This document shows positions 1-64,000 of a stretch of DNA of 64,000 nt, piece after piece. Under the pieces are notes generated by a model. It did not search any database. It was not told where the DNA came from and was given only the letters and a program-made list of their open reading frames with translations. Numbering within the stretch: the first letter of the stretch is position 1; each line of letters starts with the position of its first letter. This DNA comes from Macrostomum lignano (lineage: Eukaryota). Position numbers and translations under genes: made by a program. Location: positions 31,713-95,712 of the forward strand of contig NIVC01001528.1 of assembly GCA_002269645.1 (NCBI GenBank). Direction: 5' to 3'.

Positions 1-480
1 CTCGTAAAACACCTGTCTAACTGTGCCCGAAGTCAATCAACTGTCAAACGTCCATCGATCCGCTGAGTCCTAAGAAATCTCGCCTACTATTGAGTAAGTA
101 GTAAGATACGGTTATGAAGCTACTATTGAGCAGTGTAGTAAAAGTGAAAGTGCAGACTGTCGGTGACGCACTGAAATGCGTCAGAACGATGGAAATTTGA
201 AGCAGTACATTTATTTGAAGAAGAGCTGCTTCCTCATTTCTGAGAAGCTGAGAACAACGTAGATTCACACAGGGGGCTTACCATAAATATTAACATCGTT
301 TTCAATTCTTAGAAAAATTGACTTCCATTTTTCCCCAGATGCTGCTTCAATTGGGCTTGGAAGTTTCGCGGATTTTCACCTGCCCAAGAGAGCACTCAAA
401 TTTTATACTCATAGCGACTCTCCGCATTAGCTGTGTAACATCAAAAACAGCTGGTATCCATCTGCACTCCTTGGTAGCAG

Positions 481-674
481 CCTGAGGATCTAGATGCTAA
501 TTACCTGAGGTTTTAGATGCTGATTGCCTGATGATCTAGATGCTAATTACCTGAGGTTCTAGATGCTAATTACCTGAGGATCTAGATGCTAATTACCTGA
601 GGATCTGGATGCTAATTACCTGAGGATTTAGATGCTAATTACCTGAGGATCTGGATGCTAATTACCTGAGGATC
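481..674. repeat. 23-bp minisatellite (GATCTAGATGCTAATTACCTGAG), about 8 copies
   Basis: Direct tandem copies are visible with few substitutions. Confidence 0.9.
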
Positions 675-1416
675 CAGTTGATGCAGCAAGTTAAGCAGAG
701 CTCGCGCTGGTTAGTACGCAGCTGAATCGGCTGCGCAGAGAGATTTCTGAGATAATGATGTGCTTACAATACAAAGACTGCGACACAACTGCAGACGAAA
801 GAAAATTATGGCATTGCGAAACTAAAACTACCGTTTGGCTCCTATTGTTAATTCTTTTTTTCAAATATCCCCAATACATGCAATCTCCACAAAGGGAATC
901 AGCTATGGCGAGATTCTGTCTGTAGAAAAATTTAATGGACTTCTGGATACCTGATGGACCATATTCTAGCCACTAGCTAACAATAAACTGACTGACAGCA
1001 CAACCTACAATGGCAAGCCCGCCATCATCACCTGAGCAAAGCCATTGCCCCTGAGCTGAACAATTTAAGCAGAGTTTTGAGATTTGAGTTTTGAGTTTGA
1101 GACATTTCCAAGAATTCTGAGACACGCAAAGTTAGGAGCCAGCAGCACATTCATCTTCCATCAGAACTAACAAAGACTATAACTGCATTTCGTGCAACGC
1201 ATTGCAAGCTGTCTTCTGCTGGCTCAGTAACATTCTCAACGAGATGGTACTTGCAGGCTAATTATTCCACAGCGGCTCAGCTAGGGGTAAGAGACGGGAC
1301 TGATTAAGACAAAGAATTTTATACATGTCCATGTCCACAATGCAATGCAAGCAGCACCCACAATGCAAGCCCGCCATCAAACCTGAGCGAATCGCTTTTA
1401 AAAAACAAGCATCATC

Positions 1417-1476
1417 CAGGGACTACTGAAACTAGTTTCGAGGTGATGCTACTAAAAATAGTTTTAGTAGTCCCTG
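1417..1476. mobile_element. 60-bp hAT-type mini-MITE
   Basis: 18-bp inverted repeats CAGGGACTACT(G/A)AAACTA, flanked by the 8-bp near-duplication GCATCATC / GCATCACC. Confidence 0.5.
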
Positions 1477-1540
1477 GCATCACCTGAGCGAGGCAATGCC
1501 AGGAGAGCTCTGAGCTGAACAGCTTAAACAGAGTTTTGAG

Positions 1541-2226
1541 CTCTGCCCTCCCTGCCCGGTCCATCTTGCTCTGTCCTTGGTCCATCTGCTGGCTCCTCTG
1601 GCTGTCTCCCTGCCCTTGTGTCTCGGCTCTCATCCTGACAGTGGACTGGAGTGCTGGGTAGGAAGTTCGTCCCGAATCGGGGATACCGGCTGAGTCCGGG
1701 TCCTCTTGCGCCTTGTGCCCCTTACCGACCCCTTGGCCTGGCCTCCAATATTGAGCTGGATAGGTGATACCCTTGTGGCTCGCAGCCCTCTAGGAGGGTC
1801 TTGCAATGTCTACCTCTTGATAGGAGTCTCGCCCTTGGAAACAAGCCTTTCAGCCAAATTCCAAATTCCTAACTACAGCTTTTTCCGTAGACCTCTGGGG
1901 TTTCCCCGCTCTCGGACCGCTCTAAGTAGCAAACTAAGCTTTTCAAACCTTTTTTCGCGCGCACTCCCAAGGACTTGTCTGCTGGGTGGTGGCCTGGGTG
2001 GACTCAGTCCTAGCACCGTCCCTGATTCCACTGTTGGGTTGGCGGTGCCTAGTCCATAGGCTTGGGTTATTAGTAGTTCACACCCAGCCCTAGCCAAGGC
2101 GTTAGGGTCTAACCAACTAGTCTAGTGGGTATCTCGGGCTTAGGCCCCTGGAAGTGCCCATCAGCGGCAGAGCCCCTCTCAGGGCTGATCCGCGGGTAGC
2201 AACAGCTCCCACCCCCGTTTAACAAC
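1541..2226. mobile_element. 686-bp insertion with 15-bp target-site duplication, probably retroelement-derived
   Basis: AAACAGAGTTTTGAG occurs at 1526-1540 and 2227-2241. The paralogous site near 8095-8115 lacks the insert. Confidence 0.65.
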
Positions 2227-3458
2227 AAACAGAGTTTTGAGTCGCTGATGAGAGACATTTTAAAAATTCTGAGACTCGCAGAGTTAGGAGCCTGAGGCAG
2301 CTTCATCTTCTAGCTACCAAAGATGGGAGAGCTGCATGACTTGTCACGCATTGCTGTCCTCTGCTTGCTCAGTGAATTCTCAACAAGCTGGTGCTTGCAG
2401 GCTAATCCTCCCACAGCGATTCAGCCAGGAGTAAGAGACGAGACTGATGCAGACAAAGAATTCTATACAATAGATAGCTATGCGAAAGAGATGTCGCTGG
2501 TGCCTGAGTTGACTCAGTTACGTTGGGAAAGACAATCGGCCTGGAGGGGTAGGCTGGATCGATGAATCTTCTGCAGAAGTTCTGCAGCAGTCTGGTGTTA
2601 CGAATCAGTGCCGGCGCTGTCAATGCTTCCGCTGCTTTGGAGTTTGAGGCTGACGTGTTGTGCAAGCTGCCCTGCTGTGCATGCATCTATTAATGTCTCC
2701 GGGTTGAGCAGCTTTGCTTAGCTGTCTCAGCTTTGCTGCAATGCTTTAATCCTCACCTGGCAGCAGAGTGGAACAAAACTCGGTGCTCTTACCTCTGCTT
2801 CTTGACTCGGCTTCCGTTGCCTCGGTCTCGTTACCGATTGACTCCCGATTCGGGCACCTGGGGTTTGGAAATTGCATCGTTCCATTTGCAACGATAAGAT
2901 AGTTTAGTGACTTGGTGCTATTCCACTTTCCATTGCTACTGCTTTGTTTTTGTTTGCATTTTCAGTTTTCTTTACTTGAATTCGCGCCTGACGGCATCCT
3001 ACGTCAGATAGACTGACTATTTATGCTGTGCAATGGGGCGTGTTTCACGTGACCATCGGGTAGGATTGGCTGTGTTCAGGTAGGTGGATTTCCGCGCTAG
3101 CACTTGAAGCATTGTCTGTGCCACGGTGAGTAACGGCCGCTGGAGAGGTCGCACGACGACCCGCAAAGCTGTGCAAGGCAAAAAAACTGCTACAGCTGCA
3201 GCTAAACAGATGGCCCCACAGTTTTTATCTATGAAGACCAGGCGGTTCAGGAAATTCCACAAGGCAGACAAGTCGCATGCATGGCTGCATGGAAATCAAT
3301 GTAAAGCTAAGTTTCTTGTGAAAGGCACGAATTCGAATATACTCCGGCTTTCGCTTGCCGCTTTCCGTGTCAATCAAGCGATACAATGCGAGCTTCCTTT
3401 CTGCCTCTCTGCCGCTTGGTCAAGATGGACAAGGGAAGCTAGGTTGGTTGTCTTGCTG

Positions 3459-3472
3459 GTTACCATGGCAAC
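3459..3472 (+). promoter_or_regulatory. RFX X-box upstream of WSC-PAN copy 1
   Basis: GTTACCATGGCAAC matches the GTTRCCATGGYAAC consensus, about 285 bp upstream of the ATG. Confidence 0.55.
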
Positions 3473-3755
3473 TTGTCTGAACTGCTTACCAGCCTGCGCA
3501 GGAGAGTTACAGAGTCACCAAGCCCTGCAAGTCGCAAGCAACCAATGAAATTTCATCCGCGCCTCATCAACTCATGCCATTGTTTCTTGTGAAAAAGTCC
3601 GCATATAATACACATCCATCTGAAAGGCATCTTGGCCTGTCCGTAATCTTGTCAAAGGGTGTCCAGCAGTGAATCCTCATCCTGTAGTCAGAGTCCAGCA
3701 GCGTCAAGCAGCCTTCAGTCTTCATCCAGCTTGCTGTAACCGCCAGTGCGCCAGC

Positions 3756-4365
3756 ATGCAGCGCTCCGTGCACCTGATTGTCCTCCTATCCGTGCCTCTG
3801 GTCCTGCTGTTCCTGGTGGCGATGAGTCAGCCAAGTGTGCTGCATTACGGATACATCGGCTGCTTTGTTGACAGCAACAGCAACAGAGATTTGAAAGGCC
3901 TGACTGAATTGAAGACAATTGGGCCTTTCACCGATAAGATAGAGTTGGCCTACTTTTTCAATATGTACACCGTCACCATCGAGAACTGCAGCAACCTCTG
4001 CGCCCTGGGCAGATTTCGCTACTTAGGTCTGCAGGCGCGAGCCTTCTGCTTCTGCGACAACAGCTACGGACTGCACGGAGCCGCTGCGAATTCTGACTGT
4101 CAGGAACTTTGCGTTGGAAACAGCAGCCAGATTTGCGGCGGCTACGATATAAACTCCATTTATGAGAACTTCTATGCGCCCGGTAAGAACATTTTCGGGT
4201 CTTTTGGCTAACGATTCCTGCATCTAAATTTTTCTGCATTTGTGCTGCTGCTCAGAGACCGGCCTCTTCAAGCGCGTGGCCTCAACCAAGTCGATGCTCA
4301 CCACCGCGCCCGGACAGCCAGAGAACAGCACCTACTGGAGCCAGGATGCTAGTGGTCCTTGGTAA
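3756..4365 (+). CDS. WSC-PAN family copy 1, truncated (signal peptide + WSC, PAN lost; about 178 aa; possibly a pseudogene)
   Basis: Exons 3756-4182 and 4256-4365, 73-bp GT-AG intron with GCTAAC branch motif. WSC motifs YIGCFVD..RDL..C..LC..Y.GLQ..CFC..C..C.GN..Q.CGG..IY. Exon 2 matches copy 2 up to YWSQ, then runs into unrelated sequence and stops at TAA 4363-4365. Confidence 0.75.
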
Positions 4366-4394
4366 CTTTCTGTGGCCTCTGGCACAACGCTAAG

Positions 4395-5060
4395 TCAGTC
4401 TTAGGAGTCTTGGTGGTAGCAGTGGTCCTAAGGACATGAAATCAAAAAATAGAAACCATTTTTCATAATGGGCACCACTCCAGTGGATCCACTTTGTTCT
4501 TTTTCTAGTGCAAAGAATATATTTAACAAACTGATTGTCTACTTTCAGTAGCAAAATAAGCGGCAGATGGGTAGAAAATTTTACTATTGCAATTTTTGTA
4601 CTTGCTTTATACTTATTTCACATAAGCAGAAGTCTCTTGCCCCAAATGCCAAAGTGTATAGAGGAACAGATTCTGCTGCACAGTTTTTAGGTCATCATGT
4701 AGTTGCACACAACTTCTGTACAGAATGCAAACTGGCAACTTGACTCTTGTTTGAGTAAGCCGTTCACCCATTGGTAGATATACTGTGAGAATATTCTGCT
4801 TTTGTAATCGTTGTATTAATTATAGGCAGGAGTTGTGTGCACCCTGGCGCACTTTAAGCGACATTGTAACACAACCGGCGAGAGGCATTTCCACTGCCCA
4901 TTCCACCGACTCCCCTGAGTAGGCACACAAGCGCGCGAATACGTACGCAGTCATACGCACAGGCACTCACGCAGGAGTGTACAGCAGCCCTAACTTTATT
5001 AATAGTTAGGCATGTACACTTCACCTGTGCCTTGGGGGTTGGCCCTCAAGGGCGTTAATT
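4395..5060 (+). mobile_element. Decayed DNA-transposon 3' end, piggyBac-like (copy A)
   Basis: Diverged homolog of 12940-13672. Remnant Cys-rich coding (CTECK..). Ends GGCCCTCAAGGGCG followed by TTAA. Subterminal hairpin GTGTACA..CCTAAC..GTTAGG..TGTACAC. Confidence 0.4.
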
Positions 5061-5229
5061 GCTTGATTAAGTTTTTATTTGTCAATAACCATGGAGAGTG
5101 CACGCGCACTAACAGCCAGACAGCTCAGAAATCAAGGCGCTCACACGGCTTTAGGGTGAGCTCAACGGGAACCAGACTGCTGCCTCCCTACTTCAAGGTG
5201 AGCTCACAGCTTTTCCTGCTGTTGTGCAC

Positions 5230-6885
5230 GAGGCCTTTTTATCTTGCGCAGGTGTAGAGGGCGGTCAGTCGGCCAGAAAGCGCAGCCGGGCCTACCTGAT
5301 CCGAGAATTTGTCAAGCCCAACGCCAACCAGTCAACCAAGAGCCTGACCGCCTGGATGGAGAACGGAAACTTGGTGATCAAAAAGCAGCCGCCAAGCCTA
5401 AGCAAAATTTACACTCACCAATGGATCTCTGGCAATGCTCAAATCCTACAACGCCTGAACTGACGACGGCTCGCTCATCTACTTGAGTGACGACGGATCT
5501 GTGAGCACCAGCAAGCTGAGAGGCTACCTGCTGTACTCCCAGAAGATTGGAGAACTCTTGGACGCCAACTACAGCCCAAACTGTGTGTGCGAGTTTGATG
5601 AAGACTAAAGGAAGCTGATGGCCAAGTCGGACTGCAAACCCCCGCAGCTGTACCACCGCCACCTGAACGCTCCACGCAATCTGAAGGTCACTTTGAACCG
5701 ACTCGGTATTTTGCAGCCGCAGGCGCCTATCTGCCTGAGCTTCAACTCACCAGCCGGCTCTCAACGGTCCAGCTGCCGGTGCCGGCACGCCTGCAAGCTG
5801 CCTGGCTGAGGCAAGCCGCATCCCGTCCAACTGCATCATCAGAGCAGCGATGCGGTGGAGGGGTCAAAGAACTAGATTTACTTTATAGCCACCATGCTTT
5901 TATCTCCCAACCGCTCTCATCCCATTGTTTGCATCCCCGATCGCCCCTGCTTGTCATTCCGCCCCGCTTCCAGTCCTTCCGGCTCTTCGGTCAACGACAG
6001 CTATGAGCAGGAGCGGAGTCTGAGGTTCTCCTTCGTGCAGGATCTGCTCCGTCACATCCGGCCCGGCTCGTTTATCAGCAAGGTCGATCTGAAGCAGGCC
6101 TACCGCTCTGTCGGCATTCACCCGGACGATCAGGCGCTGACGGGTCTCAGCTGGCGTTTCGCGGCTGGCACCGAATCCTCGGTGTTCATCGACACCCGGC
6201 TGCCATTCGGTGCCCGGGCCTCTTGCGAGATCTTTCACCGCCATTCATCGCCACATGCATAGGCAAGGATACCAAGTTTTTGTCAACCTGGACGACTGGG
6301 TGGTTGCCGGCGACTCGCAGGAAGAAGCTGAATGCACTTACAACTACCTGGTGCAACTCCTGCAAGACCTGGGCTTCACCATCAACTGGAGCAAGTCCAC
6401 GGCTGAGCACAGCGGATGGTCTTCCTTGGCGTCCAAATCGACACAATTGACGACGCACTGTCGCTGCCCATGGACAAGGCCGCCAGCACCAGGGATTTGC
6501 TGAAGGACTGCCTCTCCCGCAACATCGTCAAGCTCAAGCAGCTGGAGAGGCTGGCCGGGAAGCTGTGCTAGTTGGGCCTGATCAACAAGCTGCTGCGTCT
6601 GTTTTGACCTCATCAGCGACAGTCGAGATCTCCGGCTGCCTCAAGAAGGTCACAGTCTGCTGCAATGGTGGCTTCAGGCAGTGGACTCTGCCACCTACAC
6701 CGCTTCACCCGCGCTTCCATCAGTTGGTGGCCATCGAGTCCGACAGCAGCTCCGAAGGCCTTCCAGGGCGGTCTCTCTGTGGCCGACATCTGCTGCATTG
6801 ATGACTGGCGCAGTGGCTCCGTCGTCTCCTATTTCTCGGACGATGCAGACTTTGCCGCAGACGCTCTGCTGTCACCTCATTGAAG
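5230..6885 (+). pseudogene. DIRS-like retrotransposon relic (gag-like + reverse transcriptase/RNase H region, frameshifted)
   Basis: RT motifs KVDLKQAYRSVGI, RLPFGARASCEIF, VNLDDWVV and LGFTINWSKS, then FLGVQIDT..LSLP..LERLAGKL. Upstream YLLYSQKIGELL..Y..V.EFD resembles DIRS gag. Multiple stops and frameshifts. Confidence 0.75.
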
Positions 6886-7509
6886 CCTGCACTAGTCAAA
6901 TCCTTAGTCAAGCCATGGCTCAAAGCTCAGCGTTATAGAATACGTTCTTGATTTCATGATTTCCGTTTATGTTTTGGGGACAATTTACTGTAAATGCTTC
7001 GTTATGAAACACCTGTCAAAAATAATCAGCCGTTAATCTGACATTGACGCATTAAATCTCAAGCAATCGACTACTATTGAGTAGCGAGATAGGAATGACA
7101 ACTACACCGTTAAAAATGCGTTGAAAATTTAAAAGCCAGCATTCTGGACCGGGTCTAATGTTTCTTTCTCGAGTTCTCGAATTTTGAACTCGTGCATTGC
7201 TCGTTGGCAATATACCAGCGTAGGACCAGCCAATGATACCGCATGCATTCAGCGTAGACTTTCTCGTTGCTCTCTGAGCGCTACTCCTCTTTCTGGCTCG
7301 GCTTCTGTTGCTATGCGGTCTTGTGCCTTTTAAAATGAGCAGCTCTTCATCCCTGAGATTCCAGATTTCAATCGACTTGGGCTGCTCTGAGCTGCCATTG
7401 TGCTTGGGGGCTCGGGTCCAGGCTTGTTCATTGTGGTCTTATTATCATGTTTGTCACGTCGCACAGTGAAGTTGTTTGACGTGACTTAAGACCGGTTTGT
7501 TCTCTATGC

Positions 7510-8000
7510 CAACAATGCAATGCAAGCAGCACCAGAAATGCAATGCAAGCAGCACCTGCAATTCAATGCAAACAGCACCCACAATGCAATGCAAGCAGCA
7601 CCTGCAATTCAATGCAAACAGCACCCACAATGCAATGCAAGCAGCACCTGCAATTCAATGCAAACAGCACCCACAATGCAATGCAAGCAGCACCTGCAAT
7701 GCAATGCAAGCAGCACCCACAATGCAATGCAAGCAGCACCTGCAATTCAATGCAAACAGCACCCACAATGCAATGCAAGCAGCACCTGCAATGCAATGCA
7801 AGCAGCACCCACAATGCAATGCAAGCAGCACCTGCAAGTCAATGCAAGCAGCACCTGCAAGTCAATGCAAGCAGCACCTGCAATTCAATGCAAGCAGCAC
7901 CTGCAATGCAATGCAAGCAGCACCCACAATGCAATGCAAGCAGCACCTGCAATGCAATGCAAGCAGCACCTGCAATGCAATGCACACAGCTACAATGCAG
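7510..8000. repeat. 23-bp minisatellite (TGCAATGCAATGCAAGCAGCACC), about 21 copies
   Basis: Tandem array. Roughly one unit is present at the paralogous site 1338-1365. Confidence 0.9.
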
Positions 8001-8896
8001 CTCTGTGAAAATCCCGCCATCATCACCTGAGCGAGTCTCCTTTATGAGACGCGTGGCACCTGCTCTCCAGGCAATGCCAGGAGAGCTCTGAGCTGAACAG
8101 TTTGAGCTTTGAGTCGCTGATGAGAGACAATTTCAAGAATTCTGAGACACGCAGAGTTAGGAGCCTGTGGCAGCTTCATCTTCCATCAGAGCTACCAAAG
8201 ATGGGAAAGCCGCATGACTTACATCTTCTGCTTGCTCATTAAAATTCTCAACAAGCTGGTGCTTGCAGGCTAAGCATCCTACAACGATTCAGCTGGGGGG
8301 GGGGATTAGAGACGGAACGGATGCATCGATCGATATTCGCTTTCAGTTCAACAGCAGTCTTGTGCCACGCACCAGTGCCAGCGCTTTCAATGCTTCTGCT
8401 GCTTGGCTGATGTGGAGTTTGAAGCGTTGCTTTTCTGCTGTGCATGGCAGGCTTTCCCGCCTGAGCAGCTCTGCTTATCTGTCTCAGCTTTGTCTTAATC
8501 CTTGGCAGCAGAATGGAACAAAACTTCTTGCTCTTGCCCCGCTGTACTTCTTGACTCGGCTTCTGTGGCCTCGGTCGTTTCCGCTTGACTCCCGATTCGT
8601 ACCCTGGGGTTTGGAAATTGCATCGGTATTTTGCAACGATAATACATCAAAGACCACCAGGAACACTTTGTAGTCTAGAAGTCTTTGCAACAAATTTTTA
8701 GTTTGGGAAGCAGGCGTACATTTAGCTAGTTTTAGTGGCTCTGTGCTATCTAACTTTCTCGGTGCTACTGCTTTGTTTTTTGCTACATTTTCACTTGTTT
8801 TCTTTTACCCGATATCGTGTCTGTCGGCATTCTGACTACATGTATGTATACTATGTACTGTGCATGTTTCATGTGACCATCAGGTTGAATTGGATG

Positions 8897-10097
8897 TTTC
8901 AGGTAGGTTCAGGTAGGTTCAGTTAGGTTCAGGTAGGTTCAGATAGGTTCAGGTAGGTTCAGGTAGGTTCAGGTAGGTTCAGGTAGGTTCAGGTAGGTTC
9001 AGGTAGGTTCAGATAGGTTCAAGTAGGTTTAGGTAGGTTAAGGTAGGTTCAGGTAGGTTCAGGTAGGTTCAGGTAGGTTCAGGTAGGTTCAGGTAGGTTC
9101 AGGTAGGTTCAGATGGGTTCAGATAGGTTCGGTAGGTTTAGGTAGGTTCAGGTAGGTTCAGGTAGGTTCAGGTAGGTTCAAGTAGGTTCAAGTAGGTTTA
9201 GATGGGTTCAGATAGGTTCGGGTAGGTTTAGGTAGGTTCAGGTAGGTTCAGGTAGGTTCAGGTAGGTTTAGATGGGTTCAGATAGGTTCGGGTAGGTTTA
9301 GGTAGGTTCAGGTAGGTTCAAGTAGGTTCAGGTAGGTTCAGGTAGGTTCAGGTAGGTTCAGGTAGGTTCAGGTAGGTTCAGGTAGGTTCAGGTAGGTTCA
9401 GGTAGGTTCAGGTAGGTTCAGGTAAGTTCAGGTAGGTTCAGGTAGGTTCAGGTAGGTTCAGGTAGGTTCAAGTAGGTTTAGATGGGTTCAGATATGTTCA
9501 GGTAGGTTCAGGTAGGTTCAGGTAGGTTCAGGTAGGTTCAGGTAGGTTCAGGTAGGTTCAAGTAGGTTTAGATGGGTTCAGATAGGTTCAGATAGGTTCA
9601 GGTAGGTTCAGATAGGTTCAGATAGGTTCAGATAGGTTCAGGTAGGTTTAAGTAGGTTCAGGTAGGTTCAAGTAGGTTCAGGTAGGTTCAGGTAGGTTCA
9701 GGTAAGTTCAGGTAGGTTCAGGTAGGTTCAGGTAGGTTCAGGTAGGTTCAGGTAGGTTCAGGTAGGTTCAGGTAGGTTCAGGTAGGTTCAGGTAGGTTCA
9801 AGTAGGTTTAGATGGGTTCAGATAGGTTCAGATAGGTTCAGGTAGGTTCAGAAAGGTTCAGATAGGTTCAGATAGGTTCAGGTAGGTTCAGATAGGTTCA
9901 GATAGGTTCAGATAGGTTCAGATAGGTTCAGATAGGTTCAGATAGGTTCAGATAGGTTCAGATAGGTTCAGGTAGGTTCAGATAGGTTCAGGTAGGTTCA
10001 AGTAGGTTCAGATGGGTTCAGATAGGTTCAGATAGGTTCAGATAGGTTCAGTTAGGTTCAGATAGGTTCAGGTAGGTTCAGATAGGTTCAGTTAGGT
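8897..10097. repeat. 10-bp tandem repeat (CAGGTAGGTT)n, about 120 copies
   Basis: Direct array. A single seed GTTCAGGTAGGT is present at the paralogous site near 3075-3086. Confidence 0.95.
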
Positions 10098-10709
10098 AGT
10101 TTTGCCGTCGAGATTTACGAGCGTTGCAATTTAGCATGCTATAGCATCTAAAGCATTGCCTGGGCCGGCTCTGAGCCACGGTGAGTAACGGCCTATCGCT
10201 CGAGAAATCACAAGACAAATCGCAAAGCTGTGCAAGGCAAAGGAAGATTGTTACAGCTGCATGTACTAGCTAATAACAAACAGATAATCCAGCAATTTTT
10301 ATCAATAGAGATTAAGGACTTTCTGGGAGGATTCAGAAACCGAAGATACCGGCAGCGGCTTTCGCTTGTAGCTTGCAGTGTTAATCAAGCGAGACAATGC
10401 GAGCTTCCTTTTATAATTGTTGTCTCTGTGCCGCTCCGTCAAGATGGACAACGGCAAGTTGAGCTGGTTTTGGTTTGCTGGTGACGATGCCAGCCTGCCT
10501 CAGAAGAATTATTTTCACCAAGTATCGCAAGTCGCTGCAACCAATGAAATTTCATCTGCGTCGCATACATTCACGCCATTGTTTCTTGTGGCAAATCGTG
10601 CATATACATGTAGGCCACATTTGCCTCAGAGGTATCTTGGCTTGCCTGCAAATCTAGTCAAAGGGTGTCCAGCAGCCTTCAGTCTGGCTGTAACCGCCGG
10701 TGCGCCAGC

Positions 10710-11464
10710 ATGCAGCACTCCGTGCACCTGATTGTCCTCCTATCCGTGCCTCTGGCCCTGCTGTTCCTGGTGGCGATGAGCCAGCCAAGTGTGCTGCATC
10801 ACGGATACATCGGCTGCTTTGTTGACAGCAGCAGCAACAGAGATTTGAAAGGCCTGACTGGGTTGAAGACCATTGGTCCTTTCACTGATAAGATAGAGTT
10901 CGCCTACTTTTTCAATGGATACACCGTCACCATCGAGAGCTGCAGCAGCCTCTGCGCCCTGGGCAGATTTCGCTACTTCGGTCTGCAGGCGCAAGGCTTC
11001 TGCTTCTGCGGCAACAGCTACGGACTGCATGGAGCCGCTTCATCAGATTCTGAGTGTAACAAAAACTGCTATGGAAACAGCAGCCAGATTTGCGGCGGCT
11101 TCGATAGAAACTCCATTTATGAGAACATCTATGCGCCCGGTAAGAAAAGTTTCCTGGTCATTTAGCTGACGATTCCTGCATCTGCATTTATCTGCATTTG
11201 TGCTGCTGCTCAGAGACCGGCCTCTTCAAGCGCGTGGCCTCAACCAAGTCGATGCTCACCACCGCGGCCGGACAGCCAGAGAACAGCACCTACTGGAGCC
11301 AGGAGGCCACGGTGGCCTTCGAGTGCCTCGCCGCCTGCCACCGCAGCCCGGACTGCCTCGCCTGCGCCTTCGTGCAGTCCAGCCGGATGTGCCACCTCAT
11401 GAGATTCGCCGCTGTGCCCGGCGAGGTCGCCAGCGAGGCCCAGTGGGTCTGGGTGAAGCCGTGA
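10710..11464 (+). CDS. WSC-PAN family copy 2: secreted protein, signal peptide + WSC + PAN/apple (226 aa)
   Basis: Exons 10710-11139 and 11214-11464, phase-1 74-bp GT-AG intron, open frame to TGA. PAN-like ECLAACHRSPDCLACAFVQSSRMCHL. Confidence 0.88.
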
Positions 11465-12240
11465 GCCTGTCTGACGACTGATAGTCTACCGTGAATAAAC
11501 AAGCATTAACAGTTACCAGCCCAGAACACGAACCTACAAAAGCTTGTTTGTATAAGTGAACGAGGTTTTGAGACAGGAAAAATTGAAGCATCAAAAAGAA
11601 CAGAACCTTTGCGGTCCCAGTTTACCACTGTAAGAACAAAATATTATAATAAATTCGACTATTGAGCTATTTATCGCATTGCATAAAAGAAAATCGCATT
11701 TTATTGTTAGTTACTTTTTCATCCATTTTAGTATCTAAGTAGATATTGATCATGGAAAATTCATTGATGTTGATCAATCAATTTAGTGTTCAATATTCCT
11801 GAATTTGCTAGTGTATAGTCGCCCCCAGCGGCAGCTCTGAGCGGTAGAAACCCACATGATGTAGCCTAGTGGTTGGAGCGGCGGACTCACAACTGAAAGA
11901 TTGGGGGGGGGGTTCAATTTCGACCTACTCTGGCGACCCCCCAGTCCTTGGACTGAACATCCCTGCGCAGCCTTCAGATGCGCCGCGCAATTGCTGCGGC
12001 TGAGCTTTCGGTTGCACATCTGGCCATTACGGTCGGTGCAAGAAAAACATATTGATATGAGTTGCCATCTAGATCTCAAATGTCCGCAGAATCTGCTAAC
12101 TGGCATCATCTATGATAGACATCACGTGTTTTAGGCTTAGCGACCTTGCTCCCCATCAATCTTCCAACCAGCATTATTGTCATCGCCAGGGTCAACAGGT
12201 GCTCATCATGTGATTCCATTCCTGGGCAAATCAGCTGCCG

Positions 12241-12676
12241 CATGCTGCATGCCTGGGTGAACTCGAACTTGAGTCTGTCAGCTGACATGCATGCCTGGGT
12301 GAGCTCGAACTTGAGTCTGTCAGCTGACATGCATGCCTGGGTGAGCTCGAAATTGAGTCTGTCAGCTGACATGCATGCCTGGGTGAACTCGAACTTGAGT
12401 CTGTCAGCTGACATGCATGCCTGGGTGAACTCGAACTTGAGTCTGTCAGCTGACATGCATGCCTGGGTGAACTCGAACTTGAGTCTGTCAGCTGACATGC
12501 ATGCCTGGGTGAACTCGAACTTGAGTCTGTCAGCTGACATGCATGCCTGGGTGAACTCGAACTTGAGTCTGTCAGCTGACATGCATGCCTGGGTGAACTC
12601 GAACTTGAGTCTGTCAGCTGACATGCATGCCTGGGTGAACTCGAACTTGAGTCTGTCAGCTGACATGCATGCCTGG
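12241..12676. repeat. 42-bp minisatellite, about 10 near-identical copies
   Basis: Unit GCATGCCTGGGTGAACTCGAACTTGAGTCTGTCAGCTGACAT, containing the palindrome TGTCAGCTGACA. Confidence 0.95.
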
Positions 12677-12939
12677 TAAGACAAGTTTAGAAAGCGTAGA
12701 AAAAGCAGGAAAGAAGCTGAAAAGCAGCAATGCTTTTGTTTCAATAGACCATCTTCGTTGCTGATGAGAATCTGCTGCCTTTATTGCTCCAGCCCTTACT
12801 TCTAAATTCACGATTTAGAAGATTTAGGAGACTTGTTGCTGAGAGTTGTGGGGAACACTGTGCTTCCCAGTGACTGAAGCGAGCGATTCCCTGCGGCGTT
12901 GGGAACGTTCTGACAGTCTTGCGACTCTCCGCGGCTTCT

Positions 12940-13672
12940 CTCAGTCAGTCCTTAGGACTCTTAGCTGTAGTCAGGAAAAAGAAAAAAACATTTTTTCTAT
13001 TATTGACGCCAGTGAATCAACTTTATTCTTCTTCTACAGTAAAGAATACATTTAAAAAACTTAGTAGCTACTTTCAGTAGCAAAATAAGAGTCAGACGGG
13101 GTAGAAACTTTTATTGGTGCAATTTTTGTACTTACAGCATAGTTCACGAAGTGTAACAACCTGCTGTACAGGGGAGATTCTGCTGCACAGTTTTGGGGTC
13201 ATCGTGTGGTTGATGCACACAAATTATGTGCAGAGTGCAATTGTGTCTGAATCTGTTTGAATCAAGCATGCTTTTTACAATCAGTGTTGAATCAGTTCAG
13301 TTACAGTAGTCAACTAAGAACAGGTAAAGAACGCATTTACAAACTACTTTAAGTGCTTAAGTGCTAATTAATTAAGCGCTTTCTTAACAGATTTTACAGC
13401 TAAGTTGCAAATGTTAAAATTCTGCTGTTGAACTCTTTGTTATAGTTAGAGGCAAGGGGCCGTGTGCACCCTGGCGCACTTTAAGCGACATAGGCACACA
13501 ACCGACGAGAGGCATTACTGCCCATTCCGCCGACTCCCCTGAGCAGGCATACAAGCGTGCGGATACGCCCAGGCACACACTCACACAGGAGTGTACAGCG
13601 GCCCTAACTTTATATTATCGTTAGGCATGTACACTTCACTGCGCCTTGGGGGGTTGGCCCTCAAGGCCGTTA
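12940..13672 (+). mobile_element. Decayed DNA-transposon 3' end, piggyBac-like (copy B)
   Basis: Remnant CAECNCV*ICLNQACF resembles the piggyBac C-terminal Cys-rich domain. Ends GGCCCTCAAGGCCG followed by TTAA. Homologous to 4395-5060. Confidence 0.45.
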
Positions 13673-13719
13673 ATTGCACGAGCAGAGCCAAGCCGAGATT
13701 CCAACTTGGCCCAAGATGA

Positions 13720-13799
13720 ATGTGACTGCACTTGGAATCGAGCCTGGTCCGCTGGCACGCGAGAGCGGCCGTGATAGACCACTTAGGCTACGGTCCCCC
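13720..13799 (-). mobile_element. tRNA-derived SINE head
   Basis: The minus strand has an A-box-like TAGCCTAAGTGG and a B-box-like GGCTCGATTCC at tRNA-like spacing, but no convincing acceptor stem. Confidence 0.35.
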
Positions 13800-14675
13800 G
13801 CTTTCTGAACTCGCTTTAGATTTGGTACGAGCGTAATTTCATGCTTTGTTTCTCTGAAAGAATTCCCACCCCCCCCCCTATTGACTCAAGACCGTGACGG
13901 ATTTGAGCCGTGTGGTGCTTCATCCATCAGGCATCCAGAAAAAATCCGATCAATGATGCACGCCATTCGCTTTCTCTGAAAAAAACGCTCGACTCCCTAC
14001 CCAGCTTAAAAGAACAATGCCTGGTCACGTGTTCATTTTGCAAGGAGACGAATTGTTTTCCAGCTCTGCAAATCTTCTGAGCAGCTCACGCTCATCCTTT
14101 TTAATTCACGCTGAGAGGCCGTGAGAGATGTTTTTCACGCTATGTGGAGCAGGTTGGATCTGGTAAACACTGGGAAACTTTCTTGGGAAAATGGGATCGA
14201 AACAGTTGATTCGTGACTGGGAGACGGGGGGGATCTGCCACGTGACGAAATAGGAACTGCCAAACTGGGTAGAACGTTTTCACCTTGCATTGAACGACGC
14301 TGTAAAGAAACTTTCAATTATACTTCAAGCATTCACTACAACGAAAGCTCTACTACTCTCAGGCAGGTTCGGTGACACAGGCTTAATTGATGCTCTGCTC
14401 ACAAGATAGAAGCCCGAGGGACAGAGTTTCTTGCCCCAAAAAGTTTGTGTAAACTCGGCATCGATCATTGCCTTTCCTCTTCTTTTTTCTGATCCAACTT
14501 TTTTAAAGCCGCGTTTTGTTGACACACGTTGCCGTGACAGCAGCGGCAACAGAGTGAGACTGGGGCTCATGATCTAACAAATAGTCTCATGGGCCAATGA
14601 GACTCGAGTCTTCTAAAGTTGCAAGAGAATATATGGGGGGACTTCACGATCACGGACTGAAGGCTTGAATTCATT

Positions 14676-15515
14676 AGCTATTGCACTCGATTGGTGCCTT
14701 AGCTGCAGGCATTTGCACTCCATTGGTGCCTAAGCTACAGGCTATTGCACTCGATTGGTGTCTAAGCTGCAGGCTATTGCACTCCATTGGTGTCTAAGCT
14801 GCAGACTATTGCACTCCATTGGTGCCTAAGCTACAGGCTATTGCACTCGATTGGTGTCTAAGCTGCAGGCTATTGCACTCCATTGGTGTCTAAGCTGCAG
14901 ACTATTGCACTCGATTGGTGTCTAAGCTACAGACTATTGCACTCCATTGGTGTCTAAGCTACAGACTATTGCACTCCATTGGTGTCTAAGCTGCAGACTA
15001 TTGCACTCCATTGGTGTCTAAGCTGCAGACTATTGCACTCCATTGGTGTCTAAGCTACAGACTATTGCACTCCATTGGTGTCTAAGCTGCAGACTATTGC
15101 ACTCCATTGGTGTCTAAGCTGCAGACTATTGCACTCCATTGGTGTCTAAGCTGCAGACTATTGCACTCCATTGGTGTCTAAGCTGCAGACTATTGCACTC
15201 CATTGGTGTCTAAGCTGCAGACTATTGCACTCCATTGGTGTCTAAGCTGCAGACTATTGCACTCCATTGGTGTCTAAGCTGCAGACTATTGCACTCCATT
15301 GGTGTCTAAGCTGCAGACTATTGCACTCCATTGGTGTCTAAGCTGCAGACTATTGCACTCCATTGGTGCCTAAGCTGCAGACTATTGCACTCCATTGGTG
15401 CCTAAGCTGCAGACTATTGCACTCCATTGGTGTCTAAGCTGCAGACTATTGCACTCCATTGGTGCCTAAGCTGCAGGCAGGCTATTGCAATCCATTGGTG
15501 CCTAAGCTGCAGGCT
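14676..15515. repeat. 32-bp minisatellite (GCTGCAGACTATTGCACTCCATTGGTGTCTAA), about 26 copies, abutting the copy-3 ATG
   Basis: Direct array. The last partial unit GCTGCAGGCT runs straight into ATG 15516. Confidence 0.95.
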
Positions 15516-18500
15516 ATGCAGCTGACGCACCAGAAACTGCTGGCAGCTCTGCTGTCACTTGGCAGCCTGCTGGTATCGGCACAGCTGGCAGTCAAGTCCG
15601 TCAGCTACATCGGCTGCTTCGTTGACCTCAACGACAGCTCCAGGGACTTGACGGGTCTGTCGGGCATCACCCGGATTGGCCCCTTCAGCCAGATCAACCC
15701 CGCGGGGAGCCACCTGTTCCGCTTTGACATGACCATCGGCAGGTGCGTCAGGCTGTGCTCGCTCGGCCGGTTCAGGTACCTCGGCCTGCAGGCCACCGGC
15801 TTCTGCAGCTGCAGTCGGAGCCACGGCTCCCACGGGCCGGCCTCCGAGACCGAATGCAACCGGAACTGCACGGGCCATGCCAGACAAATCTGCGGCGGTC
15901 TGCTCAGGAATTCGATTTACGAACTGGCTTATGAAGACGGTGAGCGAGCGATCGACTCTGGATTGTTGAGCACAATTAAAAGCGAATCTTGAACAGCTAA
16001 TTTCTACCACTAAGGATTAAATTGCTTGCTCCCAGGGACAGTTGGTTCGGAAGACTCTACAATCATGGGCAGCTGTTTAGATTGAAGCCCCATTGAAACG
16101 CACTAAATTTCCTACACTTCAAATTTGTGCTCAGCGAACAATGCTAGGAATTCCCATTGTGAAACAAACACGTCCTGCGACTTTATAAATCAATGTTAAA
16201 TCAAGTGTAAACTTCAAACTGTAAACTATAAAATAAATAGAGTTTAGTATTTGTCAGTGAGAGTCAAAATAAACAATCAATATGGATAAAATTGTTTTTG
16301 ACAATCTAAATGATAATTTGGACACTCAACATGAGACACGCATACAGCGAGCTGCAACAACTTGCTGGCAAACTCGTATTGGCCATGGAGTCCGTGGACA
16401 ATCTAATCGATGAAAAGCCGTTCTAAATGAGAATTCGGACATTCAAAATAATAAAATGCCATTCTAAGTGATAATTTAAGCTGCCAAATGTTTTCAGCAA
16501 TTTTTTGGATTTTTAACTGATTAACGGAACAAGAACTCAACAAAAAGTCAATCTAGAGTGATTAAAAGGCAGAAGAACTAAAAACAAAGGATGGCAGCAT
16601 TGGCAGCTGCAGTACCCTTGCTGCCTCTTTGATGGAGTGCCCCGCGTTAATGGCATCGATCAGGCGACGGCGATCTGCTTCACTTGTTTGAGGCGGCATT
16701 CTGCTGCTGATGTGTGTACGTTTTGCTGCTGCTGCCGGTGCGCGCGATGAGAGAAATTCTCATTTAGAATGGTTGGTTATTCGTAAGTGAGACTTTAGGA
16801 TAATAGTCCGGCTCATGAGTGCGCGCAGCGCACGAGTGAGCATAGGACTATTATCCTAAAGTCTCACTTACGAATAGCCGCATTGTCGAATTTCAGTGGG
16901 GCCATAGACAAAAAGGGCATCGAAAGGAGAGAGGGGTTACCGAGGAGAGAGAGACATAAAGACTGAGGTGGTTTACTGGAGTTTGGGCCATAGACAACGA
17001 GGTTGCAAACAGGCTGGGGGTTAAGAGGGTGGAAAGGAAGGAGATGTGGAGAGAAAGAGAGAATAAAACGTAAATAGCTACATTCGCTTGGCCATGGAGA
17101 ACCAGACGTCATATCCGATCAACTGGGGCAATCTGCCTGTCGAAAGTTTAGCCAACGTATCTAGCAGCGAACTCAATTGGATCTCAAGACTTTCCACATC
17201 TCAGAAGGACATGAAGGATAACGAAGACTTTTTGAACTTCTTGCACTTTCTTGAGACCTGGAATCGGCTGGGCATTCGATGAGCGAGATCATGGCTATCA
17301 CGGGTCAAAAGTCCGAGAGCACGGTCCGGCGCTACCTGGCAGTTAAACGGGACAAGTCCCTGCAACAATGCAGCGATGCAGTGTCGCGTGCGTTGAACAT
17401 GGGACAAAGCGCCGCGACCCACGGTCAAGTAACAATGCCTGCTGACATCAGCATCCAAAGTTCCATCGTGCAAGAAGCAGTGAGCGTGTCTGATGGTCGT
17501 CAGATGAACGGTCGGAATATCTTTATTATGAACAACTGCACTTTCAACAATTGCAATCTGTAATGGTCTTCGGCACTATGACAATTGCGCCATATTGATA
17601 CTGCACAATTAACTTTCCATAGCGCTAATCTTTTGTTGTTGGTGCTTGCTGTTTTGTTCTAAAAATAGGTGTCCATTATCCCGAGTTTGAAATCATCATC
17701 CTGAAGTTTAAGTGAAAAAATAAATAAATGTGCTCACGGTTTAACCATAGACGATTGCATTATCCTAAAGGCTGATTTTTGACAATGGCTTTTTATCGAT
17801 TAGATTGTCCACAGACTCTGTCCACGGAGCGAGCTGCCGCAGCCATAGAGCAGCCATAGAGTGTTTCTCGTTTGAATGTCCAAATTATCATCTAGATTGT
17901 TAAAAACAATGGTGCACCACCCAGAAACTCCTCATATGGGCATCGAATAGAGCAAAACTCGTGCCATGCGCATGTTACGAAACTTTGAATTGACCCAGGT
18001 GCCTTCCACATCTGGTGACTTTGGTTCAGACCACAGACTAATGTCACATCAAAGCCACGTCAGCCATATCTTCTCTTGGGCTCAGATCATAGACTATACT
18101 CAAGAAGAACTCTTAGAATTGTTTGCTGAGCCAAGGACCCGCCCTCGGCCTGATAAAAACGCATCCTCGGACTTTCTTTTCCATAGAACGATTTATTATC
18201 GCGTGTAATACTATACTCATGGTTCAAATCATGGGTTTCAACCATAGACAGTCTCCGCAGACCGCGAAATCGCCACGAAAAGACTGCTGAAATTACAGTC
18301 ATTGTCTTTTAATTCTGACAGCGGGCCCCAATTCTGCAGTCGGGCATCTGTGGCGATTTCAGTTCGTATCGTATTTTTGGTAGCCGTTCTCCACTTCAAT
18401 TGCAATCCTCTTGGTTACAGAGCAGAATTTAAAAATCCAAGCCATAATAGACTCGAAGCAGCTGCGATTTGCATTTGTCGATCTGTCTCACAATGCATTC

Positions 18501-19084
18501 CTTCGGAGCTTATGTTTTTAACTCTTCTTTTTCTTCTCTTCTCTTGTTTCTCTTATTTACAGTCTCGAAAATTTGTCTATGGTCTGAATGTACAGAGAGT
18601 ACAAAGAATGGACAGACGCTCTGCCCCCACAGCCCCGCTAGCAGCGGTAAATATCTATGGTAAAATATATGGAACCTCCCATTTCTGCCCACACAGAGGG
18701 GTAACATGGGCATGAACAAAAAGTTCTTCAAGTAAACTACTGTATTTCTTAGGATGCATATTGCTGAGAAATTACTTGCAGTTTTATGGTATCCCGAATT
18801 GTCGTCAACAATAAAACAAAGCCTCTGGTATTTCAGCAACTGGCGGCTTCAAGACGCTGCCAGCAGCATCGCAGCCTCTGGTGTCTGACCCAGGATTCAG
18901 TGTCAGCACTCACTGGAGTCTGCCCGCCTCCGTGTCGCTCGAGTGCCTCGCCGCCTGCCACCGCAGCTCGGACTGCCTCGCCTGCGCCTTCGTGCAGTCC
19001 AGCCGGATGTGCCGCCTCATGAGATTCGCCGCTGTGCCCAGCGAGGTCGCCAGCGAGGCCCAGTGGGTCTGGGTGAAGCTGTGA
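15516..19084 (+). CDS. WSC-PAN family copy 3 (223 aa), with a transposon-expanded 2.9-kb intron
   Basis: Exons 15516-15939 and 18837-19084, donor G|GTGAGC, acceptor TTTCAG|, phase 1, frames compatible. Signal peptide + WSC + PAN. Confidence 0.8.
16290..17912 (-). mobile_element. Element bounded by about 130-bp inverted repeats, containing a Tc1/mariner-like HTH fragment
   Basis: 16290-16420 and 17780-17912 are diverged inverted copies (ACAATCTA(A/G)ATGATAATTTGGACA..GTGGACAATCTAATCGAT). The minus strand at about 16590-16710 reads MPPQTSEADRRRLIDAINAGHSIKEAARVLQL. Confidence 0.45.
16778..17770 (+). mobile_element. Internally deleted Crypton-like tyrosine-recombinase element
   Basis: Frame LESAGHSMSEIMAITGQKSESTVRRYL..NNCTFNNCNL resembles YR box II plus a Crypton-type tail. 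32-bp perfect palindrome arms at 16778-16809 / 16845-16876. Direct repeat ATTATCCTAAAG at 16850 and 17759. Confidence 0.55.
18241..18583. mobile_element. Possible MITE with short ACCATAGACA / TGTCTATGGT inverted termini
   Basis: 10-bp inverted termini. The same CCATAGAC motif also recurs near 16901, 16989 and 17744. Confidence 0.3.
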
Positions 19085-19770
19085 TCCTTGACTGAGCCGT
19101 CATTTAACAAAAATTCCCAAATTAATTCACTGTTCTGCAATAGAATTAAACCCGTGCCAGTGCCCTGATGGGGAAAATTGTCACAATTAGCGCATGTAAG
19201 TGTGGCTACTACGAGTAGCAGAGAAGCGTAAAACTTCGATTTTTTGCACCAAACGAGCTATAAAATTGGAATCGGTTCGAAAATCTTTTATAGAAACAAA
19301 AAACTACAGTTGATCCACTCAAGCACGGGAGCTCAGTGTCTCGGTTTTTATGTTCCCATAAAATTAAAGTTCTCATCGGATTAGCTACGGAGGAAGGCAC
19401 AAATGCGTCTCTTCTATTTTACAGTTGCTATTAGCAACTGAAAATCTGTATAAAAAGACAAAAGATGCAGGCGCTCCTGCCAGTCTCGTACGGTGGTAAC
19501 AATGGCAAGCCATGCATCCGGGGCTCTTTTTGTTGAGTAGCAGTGAAACATGGATCGTGTGACTTCAATGCAGGAAAAATCTGCAGAAATATTCAATCGG
19601 AGTGCGAATCGATATCCGGTGCGCTAAACGGCTCAAGCCATTATTGCAGAGCACGTCTGACACAATGAGGCCGCCATCAATGGCTACAGGTGGAACCGGA
19701 GACCGGAAAGGCTGCAGTTTCAGCCTATTGCGGTTGTGGATTCCCTCAGACTCTCAGGGGTTCGGTTGAC

Positions 19771-19778
19771 TATATAAG
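19771..19778 (+). promoter_or_regulatory. TATA box upstream of WSC-PAN copy 4
   Basis: TATATAAG lies 70 bp upstream of ATG 19841. Confidence 0.45.
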
Positions 19779-19840
19779 TAACTCCTGACAGCCCTCAACT
19801 CGGAGCAGCTCGCCCACTGGCCCCGGGCCCAGGCTCCAGG

Positions 19841-20938
19841 ATGTTGCCTCTCTTGCTGCTCCTAGTACCAGCAGCCCTGAGCACAATGGTGAATGCTCAA
19901 GCAACAATTAGCCACTCAAACTATATCGGTTGCTATGTGGACGGGGACGACACCAGCCGAGACTTGACCGGCATGGCGCCGTTTTCCACCTTCGCGTCCA
20001 CGAGCGTCGGGTCCGGCATTCTGTACAGGCCGGACATGACCGTGTCCATGTGCGGCAGGATTTGCGCTCTTGGCAGATTTCGCTACTTCGCTCTACAGGC
20101 CACCGCCTTTTGCAGCTGCGATTCAACCTACGGCAGCCACGGATCCGCAGCCGAAGCCGACTGCTACCAGGACTGCGCTGGCAACGCGTCGGAGAAGTGT
20201 GGTGGACCCTACAGGAATTCCATCTACGAGAATGTCTACCAGCCTGGTACGAGCCCGCGTCTAGGAGGCTTTAAAGCCTTCTTTAAAGAAAACTAAAGCC
20301 TTAGCTGTTCTTTGTTGCGTAGCCACCTGAATAGCTAAAATCCCTCTGGGAAATCTTGAGAGGTCTAACTATGGCTGAAGAACTAAGTTCCATGAATATA
20401 TTCAGAACAGAGTCGTGAACAAGGACTACATGTACTAAAGTAGAAGGACGCAACACTCGAAGTTCAGAAGCTCAGTGTCGTCTATGTTAGCCAAAGCTTA
20501 GGGACGACTGGTCATGTACTCTGGAGGCAGTGCAAGACTGCGAAATACCGGTACGAGCACAGAAGAGACTCTAGATGATGCGCGAACGTATCGTATTTGT
20601 AGAAAGAGCCTTTTTATTTAAGACTAGAACGCCATGGTTAAAAGGTCCTCACTCCCCTACCCCGCAATTCTTCACTTACAGTCGGTTCAAAGTTCACCAA
20701 GGCCGCCTCGAGCTCCAACAGCATCGTGAAAAACGCGGGCCAGTCAATCCTGACCCACTGGAACGACACCTCGCCATCAGCCAACAGCCAAATTAAATGT
20801 GCGGCCACCTGCCAGCGCAACCCAACCTGCCTCGGCTACACCTTCGGGCAGTCCAGCCGAATCTGCTGGTTGACGACCTTCGCCTTGGCGCCCCCGATCG
20901 TCGCTGGCGAGTCGGCCTGGATCTGGATGAGGAACTGA
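19841..20938 (+). CDS. WSC-PAN family copy 4 (220 aa), with a divergent PAN domain
   Basis: Exons 19841-20246 and 20682-20938, phase-1 GT-AG intron. Signal MLPLLLLLVPAALS, WSC motifs, PAN-like KCAATCQRNPTCLGYTFGQSSRICWL. Confidence 0.85.
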
Positions 20939-21199
20939 AGCTGGAAACCAGCAACTTCAAGCGAAGCGATCACTCGACTGCGACACAGACAAGTTTTTGA
21001 ATAGCAACGCAATGAGCAAAAATAAACAAAAATATTTTTTCTTGCAACCTACTTTTTATGCATTCTGGAGTTCTCTTTTCTTAGAAAGACTTTCTCAAAA
21101 CGAAAAAAACCTACTAAAACTACCAGAGCCACAAATAAAAAAAACGGTGACTCATCGATCCATAACTTGACGTTTCGAACGTTACAACAACAAAAAAAA

Positions 21200-21660
21200 A
21201 ATACGCAACTCAGAAAAGTAAAGTCATGCTGTCAACGTGCGTCAAATAGAGAGCCGCAACGCGGTGTCGGGCGCCCCGGCGTTGCACAGCAGGAAGTCCA
21301 CATGTATCGAAAGGTTCGCCTGGCCCTCCTAAATGGGCCCCGTGAAGTATATAAGCAGCAGGATGGGCAGCAGCTCTCGGTCCGGATCTCGTGGCCCGCC
21401 GGCGCAGGATGGTGGACGGGCGTGGTAGCTGGGCCCTCAGGCGCAGGTCTTGGTCCCGACTCTCTCGTCAGCTCGAAAGGCGGCACGGAGCAGCTCCGAG
21501 CGCGCTGAGTCCAGCTGCCGTTCCAGAGTGGCCATCGGCGTTCACGTCTCGGCGTTGTACAGCAGGACGGTTTCTACCACCGTTTGTCACAGCCGTCGAG
21601 CCCTCTGGCAGTCGGGCAGAGCATCGGACTGAAGGACAGCCCGGATGGATGGGTACCCTG
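21200..21660 (-). pseudogene. RTE-clade LINE 3' fragment
   Basis: The minus strand reads TVVETVLLYNAETWTPMATLERQLDSARSELLRAAF, matching the VLLYGxETW motif after RT in RTE-type LINEs. Contains stops. Confidence 0.6.
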
Positions 21661-22843
21661 CCAGGGGCGAGCCCTTAAGTCTAGAACGTACGAAAAGGTT
21701 GTTATGAAGTCGTTACGTCGTTACCACGTTACGAAAAAGTCGTGTATCGAAACTTTTAGACGTTTCCTACGGCTGTTTGTTCCATTTAGTGTTAGCTTTC
21801 CAGCCCTTTGGAAAACGGTCTCGACCACCACCGAAAAAATTCATTGTATTTCAGTCACTTAGGGTCACACGGACTTTCACGCACAATGGCCCCGTGCGCT
21901 GCCGTAGATCGCCGTAAACATCGGAGACCAGCTAGACCAGCGAGGCACATGAACCGCTGACATCGTAGAAGTTCAGTCACGATGGTTTCCTGGATGCTGA
22001 CAATTAGGCCAACGCATATACAGCAGCAGACTTAACCCCAACCGAAGTCGTTTTAGAAAGTTTTTTAAAATCCTTAGAAATGACCCAAAACAGTAAATTT
22101 GAGCTCCGATAAGCATCTAATTTACGGGGACCCAAGCGCAAAGACTTCTAAAAGTTTAAAACGACCTTCTATTGATATCCCTGGAAGAACCTTGAAGCTT
22201 TTTTCGAAAAAGCATTCGCTGCGGTTGATTGAAAAAAATTGCTTTTGTTCTGAAACTCCATTTTTCAAGCAGAAATTTGCTATAAAAAAGTCAATAGGCT
22301 CAGTAAACGGTGCAACCAACAACGGAAGTAGGGAGCCGGTACATTAGTTTCATTTTTTTCTACTAACAACCTCTGCTGTCTGCACCCAACTATGGGATTG
22401 ATGTTGGTCGTATCGGCTATAGGGAGGCGCAGAGCTGGGGAACTCGGCAGCCCGGCCCTTCAGTTGCTGTAGGGCGCTGTTGAGGCGCTGCCAGATTACA
22501 AGCACGAGCGTATTACCCAATCAGCAGAGACTAGAAATCCCTAAATTCTCCTCTTAACAAAAGACTTGAAAAATGCTTATGCTCGTAAGTTCTGGCTTAG
22601 CCTTTAGAACAGGCGGGAAAGGCAGGCAACAGCAGCCTGAGGCGTCAGCGCAGGGTAAGCGTCCTTAGTACTCAACACACGCGCTACATGTACCCATAGC
22701 ATGTGCATTGTGCATTTACATGTAATTTATGATGGCAAACACTCCGCACTGCAGTTAGTATGTGCGTTAAATGAAGCACGTCTTTTGAAGGAGTTATTGT
22801 TGGAGTTGAAATACAAAAAAATCAGGAAGACCGAATATAATGC

Positions 22844-23671
22844 TGAAGTACTTATGGTTGTCTCGGGGTTGTCTCGAGGTGGCCTGGTAGGTCTTTGAAT
22901 CACACCGCTGCCACCAATGAAGTACTTATGGTTGTCTTGGGGTTGTCTCGCACAGTGATTTGGGCTCTCCGTCTTCTCAACCGGAAGCCTTCTATTAGCT
23001 CTTAGTAGCGTAGGTATAGTGCTGCCACCAGTTCCTTCACGTCTCGGCCTTCGATGAGGTGAGCTTCCCGTCGGAACGAAATAACGAAGTCAACGAACAC
23101 AGCACCGGGTGCAGATTTGCAGCTCAACGTATCAAGCGTCTCGTCAGCAGCACCTGCCGGGCTTGGTTGGTACAGGGAGGGCTGAGTTAGCCTCTCGTAG
23201 GCTTGGGGTTTGCTTTAGTAGGGTTTCAGACAGACCAATAGCAGAGAACTCAAAGTACGCAGACGTGCGGTCAGTACAGACACTCGGGCTCGGAAGCTTA
23301 GAACTCGAGAAACAAGAAACTCAGTCAGAAAACTGGAAGCTCCTTGACGGAAACAAGGGGGTGTCCTATTTATAGCCGGGATTCTCCCGCGCACAAGACC
23401 TCGTGACTTGTTCTATTTTTCAAACTGACGTCACTTGAGGTCTCGAGGCAGGGTCCTAGCGCACGCAAGACCTCGTGACTCGTTCTATTTTTAGAACTGA
23501 CGTCACTTGAGGTCTCCGGCCAGAGTACACGCAGCTGTGACTCAGTTGCTATTTTTAGCAACATGAGTCACTCCTCTCCTTAGAGAAGGGAGGGGTCCGA
23601 AAGCACGTGATTCTCCCGGTAAACAGGACCAGCGAGTGCAGTAAACATGTTGTCATGAATGTGTTATGACA
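22844..23671 (-). mobile_element. LTR-like sequence with primer-binding-site-like motif (deleted LTR retrotransposon)
   Basis: Minus strand TGTCATAAC (23671) ... TACTTCA (22918), then TGGTGGCAGCGG (PBS-like). TATA-like CTATAAATAGG near 23366-23376. The last 33 bp of the LTR are repeated at 22844-22876. Confidence 0.45.
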
Positions 23672-25384
23672 GTGTGCTCTTTGCTAAGTTGCTGCACCGG
23701 GCCAGTGGGCCGTCCTCTCCCCCCCCCCTCGTTAGATATTTTCTGACTCACCCACCTGCACTTCTGCGCGTGCGTACCCCTCCCCTCCCTGCCTAGACCT
23801 TTTCTGTTGAGTCAACCCCCCATGCTCTGCGTGCGACCCCCCCCCCTGTGCGACCCCGCCCCATTATTTTGTTAGCTTTGCTGCCCCGCCCCTGTTTGTG
23901 ATTGGCTGCCAGTCCCAGTCTGCCGTGCTACGCCCCGGCGATTGGCTGGTACAGCTCATGCGTTGCCTTGGCTGATGTCTAAGCCCCCTTTTCTGCCTTT
24001 ATCCCGCGCCCTCAACCCCCAGTTTGCTGCCTATTTATTCAGAGCCCCTTGAGACCCCATTCTCGTCGTCTTCGTGGCTCCTCGGCGATTGTACCAGCGT
24101 TGGTTGCTGAATTGCTATTCCTCGCAGAATTGCTAGACAAATATATAAGTAAAGAATATCGAGATCACCACTGCTCTGACGGCGCTGTTTCTTGTACGAC
24201 TGAAATCGCGGCTGGTAAGCCTTCCAATTTGCACGTCATTTGGGTCTGCCTCTGTACTAGGCACCTTAGAGGGATTAAGTGCGTCGTACGCCGGTCCCAC
24301 CCCAAGCAGCTCTGCGTCGTACGCGAGTCTGTAGGCTGTCGTGCGTCGTACGCTCGAGCAGCCTAGTCCCGACGGACACCGCGTCGTACGCGTGTCAGTG
24401 GAGGACCGTAGCCAGGGTCAGTACACGAACCCGGGTCTGGGAAAGGGGCACGAAAGGACCGAGCCCTTGAGCCCCATCATCACAATGTTTACTGCACTTT
24501 AAGACTCCAAGAACGCAAGATCTGTCATGTGACTTGCTCACAAGACAGAGGAAAACGGGACGGGAACGAAACAAAGACAGCCCACAGCAGAGAAGCTGAG
24601 GGCTGAGAACAGCAGCACAGAAAACGAACAGCAAAGGGGGAGAGGGTGGCAAGCAGACAGACAAAGGGAGGCGGGAAGCTGACCAGCGGCAGACAGCAAC
24701 CCGGGGAAGGCGCGGGCAAGGGAGGCTGCTGACAAAGTGTGACGCCTAACACTAAAACTAGCGGCTCACTGCAATGCTAATTAATGCTCTCACAAACTAC
24801 TGAAAGTAAGACTTAAGAACGGACCACGCCAAGGAGGGCTTTGGGTCTCCCTCGCTCGTTTTTCTAAGCAGAAGTCACGGCATCACAGTGAAAACCATGG
24901 GTAGAGCCGTAATGTCCTTTGTCCACAGCCGGTGCAGAAGGCGCTGCTTCTGACTCTGCGGGCCGACTCCGGCACCCTGTTTGACGCTGTTTATTATTTA
25001 CGAAGCAAACGAAAAGAGCAACCACATGTAGAGACTTGTTTGTCACCAAATTTCTCAATATTACTCGTATATTTTTCAATGATTTTCAATGCAAAAATAT
25101 TGAATAATCTTTGCTGGAAATCCATCTTGGCGTTGATGATGCAACAGAAAATAACTCTGATCAGAGAAAGTCACAGCAGAGCAAGCAAACCGGAAATCAG
25201 CCGCCAGTAAGTTAATCAAAGCTCAAAGCTAATCATTTCCAGCATCAAACTTCAGTTTAGAAGTGCCTTTATTAACTTTAACAGAACAGAGAATTAAGAG
25301 GAGTAGGCTAAAAAATACAAAGATTTTAATCAAGGAGGGGCTCTGCTGTTACGGACTGCTCAAGTTCAACTCATCGCTCACTGA

Positions 25385-26139
25385 TCACAGCTTCACCCAG
25401 ACCCACTGGGCCTCACTGGCGACCTCGCTGGGCACAGCGGCGAATCTCATGAGGCGGCACATCCGGCTGGACTGCACGAAGGCGCAGGCGAGGCAGTCCG
25501 GGCTGCGGTGGCAGGCGGCGAGGCACTCGAAGGCCACCGTGGCCTCCTGGCTCCAGTAAACCCTCCGGACCAGCATTTCGGGCACGGTGATCAGAGCGAT
25601 TTTGGTTGAAGCCATCGACTTGTAGGACCCATTGGCTGGAGTTTAACGAATAAATAAACCTTATTTTAAACAAAAACATTGTCAACAGCCACATCGCTGA
25701 ACTCACCTGTTGTGTAGATGTTTTCATGCAAACTGATTTTTTTGGTCCCACCGCAGGACTGTGAGTTGTTTCCGGCGCACTTCTTAACATCACAGCCTCC
25801 ACCGTTGCACGGCGGAATACGCTGCACAGTCGACCCGCAGACGCACTCGCTCCCATCGCGCAGACCGAAGTAACGAAATCTGCCCATGGCGCAGGCGCCA
25901 CTGCAGAACTCGACGGTCATGTCGTCTCTGTCAAGGACGCCTCTAACAAAATCAACATCATAGGCACCAAGAATTGCCACACCCGTCAGCCCGTTCAAGT
26001 CCCCATGCGAGCTGTTACCGGAAGTGTCCAGGCAGCAGTCCACGTGGTTAATGAATTGCACAATGGGCTGCCCGAACACCGAGGCAGCTGTCAAGAGTCC
26101 AACAGCCGAAGTGAGCGAGATGAAGGCCGATGGCGACAT
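25385..26139 (-). CDS. WSC-PAN family copy 5 (227 aa), with a highly divergent WSC
   Basis: Exons 26139-25707 and 25635-25385, 71-bp phase-1 GT-AG intron. Signal peptide, WSC (MTVEFCSGACAMGRFRYFGL..CVCG..CAGN..SCGG) and PAN. Confidence 0.85.
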
Positions 26140-26266
26140 TTCTGTCGCAGTTTAGCAGCGAGAGGGGAATTTCACGGAGAACATCTGGCCTGGCCGCTTA
26201 AATGCAGTTGATGCTGAATTTGCAGCTCTTTTACTTTATTGGTTGCCAGGCCCCGATGCTGAAATG

Positions 26267-26280
26267 GTTGCTATGGAAAC
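26267..26280. promoter_or_regulatory. RFX X-box upstream of copy 5
   Basis: GTTGCTATGGAAAC, 128 bp upstream of the minus-strand ATG. Confidence 0.5.
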
Positions 26281-27051
26281 GATGCCGCTGTGCGTACAAG
26301 CCAGGCCCGTATGAGATATTTGCATAATCGAAATCAAGTCCCAAGTTTCGGCCTTGATGAAATATGGGAGACTTTTAAGTGGTGACAGCGCCGGTGTGTG
26401 AATGCTTTATGAGTTGCCACTCATTTTCTTGCGAGCGTGATCAATACTTGACTTCAATCTCTCACTCTCACACAGTCACTGACGTAAAAAATCGTGTGAA
26501 CGTGCGTGATTTCGGACATTTTACGAGCTACACTGTACTTACAAGTCAGTGTCCCTCAGTAATGTCCCTCAGTAATACTTTTCAACTATAATATTCAACC
26601 ATCGCTATGAGCCTTGATAATTATCTTTGCAAAGAAAAAAAACCAGAATAAAAACTTCATGCCTTGTTGGGCGGTTACAGCGGAAAGTTTCGCAAACTGT
26701 CTTGTCACACAACCATGCTCTCCACGAAGTGACAGTCGTTGTTCCGACAGGAGTCACAAGATGCTCAGCTTCCTACCAACAAGCATCATTCACATGTGTT
26801 CAAAGGGAAGCAGAGCGGAGCTGCAACAGGAAGTGAAGACTGCCTTCGGTTTGGATCGATCACAGTTTATCACGTCTCCACAACTTTTGTTAAAGCATCA
26901 GTTGCAGTGTTCCATTCTCAGTGAGCACTCAGCACCGGGCATGATCCGGTCTTGGAGCCGCTGCTTCGGAAGACAAAAGTTTGCAGCTGCAGGACGCGCG
27001 GCTTCCTCTTGGCTTGGCTCAGTTTATCACCTGGCATATCAGCAGGCAAGT

Positions 27052-27187
27052 GCAATATCAGCAATCATGAATGCAATATCAGCAATCAAGAATGAAATAT
27101 CAGCAATCATGAATGCAATATCAGCAATCATGAATGCAATATCAGCAATCATGAATGCAACGTCAGCAAATATGAATGCAATATCCC
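27052..27187. repeat. 21-bp tandem repeat (ATATCAGCAATCATGAATGCA), about 6 copies
   Basis: Direct array. Confidence 0.9.
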
Positions 27188-27903
27188 TCAAGTTTTTAGT
27201 TCTTAGGCCGAAAACACAGACAAAGATCTGCAATGCCGCCGTGAAAACTCTTTGTTCCGTCATTCTACTTTTTAGTGTTTCTGTGCTCGAAGCTCCCTAC
27301 TGGGGCCTCGCTCAAGCAGAAGCTGTGAAACAATTTGGGAAAGCAGCACCACATATCTGCTTTTAGCTCGTATTTAAAATATTGAGGCACTTTCGAGTTG
27401 ATCTTATGATATGGTGAAGTACTGTATCTGATATATGCCTCGGTAATTCTCGTATAAATTAAAACGAAATTGCTCTGATTACACCTTACTACTGTTTCAG
27501 TAGCATAAGTCAGTTTTAGATGCAAAAACTAGACGGCGAGTTGGATTTTCATTATTCACCAATTCTAACTATAAGCTACTTATTACGAGCTACTAAAATG
27601 TTAATCAACACAGCATCGGAGTTACGAGTAGCCAATGCATTTTTTGCCAAAAGGTCAAACTCGTACTAATCATGAAGTCTCTACATGCATTGTATTTGTT
27701 ATATAGCTCGCACAGGCATTGAAGCAGAGAATGTAATCTATAAACTGGCTCATACCAAAGCAGAGAGGCAATAAATATAGTTCAGAAAATATTGTCAATA
27801 TTGTCAATATTTCATCGGATGTTGCGCCAAAGAGCAGCTACCGGTGTGCAGAGGCTTCATGCCTAGAGAATCTACCAAATGATCAGCGACAGACCATCGC
27901 AGG

Positions 27904-28669
27904 TTACTCAGTGTACAGCTTCACCCAGACCCACTGGGCCTCGCTGGCGACCTCGCTGGGCACAGCGGCGAATCTCAGGAGGCGGCACATCCGGCTGGAC
28001 TGCACGAAGGCGCAGGCGAGGCAGTCCGGGCTTCGGTGGCAGGCGGCGAGACACTCGAAGGCCACCGTGGCCTCCTGGCTCCAGTAGGTGCTGTTCTCTG
28101 GCTGTCCGGGCGCGGTGGTGAGCATCGACTTGGTTGAGGCCACGCGCTTGAAGAGGCCGGTCTCTGAGCAGCAGCACAAATGCAGAAAAATGTAGATGCA
28201 GGAATTGTTAGCCAAAAGACCCGAAAATGTTCTTACCGGGCGCATAGATGTTCTCATAAATGGAGTTTCTACTTTGACCGCCGCACTTCTGGCTGCTGTT
28301 TCCAGTGCAGTCTTCGTTACACTCAGAATCTGATGAAGCGGCTCCGTGCAGTCCGTAGCTGTTGCCGCAGAAGCAGAAGCCTTGCGCCTGCATACTAAAG
28401 TAGCGAAATCTGCCCAGGGCGCAGAGGCTGCTGCAGCTCTCGATGGTGACGGTGTATCCATTGAAAAAGTAGGCGAACTCAATCTTATCAGTGAAAGGCC
28501 CAATGGTCTTCAACCCAGTCAGGCCTTTCAAATCTCTGTTGCTGTTGTCACCATCAACAAAGCAGCCGATGTATCCGTGATGCAGCACACTTGGCTGACT
28601 CATCGCAACCAGGAACAGCAGGGCCAGAGGCACGGATAGGAGGACAGTCAGGTGCACGGAGCGCTGCAT
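27904..28669 (-). CDS. WSC-PAN family copy 6 (230 aa)
   Basis: Exons 28669-28237 and 28163-27904, 73-bp phase-1 GT-AG intron. Closely related to copies 1 and 2. Confidence 0.88.
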
Positions 28670-28922
28670 GCTGGCGCACTGGCGGTTACAGCAAGCTGGA
28701 TGAAGACTGAAGGCTGCTGGACACCCTTTGACTAGATTTGCAGGCAAGCCAAGAGACCAAGCCAAGACCTCTTAGGCGGATGCGTATTATATACAAAATT
28801 CGCCGCAATAAACAATGGCATGAATGAATGAAATTCATGCAGATGCAATTTCATTGGTTGCTGCGACTCGCGGGCCTAGTGGCAAAAGTTCTCTTGGGCA
28901 GACTGGCGAGCAGTTCAGACAG

Positions 28923-28936
28923 GTTGCCATGGTAAC
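28923..28936 (-). promoter_or_regulatory. RFX X-box upstream of copy 6
   Basis: GTTGCCATGGTAAC (reverse complement GTTACCATGGCAAC), about 255 bp upstream of the ATG, in a promoter homologous to that of copy 1. Confidence 0.55.
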
Positions 28937-30319
28937 CAGCAAAACACAAGCAGCTCAGCTCCCCCTTTGTCCATCTTGACCATGCAGCAGAGAGACAAGA
29001 AACAAAGCTCGCTTTGTCTCGCTTGATTGACACGGCTGACAGTTTTTCTCAGCCTCCCTAGGTAAGGTGGTTTAATCTCCATACAGTCATGCGGCTTGCC
29101 CACAGACCTGTATCTGCACTCCCACAGGGCAGGATGAATGACACGGCTATGGCAATTTCCTGAATCTGCACGGATCGCCTTGAGGAAGTGGATCCGAGGC
29201 GCGCGCGAAGAACTGCTGCGGAGTTCTCTCCACGGCTGCTTCTCCTAGTAGCAGCTTTCTTCTGCTTCGCACAGCAACGCGGGTGGTCGCGCGATTTCTC
29301 CAGCGCTGGAGGAAGCGCTGCCGCTCCGAGCAACCCCAGGGAGGTCATTGTTAAGCTACACAAAACCAAGTGAAGCTACGGATGGCAGCTAATACAAAAA
29401 ATTGAAACAAAAGACAGCAGCAAGAATGCATGGCATGCCTTGTCAGAGAACTTCTAAAAAGATTTTAGCACACATCATCAGCCTTCTTAATTTACTGAGC
29501 AGCTGTCAACAAAGCAGTCATAGCTTCGATCTTGGGTACTGTAAAATGGAAAAAGCGCTACATAATGAAGAGTGCGAGTTGAGCATGATCGAGCATTTTA
29601 CTAATGCACTGATGGTCCTCCGAAACATTCAAACTGATGGACACCTGAAGCATCTCATTCACCAGATGAAAACAGTAACCTTGACCAAGAAGCGTCTCAG
29701 GGTCATTTGCGTCGCCCCGGAATCGTTGCAGGGACACAGGTAAAATAGGAAAGTGACTCAAGACGACTCTCAAACGATGAGATGTCACAGTACAAGTCGC
29801 CATAAAAAATCGCCTTATAGTTAATTTGAGGCATTGTCTGCAACTCTGAATTCTGAAACGATTATGGGGCGCTTCTACATGTATAATGACTCTGGGGCCA
29901 TGGAGTCGTACCTGATAAATACTAGAGTCCGAGTAGAGCCACTGAGTTGCGTCAAAAGTGCATCTGCATCGCTTTATGAATCAGAATCGCATTTTGCATT
30001 TATATAACAAATTCGCTATTCAGTCAATTTGGGTTAGAAAAAATTAAGCGCTCTTGGACGATTTTTTCGCGAACTGTTACGATTCTGAAACTCAGATGAT
30101 GCGTCCATGACTCAACAGTCGCATCTCCGTTCCATTTACAGTCGGTTGAGTCGTTAAATAATTAATAATAATAATAATAAACAGTCATAAGAGTCGTCCC
30201 AGAGTCGCCAGAGCCACTAGTGAACTGTTGGCAAAGATTCTTTTAGCGAATCTTTTCACGGTAACGTTTTCAACTGGTTAACCCGACAGACACCCGAAAC
30301 ATCCCACTCGAATTCAACC

Positions 30320-31185
30320 CCATGGACACCTGAAACATTCCATGCAACCTAATGGACACCTGAAACATTCCATGCAACCTAATGGACACCTGAAACATTC
30401 CATGCAACCTAATGACCTAATGGACACCTGAAACATTCCATGCAACCTAATGACCTAATGGACACCTGAAACATTCCATGCAACCTAATGGACACCTGAA
30501 ACATTCCATGCAACCATATGGACACCTGAAACATTCCATGCAACCATATGGACACCTGAAACATTCCATGCAACCATATGGACACCTGAAACATTCCATG
30601 CAACCATATGGACACCTGAAACATTCCATGCAACCATATGGACACCTGAAACATTCCATGCAACCATATGGACACCTGAAACATTCCATGCAACCATATG
30701 GACACCTGAAACATTCCATGCAACCATATGGACACCTGAAACATTCCATGCAACCATATGGACACCTGAAACATTCCATGCAACCAAATGGACACCTGAA
30801 ACATTCCATGCAATCTAATGGACACCTGAAACATTCCATTTAATCTAATGGACACCTGAAACATTCCATGCAATCTAATGGACACCTGAAACATTCCATG
30901 CAATCTAATGAACACCTGAAACATTCCATGCAAGCTAATGAACACCTGAAACATCCCATGTAACCCAATGGACACCTGAAACATCCTATGCAACCAAATG
31001 GACACCTGAAACATCTCATGTAACCCAATGGACACCTGAAAAATCCCATGCAACCAATGGACACTTAAAACATCCCATGTAACCCAATGGACACCTGAAA
31101 CATCCCATGCAACCAATGGACACTTAAAACATCCCATGTAACCCAATGGACACCTGAAACATCCCATGCAACCCAATGGACACCT
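30320..31185. repeat. 30-bp minisatellite (GGACACCTGAAACATTCCATGCAACCATAT), about 28 copies
   Basis: Direct array with a homogeneous centre and diverged edges. Confidence 0.95.
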
Positions 31186-32074
31186 TAAACAGAAACTAAA
31201 GCAACAATAACAATAAATATTAATGATTGAATAGCGAAAACAATTCGAAAATACGTATTTTGTCAGTTGGTTAAAAGATAGCCAAGTATTTTGTGTTAGC
31301 TCGATATAACACAATTTAACCAAAAATCTTGCTGATTGGGCAAAAATCCTCATAATGGAACGTTGAAATTGAAATGGACAAGCAGAGCAGCAGACATACC
31401 AATAAATGTATTAACATCAAATTCTCGAAGGCATTGCCATGCAGCTATTCTTTCATATTTAACTTGGCCAAAAAGCAGCTCTAAGGACTAATGGGAGACC
31501 AGTTTCTGTAACAGAATTTTAATATAAAAACTACAACAATAAGGCAAGATGCGTACACGGTACTATAAGTAGGCTACTCAATAAACATGCAGAGAGTTTA
31601 TAAATTGACAGAAAAAACAAACAAGTGAATGTTGATTGCTAGCTAAGTAAAACAAAGCCTATCACGCGGTGCATTCGTGACGAATTATAACAATAAAGTC
31701 TACTATGCATAATAATTATGGCAAAATGGGGAAAAATTTGTATTAAATAAAAATTTCTAGCGCTCATTAAAAAAACTGCAAGCGTCATTGATAATCAGAA
31801 GACACTGCGCGAGTTCAACCGGTGCATGATCACGGAGCCTAATGAAACAGTTCATATGGACTAAAAATAGCAGAAAACGCGGAAGAAGAAAACTAAAGGA
31901 AACACAGGAATCTGGCTGCGCGACTGATAAATATCTGCTGACAGGCACTGGAGGCGAGTTGAGGAGTGGCTGCGGTTGCACTGGCCGAGACAACTGAATT
32001 CTGATGCACGAATATAACGAATGAGGAGTCTGAGGGCGGGAGGCAAGGGGACTGACGGGATCTTGAGTGCATTA

Positions 32075-32345
32075 AGAGAAGAGAGGAGAGGAGAGGAGAG
32101 GAGAGGAGAGGAGAAGGGAGACAGAGAGTGAGTGGAAGAGGGAGAAGGAGAGGGTGGAGAGGAAGGAGAGGGTGTAGAGGGTGGAGAGGGCGTAGAGGGT
32201 GAAGAGGGTGAAGAGGAAGGAGAGGGTGGAGAGGGTGAAGAGGAAGGAGAGGGTGAAGAGGAAGGAGAGGGTGAAGAAGAAGGAGAAGGTAGCAGAGGAG
32301 GGAGGAGAGATTGGAGGGAGGGAGTGTGAGAGAGATGAGGACAGA
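32075..32345. repeat. Purine-rich (GA-rich) low-complexity tract downstream of the PC stop
   Basis: (GAGAG)n and GAGGGTGAAGAGGAAG-type units. Confidence 0.8.
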
Positions 32346-32499
32346 GAGCTGAAGACGGAGAGCTGATGCATGCAGAGAGGAGTGCCAATGAAACTCAGCA
32401 TAGCGGCACTAGACAAGCCAGAATCAGTCGTTGCTACCAGAATCAAAGGGGGCTCCCACACCGCCAGCAACAGTGAGTCCAGCAGCTGCGCAACCGCCA

Positions 32500-35400
32500 T
32501 CACTCCATATCGATGAGCAGATCGTTGCCCTCCACTTTGTCCCCGGCGCCAACGTGGATGGTTTTGATTCGGCCGGCGATTGGCGCGGTGACCACCAGCT
32601 CCATCTTCATGGCGGACACCACCATGAGCGGCTGGCCCTTCTCAACCACATCGTCCAACTGCACCTTGACGTCGAGGATCTCGCCAGGCATCGGGGCGCC
32701 GATGGAGCCCTTGACGGTGGCCTTGGCCTTGGGGCGGATGGTCACGTTCTTTGAAGCCTCCTAAAAAAAGTGAAAAAGTAAAAAATGTTTTCTACTAAAT
32801 AGTAGACTGATGCTGTTTTGCAAAGTAATATATAGCAAGTTTGTTAAACTTTACAAATACAAGCAAGCAATTTGAGTTTGAGCTTTTATGCGGTTTGAGG
32901 ACATTTTCCAATGGTTCAGGGGCGATTCTTCTGCAGGCTCAGGGGCGATTCTGATGGATCAGGGGCGATTCTGATGGATCAGGGGCGATTCTGATGGATC
33001 AGGGGCGATTCTTCTGCACGATCAGGGGCGATTCTTCTGCACGATCAGGGGCGATTCTTCTGCAGGATCAGGGGCGATTCTGATGAATTGGGGGCGATTC
33101 TGATGGATTGGGGGCGATTCTGATGGATCAGGGCCGATTCTAATGGATTGGGGGCGATTCTGATGGATCAGGGGCGATTCTGATGGATTGGGGGCGATTC
33201 TGATGGATCAGGGGCGATTCTGATGGATAAGGGGGCGATGATCCTGGTGGATTTAAAGGCGGTTCTTTAACTGCTTCTAGTGAAGGTCCAGCGATTCCCA
33301 TTGTTCTTTTATGGCTGCAAGAACTTTTACCAAGAGTTGAAAGACTGTCTATAACAGAAATTTGCACTAATCTTTAGCTAAGCCAGCTGCCAGAATTACC
33401 TTGTCAGTGATGTAGACCACTCTCTGCTGGCCGTTCAGCTCGAAGAAGCACTCGCTCTTGCCCGTCTTGTCCGGCTCTGCCACGGCCAGCGGCTTGATGT
33501 AGATGGTCTTGCCGCGCTCCAGGTGGATCTCCAGCTCCTCGGCAATCTTCGGGCCCTGGAAGAACACGCGGGTCTGCAGCTTGCTGACCGCCCCGTACTT
33601 CTGGCGGATCACCGCGAAGTCGTCGAACACGCGCGGATAAAGAGCGGCGCTAATCACGTCTTTGTCGCTGATCTCCTGGTCGCCGAATTTCTCCTGCAGG
33701 CTGGCCCGCAGAGCGTCGAAGTCCAACGGCGGCAACTCGGCGCCCGGCCGGCCGGAGAAGCGCGGCTGCCGGCCCTGCAGGACGCCGCGGGCCAGCTGCT
33801 CGGGGAAGCCGCCAACCGGCTGGCCGATCAGGCCGTCGAAGAATTCCACCACGGAGGTGGGGAAGGACAGCTCGGAGGCCTTGTCGATGACGTCCTGCTT
33901 GGACAGGTTGTTGGCCACCATGAACTGGGCCAGGTCGCCTACGATCTTCGAGCTGGGAGTCACCTGGCGGCGGAGGGTTGGAGAAGTATTGTTATTGAGT
34001 AGTGTAGTTGAGTAGTATAATTGAGTAGGATAATTGAGTAGGATAATTGGGTAGGATAATTGAGTAGGATAATTGAGTAGGATAATTGGGTAGGATAATT
34101 GAGTAGGATAATTGGGTAGGATAATTGAGTAGGATAATTGAGTAGGATAATTGGGTAGTAGAATTGAGTAGGATAATTGGGTAGGATAATTGAGTAGGAT
34201 AATTGAGTAGGATAATTGGGTAGTAGAATTGAGTAGTGTAAGTGAGTAGGATAACTGAGTAGTATAGTTGAGTAGTATAATGAAGTAGTATAGTTGAGTG
34301 GGTAATCGAGTAGGATAATTGAGTAAGATAATTGAGTAGAATAATTAGATGGTATAATTGAATAGTATAACTGAGTAGTATAACTGAGTAGTATAATTGA
34401 GTAGGATAATTAAGTAGTATAGACCGAAATTCCGTGGGAGCAGTTCAGACTCAGGGAGGGAATTAAAACCAGCGGATAAGAATGTGATAAGAGATATGCG
34501 TATTTAAGAAATTATTGGAGTTATAGAAAGTAGCAAACGGCGAAGCCAAACCTTTATAATATCGCCCATAAGCTCGTTGGCTTCAGCAAATTTCTTCTTG
34601 ACCAGCTCAAACTGGTTGGACAGGCCCAGGCTGATAGACTGGAACTGCAGGTTGGTGTACTGGCCACCTGGGATCTCGTTTTCGTACACGTCCGCGTTGC
34701 CGCTGCGCATGGTGCTGGTGCACTCGAAATTGGCGTACAGCCGCCTGCGGGAGCGGGGTGATGATGGGTTTCTGAGCATGCCACCTGGGAAACCGGTGAC
34801 TTAATACCTGGGAAACCGGTGACTTAGTACCTGGGAAACCGGTGACTTAAAGCCGGGAAACCGGTGAGTGGTGACTTAGTAAAAATCAATAAGAATAAAA
34901 AATGGTTTTTATTGAACCACAAGACAAACCAGTTCACCTGGGAACAGGACAAACCAGTTCACCTGGGAACAGGACAAACCAGTTTACCTGGGAATAGGAT
35001 AAACCAGTTCACCTGGGAACAGGATAAACCAGTTCACCTGGGAACAGGATAAACCAGTTCACCTGGGAACAGGACAAACCAGTTTACCTGGGAACAGGAC
35101 AAACCAGTTCACCTGGGAACAGGATAAACCAGTTCACCTGGGAACAGGACAAACCAGTTCACCTGGGAACAGGACAAACCAGTTCACCTGGGAACAGGAC
35201 AAACCAGTTCACCTGGGAACAGGACAAACCAGTTCACCTGGGAACAGGACAAACCAGTTCACCTGTTGACAGTTCACACATTCAACCCGAGAGGCAGGCG
35301 CATACCTGGCCACCTCCCAATACGCGCTATACGGAGTGACATCGCTAAGTTTGACTCCGCAGTCCTGCTGCAGGCAGGACACCAAAGCGCCCATAGACGG

Positions 35401-38400
35401 CTGCGAGGTGATGCCGCTCATGGAGTCGACGGCGCAGTCGATGATGTCGGCGCCGGCATCGGCGCAGGCTAGCAGTGTGGCGACTCCAGCGCCGGCGGTA
35501 TCGTGGGTGTGCACGTGCAGCGGGTGGTCCGGGAAGGCCTTCTTCAAGGCGCCGATGAGGGCGCGGGCGCCGGCCGGTTTCAATAGGCCGGCCATGTCCT
35601 TGACGGCCAGGATGTGCGTGCCCGACTCCACCAGCTGGTCGGCGGTCTTCAGGTAATAGTCCATGTTGTACTTTTTCGAGCTGGGTGTTATTAAAGGATT
35701 AAGCGTGATGACTTTCCGTAATTTTGAAAGAAAAGCTCCACATCTTGTACTTTTAGTCCAGTACTCATCGTTTTTGGCGCCCCCCAGTGCCCCGATCGAG
35801 ACTTCAAATTTTGGCCTCAGTTCTGAAGCTTGATGATGCCTTATGAGATCAAAACTATTTTAGTGTCACGTGCGACCCGTTTTGGCGCCTTCTGGTGCCA
35901 TTTTTAGCGTCATTTCAGACACTGTTGGAGGCAATTTCAAACAAACATGTTTGGCGCCATTTGAGACACCCATTTTGGCGCCATTTCAGACACGATTTTT
36001 TGCGCCATTTCACACACTGTTTGACGCAATTTCAAACAAATATGTTTGGCGCCATTCAAGACACCCATTTTGTCGCCATTGCAGTAAACTTTGGCGCCAT
36101 TTCAGACTACAACTTTGGAGCCATTTCAGACACCAATTTTGGCGCCATTGCAGTAAACTTTGGCGCCATTTCAGTAGATTTTGGCGCCATTCAGACACCT
36201 TTTTGGCGCCATCTACGACCTAATTACGCGAAATTCGAGATCTTATCGGCGCCACTTGGGACAGATTTCGGCTTACTTGAGCACATCTCCAGTGTAGCAC
36301 ACGGCAGCCTCGACAACTCCGCCAGCCTTCCGCACGGCGTCCATGCCAACTTCCATATTAGGAACGTAGTTAAGCGAGTCGAACACGCGGAAAATGTCCA
36401 TGCCGGATTTCACGGCCTGCTCGCAGAACTTGTACACCACATTGTCCGGATAGTTGGTGTAGCCAACAGCGCTGGCGCCGCGCAGCAGCATCTGGAAGGG
36501 GATGTTGGGCACCTGCTGGCGCAGCTCCTCCAGCCGCTCCCAGGGGCACTCGTGCAGGAACCGCATGGCCACGTCGAAGGTCGCCCCGCCCCAGCACTCC
36601 AGTGACAGCAGGCCGGACAAATTTCTGGCAGTGTAGGGCGCGATTTTCAGCAGGTCGTAGGTTCGAACCCGGGTTGCTAGGAGCGACTGATGGGCGTCGC
36701 GCATTGTGGTGTCGGTGAGCAGCACGCTCGGGTGCTCCTTGATGGCGCGGGCGAAGGCTTCGGGACCCTGGTCCACCAGGATCTGGCGCCAGCCTTTCGG
36801 CGGCTCAGCGGCTGCATTGTTGAGTTGCGGTTATTTATTAATACATACATATATTATTACCGATACATATCGGTAAAAATAATTTACAGCATTCATAATA
36901 GAGCTACTGACTGTAGTCCACCTGCGGCACCGTTGGCTGCACGTCGGGTATGCGAATCTCGGGTATGCCCAGCGGAGTCATGGACTTGTTGACCAGGATT
37001 TCGCCTGAAAAGGAGGATGATTGTGTTTGGAAAAATTTAGAGGCTAAAATTGATAAGGCATTTCTTTCAAGGTAGACTTAGACTATTGAATAACATGCTT
37101 GGGCGCAACCTTGGGATTCACCCGGCCGTTTCTATTGGCAACACACGCATGTAAGTCGCTATTGGCTGAGAGCAGTCACGTGACTACTGTTCTGTCCAAT
37201 AGCGACTTACATGCGTGTGTTGCCAATAGAAACGGCCGAGTGAATCCCAAAGTTGCGCATGTATGAATAAGCTCATTGGTTGGTCATAGCTAGGATAAAA
37301 GTGGTGCTTAGTATGACGACTGAAAGCTGGCATTCAAAATGGCATCAAATCTGAGGGTTGGCATCAGAAATGGCATCAAATCTGAGGGCTGGCATCAGAA
37401 ATGGCATCAAATCTGAGGACTGGCATCAGAAATGGCATCAAATATGAGGACTGGCATCAGAAATGGCATCAAATCTGAGGACTGGCATCAGAAATGGCAT
37501 CAGAAATGGCATCAAATCTGAGGACTGGCATCAGAAATGGCATCAAATCTGTGGACTGGCATCAGAAACGGCATCAAATCTGAGGACTGGCATCAGAAAT
37601 GGCATCAAATCTGAGGACTGGCATCAGAAACGGCATCAAATCTGAGGGCTGGCATCAGAAATGGCATCAGAAATGGCATCAAATCTGAGGACTGGCATCA
37701 GAAATGGCATCAAATATGAAGGCTGGCATCAGAAATGGCATAAAATCTGAGGACTGGCATCAGAAATGGCATCAAATCTGAGGACTGGCATCAGAAACGG
37801 CATCAAATCTGAGGGCTGGCATCAGAAATGGCAGCAGCAGTGAATGAAAAATCACCAATGAAGTGGATCAGCCGCTGAGCGCGATTCTTGTGAGCCTGCA
37901 GCTTGAACAGCTCCGGGTGCTGGTCAATAAACGAAGTGTCCGTGGTGCCGGACAGAAACTTCTCGCTGCGCAGCACGTTCAGCAGAAACGGAATGTTGGT
38001 CTTGACGCCGCGGACGCGGAATTCTCGCAGCGCCCGTTCCATCTTGGCGGCGCAGTCGCGGAAGTCCTTGGTGTGAGCGATCACCTTGCACAGCAGGCTG
38101 TCGTAATAGGGCGAGATGATGGCGCCGGCGTAGGCGCTGGCCGAGTCCAGCCGGATGCCGATGCCCTGTCCGGGGCGGAACACCTCCAGCCGGCCGGAGT
38201 CGGGCTGGAAGCCCTTAGACACGTCCTCGGTGGTGACGCGGCACTGCATGGCGTAGCCGTTCACCTCGATGCGCTCCTGCTTCAGCCCAATGTCGCGCAG
38301 AGAGAAGCCCTCGGCCAGGCGGATCTGACCGGACAAGCAAACGGGGGGGGGAAGCTGAGCATTGCATCAGGTTGAGTTGAGTAGGCTGCGTAGTACTTCT

Positions 38401-41400
38401 GATTGGAGATGATCAAGATGCAGAGTGAGAAAGATATTCTGAATCTGGGGACTGGCTCATAGAAATGGCATAATTAACCTGGGGACTGGCTCATAGAAAT
38501 GGCATAATTAACCTGGGGACTGGCTCATAGAAATGGCATAATTAACCTGGGGACTGGCTCATAGAAATGGCATAATTAACCTGGGGACTGGCTCATAGAA
38601 ATGGCATAATTAACCTGGGGACTGGCTCATAGAAATGGCATAATTAACCTGGGGACTGGCTCATAGAAATGGCATAATTAACCTGGGGACTGGCTCATAG
38701 AAATGGCATAATTAACCTGGGGACTGGCTCATAGAAATGGCATAATTAACCTGGGGACTGGCTCATAGAAATGGCATAATTAACCTGGGGACTGGCTCAT
38801 AGAAATGGCATAATTAACCTGGGGACTGGCTCATAGAAATGGCATAATTAACCTGGGGACTGGCTCAAAGAAATGGCATAATTAACCTGGGGACTGGCTC
38901 ATAGAAATGGCATAATTAACCTGGGGACTGGCTCATAGAAATGGCATAATTAACCTGGGGACTGGCTCATAGATATGGCGTAATTAACCTGGGGACTGGC
39001 TCATAGAAATGGCATAATTAACCTGGGGACTGGCTCATAGATATGGCAGGATTAACTAGGGGACTGGCTTATAGAATAGGCAGGATTAACCTGGGGACTG
39101 GCTCATAGATATGGCAGGATTAACCAGGGGACTGGCTTATAGAATAGGCAGGATTAACCAGGGGACTGGCTCATAGATATGGCAGGATTAACCAGGGGAC
39201 TGGCTTATAGAATAGGCAGGATTAACCAGGGGACTGGCTCAAATGGCAGACCTGACATGCCTGACAGACAGTGAATAGTAGAGAGAATGCTGTATTGGAA
39301 AAATGAACTGACAAATTCACGTGAAAGGGAAGACTGAATGGATGACAGACAGAGAGCAGAGTGAAGAGAGAACTCAACAGACAGGGGGACAAGCATGCAT
39401 ACCTAGACTGTCCTTCACAATAGCGGAAAGCAAAAACCATAAAGCAGAAAGCAAACCCGAGCGCACAAATTCAGTGAGCAGTGAGCTGGACACTAGGGGG
39501 GAGAGACAGGGACACAGCAAATTAAAGCATCGATCCAACAGTAGAGCCCGTGAGCACTGCTTCCAAGCACTTGAGACAACTTGCTACTTTCTCAATTCAA
39601 TGATGAGCGCAACAATGGTCTCGCACTGAAAAGACTCCGCTGTGAAGCCTTTGAGCACCCATTGTGCCATTCATACATTTGCACAATACGAGGGTGCACT
39701 GCAAGGACGGCTCAAGAGAGAAACCTTCAGGTCTGGCAACATTCGAAAGTTTCAGCCAAACAGACTAACAAAAATGAGCCTAATTTTGTACATGTTTTTG
39801 TTATAAAGTATAGTTTGTTAAAGCGGACCGCAAAACTCGCTAAACAAAGGTACATACTACGAGGGGTGTCCCAAAAGTTCCCGGAATGCTTGCTCTGGAG
39901 AGACTATGGACAGAACTTATTTTTAAGTCTTTAGCCAAAAGCAAGAACTGGCTCATAGAAGTGGCACCCATGAGGACTGGTTCATAGAAGTGAGGACTGG
40001 CTCATAGAAATGAGGACTGGCTCATAGAAATGAGGACTGGCTCATAGAAGTGAGGACTGGCTCATAGAAATGAGGACTGGCTCATAGAAATGAGGACTGG
40101 CTCATAGAAGTGAGGACTGGCTCATAGAAATGAGGACTGGCTCATAGAAGTGAGGACTGGCTCATAGAAATGAGGACTGGCTCATAGAAGTGAGGACTGG
40201 CTCATAGAAATGAGGACTGGCTCATAGAAGTGAGGACTGGCTCATAGAAATGAGGACTGGCTCATAGAAATGAGGACTGGCTCATAGAAATGAGGACTGG
40301 CTCATAGAAATGAGGACTGGCTCATAGAAGTGAGGACTGGCTCATAGAAGTGAGGACTGGCTCATAGAAATGAGGACTGGCTCATAGAAGTGAGGACTGG
40401 CTCATAGAAGTGAGGACTGGCTCATAGAAGTGAGGACTGGCTCATAGAAATGAGGACTGGCTCATAGAAGTGAGGACTGGCTCATAGAAATGAGGACTGG
40501 CTCATAGAAGTGAGGACTGGCTCATAGAAGTGAGGACTGGCTCATAGAAGTGAGGAATGGCTCATAGAAGTGAGGACTGGCTTATAGAAATGAGGACTGG
40601 CTCATAGAAGTGAGGACTGGCTCATAGAAGTGAGGACTGGCTCATAGAAGTGAGGACTGTCTCATAGAAGTGAGGACTGGCTCATAGAAGTGAGGACTGG
40701 CTCATAGAAATGAGGACTGGCTCATAGAAGTGAGGACTGGCTCATAGAAATGAGGACTGGCTCATAGAAATGAGGACTGGCTCATAGAAGTGAGGACTGG
40801 CTCATAAAAATGAGGACTGGCTCATAGAAGTAACACCCATGAGGACTGGCTCTCCTGCTGTCACAAACCAGATACACAGCCGTATTGAACAAGTTAGCTA
40901 AGCTGGTTGCACTATTTCTGCCATGCACCCAGTGAGCCTTGGCCTATAAGATAAATTCTCTCCCTACATACGGTGCACCCTCAGCATTACCGTAGCGCTA
41001 AGGTTCAAACTAATGTCGCTGCTAAAGGAGGCATTATAAGCAAAAATAGCTTGAAGTCCAGGCCCCGGGGGTAAGGAAAGTTTGCATAAGAAATGGCGGG
41101 GCGGGACACTGCAAGGTTAGGAGGGTCGCGCGGTGGAAGGAACCCCCCAAACTACAAGCTGTGCAATGCAGCAAGCTAGCTGGACACAGCGGCAGCTTAT
41201 CTAAAGTGGAATTAGCAGATCGAAGATCGAAGTACAGTGGAACTGGAGCAGGCCGCTAGCCCGATAAGCGGCTAAACTGGAGCATATTCGAACTGGAACC
41301 GGACTTCGCTCTGGCTGAATTTTTACCCAGATTCGAAGCAACAAAATGCAGTTTCTGCTTTTGCATAAACGGAAATTCGAACAGAAAGTGATCAGGATCT

Positions 41401-41667
41401 CAGGAGAGAGAGCTCTCTTAACTCAACTAAACAACTGCTTATCTGTGCACGTGCTCATTGAAACTTCGATAAAGATTCCACTGCTCAGAATAGCAAGTTA
41501 GTTCAAAAAGCTCAAAATTATTTGTAGCTTTTATTTCTTAGTAATGAAAAGCAATGGACTGTGTGGCATTCAGTTTCAGTTCAGCTAACATTTGCAATTT
41601 AATTCACTAACTTTATTTTGCGTAAGCGTCTTTTGTCCGTCAGAATGTCTGTCTGTCTGTCTGTCTC

Positions 41668-41726
<59 letters not shown>

Positions 41727-41769
41727 GCCTGTCTGTCTGTCTCTCTGTCTGTCTGTCTGTCTGTCTGTC

Positions 41770-41800
<31 letters not shown>

Positions 41801-41837
41801 GACTGATTGTCTGTCTTAGTGTCTGTCTGTCTGTCTC

Positions 41838-41876
<39 letters not shown>

Positions 41877-41897
41877 TAGTGTCTGTCTGTCTGTCTC

Positions 41898-41936
<39 letters not shown>

Positions 41937-42029
41937 TAGTGTCTGTCTGTCTTAGTGTCTGTCTGTCTGTCTGTCTGTCTGTCTGCCTGACTGATTGTCT
42001 GTCTTAGTGTCTGTCTGTCTGTCTGTCTC

Positions 42030-42088
<59 letters not shown>

Positions 42089-44627
42089 TAGTGTCTGTCT
42101 GTCTGTCTGTCTGTCTTAGTGTCTGTCTGTCTGTCTGTCTGTCTTAGTGTCTGTCTGTCTGTCTGTCTGTCTGACTGATTGTCTGTCTTAGTGTCTGTCT
42201 GTCTGTCTGTCTGTCTGACTGATTGTCTGTCTTAGTGTCTGTCTGTCTGTCTGTCTGTGACAGTCTGTCTGTCAGCCAGACAGCCAGCCGGGCTCACCTG
42301 AGACCGCACGATGTCGATGCCGGTGATCTCCTCAGTAACGGTGTGCTCCACCTGCAGCCTGGCGTTGACCTCAATGAAGTAGTACTGCCCCGACTTTACG
42401 TCGTACAGGAACTCCACCGTGCCCGCGTTCTCGTAGCCGACGTGGCGCATCAGCTTGACGGCGTCAAGGCACATGCTGCGGCACACGTCAGGGTTGATGT
42501 TGGGCGCCGGGGCGATCTCCACCACCTGGGAAGAGACGCGATTGGGATGCAGGTGTAGCTGCCCAGCCACCCCAGCACGCATCAATCAAGAGCCCCCTGG
42601 CTAGGGAATACAATCCCGGGATTACGCTCAAATCACAATTGTCCGGGATCGACCATCGGGATCCCGATCCCGCTTTGCAATAATTCAATCAATTCATTCT
42701 CGAGTAGTAAACCTGCAGCTGAGATACAATTGTCAGGTGAAAATCATAATCCAGTTATCACGCTTCGATTTATTAATCGTTTAAGCATGCAGGCTAGTGA
42801 GTAGAAGGATACAAAACAGAAGCTGTCAGCAGATCGTGATGAGATCTAAGGTGTAATAATGTACAACTACTTTTATTAAGCAGTCCCTACCTTCAAAACT
42901 CTTTTGGTCGTAGTTGGGATTAGAACAGCGGGACATTGCTATCGAACCACAACCAAAGCTACCAATGCTCCATCTAAGGGCGCGTGCCCCTAGGAGGGTG
43001 AGGTCTAATCCCCTTTCTAAACTTGGTATTAGTACCTCGGGCCATAGCTCTGCACGAGCGTAAAGCTATCATTCCCCAGGTTACATCACAGTCAAGTGTG
43101 ATTTTCCTGAGCTGATACTGCGGCATGTAAGAAAGCACATCTATTCCGTCAGCCCGTACATTACACTCAAATTCAGAGCTCACTGTCAGCTTCTTGTTCG
43201 CAAAATATTTTATTCTGTTCTACTTTTATTAAAAGCCCTTAAAAATCAGATTAGATGACTTCGTAAACTAAAATTGCACCAACAAGATTAGAAACTTTTT
43301 CAATTCCGGGATTTGCAAAACTCGGGATTCTGTATTCCCTACCCCTAGCACTACAAACCAACCTTCTGATGGCGCCGCTGCACGGAGCAATCCCTCTCGT
43401 ACAGGTGCAAAATGTTTCCGTACCGATCGCCAAGGATTTGCACCTCGATGTGGCGCGGATTTTCTACGTAGCGCTCGATAAACAGAGCCCCGTTGCCAAA
43501 TGCGGCCTTGGCCTCCGAGGTGGCCCGGTTGAAGGCCTCGGCCAGCTCCGACTCCTTGCGCACGATCCGCATGCCGCGACCGCCGCCGCCGTAGGCTGCC
43601 TTGAGCATCACGGGGAAACTGTTAGCTGAGCAGAAGGCGGCCGCCTCCTCGTGCGTGGTCACCGGGCCGGGGCTGCCGGGCACCACCGCCACGCCGGCCG
43701 CGATGGCCGCCTCCCTGGCCAGCACTTTGTCGCCCATCTGCTTCACCGTCTCCGGCCGGGGGCCGACAAACGAAATGTCGGCGTCAGCGCAGGCCTGAGC
43801 GAATTCCGACCGCTCGGATAGGAAGCCGTAGCCAGGGTGGATGGCGTCCGAGCCCGTCTCCTTGGCAACCTGGGTGGGGGTGGGTGAGAAAGTGACTGAC
43901 AGAGTAAGAGTGACATTAAGTGACTTTAAGAGTGACAGCGTAAGGGTGAGAATAAAAAAGTGGTAGAGCAAGAAAGTGACAGTAGGAATGACAGTAGAAG
44001 TGACACTGAGAGTGACAGAGTAAGAGTGACAGTAAAAGTGACGGTAAGAGTGCCAGACAAAGAGAGTGACAGACAAAGAGAGTGACAGAGTAAGAGATTG
44101 ACAGACTAAGAGAGTGACAAGGTAAGGTGACAGAGTAAGAGAGTGACAGAGTAAGAGTGACAGAGTAGGAATCCAATTGGCGACTTGGATAGCTAATATT
44201 TATTTATCGGACAGTAAATAAATAAATGAATGAGTGAAATGGAGAAGCAAGATTTCGAGTCCCTTACCTGGATAATAGCAGGTATATTAAGGTAGGCCTG
44301 GACCGGCTGCATGCCCTTGCCAATTAGGTAGGACTCATCAGCCATGGTCCTGTGCAGGTGCATGGTGTCGGCCTCGCTGTAAATGCCGACAGTCCGAACG
44401 CCCATTTCGGTGCAGGCGCGGTAAATTCTGATGGCGATTTCTCCCCTGTTAGCAACCAGTAGCTTGTTGATGCGCCGGTAGACATCACCGCTATTGGCCG
44501 CATGCTGAGCCTGCTGCTGGGTCTGGTGGCCCTGGCTGCCGCTGGTTGATGCTGCTGTGAGGCTGCGATAAATTGGCTGCGAAGGGCTCATAAGCAGCGA
44601 TCGGCTTGGCAACAGCAGGCGCTGCAT
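32500..44627 (-). CDS. PC: Pyruvate carboxylase, mitochondrial precursor (10 exons, 1194 aa)
   Basis: Exons 44627-44268, 43869-43363, 42525-42298, 38324-37856, 37004-36912, 36811-36277, 35680-35306, 34744-34552, 33963-33400 and 32760-32500. All introns are GT-AG with compatible phases, 3585 nt in total. Biotin carboxylase ([38 protein letters not shown]), carboxyltransferase ([33 protein letters not shown]) and biotinyl domain (SAMKME). N-terminal Arg/Ser/Leu-rich transit-like peptide. Confidence 0.97.
32918..33240. repeat. 20-bp minisatellite (GGGGCGATTCTGATGGATCA) in PC intron 9
   Basis: Direct array. Confidence 0.9.
34005..34420. repeat. 13-bp minisatellite (GATAATTGAGTAG) in PC intron 8
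   Basis: Direct array, degenerating rightwards. Confidence 0.9.
34783..35268. repeat. Two minisatellites in PC intron 7: 23-bp (CCTGGGAAACCGGTGACTTAATA) and 25-bp (AAACCAGTTCACCTGGGAACAGGAC)
   Basis: Arrays at about 34783-34870 and 34925-35268. Confidence 0.9.
35870..36215. repeat. Degenerate repeat of about 21 bp (TTTTGGCGCCATTTCAGACAC) in PC intron 6
   Basis: Recurrent TTGGCGCCAT core. Confidence 0.8.
37103..37258. mobile_element. 156-bp palindromic MITE-like foldback in PC intron 4
   Basis: Near-perfect inverted arms of about 63 bp (GCGCAACCTTGGGATTCACCCGGCCGTTTCTATTGGCAACACACGCATGTAAGTCGCTATTGG). The loop contains GTCACGTGAC. Confidence 0.7.
37325..37830. repeat. 31-bp minisatellite (GGACTGGCATCAGAAATGGCATCAAATCTGA) in PC intron 4
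   Basis: Direct array. Confidence 0.9.
38445..39240. repeat. 34-bp minisatellite (GGGGACTGGCTCATAGAAATGGCATAATTAACCT) in PC intron 3
   Basis: Direct array. Confidence 0.95.
39950..40850. repeat. 20-bp minisatellite (TGAGGACTGGCTCATAGAAA/G) in PC intron 3
   Basis: Direct array of about 43 copies. Confidence 0.95.
41643..42275. repeat. (TGTC)n microsatellite in PC intron 3
   Basis: Tetranucleotide run with periodic TTAG / TGAT interruptions. Confidence 0.95.
42602..43341. mobile_element. hAT-type MITE (740 bp) in PC intron 2
   Basis: TIRs TAGGGAATACA(GA)ATCCCG at both ends, 8-bp TSD CCCCTGGC / CCCCTAGC, subterminal CCGGGA motifs. Confidence 0.7.
43880..44165. repeat. AGAGTGAC-type degenerate repeat in PC intron 1
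   Basis: Recurrent GAGTGACAGAGTAA units. Confidence 0.8.
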
Positions 44628-45980
44628 GTTGGAGGATCTGCTTTTGCTCTAGCTGGAACTGCTACTAGTAGATTTGCTGTTTGGAGCAGCTTAGCTGTGG
44701 ATAGCATAAGAGAGTGATCAACATTGGAGAATCAATCCACTATTCTAAATTTTTCATAGTAGCCAAAATGAAAAGCATCCCAATCAAATTGAAAGCAATG
44801 AAAATATATTATAAATCCTAAAATAAGTTCAGTGGTTATGATAAAATAGTTAGTAGTACATAATTTAATCTATCAAATATTCTACAAATGATCATCTAGT
44901 CTTAGCTTAGTTTGAGAAAGAGTTGAACTTTTTCTTCCAATTTTGACTCTGAAATGCTTGGCTATCTTATATTGTTTATTTTTAGATTAGATTATAACTT
45001 AAATGCATAAAGTTCAAAATGAATGTCATTAGACCTAATATTATAGTTAGAATTTATTTATAATAGTGAGATCATATGTTGATAGTTTATAGTCAGTTGT
45101 ATGATTATTAATAATACTATTAATTGATTGATTGGTTGAATAAAATGGACTATACAATTTTCTAGACCCTAGGCCTATAAAAATGTGAAATAAAAAAGGA
45201 AAAAATATAGTTTAATACTTTAATTATAGACCTATAAGGCCAAGTCTAGAAAAAGTTAACAATTGCATACTTCTTACTACAATTTCAAACCTTCTAATAC
45301 TACTAAATAAATTTATTGTGTACTTTGCTAGCAAATAGGGTAGCATAGGCCCAAAGTAGTTACAAGTTTAAGTAAGTGTTAAGATTTAGAAATATTAAAT
45401 TAGAGTTTATACAATTTCTTTTTCTCCCTATTTTTATTAGTTTTCACTTCCAGTCAATCTGGCAATACAATCTGGTAATAGACAATGTGGCAATAATCAA
45501 AATGGTAATAGTCAATCTGGTAATAAGGTGTAGTAAAAGGCTATTAAATAGACTATTTGGCATTTAAATAGATTAGAAAGCTTTTATTATTTTTTATATT
45601 TGTTATGATTGTTATTACTATTACTATTAATATTATTATTAGACCCTATTATTATTACTATTTATATTATTGCTATTTATTTTTAATTGAATGTCTTCTA
45701 TCATGCATTCCTTAATTTCACTAAAGGGCCATACACTAGTTTCATCCTCTCCTCAGATATACTATTACATTAAAATGTTTGACAATACACTTTAAATTAT
45801 ATCCGAAGTGCAAGCTATAAATATCATGTACAATTTTTATTATAAAAGATACCATCTTAAAGTGAATTCTCTACATGAAAAATTAAAAACTACATGTAAA
45901 GTTGTGCTGGTATCTAAAATCCATAAAATCTACAATACAAAATCTGTCGGCGGATTGTCTTGTTGCCAGATTGACTGGAA

Positions 45981-46082
45981 GCCTTTATTACCCTAAGGCC
46001 TAAGACAAAAAACAAAATGTATTGCCTTATATTATCAGTTTTAAACATTTTGTTTTGTCTTAGGCCTTAGGGTAATAAAGGC
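45981..46082. mobile_element. 102-bp hairpin, MITE-like
   Basis: Inverted arms of about 38 bp: GCCTTTATTACCCTAAGGCCTAAGACAAAA..CAAAATGT. Confidence 0.55.
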
Positions 46083-46489
46083 GGCAATCTTCTAATTTAC
46101 TGCGTTAAATTATTTTCACATTTACACAAACTTTTCAGCCTATCAGGCAGGCCTATGGCGGCTTGCAGAATCATGTGGCTGTCAATCACCGATTCCATTT
46201 CGTGGACCCCCATGACCCGGCCGTCCTTATTAACACCATTGAGGGGTCATGGGCAGGCGTCAAGGCTAAATTCAGGGCGATGCACGGCACTAGGGACGCC
46301 CTGTTTGTCGTGTTTGACACCCACCTCAACGTCCTCAATGAGTACCTGTGGCGCCGCCTCTTCCCGCCGCCAAAAGTGTTTGGGAACTTCCTGTATTGGG
46401 TTAGGCACTATTATTGACACTCTAATGACTAATGACTTCGTATTTTACACTATTTTTCACGGGAAAATAATTTAAAGTAGAAGATTGCC
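46083..46489 (+). mobile_element. Merlin (IS1016/IS1595-like DDE) deletion derivative
   Basis: TIRs GGCAATCTTCTA.TTTA at both ends. Internal frame HVAVNHRFHFVDP..INTIEGSWAGVKAKFRAMHG..LNEYLWRR matches the Merlin/ISXO2 transposase C-terminal motifs. Confidence 0.7.
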
Positions 46490-47924
46490 AATTATAAAAG
46501 CATGCATAATTTAATTTGTCACTGAAAATTATTAACGATCGAATTTACCGGGTGTAGGCCTAAGTCTAAACCTAGTGTAGTGCTTATTTTGTAACTGCTG
46601 GCCGTAAGACAATCAAATTTAGTTTAAAGCAGAAAAGCTAATAAAATAAAATCTACGGGGCTCCAGGGGCTCAACTGGCGGGCCCGCGCGCGCGGGCTGT
46701 GAAAAAGGTAACATTTAAAAACTCCCAAAAACGCTAAATCCCATGACTAGCTTTTAAAAGTGAAACATTTAAATAAACTAAACTTGTTGTCAAACTTACA
46801 CAAATGCTTGTTAGCTTCGCTTTTTAGCTCTTTATATTAACGATATTATAGGTTTTGTTTTATTGAACTAACATTTTAACACGCTTGCAGCAGCAGCAGC
46901 AACAATGCACCCGACCAGCATGGATTTAATCGGTAGAAAAGGTAAACGTTTTCTACGATTAGATAGGGTAGATGGCATGTCGACTGCCAGCATAACATGC
47001 TTTCCTTCTGATTAAAAGCGGACTGTATATACTTGTATTGGGCAGTTATGGCGCGCAATTCAAAAGCCTACGCACAACCAATATTATAATGGCTCGACAT
47101 ATTTAATTAGTATAGCCTATAGGGCATTGTGTTAGTATGTATGAATTCAAGACCTAGACTAATAAAGCAGTTTGTGTCTAGAGTCGAAAACTTTGGAAAT
47201 GTGTCGCCCTAGCTTGCACAAAAAGCCATGTATGACATGACTGAATGAAATTTAATTAGGAGGTTAATGATTGTAAAATAAACTAGCTACTTGGACCTCT
47301 TGACAATGACAATAAGGATGAAATGGTCCTGTTGCAGGCAGATATTAATTGGCTTAAAAAAAAGTAAAAGCTTGATGGCTAGCTAGCTAGGTGGCCTTGG
47401 CTCACCCAGTTATTGGCCTTATATTGGCCTTCTTATCAATATGTGGGCCATTTTGTACTGCATTCTGCTTTAATCTACTTTGTTTTTCTTCTTTATTGCC
47501 AGGTATTTAGTATAATTTTTTAGCTCTTAGTTGTATTCTTTATTTTAATATCACTCTATACTTGTACCATGAAAAGAAACACAAAAGGCCTTGTCAATTT
47601 TAGGCCTATGATAGGTAGCTAGCTATGTTATTTTATTTTAGTAATAGGCCTATAGCTATTAAGAGTAGGCCTACTAAATTATTAGTCTATAAAATGTATA
47701 TGGTCTAAAATAGGCTAGCTATTTTAGACCCTATTATATTTTATGCTTCTTGTCTAACAATCTAATAATTGTTGTAGGCCAATATTATGAAATGTATAGG
47801 CCTAGCTATAGAAAAAGAAAAAGAAGCCAATAACCTTCCTAATGAATAAATTAATTAATATTAGTTCAGTTGTGTATTTACTTTATATTTATTGTCATAT
47901 GAATCCTATATACTAAAAATGAGT

Positions 47925-48190
47925 TGTCTGTGGGTAGGTAGGTAGGTAGGTATGCGATAGATTTCAGAAAAAATGGCTCAACCGATTTTCTTCAAACTTG
48001 CACCATTCGATCAGAAATTTTCCTGGGACGGTACATGCATCTTGGCTAAGAAATTGCTCAATATTAAAGGGATTAAATATTCGAAAAACATGCTTTTTTG
48101 CAAAGGTCAAGCAGCTCTTTCGACCTGAAATGCATTGTAAGAATGCTAGAGAAAAAACTGACTGACTGAATTCCAATTGTGATAAAGATT
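47925..48190 (+). mobile_element. Possible Helentron-associated (HINE/DINE-1-like) element
   Basis: A (GGTA)n microsatellite is followed by AAATGGCTCAACCGATTTTCTTCAAACTTG, a layout typical of HINEs. Termini not resolved. Confidence 0.3.
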
Positions 48191-48514
48191 ACATCACAAC
48201 CAGTTGAAAACAGTGCCGAACAAATGCACACAAAACTTGATTTAAATTGCGTAACAATATTGCCAACTTAAATTGACACTGATATTGGCTGACTGAGAAA
48301 TTGATTATGTCATAACTTTTTACTCTAACCGATTTGCTATAAGAATTTAATTATAAGGGCCACAATTCACGTATTCCAATTGACAAGAGATAGCATAGAT
48401 GCGAACAGACTGGAATGCTAATGCAGCGACCTGGGTTCGAATCTTAGTAGTGCAAAAAGATTTTTTTATTCAAAAACCTTAAAAACACAAATGCTAAACA
48501 CAAAAAAGCACAAT

Positions 48515-50525
48515 GTCAAACATTAAAGAGCCACCATGTCAAACATTAAAGAGCCACCATGTCGAACATTAAAGAGCCATCATGTCGACCATTAAAGAGC
48601 CACCATGTCGAACATTAAAGAGCCACCATGTCGAACATTAAAGAGCCACCATGTCTAACATTAAAGAGCCACCATGTAAAACATAAAAAAGCCACCATGT
48701 CAAACATAAAAGAGCCACCATGTCAAACATATATGTGAATCCAGGTCAAACAGTAAAGAGCCACCATGTCAAACATAAAAGAGCCACCATGTCGAACATA
48801 AAAGAACCACCATGTCCAACATAAAAGAGCCACCATGTCAAACATTAAAGAGCCTCAATGTCAAACATTAAAGAGCCACCATGTCGAATATTAAAGAGCC
48901 ACCATGTCTAACATTAAAGAGCCACCATGTAAAACATAAAAAAGCCACCATGTCAAACATAAAAGAGCCACCATGTCAAACATATATGTGAATCCAGGTC
49001 AAACAGTAAAGAGCCACCATGTCAAACATAAAAGAGCCACCATGTCGAACATAAAAGAACCACCATGTCCAACATAAAAGAGCCACCATGTCAAACATTA
49101 AAGAGCCTCAATGTCAAACATTAAAGAGCCACCATGTCGAATATTAAAGAGCCACCATGTCTAACATTATAGAGCCACCATGTCGAACATTAAAGAGCCA
49201 CTATGTCTAACATTAAAGAGCCACCATGTCGAATATTAAAGAGCCACCATGTCTAACATTAAAGAGCCACCATGTCGAACATTAAAGAGCCACTATGTCT
49301 AACATTAAAGAGCCACCATGTCAAACATAAAAGAGCCACCATGTCAAACATAAAAGAGCCACCATGTCAAACATAAAAGAGCCACCATGTCAAACATATA
49401 TGTGACTCCATGTCAATCAGTAAAGAGCCACCATGTCAAGCATAAAAGAGCCACCATGTCGAACATAAAAGAGCCACCATGTCAAACATATATGTGAATC
49501 CAGGTCAAACAGTAAGGAGCCACCATGTCAAACATAAAAGAGCCACCATGTCGAACATAAAAGAACCACCATGTCCAACATAAAAGAGCCACCATGTCAA
49601 ACATTAAAGAGCCTCAATGTCAAACATTAAAGAGCCACCATGTCGAATATTAAAGAGCCACCATGTCTAACATTATAGAGCCACCATGTCGAACATTAAA
49701 GAGCCACTATGTCTAACATTATAGAGCCACCATGTCGAATATTAAAGAGCCACCATGTCTAACATTAAAGAGCCACCATGTCGAATATTAAAGAGCCACC
49801 ATGTCTAACATTAAAGAGCCACCATGTCTAACATTAAAAAGCCACCATGTCGAACATTAAAGAGCCACCATGTCGAACATAAAAGAGCCACCACGTCAAA
49901 CATTTAAGAGCCACCATGTCTAACATTAAAGTGCTACCATGTCGAAAATTAAAAAGCCATCATGTCTAACATAATAGAGCTACCATGAAGAACATTAAAG
50001 AGCCACCTCGTAAAACATTAAAGAGCCACCTTGTCAAACATAAAAGAGCCACCATGTCAAACATATATGTGACTCCATGTCAAACAGTAAAGAGCCACCA
50101 TGTCAAGCATAGAAGAGCCACCATGTCGAACATAAAAGAGCCATCATGTCAAACATTAAAGAGCCACCATGTCAAGCATAAAAGAGCCACCATGTAGAAC
50201 ATAAAAGAACCACCATGTCCAACATAAAAGAGCCACCATGTCAAATATTAAAGAGCCGCAATGTCAAACATTAAAGAGCCATCATGTCTAACATTAAACA
50301 GCCACCATGTCGAACATTAAAGAGCCACCATGTCGAACATTAAAGAGCCACCGTGTCTAACATTAAAGAGCCACCATGTCTAACATTATAGAGCCACCAT
50401 GTCGAACATTAAAGAGCCACCATGTCTAACATTAAAGAGCCACCATGTCGAACATTAAAGAGCCACCATGTCGAACATAAAAGAGCCACCATGTCAAACA
50501 TTTAGGAGCCACCATGTCAAACATA
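48515..50525. repeat. 23-bp satellite (AAACATTAAAGAGCCACCATGTC), mirrored at about 62030-64000
   Basis: About 85 diverged units with higher-order duplications (variant unit ATATATGTGAATCCAGG at about 48730, 48985 and 49488). Confidence 0.95.
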
Positions 50526-52114
50526 AAATTTACACAATTTCAAACGTAAAAGTAAGCGTCATGCCAATGTTAAAGGAGCCACTATAGAGCTAAGGAAATT
50601 GTAGCACTAGCTACCGGGTACTTATTGTATGGTGGATGCTTACTATTTGGGGATGCTTGCTATCTGGGGGATGCTTGCTATCTGGGGGATGCTTGCAATC
50701 TGGGGGATGCTTGCTATTTGGGGGATGCTTGCTGTCTTGGGATGATTTCTTTTTGCATTACACTTTATTTGAGCAGTTTGTCTGTCGTCTTTGTGAAGGC
50801 TTTTTTGGCTATCTTTTTGTTACTTGTAGAGAACAGAGATTCTATCCAGATGTCCCCCAACGGGGGCGAAGATTGCTAGTTATATACTTATATTGCATTT
50901 AGCCTAGGCATATCTACTCTAGTCTGCCTATCCTCTACCTATGTCTGTTCTCTCAATCATTATATTTTTACTTTTTCCCTCTCTTAATTCCTTTATATCA
51001 TGCTTCTCAATTATCTCCCATCTTTGCCCTCCCCAATTCCCTCCTATCCTGCCTATCCCCCAATTCCCTCCTATCCTGCCCACCCCCCCAATTCCCTCCT
51101 ATCCTGCCCACCCCCAATTCCCTCCTATCTTGCCCACCCCCCAATTCCCTCCTATCCTGCCCACCCCCCAATTCCTTCCTATCCTGCCCATCCCCCAATT
51201 TCCGCCATCCTGCCCTTCAATCTTTTCACCCTTGGGTTTTAAGCTATAAACCCAAGGCAATTCAAAATCTAGAAATGGATTTCAAATTGGAAAATTGAAT
51301 TCAGCATTTCAAGCACCTTTCAAAAAGGCGAAACTATAGAGCTAGAAAATATGGAACTATTTAACTACCTTAAGTTCAATAAGTTATAGTTGGATATTGC
51401 CAACTCTTTTCCAGGTGCCTCTATCTAGCTAATGCTAACAAAAATGTTGCAAGGTGTACTTTAATATTATATTTGTTCTAGTAAGCAGTTTTTCTGTGTC
51501 TCCCATTCTACCCCACCTTTCCCTCCCGTTCTACCCTTCCATTCCTTCCCATTCTACCCCTCCATTCCCTCCCATTCTACCCCCACCATTCCCTCCCATT
51601 CTACCCTTCCATTCCCTCACATTCTACCCCCTCCATTCCCTCCCATTCTACCCTTCCATTCCTTCCCATTCTACCCTCTATGCCTTCCATATACCCTCAA
51701 TACTCTCCCTATACCCTCCATACCCTTCTATACCCATTCTTACCCTCCATATACCCTCCATACCATCCCTATACCCTCCATACCATTCCTATACCCTCAA
51801 TACCATCCCTATACCCTCCATACCATCCCTATACTCTCCTTATAACCTCTCCATACCCTCCATACCCTCCATACTTTTTCTATACCCACCCATGGACTCC
51901 CTGTACCCTCTATGCCCTCCCTATACTCTCCATACCCTCCTGCTTTTCCTATCCTTCCCGCGTTATACTTTTCCCTATCCAGCCTCTACTATTCCCTCTT
52001 TCCACCTCCAGCGCCTCCCCCTCTCTAGCCCCTACCCTCTCTTCCTTTACTTTCCAGCCCCCATCCTCTACTCCCCTCCAGCGCCCACCCTCTTCTCCCA
52101 TCAGCCCCTACCCT

Positions 52115-53020
52115 CTCCTCCACTCCAGCGCCCTCCCTCTCCTCCACTCCAGCGCCCTCCCTCTCCTCCACTCCAGGGCCCTCTCTCTCCACTCCAGCGC
52201 CCTCCCTCTCCTCCACTCCAGCGCCCTCCCTCTCCTCCACTCCAGCGCCCTCCCTCTCCTCCACTCCAGCGCCCTCCCTCTCCTCCACTCCAGCGCCCTC
52301 CCTCTCCTCCACTCCAGCGCCCTCCCTCTCCTCCACTCCAGCGCCCTCCCTCTCCTCCACTCCAGCGCCCTCCCTCTCCTCCACTCCAGGGCCCTCTCTC
52401 TCCTCCACTCCAGCGCCCTCCCTCTCCTCCACTCCAGCGCCCTCCCTCTCCTCCACTCCAGCGCCCTCCCTCTCCTCCACTCCAGCGCCCTCCCTCTCTT
52501 CCACTCCAGCGCCCTCCCTCTCCTCCACTCCAGCGCCCTCCCTCTCCTCCACTCCAGCGCCCTCCCTCTCCTCCACTCCAGCGCCCTCCCTCTCCTCCAC
52601 TCCAGCGCCCTCCCTCTCCTCCACTCCAGCGCCCTCCCTCTCCTCCACTCCAGCGCCCTCCCTCTCCTCCACTCCAGCGCCCTCCCTCTCCTCCACTCCA
52701 GCGCCCTCCCTCTCCTCCACTCCAGCGCCCTCCCTCTCCTCCACTCCAGCGCCCTCCCTCTCCTCCACTCCAGCGCCCTCCCTCTCCTCCACTCCAGCGC
52801 CCTCCCTCTCCTCCACTCCAGCGCCCTCCCTCTCCTCCACTCCAGCGCCCTCCCTCTCCTCCACTCCAGCGCCCTCCCTCTCCTCCACTCCAGCGCCCTC
52901 CCTCTCCTCCACTCCAGCGCCCTCCCTCTCCTCCACTCCAGCGCCCTCCCTCTCCTCCACTCCAGCGCCCTCCCTCTCCTCCACTCCAGCGCCCTCCCTC
53001 TCCTCCACTCCAGCGCCCAC
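52115..53020. repeat. 24-bp satellite (CTCCACTCCAGCGCCCTCCCTCTC), about 38 copies, mirrored at about 59540-60445
   Basis: Nearly homogeneous array with extreme C/G strand skew. Confidence 0.95.
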
Positions 53021-54519
53021 CCTCTACTCTCCTTGGTTATCCCTTCGTTACGCTCTTCCCTCCTCTCTGTTTTACTTACTGTGTCATGCATAACCCGTCT
53101 GCTACAGTGTTCTTAAATAGCCTTTTATACCCTCCTCTTTCCCTAGCCCCTCCTCCCCCGGCGGCTCCCCTTCTCGTAGCTCTGCTAATAAAATCGTAAT
53201 TCTTCTTCTCTTCAGAATAATTTGCCCAGCTGCGAACTGTGATGGTGCATACCGGGTACTCGCAATTTAAAAAGCGTATGCTTCTTACTGATTTACTGAT
53301 TTAATTCCGACGCAACCAAGCAAATCGTTTACTTTCAAGTCCGTGCATTTTCGTTCGGCGTTAATGCCGTGTGGCGTTGGTGTAATACTATCGCGAAATT
53401 CAATTTCCAATGTCATTATCTAACTATTGTCGCTTTTCTGTATTACAACTATATACAATACTTCTGCATTTATTGACGTAACATTGTGCCAATAATGTCA
53501 CATTGTGTGGCCTCAATATGAATCTGTTGCTGAATGCAACTTATAGCCCATTGACCAGTTTAATCGCTTGAAATACATTGTAATGTAATACTGTATCGCT
53601 TTTGGCAATCGAAACGAGACTTTAGCCAGACTCCTCACTGATCCAAATGCTCCTCAAGCAAAGGTACGAGTATATGGAAAGCAGACTGAGCTCCGCAGAC
53701 TTAGTATATTTGATCTTCGGATCGCGGATAGAACCAAGGAAATCTTGGTACGTAAATAAAATTGGAGTCACTTTTCCTACTTCCACTTTCCCTGCTCTTT
53801 CCCTGACCACAGTCTGTGCCCCAGGCTCAAGTTAGACCAACGCAAAATACTAACCTGAATAGGAAGCAAGCAACTCACTTCCCACTCTAGTCTTTTTCTG
53901 CCACTGTTGTCTTGCAATACTCGCAAAGATCTCGTATGGCGTCCTATTTGAATTGGCGCGTCTCGTTAACGTAGTCGAAAGCAATACTGGTGCCAATTAT
54001 TTGTGTCGATCAAGTTTCCTAGAGAATGATTTGTTGATAACTGTATATTCGCTGTCTTAGAGCTGCACGCTGTGTTTAACCATTACTTTGTCGTAGAGGA
54101 GCTGATGAAGGGAGGCGTTGGGGCGGACCTTTTGGAGGGGCGGAGCTGATGGGGGGCGGTAGCGGCGGAGCTTTTGGAGGGGCGGAGCTGATGGGGGCGG
54201 TAGCGGCGGAGCTTTTGGAGGGGCGGAGCTGATGGGGGCGTTAGGAGCGGAGCTGATGGGGGGCGGTAGGGGCGGAGCTGATGGAGGTGGATCGAAGGGG
54301 CGGAGTTGATGGAGGATGGTTTTTCTATTTATTCGACCGATTGAAGTATACACAACGTGTACGTGTATTCGAGCTACGCTGGTAGTGTAGTTGTTTGTCT
54401 AGTATAGTTTATACATGTGTATACTGTAATGTACATGTAGTCTCACAATCTCATCAAAAGCTAGACATTTTATTTCTTTGGTTAGTAATCGTGGGGATAT
54501 TAGATCCACATGCAGCTAT

Positions 54520-55633
54520 CGTCATTCGGTGAAGTTATGAACCCAGTCCAGCTCGACCCAGTTGCACAGATTCTCAATTGGATTGCCAGTCCATGGTGCG
54601 GATGTTGTTCTCAGCAAGCTTCGGATCGTTGTCCTGCTGAAACTGGCAGCGCATCTACAGCCTCTGTCCATGATGCCCTCAATGCGAGTTATTGGCCCAG
54701 GTCCAGCTCTGGAGAATGCAGCCCACACCATGACATTGCCATCTACATGCTTCATGGAACCAACGGGGCACCTGGAATCGAATTCCTCACCAGCTCGGTG
54801 GCGCACATACCGGCGACCATCAGAACCAGTGCGGGAAAATTTGCTCTCATCACTCCAGATGACCTTGGCCCCAGTCCTGGGGTGTAGAGCTTGCATGTTG
54901 CTTCGCCCAGTTCAAGCGCCGCTTCCGGTTTTTGTCGGAGATGAATGGCTTCTTCCTAGCAATGCGGCCATGCAGTCCGGCAGCTACCAGACGGCGGCGG
55001 ACAGTCATGGGGTGCAGCTGGACACCAAAAGTTTACGGCTGATGTCCACAGCGGTTAGCCGACGGTTGGACTCGGGCATTCGCACAATTCGTCGATCCAG
55101 TCGGTGGTCAGTTTTCGGTGCCCTGCCAGGTCTTGAGCCACAGTCTGTTTTGCCAGTGCTGCTGTGGCGCCTGAGTGCTTGCTGGACGCACGTTTTCTGC
55201 GTACGTGACTTTGGCACGCTGGGAAACTCCTTGGTCGAACAGGGCCCTGATTTTCCTACACGATTCAGGCGATAGAGCTTTGCCTTTCCCATTCTAGGAG
55301 AGTTCGAGATCATTTTTGCTTGGAGTTGTATTGAACTTGATGTTTTGGACTTTGGAATCAGCAGGGGCCCCACTGTTGTAGCACCTACCTTTTAGCCCAA
55401 TTAATTAAGTGGTCTTATTACTGTGTGACTTATCATATTCGATTGTGAGATAAGGACTTCAATTAAACAGACTCAATTGTGAGTAATTACACAACACATA
55501 ACTATAATTTTACTGATTGATACCACGGTTATCTATAACTGATTAGATTAAATGCTTCCGCAATCTGTGAAGGTTATGAAACTATAAAAGTTCGAATTTG
55601 TGTTAGGTGGTCTTAATTCATTGTGCGCCACTT
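54520..55633 (-). pseudogene. Tc1-like DDE transposase relic with one terminal repeat
   Basis: ATG at 55292 (MGKAK..). Fragments RTVRRRLVAAGLHGRIARKKPFIS, VIWSDESKF..VMVWAAFS and NPIENL. 5' TIR-like AAGTGGCGCACAATGAATTAAGACCAC next to TA at 55634-55635. Frameshifted; no second TIR found. Confidence 0.85.
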
Positions 55634-55876
55634 TATGTATAATGTTGCTGAGTACTTTCAAGGCTCAATCCAATTACATGTACCATGTCGGAGAGGCCGT
55701 CTAAATATGGCTAAAATTACACACTAAAAATAAAGCCTGAGAATTTGCATTTACATTGAGATAAGTAGTAGACCTTGGAACTGGTTAACAGGCCTCAAAA
55801 CGAGGCAAGTGTTTTAAATTGAAACTAAACTGATTGATGGGTTTCGACCTTCGGGCTCCTTGTTAGGGAAGCCTTC

Positions 55877-57227
55877 GGGCCTCAGGCTCAGAAATAAATC
55901 AATTAGAGACCTGGCCCCCCACTCCTGTCAGATGGTCAGCCCCATGGTAGCTTGATCGTGTGGCGAGCAGTCTAGGTCCTATAGCTAAGAGAGGGACAGC
56001 GAGAGACGAGCAGGGAGAATTTTGAAAGTAGAAATTAGCTAATCCGCAGATCAACTAACTTGCTGCCACCAGCCCGTGCGCCCTGGCTCACCACACCGGG
56101 ACTCTCGAAATCGGGCTTCCGACTAGAAGGGGCTTTGCACTTACCTGCCAACTAGTGTCTTTTTGCTGTCAATCTCGAAGTCATAGCCGATGATAAGGGA
56201 CACTGCTGGGACTAGATCGCGTTGGCCATGCAGGTACAGAGGGGACTTGTGCAGGGGATTCTTGCGGTGGCGAGTCTATGGGGTAGCTACATGTACTATT
56301 ACATTGCTAAATACGAAGATATGTACTTTTAGCCTTCAACGCGCCAACTAGCCTCTCATAGCGCTGATGATAGGCTAACTCGAACCTCAGAGACCGCATG
56401 ATTCATTTACCCGAGCCGCTTGGCTACCCTAGAGTGCACAAAGTACATCTCTGGCGCCGATTCTGCACTTTTGGCAGTTTTGCTCACTGATTTGTTAGAT
56501 TGGTCGACTGAGAACTGCCTTGCCATTGGTCCACTGTGACCGGCGCCTACTAGCTTAGCTACTCATCTGAGCCATCGGCGAACAAAGAAATAAAGCCGAC
56601 AAAGATAACTGTTAGATTTAACCTTCTCCTTAATTCACTTCACACTTTAGATTGAATTGGAGTCTTAGACTACTGCTGGCAGTATTATTACTAGTATGGC
56701 CAGACATTATATCTAGTATAGATTCTATGACAATTTGCAGAAAAAGATAAAAATGCCCTTGCCCACTGTTAGTAGGCTAGTAAGTTTCGAGCCCATGTGC
56801 TAGCGCGGGATTTGGGAAAAGTGCGTCCTCATCATGATACTGAAATTGAGCATGAAAAAGCTCATTGAGCATCATTTTCTCTATAATGCAGCTGCTATCT
56901 CACGGGAGCTGCAAACACAGCTTTTAAATTGGGCTGAGTAGCTGATTGGGCCGCCTTGTTTCCACGGCGCCTCCGGTGTGCAGGGAATACAGGTAGCTGC
57001 ATGGTTTGGTGAGCCGGGGCGCACGGACTGGTGGCAGCGGGTTAGTTAATCCGCGGGTTAGCTAATCTCTACCTTTCAAATTCTCCCTGCTTGTCTCTCG
57101 ACTCGCTGTCTTCCCTTAGCTATAGGACCTTGCTGCTCGCCACACAATCCAGCTACCACGGGGCTGACCATCTGACAGGAGTGAGAAGCCAGAGTTCTAA
57201 GTGATTCATTTCTGAGTTCTGAGGCCC
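55877..57227. mobile_element. Non-autonomous element of about 1.35 kb with diverged terminal inverted repeats of about 215 bp
   Basis: 55877-56093 is an inverted, diverged copy of 57008-57227 (for example CTCCTGTCAGATGGTCAGCCCC / GGGGCTGACCATCTGACAGGAG). No TSD and no ORF recognised. Confidence 0.7.
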
Positions 57228-57885
57228 AGAGCTACAGGCTTAAAAAGGCCGAACCCATCAGAATGTTGCGGAGCTGCGTCATGCCATTGAAAACGCTTGG
57301 CAGCAGCTTCCCCAGGACTTTCTGCGCCGCCTCATCTTGGGGATGCCCGCAGAGTCGCCGCACTTCAGCGTGCGAGGGATCGTTCTTAAGCATTTGTGAT
57401 TCTAACTGCATATTGCAAAAAATAATTGTGTTGATTTTGCTCGACTGACGTTATTATTGATTCACTCGCGGCGACTTATTTGCGAAACTCGAGGGTTGAA
57501 TTGTGAGTGAGAAGTCCTCCCTCCCACAAGTCCACCTCTACCGGCCTCCCCCTCCATAAGCTCCGTCCCTATAAGCTTCGACTGTCTCTGCACTGTCTCT
57601 CAATCTTGCGAGTGACGCAACTTATAGCTATACGCCACAAGACGACCTGGGTTGAGGAATGAAGTGGGGAAGGGGATCGCGGTGTGCGAGAGTTGGACGG
57701 ATTAAAGCTACGCCTCAGTTTTCTCGTATTTTTATTTCAGAATAGTCCAAGCTAGAAGCTAGCTCACTGGCGCATAGAGTGGCGGCTTTTTTCAATGTTG
57801 CTTTGTCAGTGGGGATTCTCAACTTGACTGACAAGATACGAGTATTTTGTATGACTGGGTTCAAAACTTGACTGAATGACGATAT

Positions 57886-60800
57886 ACGTTGTGTATACTT
57901 CAATCGGTCGAATAAATAGAAAAACCATCCTCCATCAACTCCGCCCCTTCGACCCCTCCATCAGCTCCGCCCCTCCAAAAGCTCCGCCGCTACCGCCCCA
58001 TCAGCTCCGCCCCTACCGCCCCCCATCAGCTCCGCCCCTACCGCCCCCATCAGCTCCGCTCCTACCGCCCCCATCAGCTCCGCCCCTCCAAAAGCTCCGC
58101 CGCTACCGCCCCATCAGCTCCGCCCTACCGCCCCCATCAGCTCCGCCCCTACCGCCCCCATCAGCTCCGCTCCTACCGCCCCCATCAGCTCCGCCCTCCA
58201 AAAGCTCCGCCGCTACCGCCCCCATCAGCTCCGCCCCTACCGCCCCATCAGCTCCGCTCCTACCGCCCCATCAGCTCCGCCCCTCCAAAAGCTCCGCCGC
58301 TACCGCCCCCCATCAGCTCCGCTCCTACCGCCCCATCATCCGCCCCCTCCAAAAGCTCCGCCGCTACCCCCCATCAGCTCCGCCCCTCCAAAAGCTCCGC
58401 CGCTACCGCCCCCCATCAGCTCCGCCCCTCCAAAAGGTCCGCCCCAACGCCTCCCTTCATCAGTCCTCTACGACAAGTAATGGTTAAACACAGCGTGCAG
58501 CTCTAAGACAGCGAATATACAGTTATCAACAATCATTCTCTAGGAAACTTGATCGACACAAATAATTGGCACCAGTATTGCTTTCGACTACGTTAACGAG
58601 ACGCGCCAATTCAAATAGGACGCCATACGAGATCTTTGCGAGTATTGCAAGACAACAGTGGCAGAAAAAGACTAGAGTGGGAAGTGAGTTGCTTGCTTCC
58701 TATTCAGGTTAGTATTTTGCGTTGGTCTAACTTGAGCCTGGGGCACAGACTGTGGTCAGGGAAAGAGCAGGGAAAGTGGAAGTAGGAAAAGTGACTCCAA
58801 TTTTATTTACGTACCAAGATTTCCTTGGTTCTATCCGCGATCCGAAGATCAAATATACTAAGTCTGCGGAGCTCAGTCTGCTTTCTTTTTACTCGTACCT
58901 TTGCTTGAGGAGCATTTGGATCAGTGAGGAGTCTGGCTAAAGTCTCGTTTCGATTGCCAAAAGCGATACAGTATTACATTACAATGTATTTCAAGCGATT
59001 AAACTGGTCAATGGGCTATAAGTTGCATTCAGCAACAGATTCATATTGAGGCCACACAATGTGACATTATTGCACAATGTTACGTCAATAAATGCAGAAG
59101 TATTGTATATAGTTGTAATACAGAAAAGCGACAATAGTTAGATAATGACATTGGAAATTGAATTTCGCGATAGTATTACACCAACGCCACACGGCATTAA
59201 CGCCGAACGAAAATGCACGGACTTGAAAGTAAACGATTTGCTTGGTTGCGTCGGAATTAAATCAGTAAATCAGTAAGAAGCATACGCTTTTTAAATTGCG
59301 AGTACCCGGTATGCACCATCACAGTTCGCAGCTGGGCAAATTATTCTGAAGAGAAGAAGAATTACGATTTTATTAGCAGAGCTACGAGAAGGGGAGCCGC
59401 CGGGGGAGGAGGGGCTAGGGAAAGAGGAGGGTATAAAAGGCTATTTAAGAACACTGTAGCAGACGGGTTATGCATGACACAGTAAGTAAAACAGAGAGGA
59501 GGGAAGAGCGTAACGAAGGGATAACCAAGGAGAGTAGAGGGTGGGCGCTGGAGTGGAGGAGAGGGAGGGCGCTGGAGTGGAGGAGAGGGAGGGCGCTGGA
59601 GTGGAGGAGAGGGAGGGCGCTGGAGTGGAGGAGAGGGAGGGCGCTGGAGTGGAGGAGAGGGAGGGCGCTGGAGTGGAGGAGAGGGAGGGCGCTGGAGTGG
59701 AGGAGAGGGAGGGCGCTGGAGTGGAGGAGAGGGAGGGCGCTGGAGTGGAGGAGAGGGAGGGCGCTGGAGTGGAGGAGAGGGAGGGCGCTGGAGTGGAGGA
59801 GAGGGAGGGCGCTGGAGTGGAGGAGAGGGAGGGCGCTGGAGTGGAGGAGAGGGAGGGCGCTGGAGTGGAGGAGAGGGAGGGCGCTGGAGTGGAGGAGAGG
59901 AGGGCGCTGGAGTGGAGGAGAGGGAGGGCGCTGGAGTGGAGGAGAGGGAGGGCGCTGGAGTGGAGGAGAGGGAGGGCGCTGGAGTGGAGGAGAGGGAGGG
60001 CGCTGGAGTGGAGGAGAGGGAGGCGCTGGAGTGGAGGAGAGGGAGGGCGCTGGAGTGGAAGAGAGGGAGGGCGCTGGAGTGGAGGAGAGGGAGGGCGCTG
60101 GAGTGGAGGAGAGGGAGGGCGCTGGAGTGGAGGAGAGGGAGGGCGCTGGAGTGGAGGAGAGAGAGGGCCCTGGAGTGGAGGAGAGGGAGGGCGCTGGAGT
60201 GGAGGAGAGGGAGGGCGCTGGAGTGGAGGAGAGGGAGGGCGCTGGAGTGGAGGAGAGGGAGGGCGCTGGAGTGGAGGAGAGGGAGGGCGCTGGAGTGGAG
60301 GAGAGGGAGGGCGCTGGAGTGGAGGAGAGGGAGGGCGCTGGAGTGGAGGAGAGGGAGGGCGCTGGAGTGGAGAGAGAGGGCCCTGGAGTGGAGGAGAGGG
60401 AGGGCGCTGGAGTGGAGGAGAGGGAGGGCGCTGGAGTGGAGGAGAGGGTAGGGGCTGATGGGAGAAGAGGGTGGGCGCTGGAGGGGAGTAGAGGATGGGG
60501 GCTGGAAAGTAAAGGAAGAGAGGGTAGGGGCTAGAGAGGGGGAGGCGCTGGAGGTGGAAAGAGGGAATAGTAGAGGCTGGATAGGGAAAAGTATAACGCG
60601 GGAAGGATAGGAAAAGCAGGAGGGTATGGAGAGTATAGGGAGGGCATAGAGGGTACAGGGAGTCCATGGGTGGGTATAGAAAAAGTATGGAGGGTATGGA
60701 GGGTATGGAGAGGTTATAAGGAGAGTATAGGGATGGTATGGAGGGTATAGGGATGGTATTGAGGGTATAGGAATGGTATGGAGGGTATAGGGATGGTATG

Positions 60801-63800
60801 GAGGGTATATGGAGGGTAAGAATGGGTATAGAAGGGTATGGAGGGTATAGGGAGAGTATTGAGGGTATATGGAAGGCATAGAGGGTAGAATGGGAAGGAA
60901 TGGAAGGGTAGAATGGGAGGGAATGGAGGGGGTAGAATGTGAGGGAATGGAAGGGTAGAATGGGAGGGAATGGTGGGGGTAGAATGGGAGGGAATGGAGG
61001 GGTAGAATGGGAAGGAATGGAAGGGTAGAACGGGAGGGAAAGGTGGGGTAGAATGGGAGACACAGAAAAACTGCTTACTAGAACAAATATAATATTAAAG
61101 TACACCTTGCAACATTTTTGTTAGCATTAGCTAGATAGAGGCACCTGGAAAAGAGTTGGCAATATCCAACTATAACTTATTGAACTTAAGGTAGTTAAAT
61201 AGTTCCATATTTTCTAGCTCTATAGTTTCGCCTTTTTGAAAGGTGCTTGAAATGCTGAATTCAATTTTCCAATTTGAAATCCATTTCTAGATTTTGAATT
61301 GCCTTGGGTTTATAGCTTAAAACCCAAGGGTGAAAAGATTGAAGGGCAGGATGGCGGAAATTGGGGGATGGGCAGGATAGGAAGGAATTGGGGGGTGGGC
61401 AGGATAGGAGGGAATTGGGGGTGGGCAAGATAGGAGGGAATTGGGGGGTGGGCAGGATAGGAGGGAATTGGGGGGTGGGCAGGATAGGAGGGAATTGGGG
61501 GATAGGCAGGATAGGAGGGAATTGGGGAGGGCAAAGATGGGAGATAATTGAGAAGCATGATATAAAGGAATTAAGAGAGGGAAAAAGTAAAAATATAATG
61601 ATTGAGAGAACAGACATAGGTAGAGGATAGGCAGACTAGAGTAGATATGCCTAGGCTAAATGCAATATAAGTATATAACTAGCAATCTTCGCCCCGTTGG
61701 GGGACATCTGGATAGAATCTCTGTTCTCTACAAGTAACAAAAAGATAGCCAAAAAAGCCTTCACAAAGACGACAGACAAACTGCTCAAATAAAGTGTAAT
61801 GCAAAAAGAAATCATCCCAAGACAGCAAGCATCCCCCAAATAGCAAGCATCCCCAGATTGCAAGCATCCCCAGATAGCAAGCATCCCCAGATAGCAAGCA
61901 TCCCAAATAGTAAGCATCCACCATACAATAAGTACCCGGTAGCTAGTGCTACAATTTCCTTAGCTCTATAGTGGCTCCTTTAACATTGGCATGACGCTTA
62001 CTTTTACGTTTGAAATTGTGTAAATTTTATGTTTGACATGGTGGCTCCTAAATGTTTGACATGGTGGCTCTTTTATGTTCGACATGGTGGCTCTTTAATG
62101 TTCGACATGGTGGCTCTTTAATGTTAGACATGGTGGCTCTTTAATGTTCGACATGGTGGCTCTATAATGTTAGACATGGTGGCTCTTTAATGTTAGACAC
62201 GGTGGCTCTTTAATGTTCGACATGGTGGCTCTTTAATGTTCGACATGGTGGCTGTTTAATGTTAGACATGATGGCTCTTTAATGTTTGACATTGCGGCTC
62301 TTTAATATTTGACATGGTGGCTCTTTTATGTTGGACATGGTGGTTCTTTTATGTTCTACATGGTGGCTCTTTTATGCTTGACATGGTGGCTCTTTAATGT
62401 TTGACATGATGGCTCTTTTATGTTCGACATGGTGGCTCTTCTATGCTTGACATGGTGGCTCTTTACTGTTTGACATGGAGTCACATATATGTTTGACATG
62501 GTGGCTCTTTATGTTTGACAAGGTGGCTCTTTTAATGTTACGAGGTGGCTCTTTAATGTTCTTCATGGTAGCTCTTTTTTCGTGGTACTCTTTGTTAGAC
62601 ATGGTGGCTTTTTATTCGACATGGTAGACTTTAATGTTAGACATGGTGGCTCTTAAATGTTGACGTGGTGGCTCTTTATGTTCGACATGGTGGCTCTTTA
62701 ATGTTCGACATGGTGGCTTTTTAATGTTTGACATGGTGGCTCTTTAATGTTAGACATGGTGGCTCTTTAATATTCGACATGGTGGCTCTTTATGTTAGAC
62801 ATGGTGGCTCTTTAATATTCGACATGGTGGCTCTATAATGTTAGACATAGTGGCTCTTTTAATGTTCGACATGGTGGCTCTTAATGTTAGACATGGTGGC
62901 TCTTTAATATTCGACATGGTGGCTCTTATGTTTGACATGGTGGCTCTTTTAATGTTTGACATGGTGGCTCTTTTATGTTGACATGGTGGCTTCTTTTATG
63001 TTTGACATGGTGGCTCTTTAATGTTAGACATAGGTGGCTCTTTAATGTTCGACATGGTCTATATGTTAGACATGGTGGCTCTTTTATGTTCGACATGGTG
63101 GCTCTTTAATGTTAGACATGTGGCTCTTTAATGTTCGACATGGTGCTATAATGTTTGACATGGTGGCTCTTTTATGTTGACATGGTGGCTCTTTATGTTT
63201 GACATTGAGGCTCTTTAATGTTTGACATGGTGGCTCTTTTATGTTGGACATGGTGGTTCTTTTATGTTCGACATGGTGGCTCTTTTATGTTTGACATGGT
63301 GGCTCTTTAATGGATTCGACATGGTGGCTCTTTATGTTTGACATGGTGGCTTTTATGTTTTACATGGTGGCTCTTTAATGTTAGACATGGTGGCTCTTTA
63401 ATATTCGACATGGTGGCTCTTTAATGTTTGACATTGAGGCTCTTTAATGTTTGACATGGTGGCTCTTTTATGTTGGACATGGTGGTTCTTTTATGTTCGA
63501 CATGGTGGCTCTTTTATGTTTGACATGGTGGCTCTTTACTGTTTGACCTGGATTCACATATATGTTTGACATGGTGGCTCTTTTTGTTTGACATGGTGGC
63601 TTTTTTATGTTTTACATGGTGGCTCTTTAATGTTAGACATGGTGGCTCTTTAATGTTCGACATGGTGGCTCTTTAATGTTCGACATGGTGGCTCTTTAAT
63701 GGAGACATGGTGGCTCTTTAATGTTCGACATGGTGGCTCTTTAATGTTCGACATGGTGGCTCTTTAATGTTTGACATGGTGCTCTTTATGTTTGACTGGA

Positions 63801-64000
63801 TTCACATATAATGTTTGACATGGTGGCTCTTTAATGTTTGACATGGTGGCTTTTTATGTTTTACATGGTGGCTCTTTAATGTTAGACATGGTGGCTCTTT
63901 AATGTTGCGACATGGTGGCTCTTTAATGTTCGACATGGTGGCTCTTTAATGGTCGACATGTGGCTCTTTATGTTTGACATGGTGGCTCTTTAATGTTTGA
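57886..64000 (-). repeat. Right arm of giant inverted repeat (runs off the window)
   Basis: Mirror of 48515-54358. The inner GGCGGAGCTGATGGGGG array is about 320 bp longer (57935-58445 versus 54115-54310). Confidence 0.95.

Follow-up and report, generated by a model that had tools for sequence, protein, structure and literature searches.

The window, a 64,000-nt stretch of the flatworm Macrostomum lignano genome (contig NIVC01001528.1), contains six two-exon paralogs, c1–c6, of a secreted protein with WSC and PAN domains (Table 1). The cluster is oriented head-to-head, with c1, c2, c3 and c4 on the forward strand and c5 and c6 on the reverse strand, and minisatellites are interspersed through it. 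All six gene models have GT–AG introns of phase 1 at a homologous site. A second copy of the cluster supplies the UniRef model A0A1I8IFZ0, in which exon 1 and exon 2 are joined as in c3. The peptides quoted in a first-pass annotation of this DNA are correct according to these models; the inversion of c5 and c6, the truncation of c1 by a deletion, and the position of the tract borders inside the PAN domain, not between the domains, are absent from it. The homology between c2 and c6 starts 335 nt upstream of the ATG and stops exactly at the position of the stop codon, which has become TAC in c6, with LYTE* added to the protein.

Table 1. Genes, near-identical tracts and associated features of the WSC+PAN cluster (positions in the window)
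Feature	Positions	Strand	Details
c1, truncated c2-like paralog	3756–4365	+	Exons 3756–4182, 4256–4365
Junction of the c1 deletion	4349–4390	+	About 1.6 kb, equal to c2 11321–12939, absent; pairwise alignment, BLAST
c2, complete WSC+PAN gene	10710–11464	+	Exons 10710–11139, 11214–11464; UniRef A0A1I8IHA2
Reference tract copy in c2 (YWSQ... to stop codon)	11291–11464	+	Pairwise comparison, BLAST
13-nt palindrome GGCCACGGTGGCC	11305–11317		Between three borders; read from the sequence
c3, diverged paralog	15516–19084	+	Exons 15516–15939, 18837–19084; intron of 2897 nt
Putative converted patch in c3 (..L/ECLAAC to stop)	18939–19084	+	4/143 differences from c2, 2/143 from c5
c4, diverged paralog, PAN segment not homogenised	19841–20938	+	Exons 19841–20246, 20682–20938
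c5, diverged paralog	25385–26139	-	Exons 26139–25707, 25635–25385; exact match to UniRef A0A1I8IGA5
Putative converted patch in c5 (..RRV/YWSQEATVAFEC to stop)	25385–25558	-	4/171 differences from c2
c6, inverted c2-like paralog	27904–28669	-	Exons 28669–28237, 28163–27904; exact match to UniRef A0A1I8IGY7
Tract-equivalent segment of c6	27913–28086	-	97.7% identical to the c5 patch

Each protein consists of a signal peptide, a WSC domain encoded by exon 1, and a PAN/Apple-type domain encoded by exon 2. Exon 1 matches Pfam WSC (E-values of 1e-11 to 1e-14; 1.6e-14 for c2) and the WSC domain of Kremen1 in PDB (E = 1.4e-11). The PAN_1 match of exon 2 is approximately at the threshold (23.3 bits in c2), and the nearest distant relatives of this exon are multi-PAN proteins. 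The WSC domain itself has the PAN/Apple fold (PMC9024836), so the protein can be regarded as two PAN-fold modules in tandem. The nearest known counterparts are the WSC domain of Kremen1 and yeast Wsc1 and canonical PAN/Apple domains; the present proteins differ in being small (~225 residues) and secreted, and they lack a transmembrane segment, a kringle and a CUB domain. A search for the two-exon WSC+PAN architecture outside M. lignano found none in the databases used. The PAN version of the c2 tract is borne by at least 12 c2-like members of the proteome.

Among c3, c4, c5 and c2/c6, 42–55% of the nucleotides of exon 1 differ, with pS of 0.64–0.81. These exons had been described as barely alignable, which holds for the DNA; the encoded proteins are 37–51% identical and still alignable. 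Saturated silent sites in exon 1, together with unalignable introns and UTRs, indicate that the c3, c4, c5 and c2-like subfamilies are old.

The 3' part of exon 2 has a different history. Direct comparison of c3 18941–19084 with c2 11321–11464 gives four mismatches in 144 nt, and c5 25385–25558 differs from c2 11291–11464 at four of 174 positions (BLASTN identity of 97.7%, found in the reverse complement only), as the first-pass annotation had counted. Directly 5' of these tracts, c2–c3 and c2–c5 differ at 45–48% of sites. The identity of c5 with c2 starts at TACTGG (c2 11291), immediately after four consecutive mismatches, and that of c3 at TCGAGTGC (c2 11319, c3 18939). The maximum chi-square method placed the c2–c3 border after c2 11318 (236/523 versus 4/143 differences) and the c2–c5 border after c2 11290 (233/489 versus 4/171), with permutation p ≤ 2e-4 in both cases. 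A GENECONV-style run test, the kind of check that had been suggested, was significant for c2–c3, c2–c5, c3–c5, c3–c6 and c5–c6 (p ≤ 2e-4). In every case, the similarity determined by BLAST ends 1–4 nt from the stop codon, and no significant similarity was found between the 3' UTRs of the copies compared. Thus, the mid-exon start (at EC in c3 and YWSQ in c5) and the end near the stop were both recovered.

From EC to the stop codon, c2, c3, c5 and c6 differ pairwise at 2–6 of 141 nt, and almost all the differences are private to one copy. The distances among these four copies are 0.014–0.043 in the tract versus 0.42–0.55 in exon 1, so that the segments give incongruent patterns. The c4 copy had been said to have escaped, and it is indeed only 65% identical in the tract-equivalent segment. 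Most of the few differences that the tract contains are non-synonymous (four non-synonymous and no synonymous between c2 and c3), and several are CpG transitions. Such a predominance would not be expected of a strongly constrained module.

Chance is excluded: at most four differences in 144 nt have P ~ 1e-8 at 18% divergence, the value for the tract segment of the unlinked paralog m7 (P0007, locus L001), which is the most favourable baseline. The silent sites are homogenised as well. In the tract, pS is 0–0.095 among c2, c3, c5 and c6, and 0–0.03 for pairs that include c3 or c5 and not c6; for the old paralogs c4 and m7, the same segment has pS of 0.33–0.43, and 0.55 in one 14-codon window. 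This old-paralog baseline predicts ~11 silent differences where 0–1 are observed (P ~ 2e-5), although tests of this kind are less powerful in a segment with such high GC3. As had been argued from the synonymous sites, selection on the protein alone does not appear to account for this homogenisation, and the discontinuity in silent divergence between exon 1 (pS of 0.64–0.81) and the tract (0–0.05) is evident.

Repeats abound in the M. lignano genome, which has also undergone a recent whole-genome duplication (PMC12869490). In the second copy of the cluster, present in the proteome, protein c5' (A0A1I8IH79) has the identical junction VRRV/YWSQEATVAFEC, and c3' (inside A0A1I8IFZ0) has the identical junction AVSL/ECLAAC; these separately annotated proteins differ by 4–5% outside the junctions. 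Of the four cluster-1/cluster-2 gene pairs, three differ at an RLM/RLL (Met/Leu) site, at which the neighbouring c2 and c3 covary; this suggests that the site was reshuffled among paralogs after duplication of the whole cluster. The exon-2 linker of c1, c2 and c6 has 0–1 differences in 77 nt, versus 16–20% in the common upstream DNA. In another subfamily, the identity of P0047 and P0048 switches from ~55% to 95% at a point a few residues N-terminal to the first cysteine of PAN, and a further protein-level switch occurs at GCAFVPSS in the m7 subfamily. Recurrence of gene conversion, which had been proposed earlier, is supported by the linker, the Met/Leu site and the P0047/P0048 switch. A PHI-type test of 10 c2-like proteins (p = 2e-4), which also speaks for recurrence, revealed mosaicism across the whole protein. 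Conversion is not specific to PAN, and the WSC domain is also shuffled among close copies.

A segmental duplication in tandem links c1 and the c2 region (1076–5062 ~ 8101–13677, BLAST); the c1 protein ends in YWSQDASGPW* and the PAN core is missing. The left breakpoint of the c1 deletion is no more than ~2 nt from the border of the c3 tract, and the palindrome sits between the c5 border (11290/91) on one side and the c3 border and c1 deletion (~11318–11321) on the other. The location of all three borders within 30 nt could reflect a local hotspot of breakage instead of a plain loss of homology.

The last 33 residues are conserved family-wide, including m7, in which these codons have pN of 0.10–0.12 and pS of ~0.38; pN in m7 exon 1 is 0.39. 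This conservation despite differing synonymous sites means that ordinary purifying selection explains much of the constancy. From EC to the end, m7 is 82% identical to c2, against 55% for exon 1 and 33% for the linker; diverged subfamilies keep ~82% identity in the PAN core versus 52–56% in exon 1. The converted copies have a PAN-core GC3 of 0.91–1.00, versus 0.65–0.83 in exon 1. As the only segment at ~82% identity, the PAN core would be the only usable substrate for homologous repair. We infer that this limit of homology is a simpler cause of tract localisation than design, and it fits the data; it may also explain why all three or four tracts end at the stop codon, although some other feature could fix that end.

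It is clear that the 3' 146–174 coding bases were recently copied among neighbours, which is ordinary gene conversion in a tandem family. In all likelihood, this was interlocus conversion, with the abundant c2-like subfamily as donor and c3 and c5 as recipients. The unlike 3' UTRs and the end of similarity just past the stop codon point to a patch rather than a crossover, and the different 5' borders, with both ends lying within old diverged sequence, support at least two non-reciprocal patches. The donor was probably among the numerous c2-like genes; donor, direction and dates are deduced from the comparison. Short non-reciprocal copying, presumably during homologous repair, would have overwritten the 3' end of two coding sequences, over 146 nt in c3 and 174 nt in c5, and exon 2 was also homogenised among c1, c2 and c6. 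The PAN core (a helix and disulfide-bonded strands), above all its last 33 residues, would be under strong purifying selection, and its codons almost all end in G or C; together these would keep diverged subfamilies ~80% identical there, so that heteroduplexes could form and be resolved only in this segment. The indel-rich variable linker would stop the tract on the 5' side, and the stop codon, where homology ends, on the 3' side. Every conversion would restore identity and ease the next one. In c4, the PAN protein itself has diverged, and the gene would no longer be a substrate.

According to an adaptive explanation, which seems unlikely although worth weighing, selection re-imposes one PAN module on diversifying WSC modules by means of conversion; for example, PAN might dock to an invariant partner and WSC diversify to bind varied glycans. 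The family-wide C-terminus, the identity switches in the other subfamilies and the high WSC dN/dS among recent copies (0.56–1.0) agree with it, as do the many prostate-limited putative seminal-fluid transcripts that encode WSC (PMC5977470, Table S1), a class expected to evolve fast (PMC6953679). However, no dN/dS exceeds 1, and it is comparisons with the truncated, pseudogene-like c1 that give the highest ratios; the WSC of close copies is also converted; the differences within the tract mostly change amino acids; and surviving homology explains the localisation more simply. In addition, c4 keeps an intact reading frame with a diverged PAN, so a uniform PAN is not obligatory. Only part of the variable/constant design in the first-pass annotation is supported: the constant C-terminus and the similar switch in another subfamily speak for it, but conversion also reaches the WSC domain, and adaptive diversification of that domain would be no more than a possibility.

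It is quite improbable that c3 and c5 arose as chimeric genes in one step, by partial duplication, unequal crossing-over or replication template switching. The coincidence of the c1 breakpoint with the c3 border beside the palindrome, at the kind of site that could break or provoke a template switch, and the minisatellites interleaved with the cluster would suit such an origin. However, the patch borders are in frame, in colinear homologous sequence of unchanged length, c3 and c5 retain their own introns, UTRs and 5' parts of exon 2, and a single crossover is excluded since the 3' flanks are not common to the copies.

An assembly or polishing artefact, through correction of c3 and c5 with c2-like reads or collapse of paralogs, is scarcely credible even in a genome as repetitive and recently duplicated as PMC12869490 describes: the tract copies differ mutually at 2–6 private sites, reads would not mis-map across the 45–48% difference just 5' of the borders, both junctions recur in the second cluster, and reading frames and splice sites are intact. 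The identical silent sites and an antisense frame that is open across the tract and included in a fused UniRef model might suggest an element that functions as RNA or DNA, be it a structured RNA, a small-RNA target or an antisense gene, but this is just as remote, given a predicted tract fold no better than shuffles (z = 0.10), no Rfam match within the whole window, many silent differences in c4 and m7, which share the protein module, and the differing c3 and c5 borders.

Prostate-limited WSC-domain transcripts of M. lignano are putative seminal fluid proteins (Weber et al. 2018, PMC5977470; Patlar et al. 2019, PMC6953679). The cluster resembles them in species, in small secreted WSC proteins and in multi-copy genes; the 18 published RNAi primer pairs have no match in the window or in L001. 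Reproductive and immune proteins that are part-variable and part-homogenised offer another parallel. In abalone VERL, the first two repeats diverge under selection and the others are homogenised, and in trypanosome VSG genes, conserved 3' ends guide segmental conversion. As in these systems, conversion keeps a part of the protein uniform and another part varies between copies; the likeness is in pattern only, with no sign here of positive selection, programmed switching or use of an expression site.

Concerted evolution through interlocus conversion is classically represented by primate gamma- and alpha-globin genes, red/green opsins, MHC, KIR and the arms of Y-chromosome palindromes. Like those families, the cluster has near-identical tracts of ~150–200 nt, silent sites included, in diverged paralogs a few kb apart, with direct and inverted partners both involved and the tracts limited to the best-conserved coding segment with elevated GC3. 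Unlike them, it is a lineage-specific flatworm WSC+PAN family known here from assembly and proteome sequences, its tracts cross subfamilies saturated at silent sites elsewhere, and all of them end at the stop codon. The process is thus of a known kind, here in a new gene family.

When the protein of copy 2 was used as a tblastn query, six paralogs were found in the window, designated c1–c6, and gene models were built for all six. A single GT-AG intron in phase 1 interrupts every model at the homologous site, and the genes are arranged head-to-head. The sequence is eukaryotic, and copy-to-copy differences are for the most part CpG transitions. The product of exon 1 consists of a signal peptide and a WSC domain; the WSC profile (PF01822; cut-off 27.8 bits) scored 42.8–54.3 bits in c2, c3, c4, and c5 (Pfam E 1e-11 to 1e-14). 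A PDB sequence search matched the WSC domain of Kremen1 (E 1.4e-11) as its sole find, without any match for the PAN part. The PAN_1 profile (PF00024, cut-off 21.4 bits) scored 23.3, 22.4, 23.1, and 18.3 bits in c2, c4, c5, and c3, respectively, with just ~20–56 of its 76 positions covered. All four core cysteines of the PAN/Apple pattern (C-x3-C ... C ... C) are present, and among distant relatives it is true multi-PAN proteins that come nearest to exon 2. Exon 2 can be regarded as a putative PAN/Apple-type module lying near the Pfam threshold. The WSC domain itself adopts the PAN/Apple fold (PMC9024836). An AlphaFold2 model of c2, constructed from a 10-sequence alignment, has a mean pLDDT of 44 and a pTM of 0.28 and is too poor for judging the PAN fold. 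The two-exon WSC+PAN family was not found outside M. lignano in the databases searched.

Positions of the genes, borders, and repeats (window coordinates unless L001, the locus of the unlinked paralog m7, is named) and the proteins of the second cluster copy
Feature	Position	Strand	Remarks
c1	exons 3756-4182 / 4256-4365	+	gene model
c2	exons 10710-11139 / 11214-11464	+	gene model; 100% identical to UniRef A0A1I8IHA2
c3	exons 15516-15939 / 18837-19084	+	gene model; 2897-nt intron
c4	exons 19841-20246 / 20682-20938	+	gene model; equals A0A1I8II33
c5	exons 26139-25707 / 25635-25385	-	gene model; equals A0A1I8IGA5 exactly
c6	exons 28669-28237 / 28163-27904	-	gene model; equals A0A1I8IGY7 exactly
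c5 border	c2 11290/91		
c3 border	c2 11318/19		
c1 deletion, equivalent segment	c2 11321-12939		roughly 1.6 kb; junction at window 4349-4390
Palindrome GGCCACGGTGGCC	11305-11317		13 nt
c2/c6 inverted repeat	10375-11462 vs 29036-27915		1.1 kb, 86% identity, 16.4 kb apart
Tandem segmental duplication	1076-5062 vs 8101-13677		contains c1 and c2; flanks 72-84% identity
Element in c3 intron	16291-17910		terminal inverted repeats 16291-16427, 17779-17910
Minisatellite	7513-7984		unit 23 nt
Minisatellite	8898-10097		unit 10 nt
Minisatellite	12246-12676		unit 42 nt
Minisatellite	14678-15517		unit 32 nt, 26 copies; reaches c3 ATG at 15516
Minisatellite	27051-27185		unit 21 nt
Minisatellite	30315-31191		unit 30 nt
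Pyruvate carboxylase-type exons	~32000-44100	-	Pfam PYC_OADA, Biotin_carb_C, CPSase_L_D2, Biotin_carb_N
Long ORFs	51454-53199	both	GC skew -0.55
Long ORFs	59362-61105	both	GC skew +0.60
m7 gene	L001 10001-10750		
m7 minisatellite	L001 10721-11219		17.8 copies
A0A1I8IFZ0 (P0020, 1656 aa)			fused model, in order: c2′ exon 2; c3′ (its two exons spliced together); c4′; c6′ in antisense
A0A1I8IH79			c5′, second cluster copy
A0A1I8IHK9			c6′, second cluster copy
A0A1I8GV09			c2′, second cluster copy

Several features of the neighbourhood can be noted. Minisatellite arrays are interspersed through the gene cluster, and c3 is devoid of ordinary promoter-proximal sequence because the 32-nt array abuts its ATG. 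The unusual length of the c3 intron is due to a ~1.6-kb element with terminal inverted repeats of ~135 nt (88–92% complementary), which looks like a non-autonomous DNA transposon. Both c1 and c2 lie within a larger tandem segmental duplication, and c2 and c6 form an inverted repeat that begins 335 nt before the ATG and goes no further than the stop codon. The stop codon TGA of c6 is changed to TAC (27904–27915), which adds LYTE* to the protein; A0A1I8IHK9 shares this extension, which is therefore older than the cluster duplication. Pyruvate carboxylase-type exons are located downstream of the cluster. Two further regions with long ORFs on both strands and strong GC skew gave no Pfam matches and are probably low-complexity repeats, not genes.

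The first-pass annotation had reported that the 3′ coding ends of c3 and c5 are nearly identical to that of c2. For c3 this holds exactly, with four mismatches in 144 nt (18941–19084 vs. 11321–11464). For c5, positions 25385–25558 match 11291–11464 at 97.7% over 174 nt, but only in reverse-complement orientation, c5 and c6 being inverted relative to c1–c4. In the segment that starts with the Glu-Cys codons and ends with the stop codon, c2, c3, c5, and c6 differ at 2–6 of 141 sites (pS 0–0.095). The nucleotide difference of exon 1 among c3, c4, c5, and c2/c6 is 42–55%, with pS of 0.64–0.81; outside the tracts, the genes are anciently diverged. The maximum chi-square method placed the c3 border after c2 position 11318 (236/523 differences to the left vs. 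4/143 to the right) and the c5 border after 11290 (233/489 vs. 4/171), both with permutation p ≤ 2e-4. A GENECONV-style analysis of runs of identical polymorphic sites gave p ≤ 2e-4 for the c2–c3, c2–c5, c3–c5, c3–c6, and c5–c6 pairs, and the distances obtained for exon 1 conflict with those obtained for the tract. As had been noticed at the outset, c4 escaped, being just 65% identical in the tract segment. Thus, the tract observation is confirmed and is statistically very strong.

All similarity ceases 1–4 nt beyond the stop codon. Smith–Waterman comparison with shuffled sequences found no significant common similarity of the 3′ UTRs among the 15 pairs; the lowest p, 0.02 for c3–c5, is not significant for 15 pairs. 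A weak likeness of c2 and c6 after the stop codon, seen by eye, was rejected in the same way (p = 0.5). The 5′ borders lie within colinear homologous genes, the 3′ ends coincide with the stop codon, and frame and length are kept. This structure is that of patches, not of a single crossover or a duplication taking in the flanks. Interlocus gene conversion is well supported as the origin of the c3 and c5 tracts.

Selection on the protein was considered as a possible source of the identity. An unlinked paralog, m7 (P0007, locus L001, GCA_002269645.1 NIVC01000038.1), was used for calibration. It keeps the motif CAFV.SSRMCRL.RFAAVP.EVASE..WVW.KL of the last 33 residues, where its pN is 0.10–0.12, compared with 0.39 for exon 1 and roughly 0.65 for the linker, the part of exon 2 located 5′ of the PAN core; the last 33 residues are therefore under ordinary purifying selection. 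Silent divergence is also compressed in the PAN core because its codons nearly all end in G or C: GC3 of the converted copies is 0.91–1.00 there vs. 0.65–0.83 in exon 1. Accordingly, the baseline was taken from m7 and c4, whose PAN-core pS against the cluster genes is ~0.35–0.40 despite saturated exon 1; the tract pS is 0–0.05. About 11 silent differences would be expected in the tract from this baseline, and 0–1 are seen (P about 2e-5), so the homogenisation of silent sites claimed in the first-pass annotation is real. The lower PAN pS of c4 (0.35–0.41) might itself reflect an older conversion; however, GC3 near 0.9 accounts for it at least as well, and the unlinked m7 gives the same value. 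An RNA element within the tract was rejected, with a fold z-score of 0.10 and no Rfam match within 64 kb.

The tracts are also unlikely to be an artefact, as is indirectly supported by two lines of evidence. Firstly, the four tract copies are not identical, and nearly all of their 2–6 differences are private to a single copy. Secondly, the proteome contains a second copy of the entire cluster (genes marked with primes). One of its proteins, A0A1I8IFZ0, is an annotation artefact, since several cluster genes and antisense translations are fused in it; it remains useful for the second cluster copy. It also takes in an antisense translation of the neighbouring pyruvate carboxylase region. Although ~4–5% of residues are different between the primed and unprimed versions of c3 and c5, the junctions (AVSL/ECLAAC and VRRV/YWSQEATVAFEC) are exactly alike, and the mosaics are therefore older than the cluster duplication. 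A recent whole-genome duplication in M. lignano is described in PMC12869490.

The conversion had been supposed to be recurrent, and several observations bear this out. Between c1, c2, and c6, divergence is 16–20% in the shared upstream 335 nt, 4–13% in exon 1, and 3–12% in the intron, whereas only 0–1 differences are found in the first 77 nt of exon 2. At the Met/Leu site in RL(M/L)RF, the first and second clusters differ in three of four gene pairs, and the residue covaries in the adjacent c2/c3 pair; the probability of three independent hits is, by a rough estimate, about 0.005. This pattern points to exchange that would be later than the cluster duplication. In ten c2-like proteins, incompatibility affects 152 of 300 pairs of informative sites, and compatibility is higher between sites close together than between sites far apart (PHI-type permutation p = 2e-4). 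Variation within the WSC domain is thus shuffled by short-tract exchange as well. Compared with c1, c2, and c6, the c2-like UniRef proteins P0002–P0005 and P0013–P0018, from across the genome, are mosaics of a few alternative patches (for example, GDN/-SN/-SS, NEDCTG..K..QS, QELCVG, and MA/VA). Finally, two proteins of another subfamily encoded at other loci, P0047 and P0048 (A0A1I8HUC0 and A0A1I8G8W0), are roughly 55% identical in the WSC domain and have an indel-rich linker, but share ~95% identity from LPTSWS, homologous to the YWSQ border of c5, to near the C-terminus. A switch at GCAFVPSS is seen between P0007 and P0008, which belong to the m7 subfamily.

Apparently, the extent of the tracts would be limited by the homology still present. 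In comparisons of old subfamilies, identity is ~82% for the PAN core (m7 vs. c2, with 16 nt as the longest exact run), 52–56% for exon 1, and 33–51% for the linker; the tracts would end at the linker and at the stop codon because alignable sequence runs out there. Conversion into c3 and c5 probably proceeded from c2-like genes, a donor suggested by copy number, at least 12 of them being present in the proteome. The inverted layout of c2 and c3 relative to c5 and c6 would permit intrachromatid exchange without deletion. The PAN protein of c4 has diverged (pN 0.35, 65% nucleotide identity), and this gene may no longer be a conversion substrate, although just 757 nt separate it from c3. Long-term GC-biased conversion would agree with the very high GC3. 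Selection on the C-terminus together with homology-limited conversion suffices to explain the pattern. The variable/constant design proposed in the first-pass annotation is a fair description of this pattern, but not a demonstrated adaptation.

The position of the borders deserves separate consideration. Directly 5′ of the first PAN cysteine, a stretch of 30 nt contains both conversion borders (c5 and c3) and the left breakpoint of the c1 deletion, which together flank the palindrome GGCCACGGTGGCC; for three borders placed uniformly, a rough scan-statistic estimate gives such close spacing a probability of about 0.006. The deletion takes out the PAN core and the 3′ flank, leaving a truncated c1, and its left breakpoint is no more than ~2 nt from the c3 border. 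In m7, the terminal 28 coding nucleotides, including the stop codon (unit GAGGCTGAGTGGGTCTGGATGAAGCTGT), have become a minisatellite that begins in the final codons and extends ~470 nt beyond the stop. Taken with the P0047/P0048 switch at the homologous place, the borders at GGCCACGGTGGCC and this array might be read as a built-in cassette, in which fixed borders are provided by a break-prone site immediately before the first PAN cysteine and by a recombinogenic 3′ end, and the "constant" PAN core is grafted repeatedly onto divergent WSC modules in several subfamilies of what may be a seminal-fluid family of fast-evolving secreted proteins. We consider this very improbable. The clustering could also be produced by homology decay and selection on viable products, and the clustered borders and the m7 array leave a small probability for a local recombinogenic feature.

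As for the function, WSC domains are encoded by many putative seminal-fluid transcripts that are limited to the prostate in M. lignano (PMC5977470 Table S1; PMC6953679). None of the 36 published primers for 18 transcripts shown to be prostate-limited by in situ hybridisation matched the window or L001 with up to three mismatches, a comparison that covered 18 of the 76 screened transcripts; seminal-fluid identity is thus only a lead. If the family does represent seminal-fluid or immune-type lectins, WSC shuffling combined with PAN homogenisation would bear on the evolution of such repertoires. In any case, the genome of M. lignano is recently duplicated and highly repetitive; trees and dN/dS for the WSC+PAN family need to be obtained per segment, and whole-gene orthology calls will mislead.

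Among the papers searched, none links Macrostomum with gene conversion in the WSC+PAN family. The cluster is a clean, quantifiable case of the reach of conversion: paralogs saturated at silent sites still swap ~150-nt patches where selection has kept roughly 80% identity. Gene conversion is a well-known process, and what is new here is not a mechanism but an example in a lineage-specific family.
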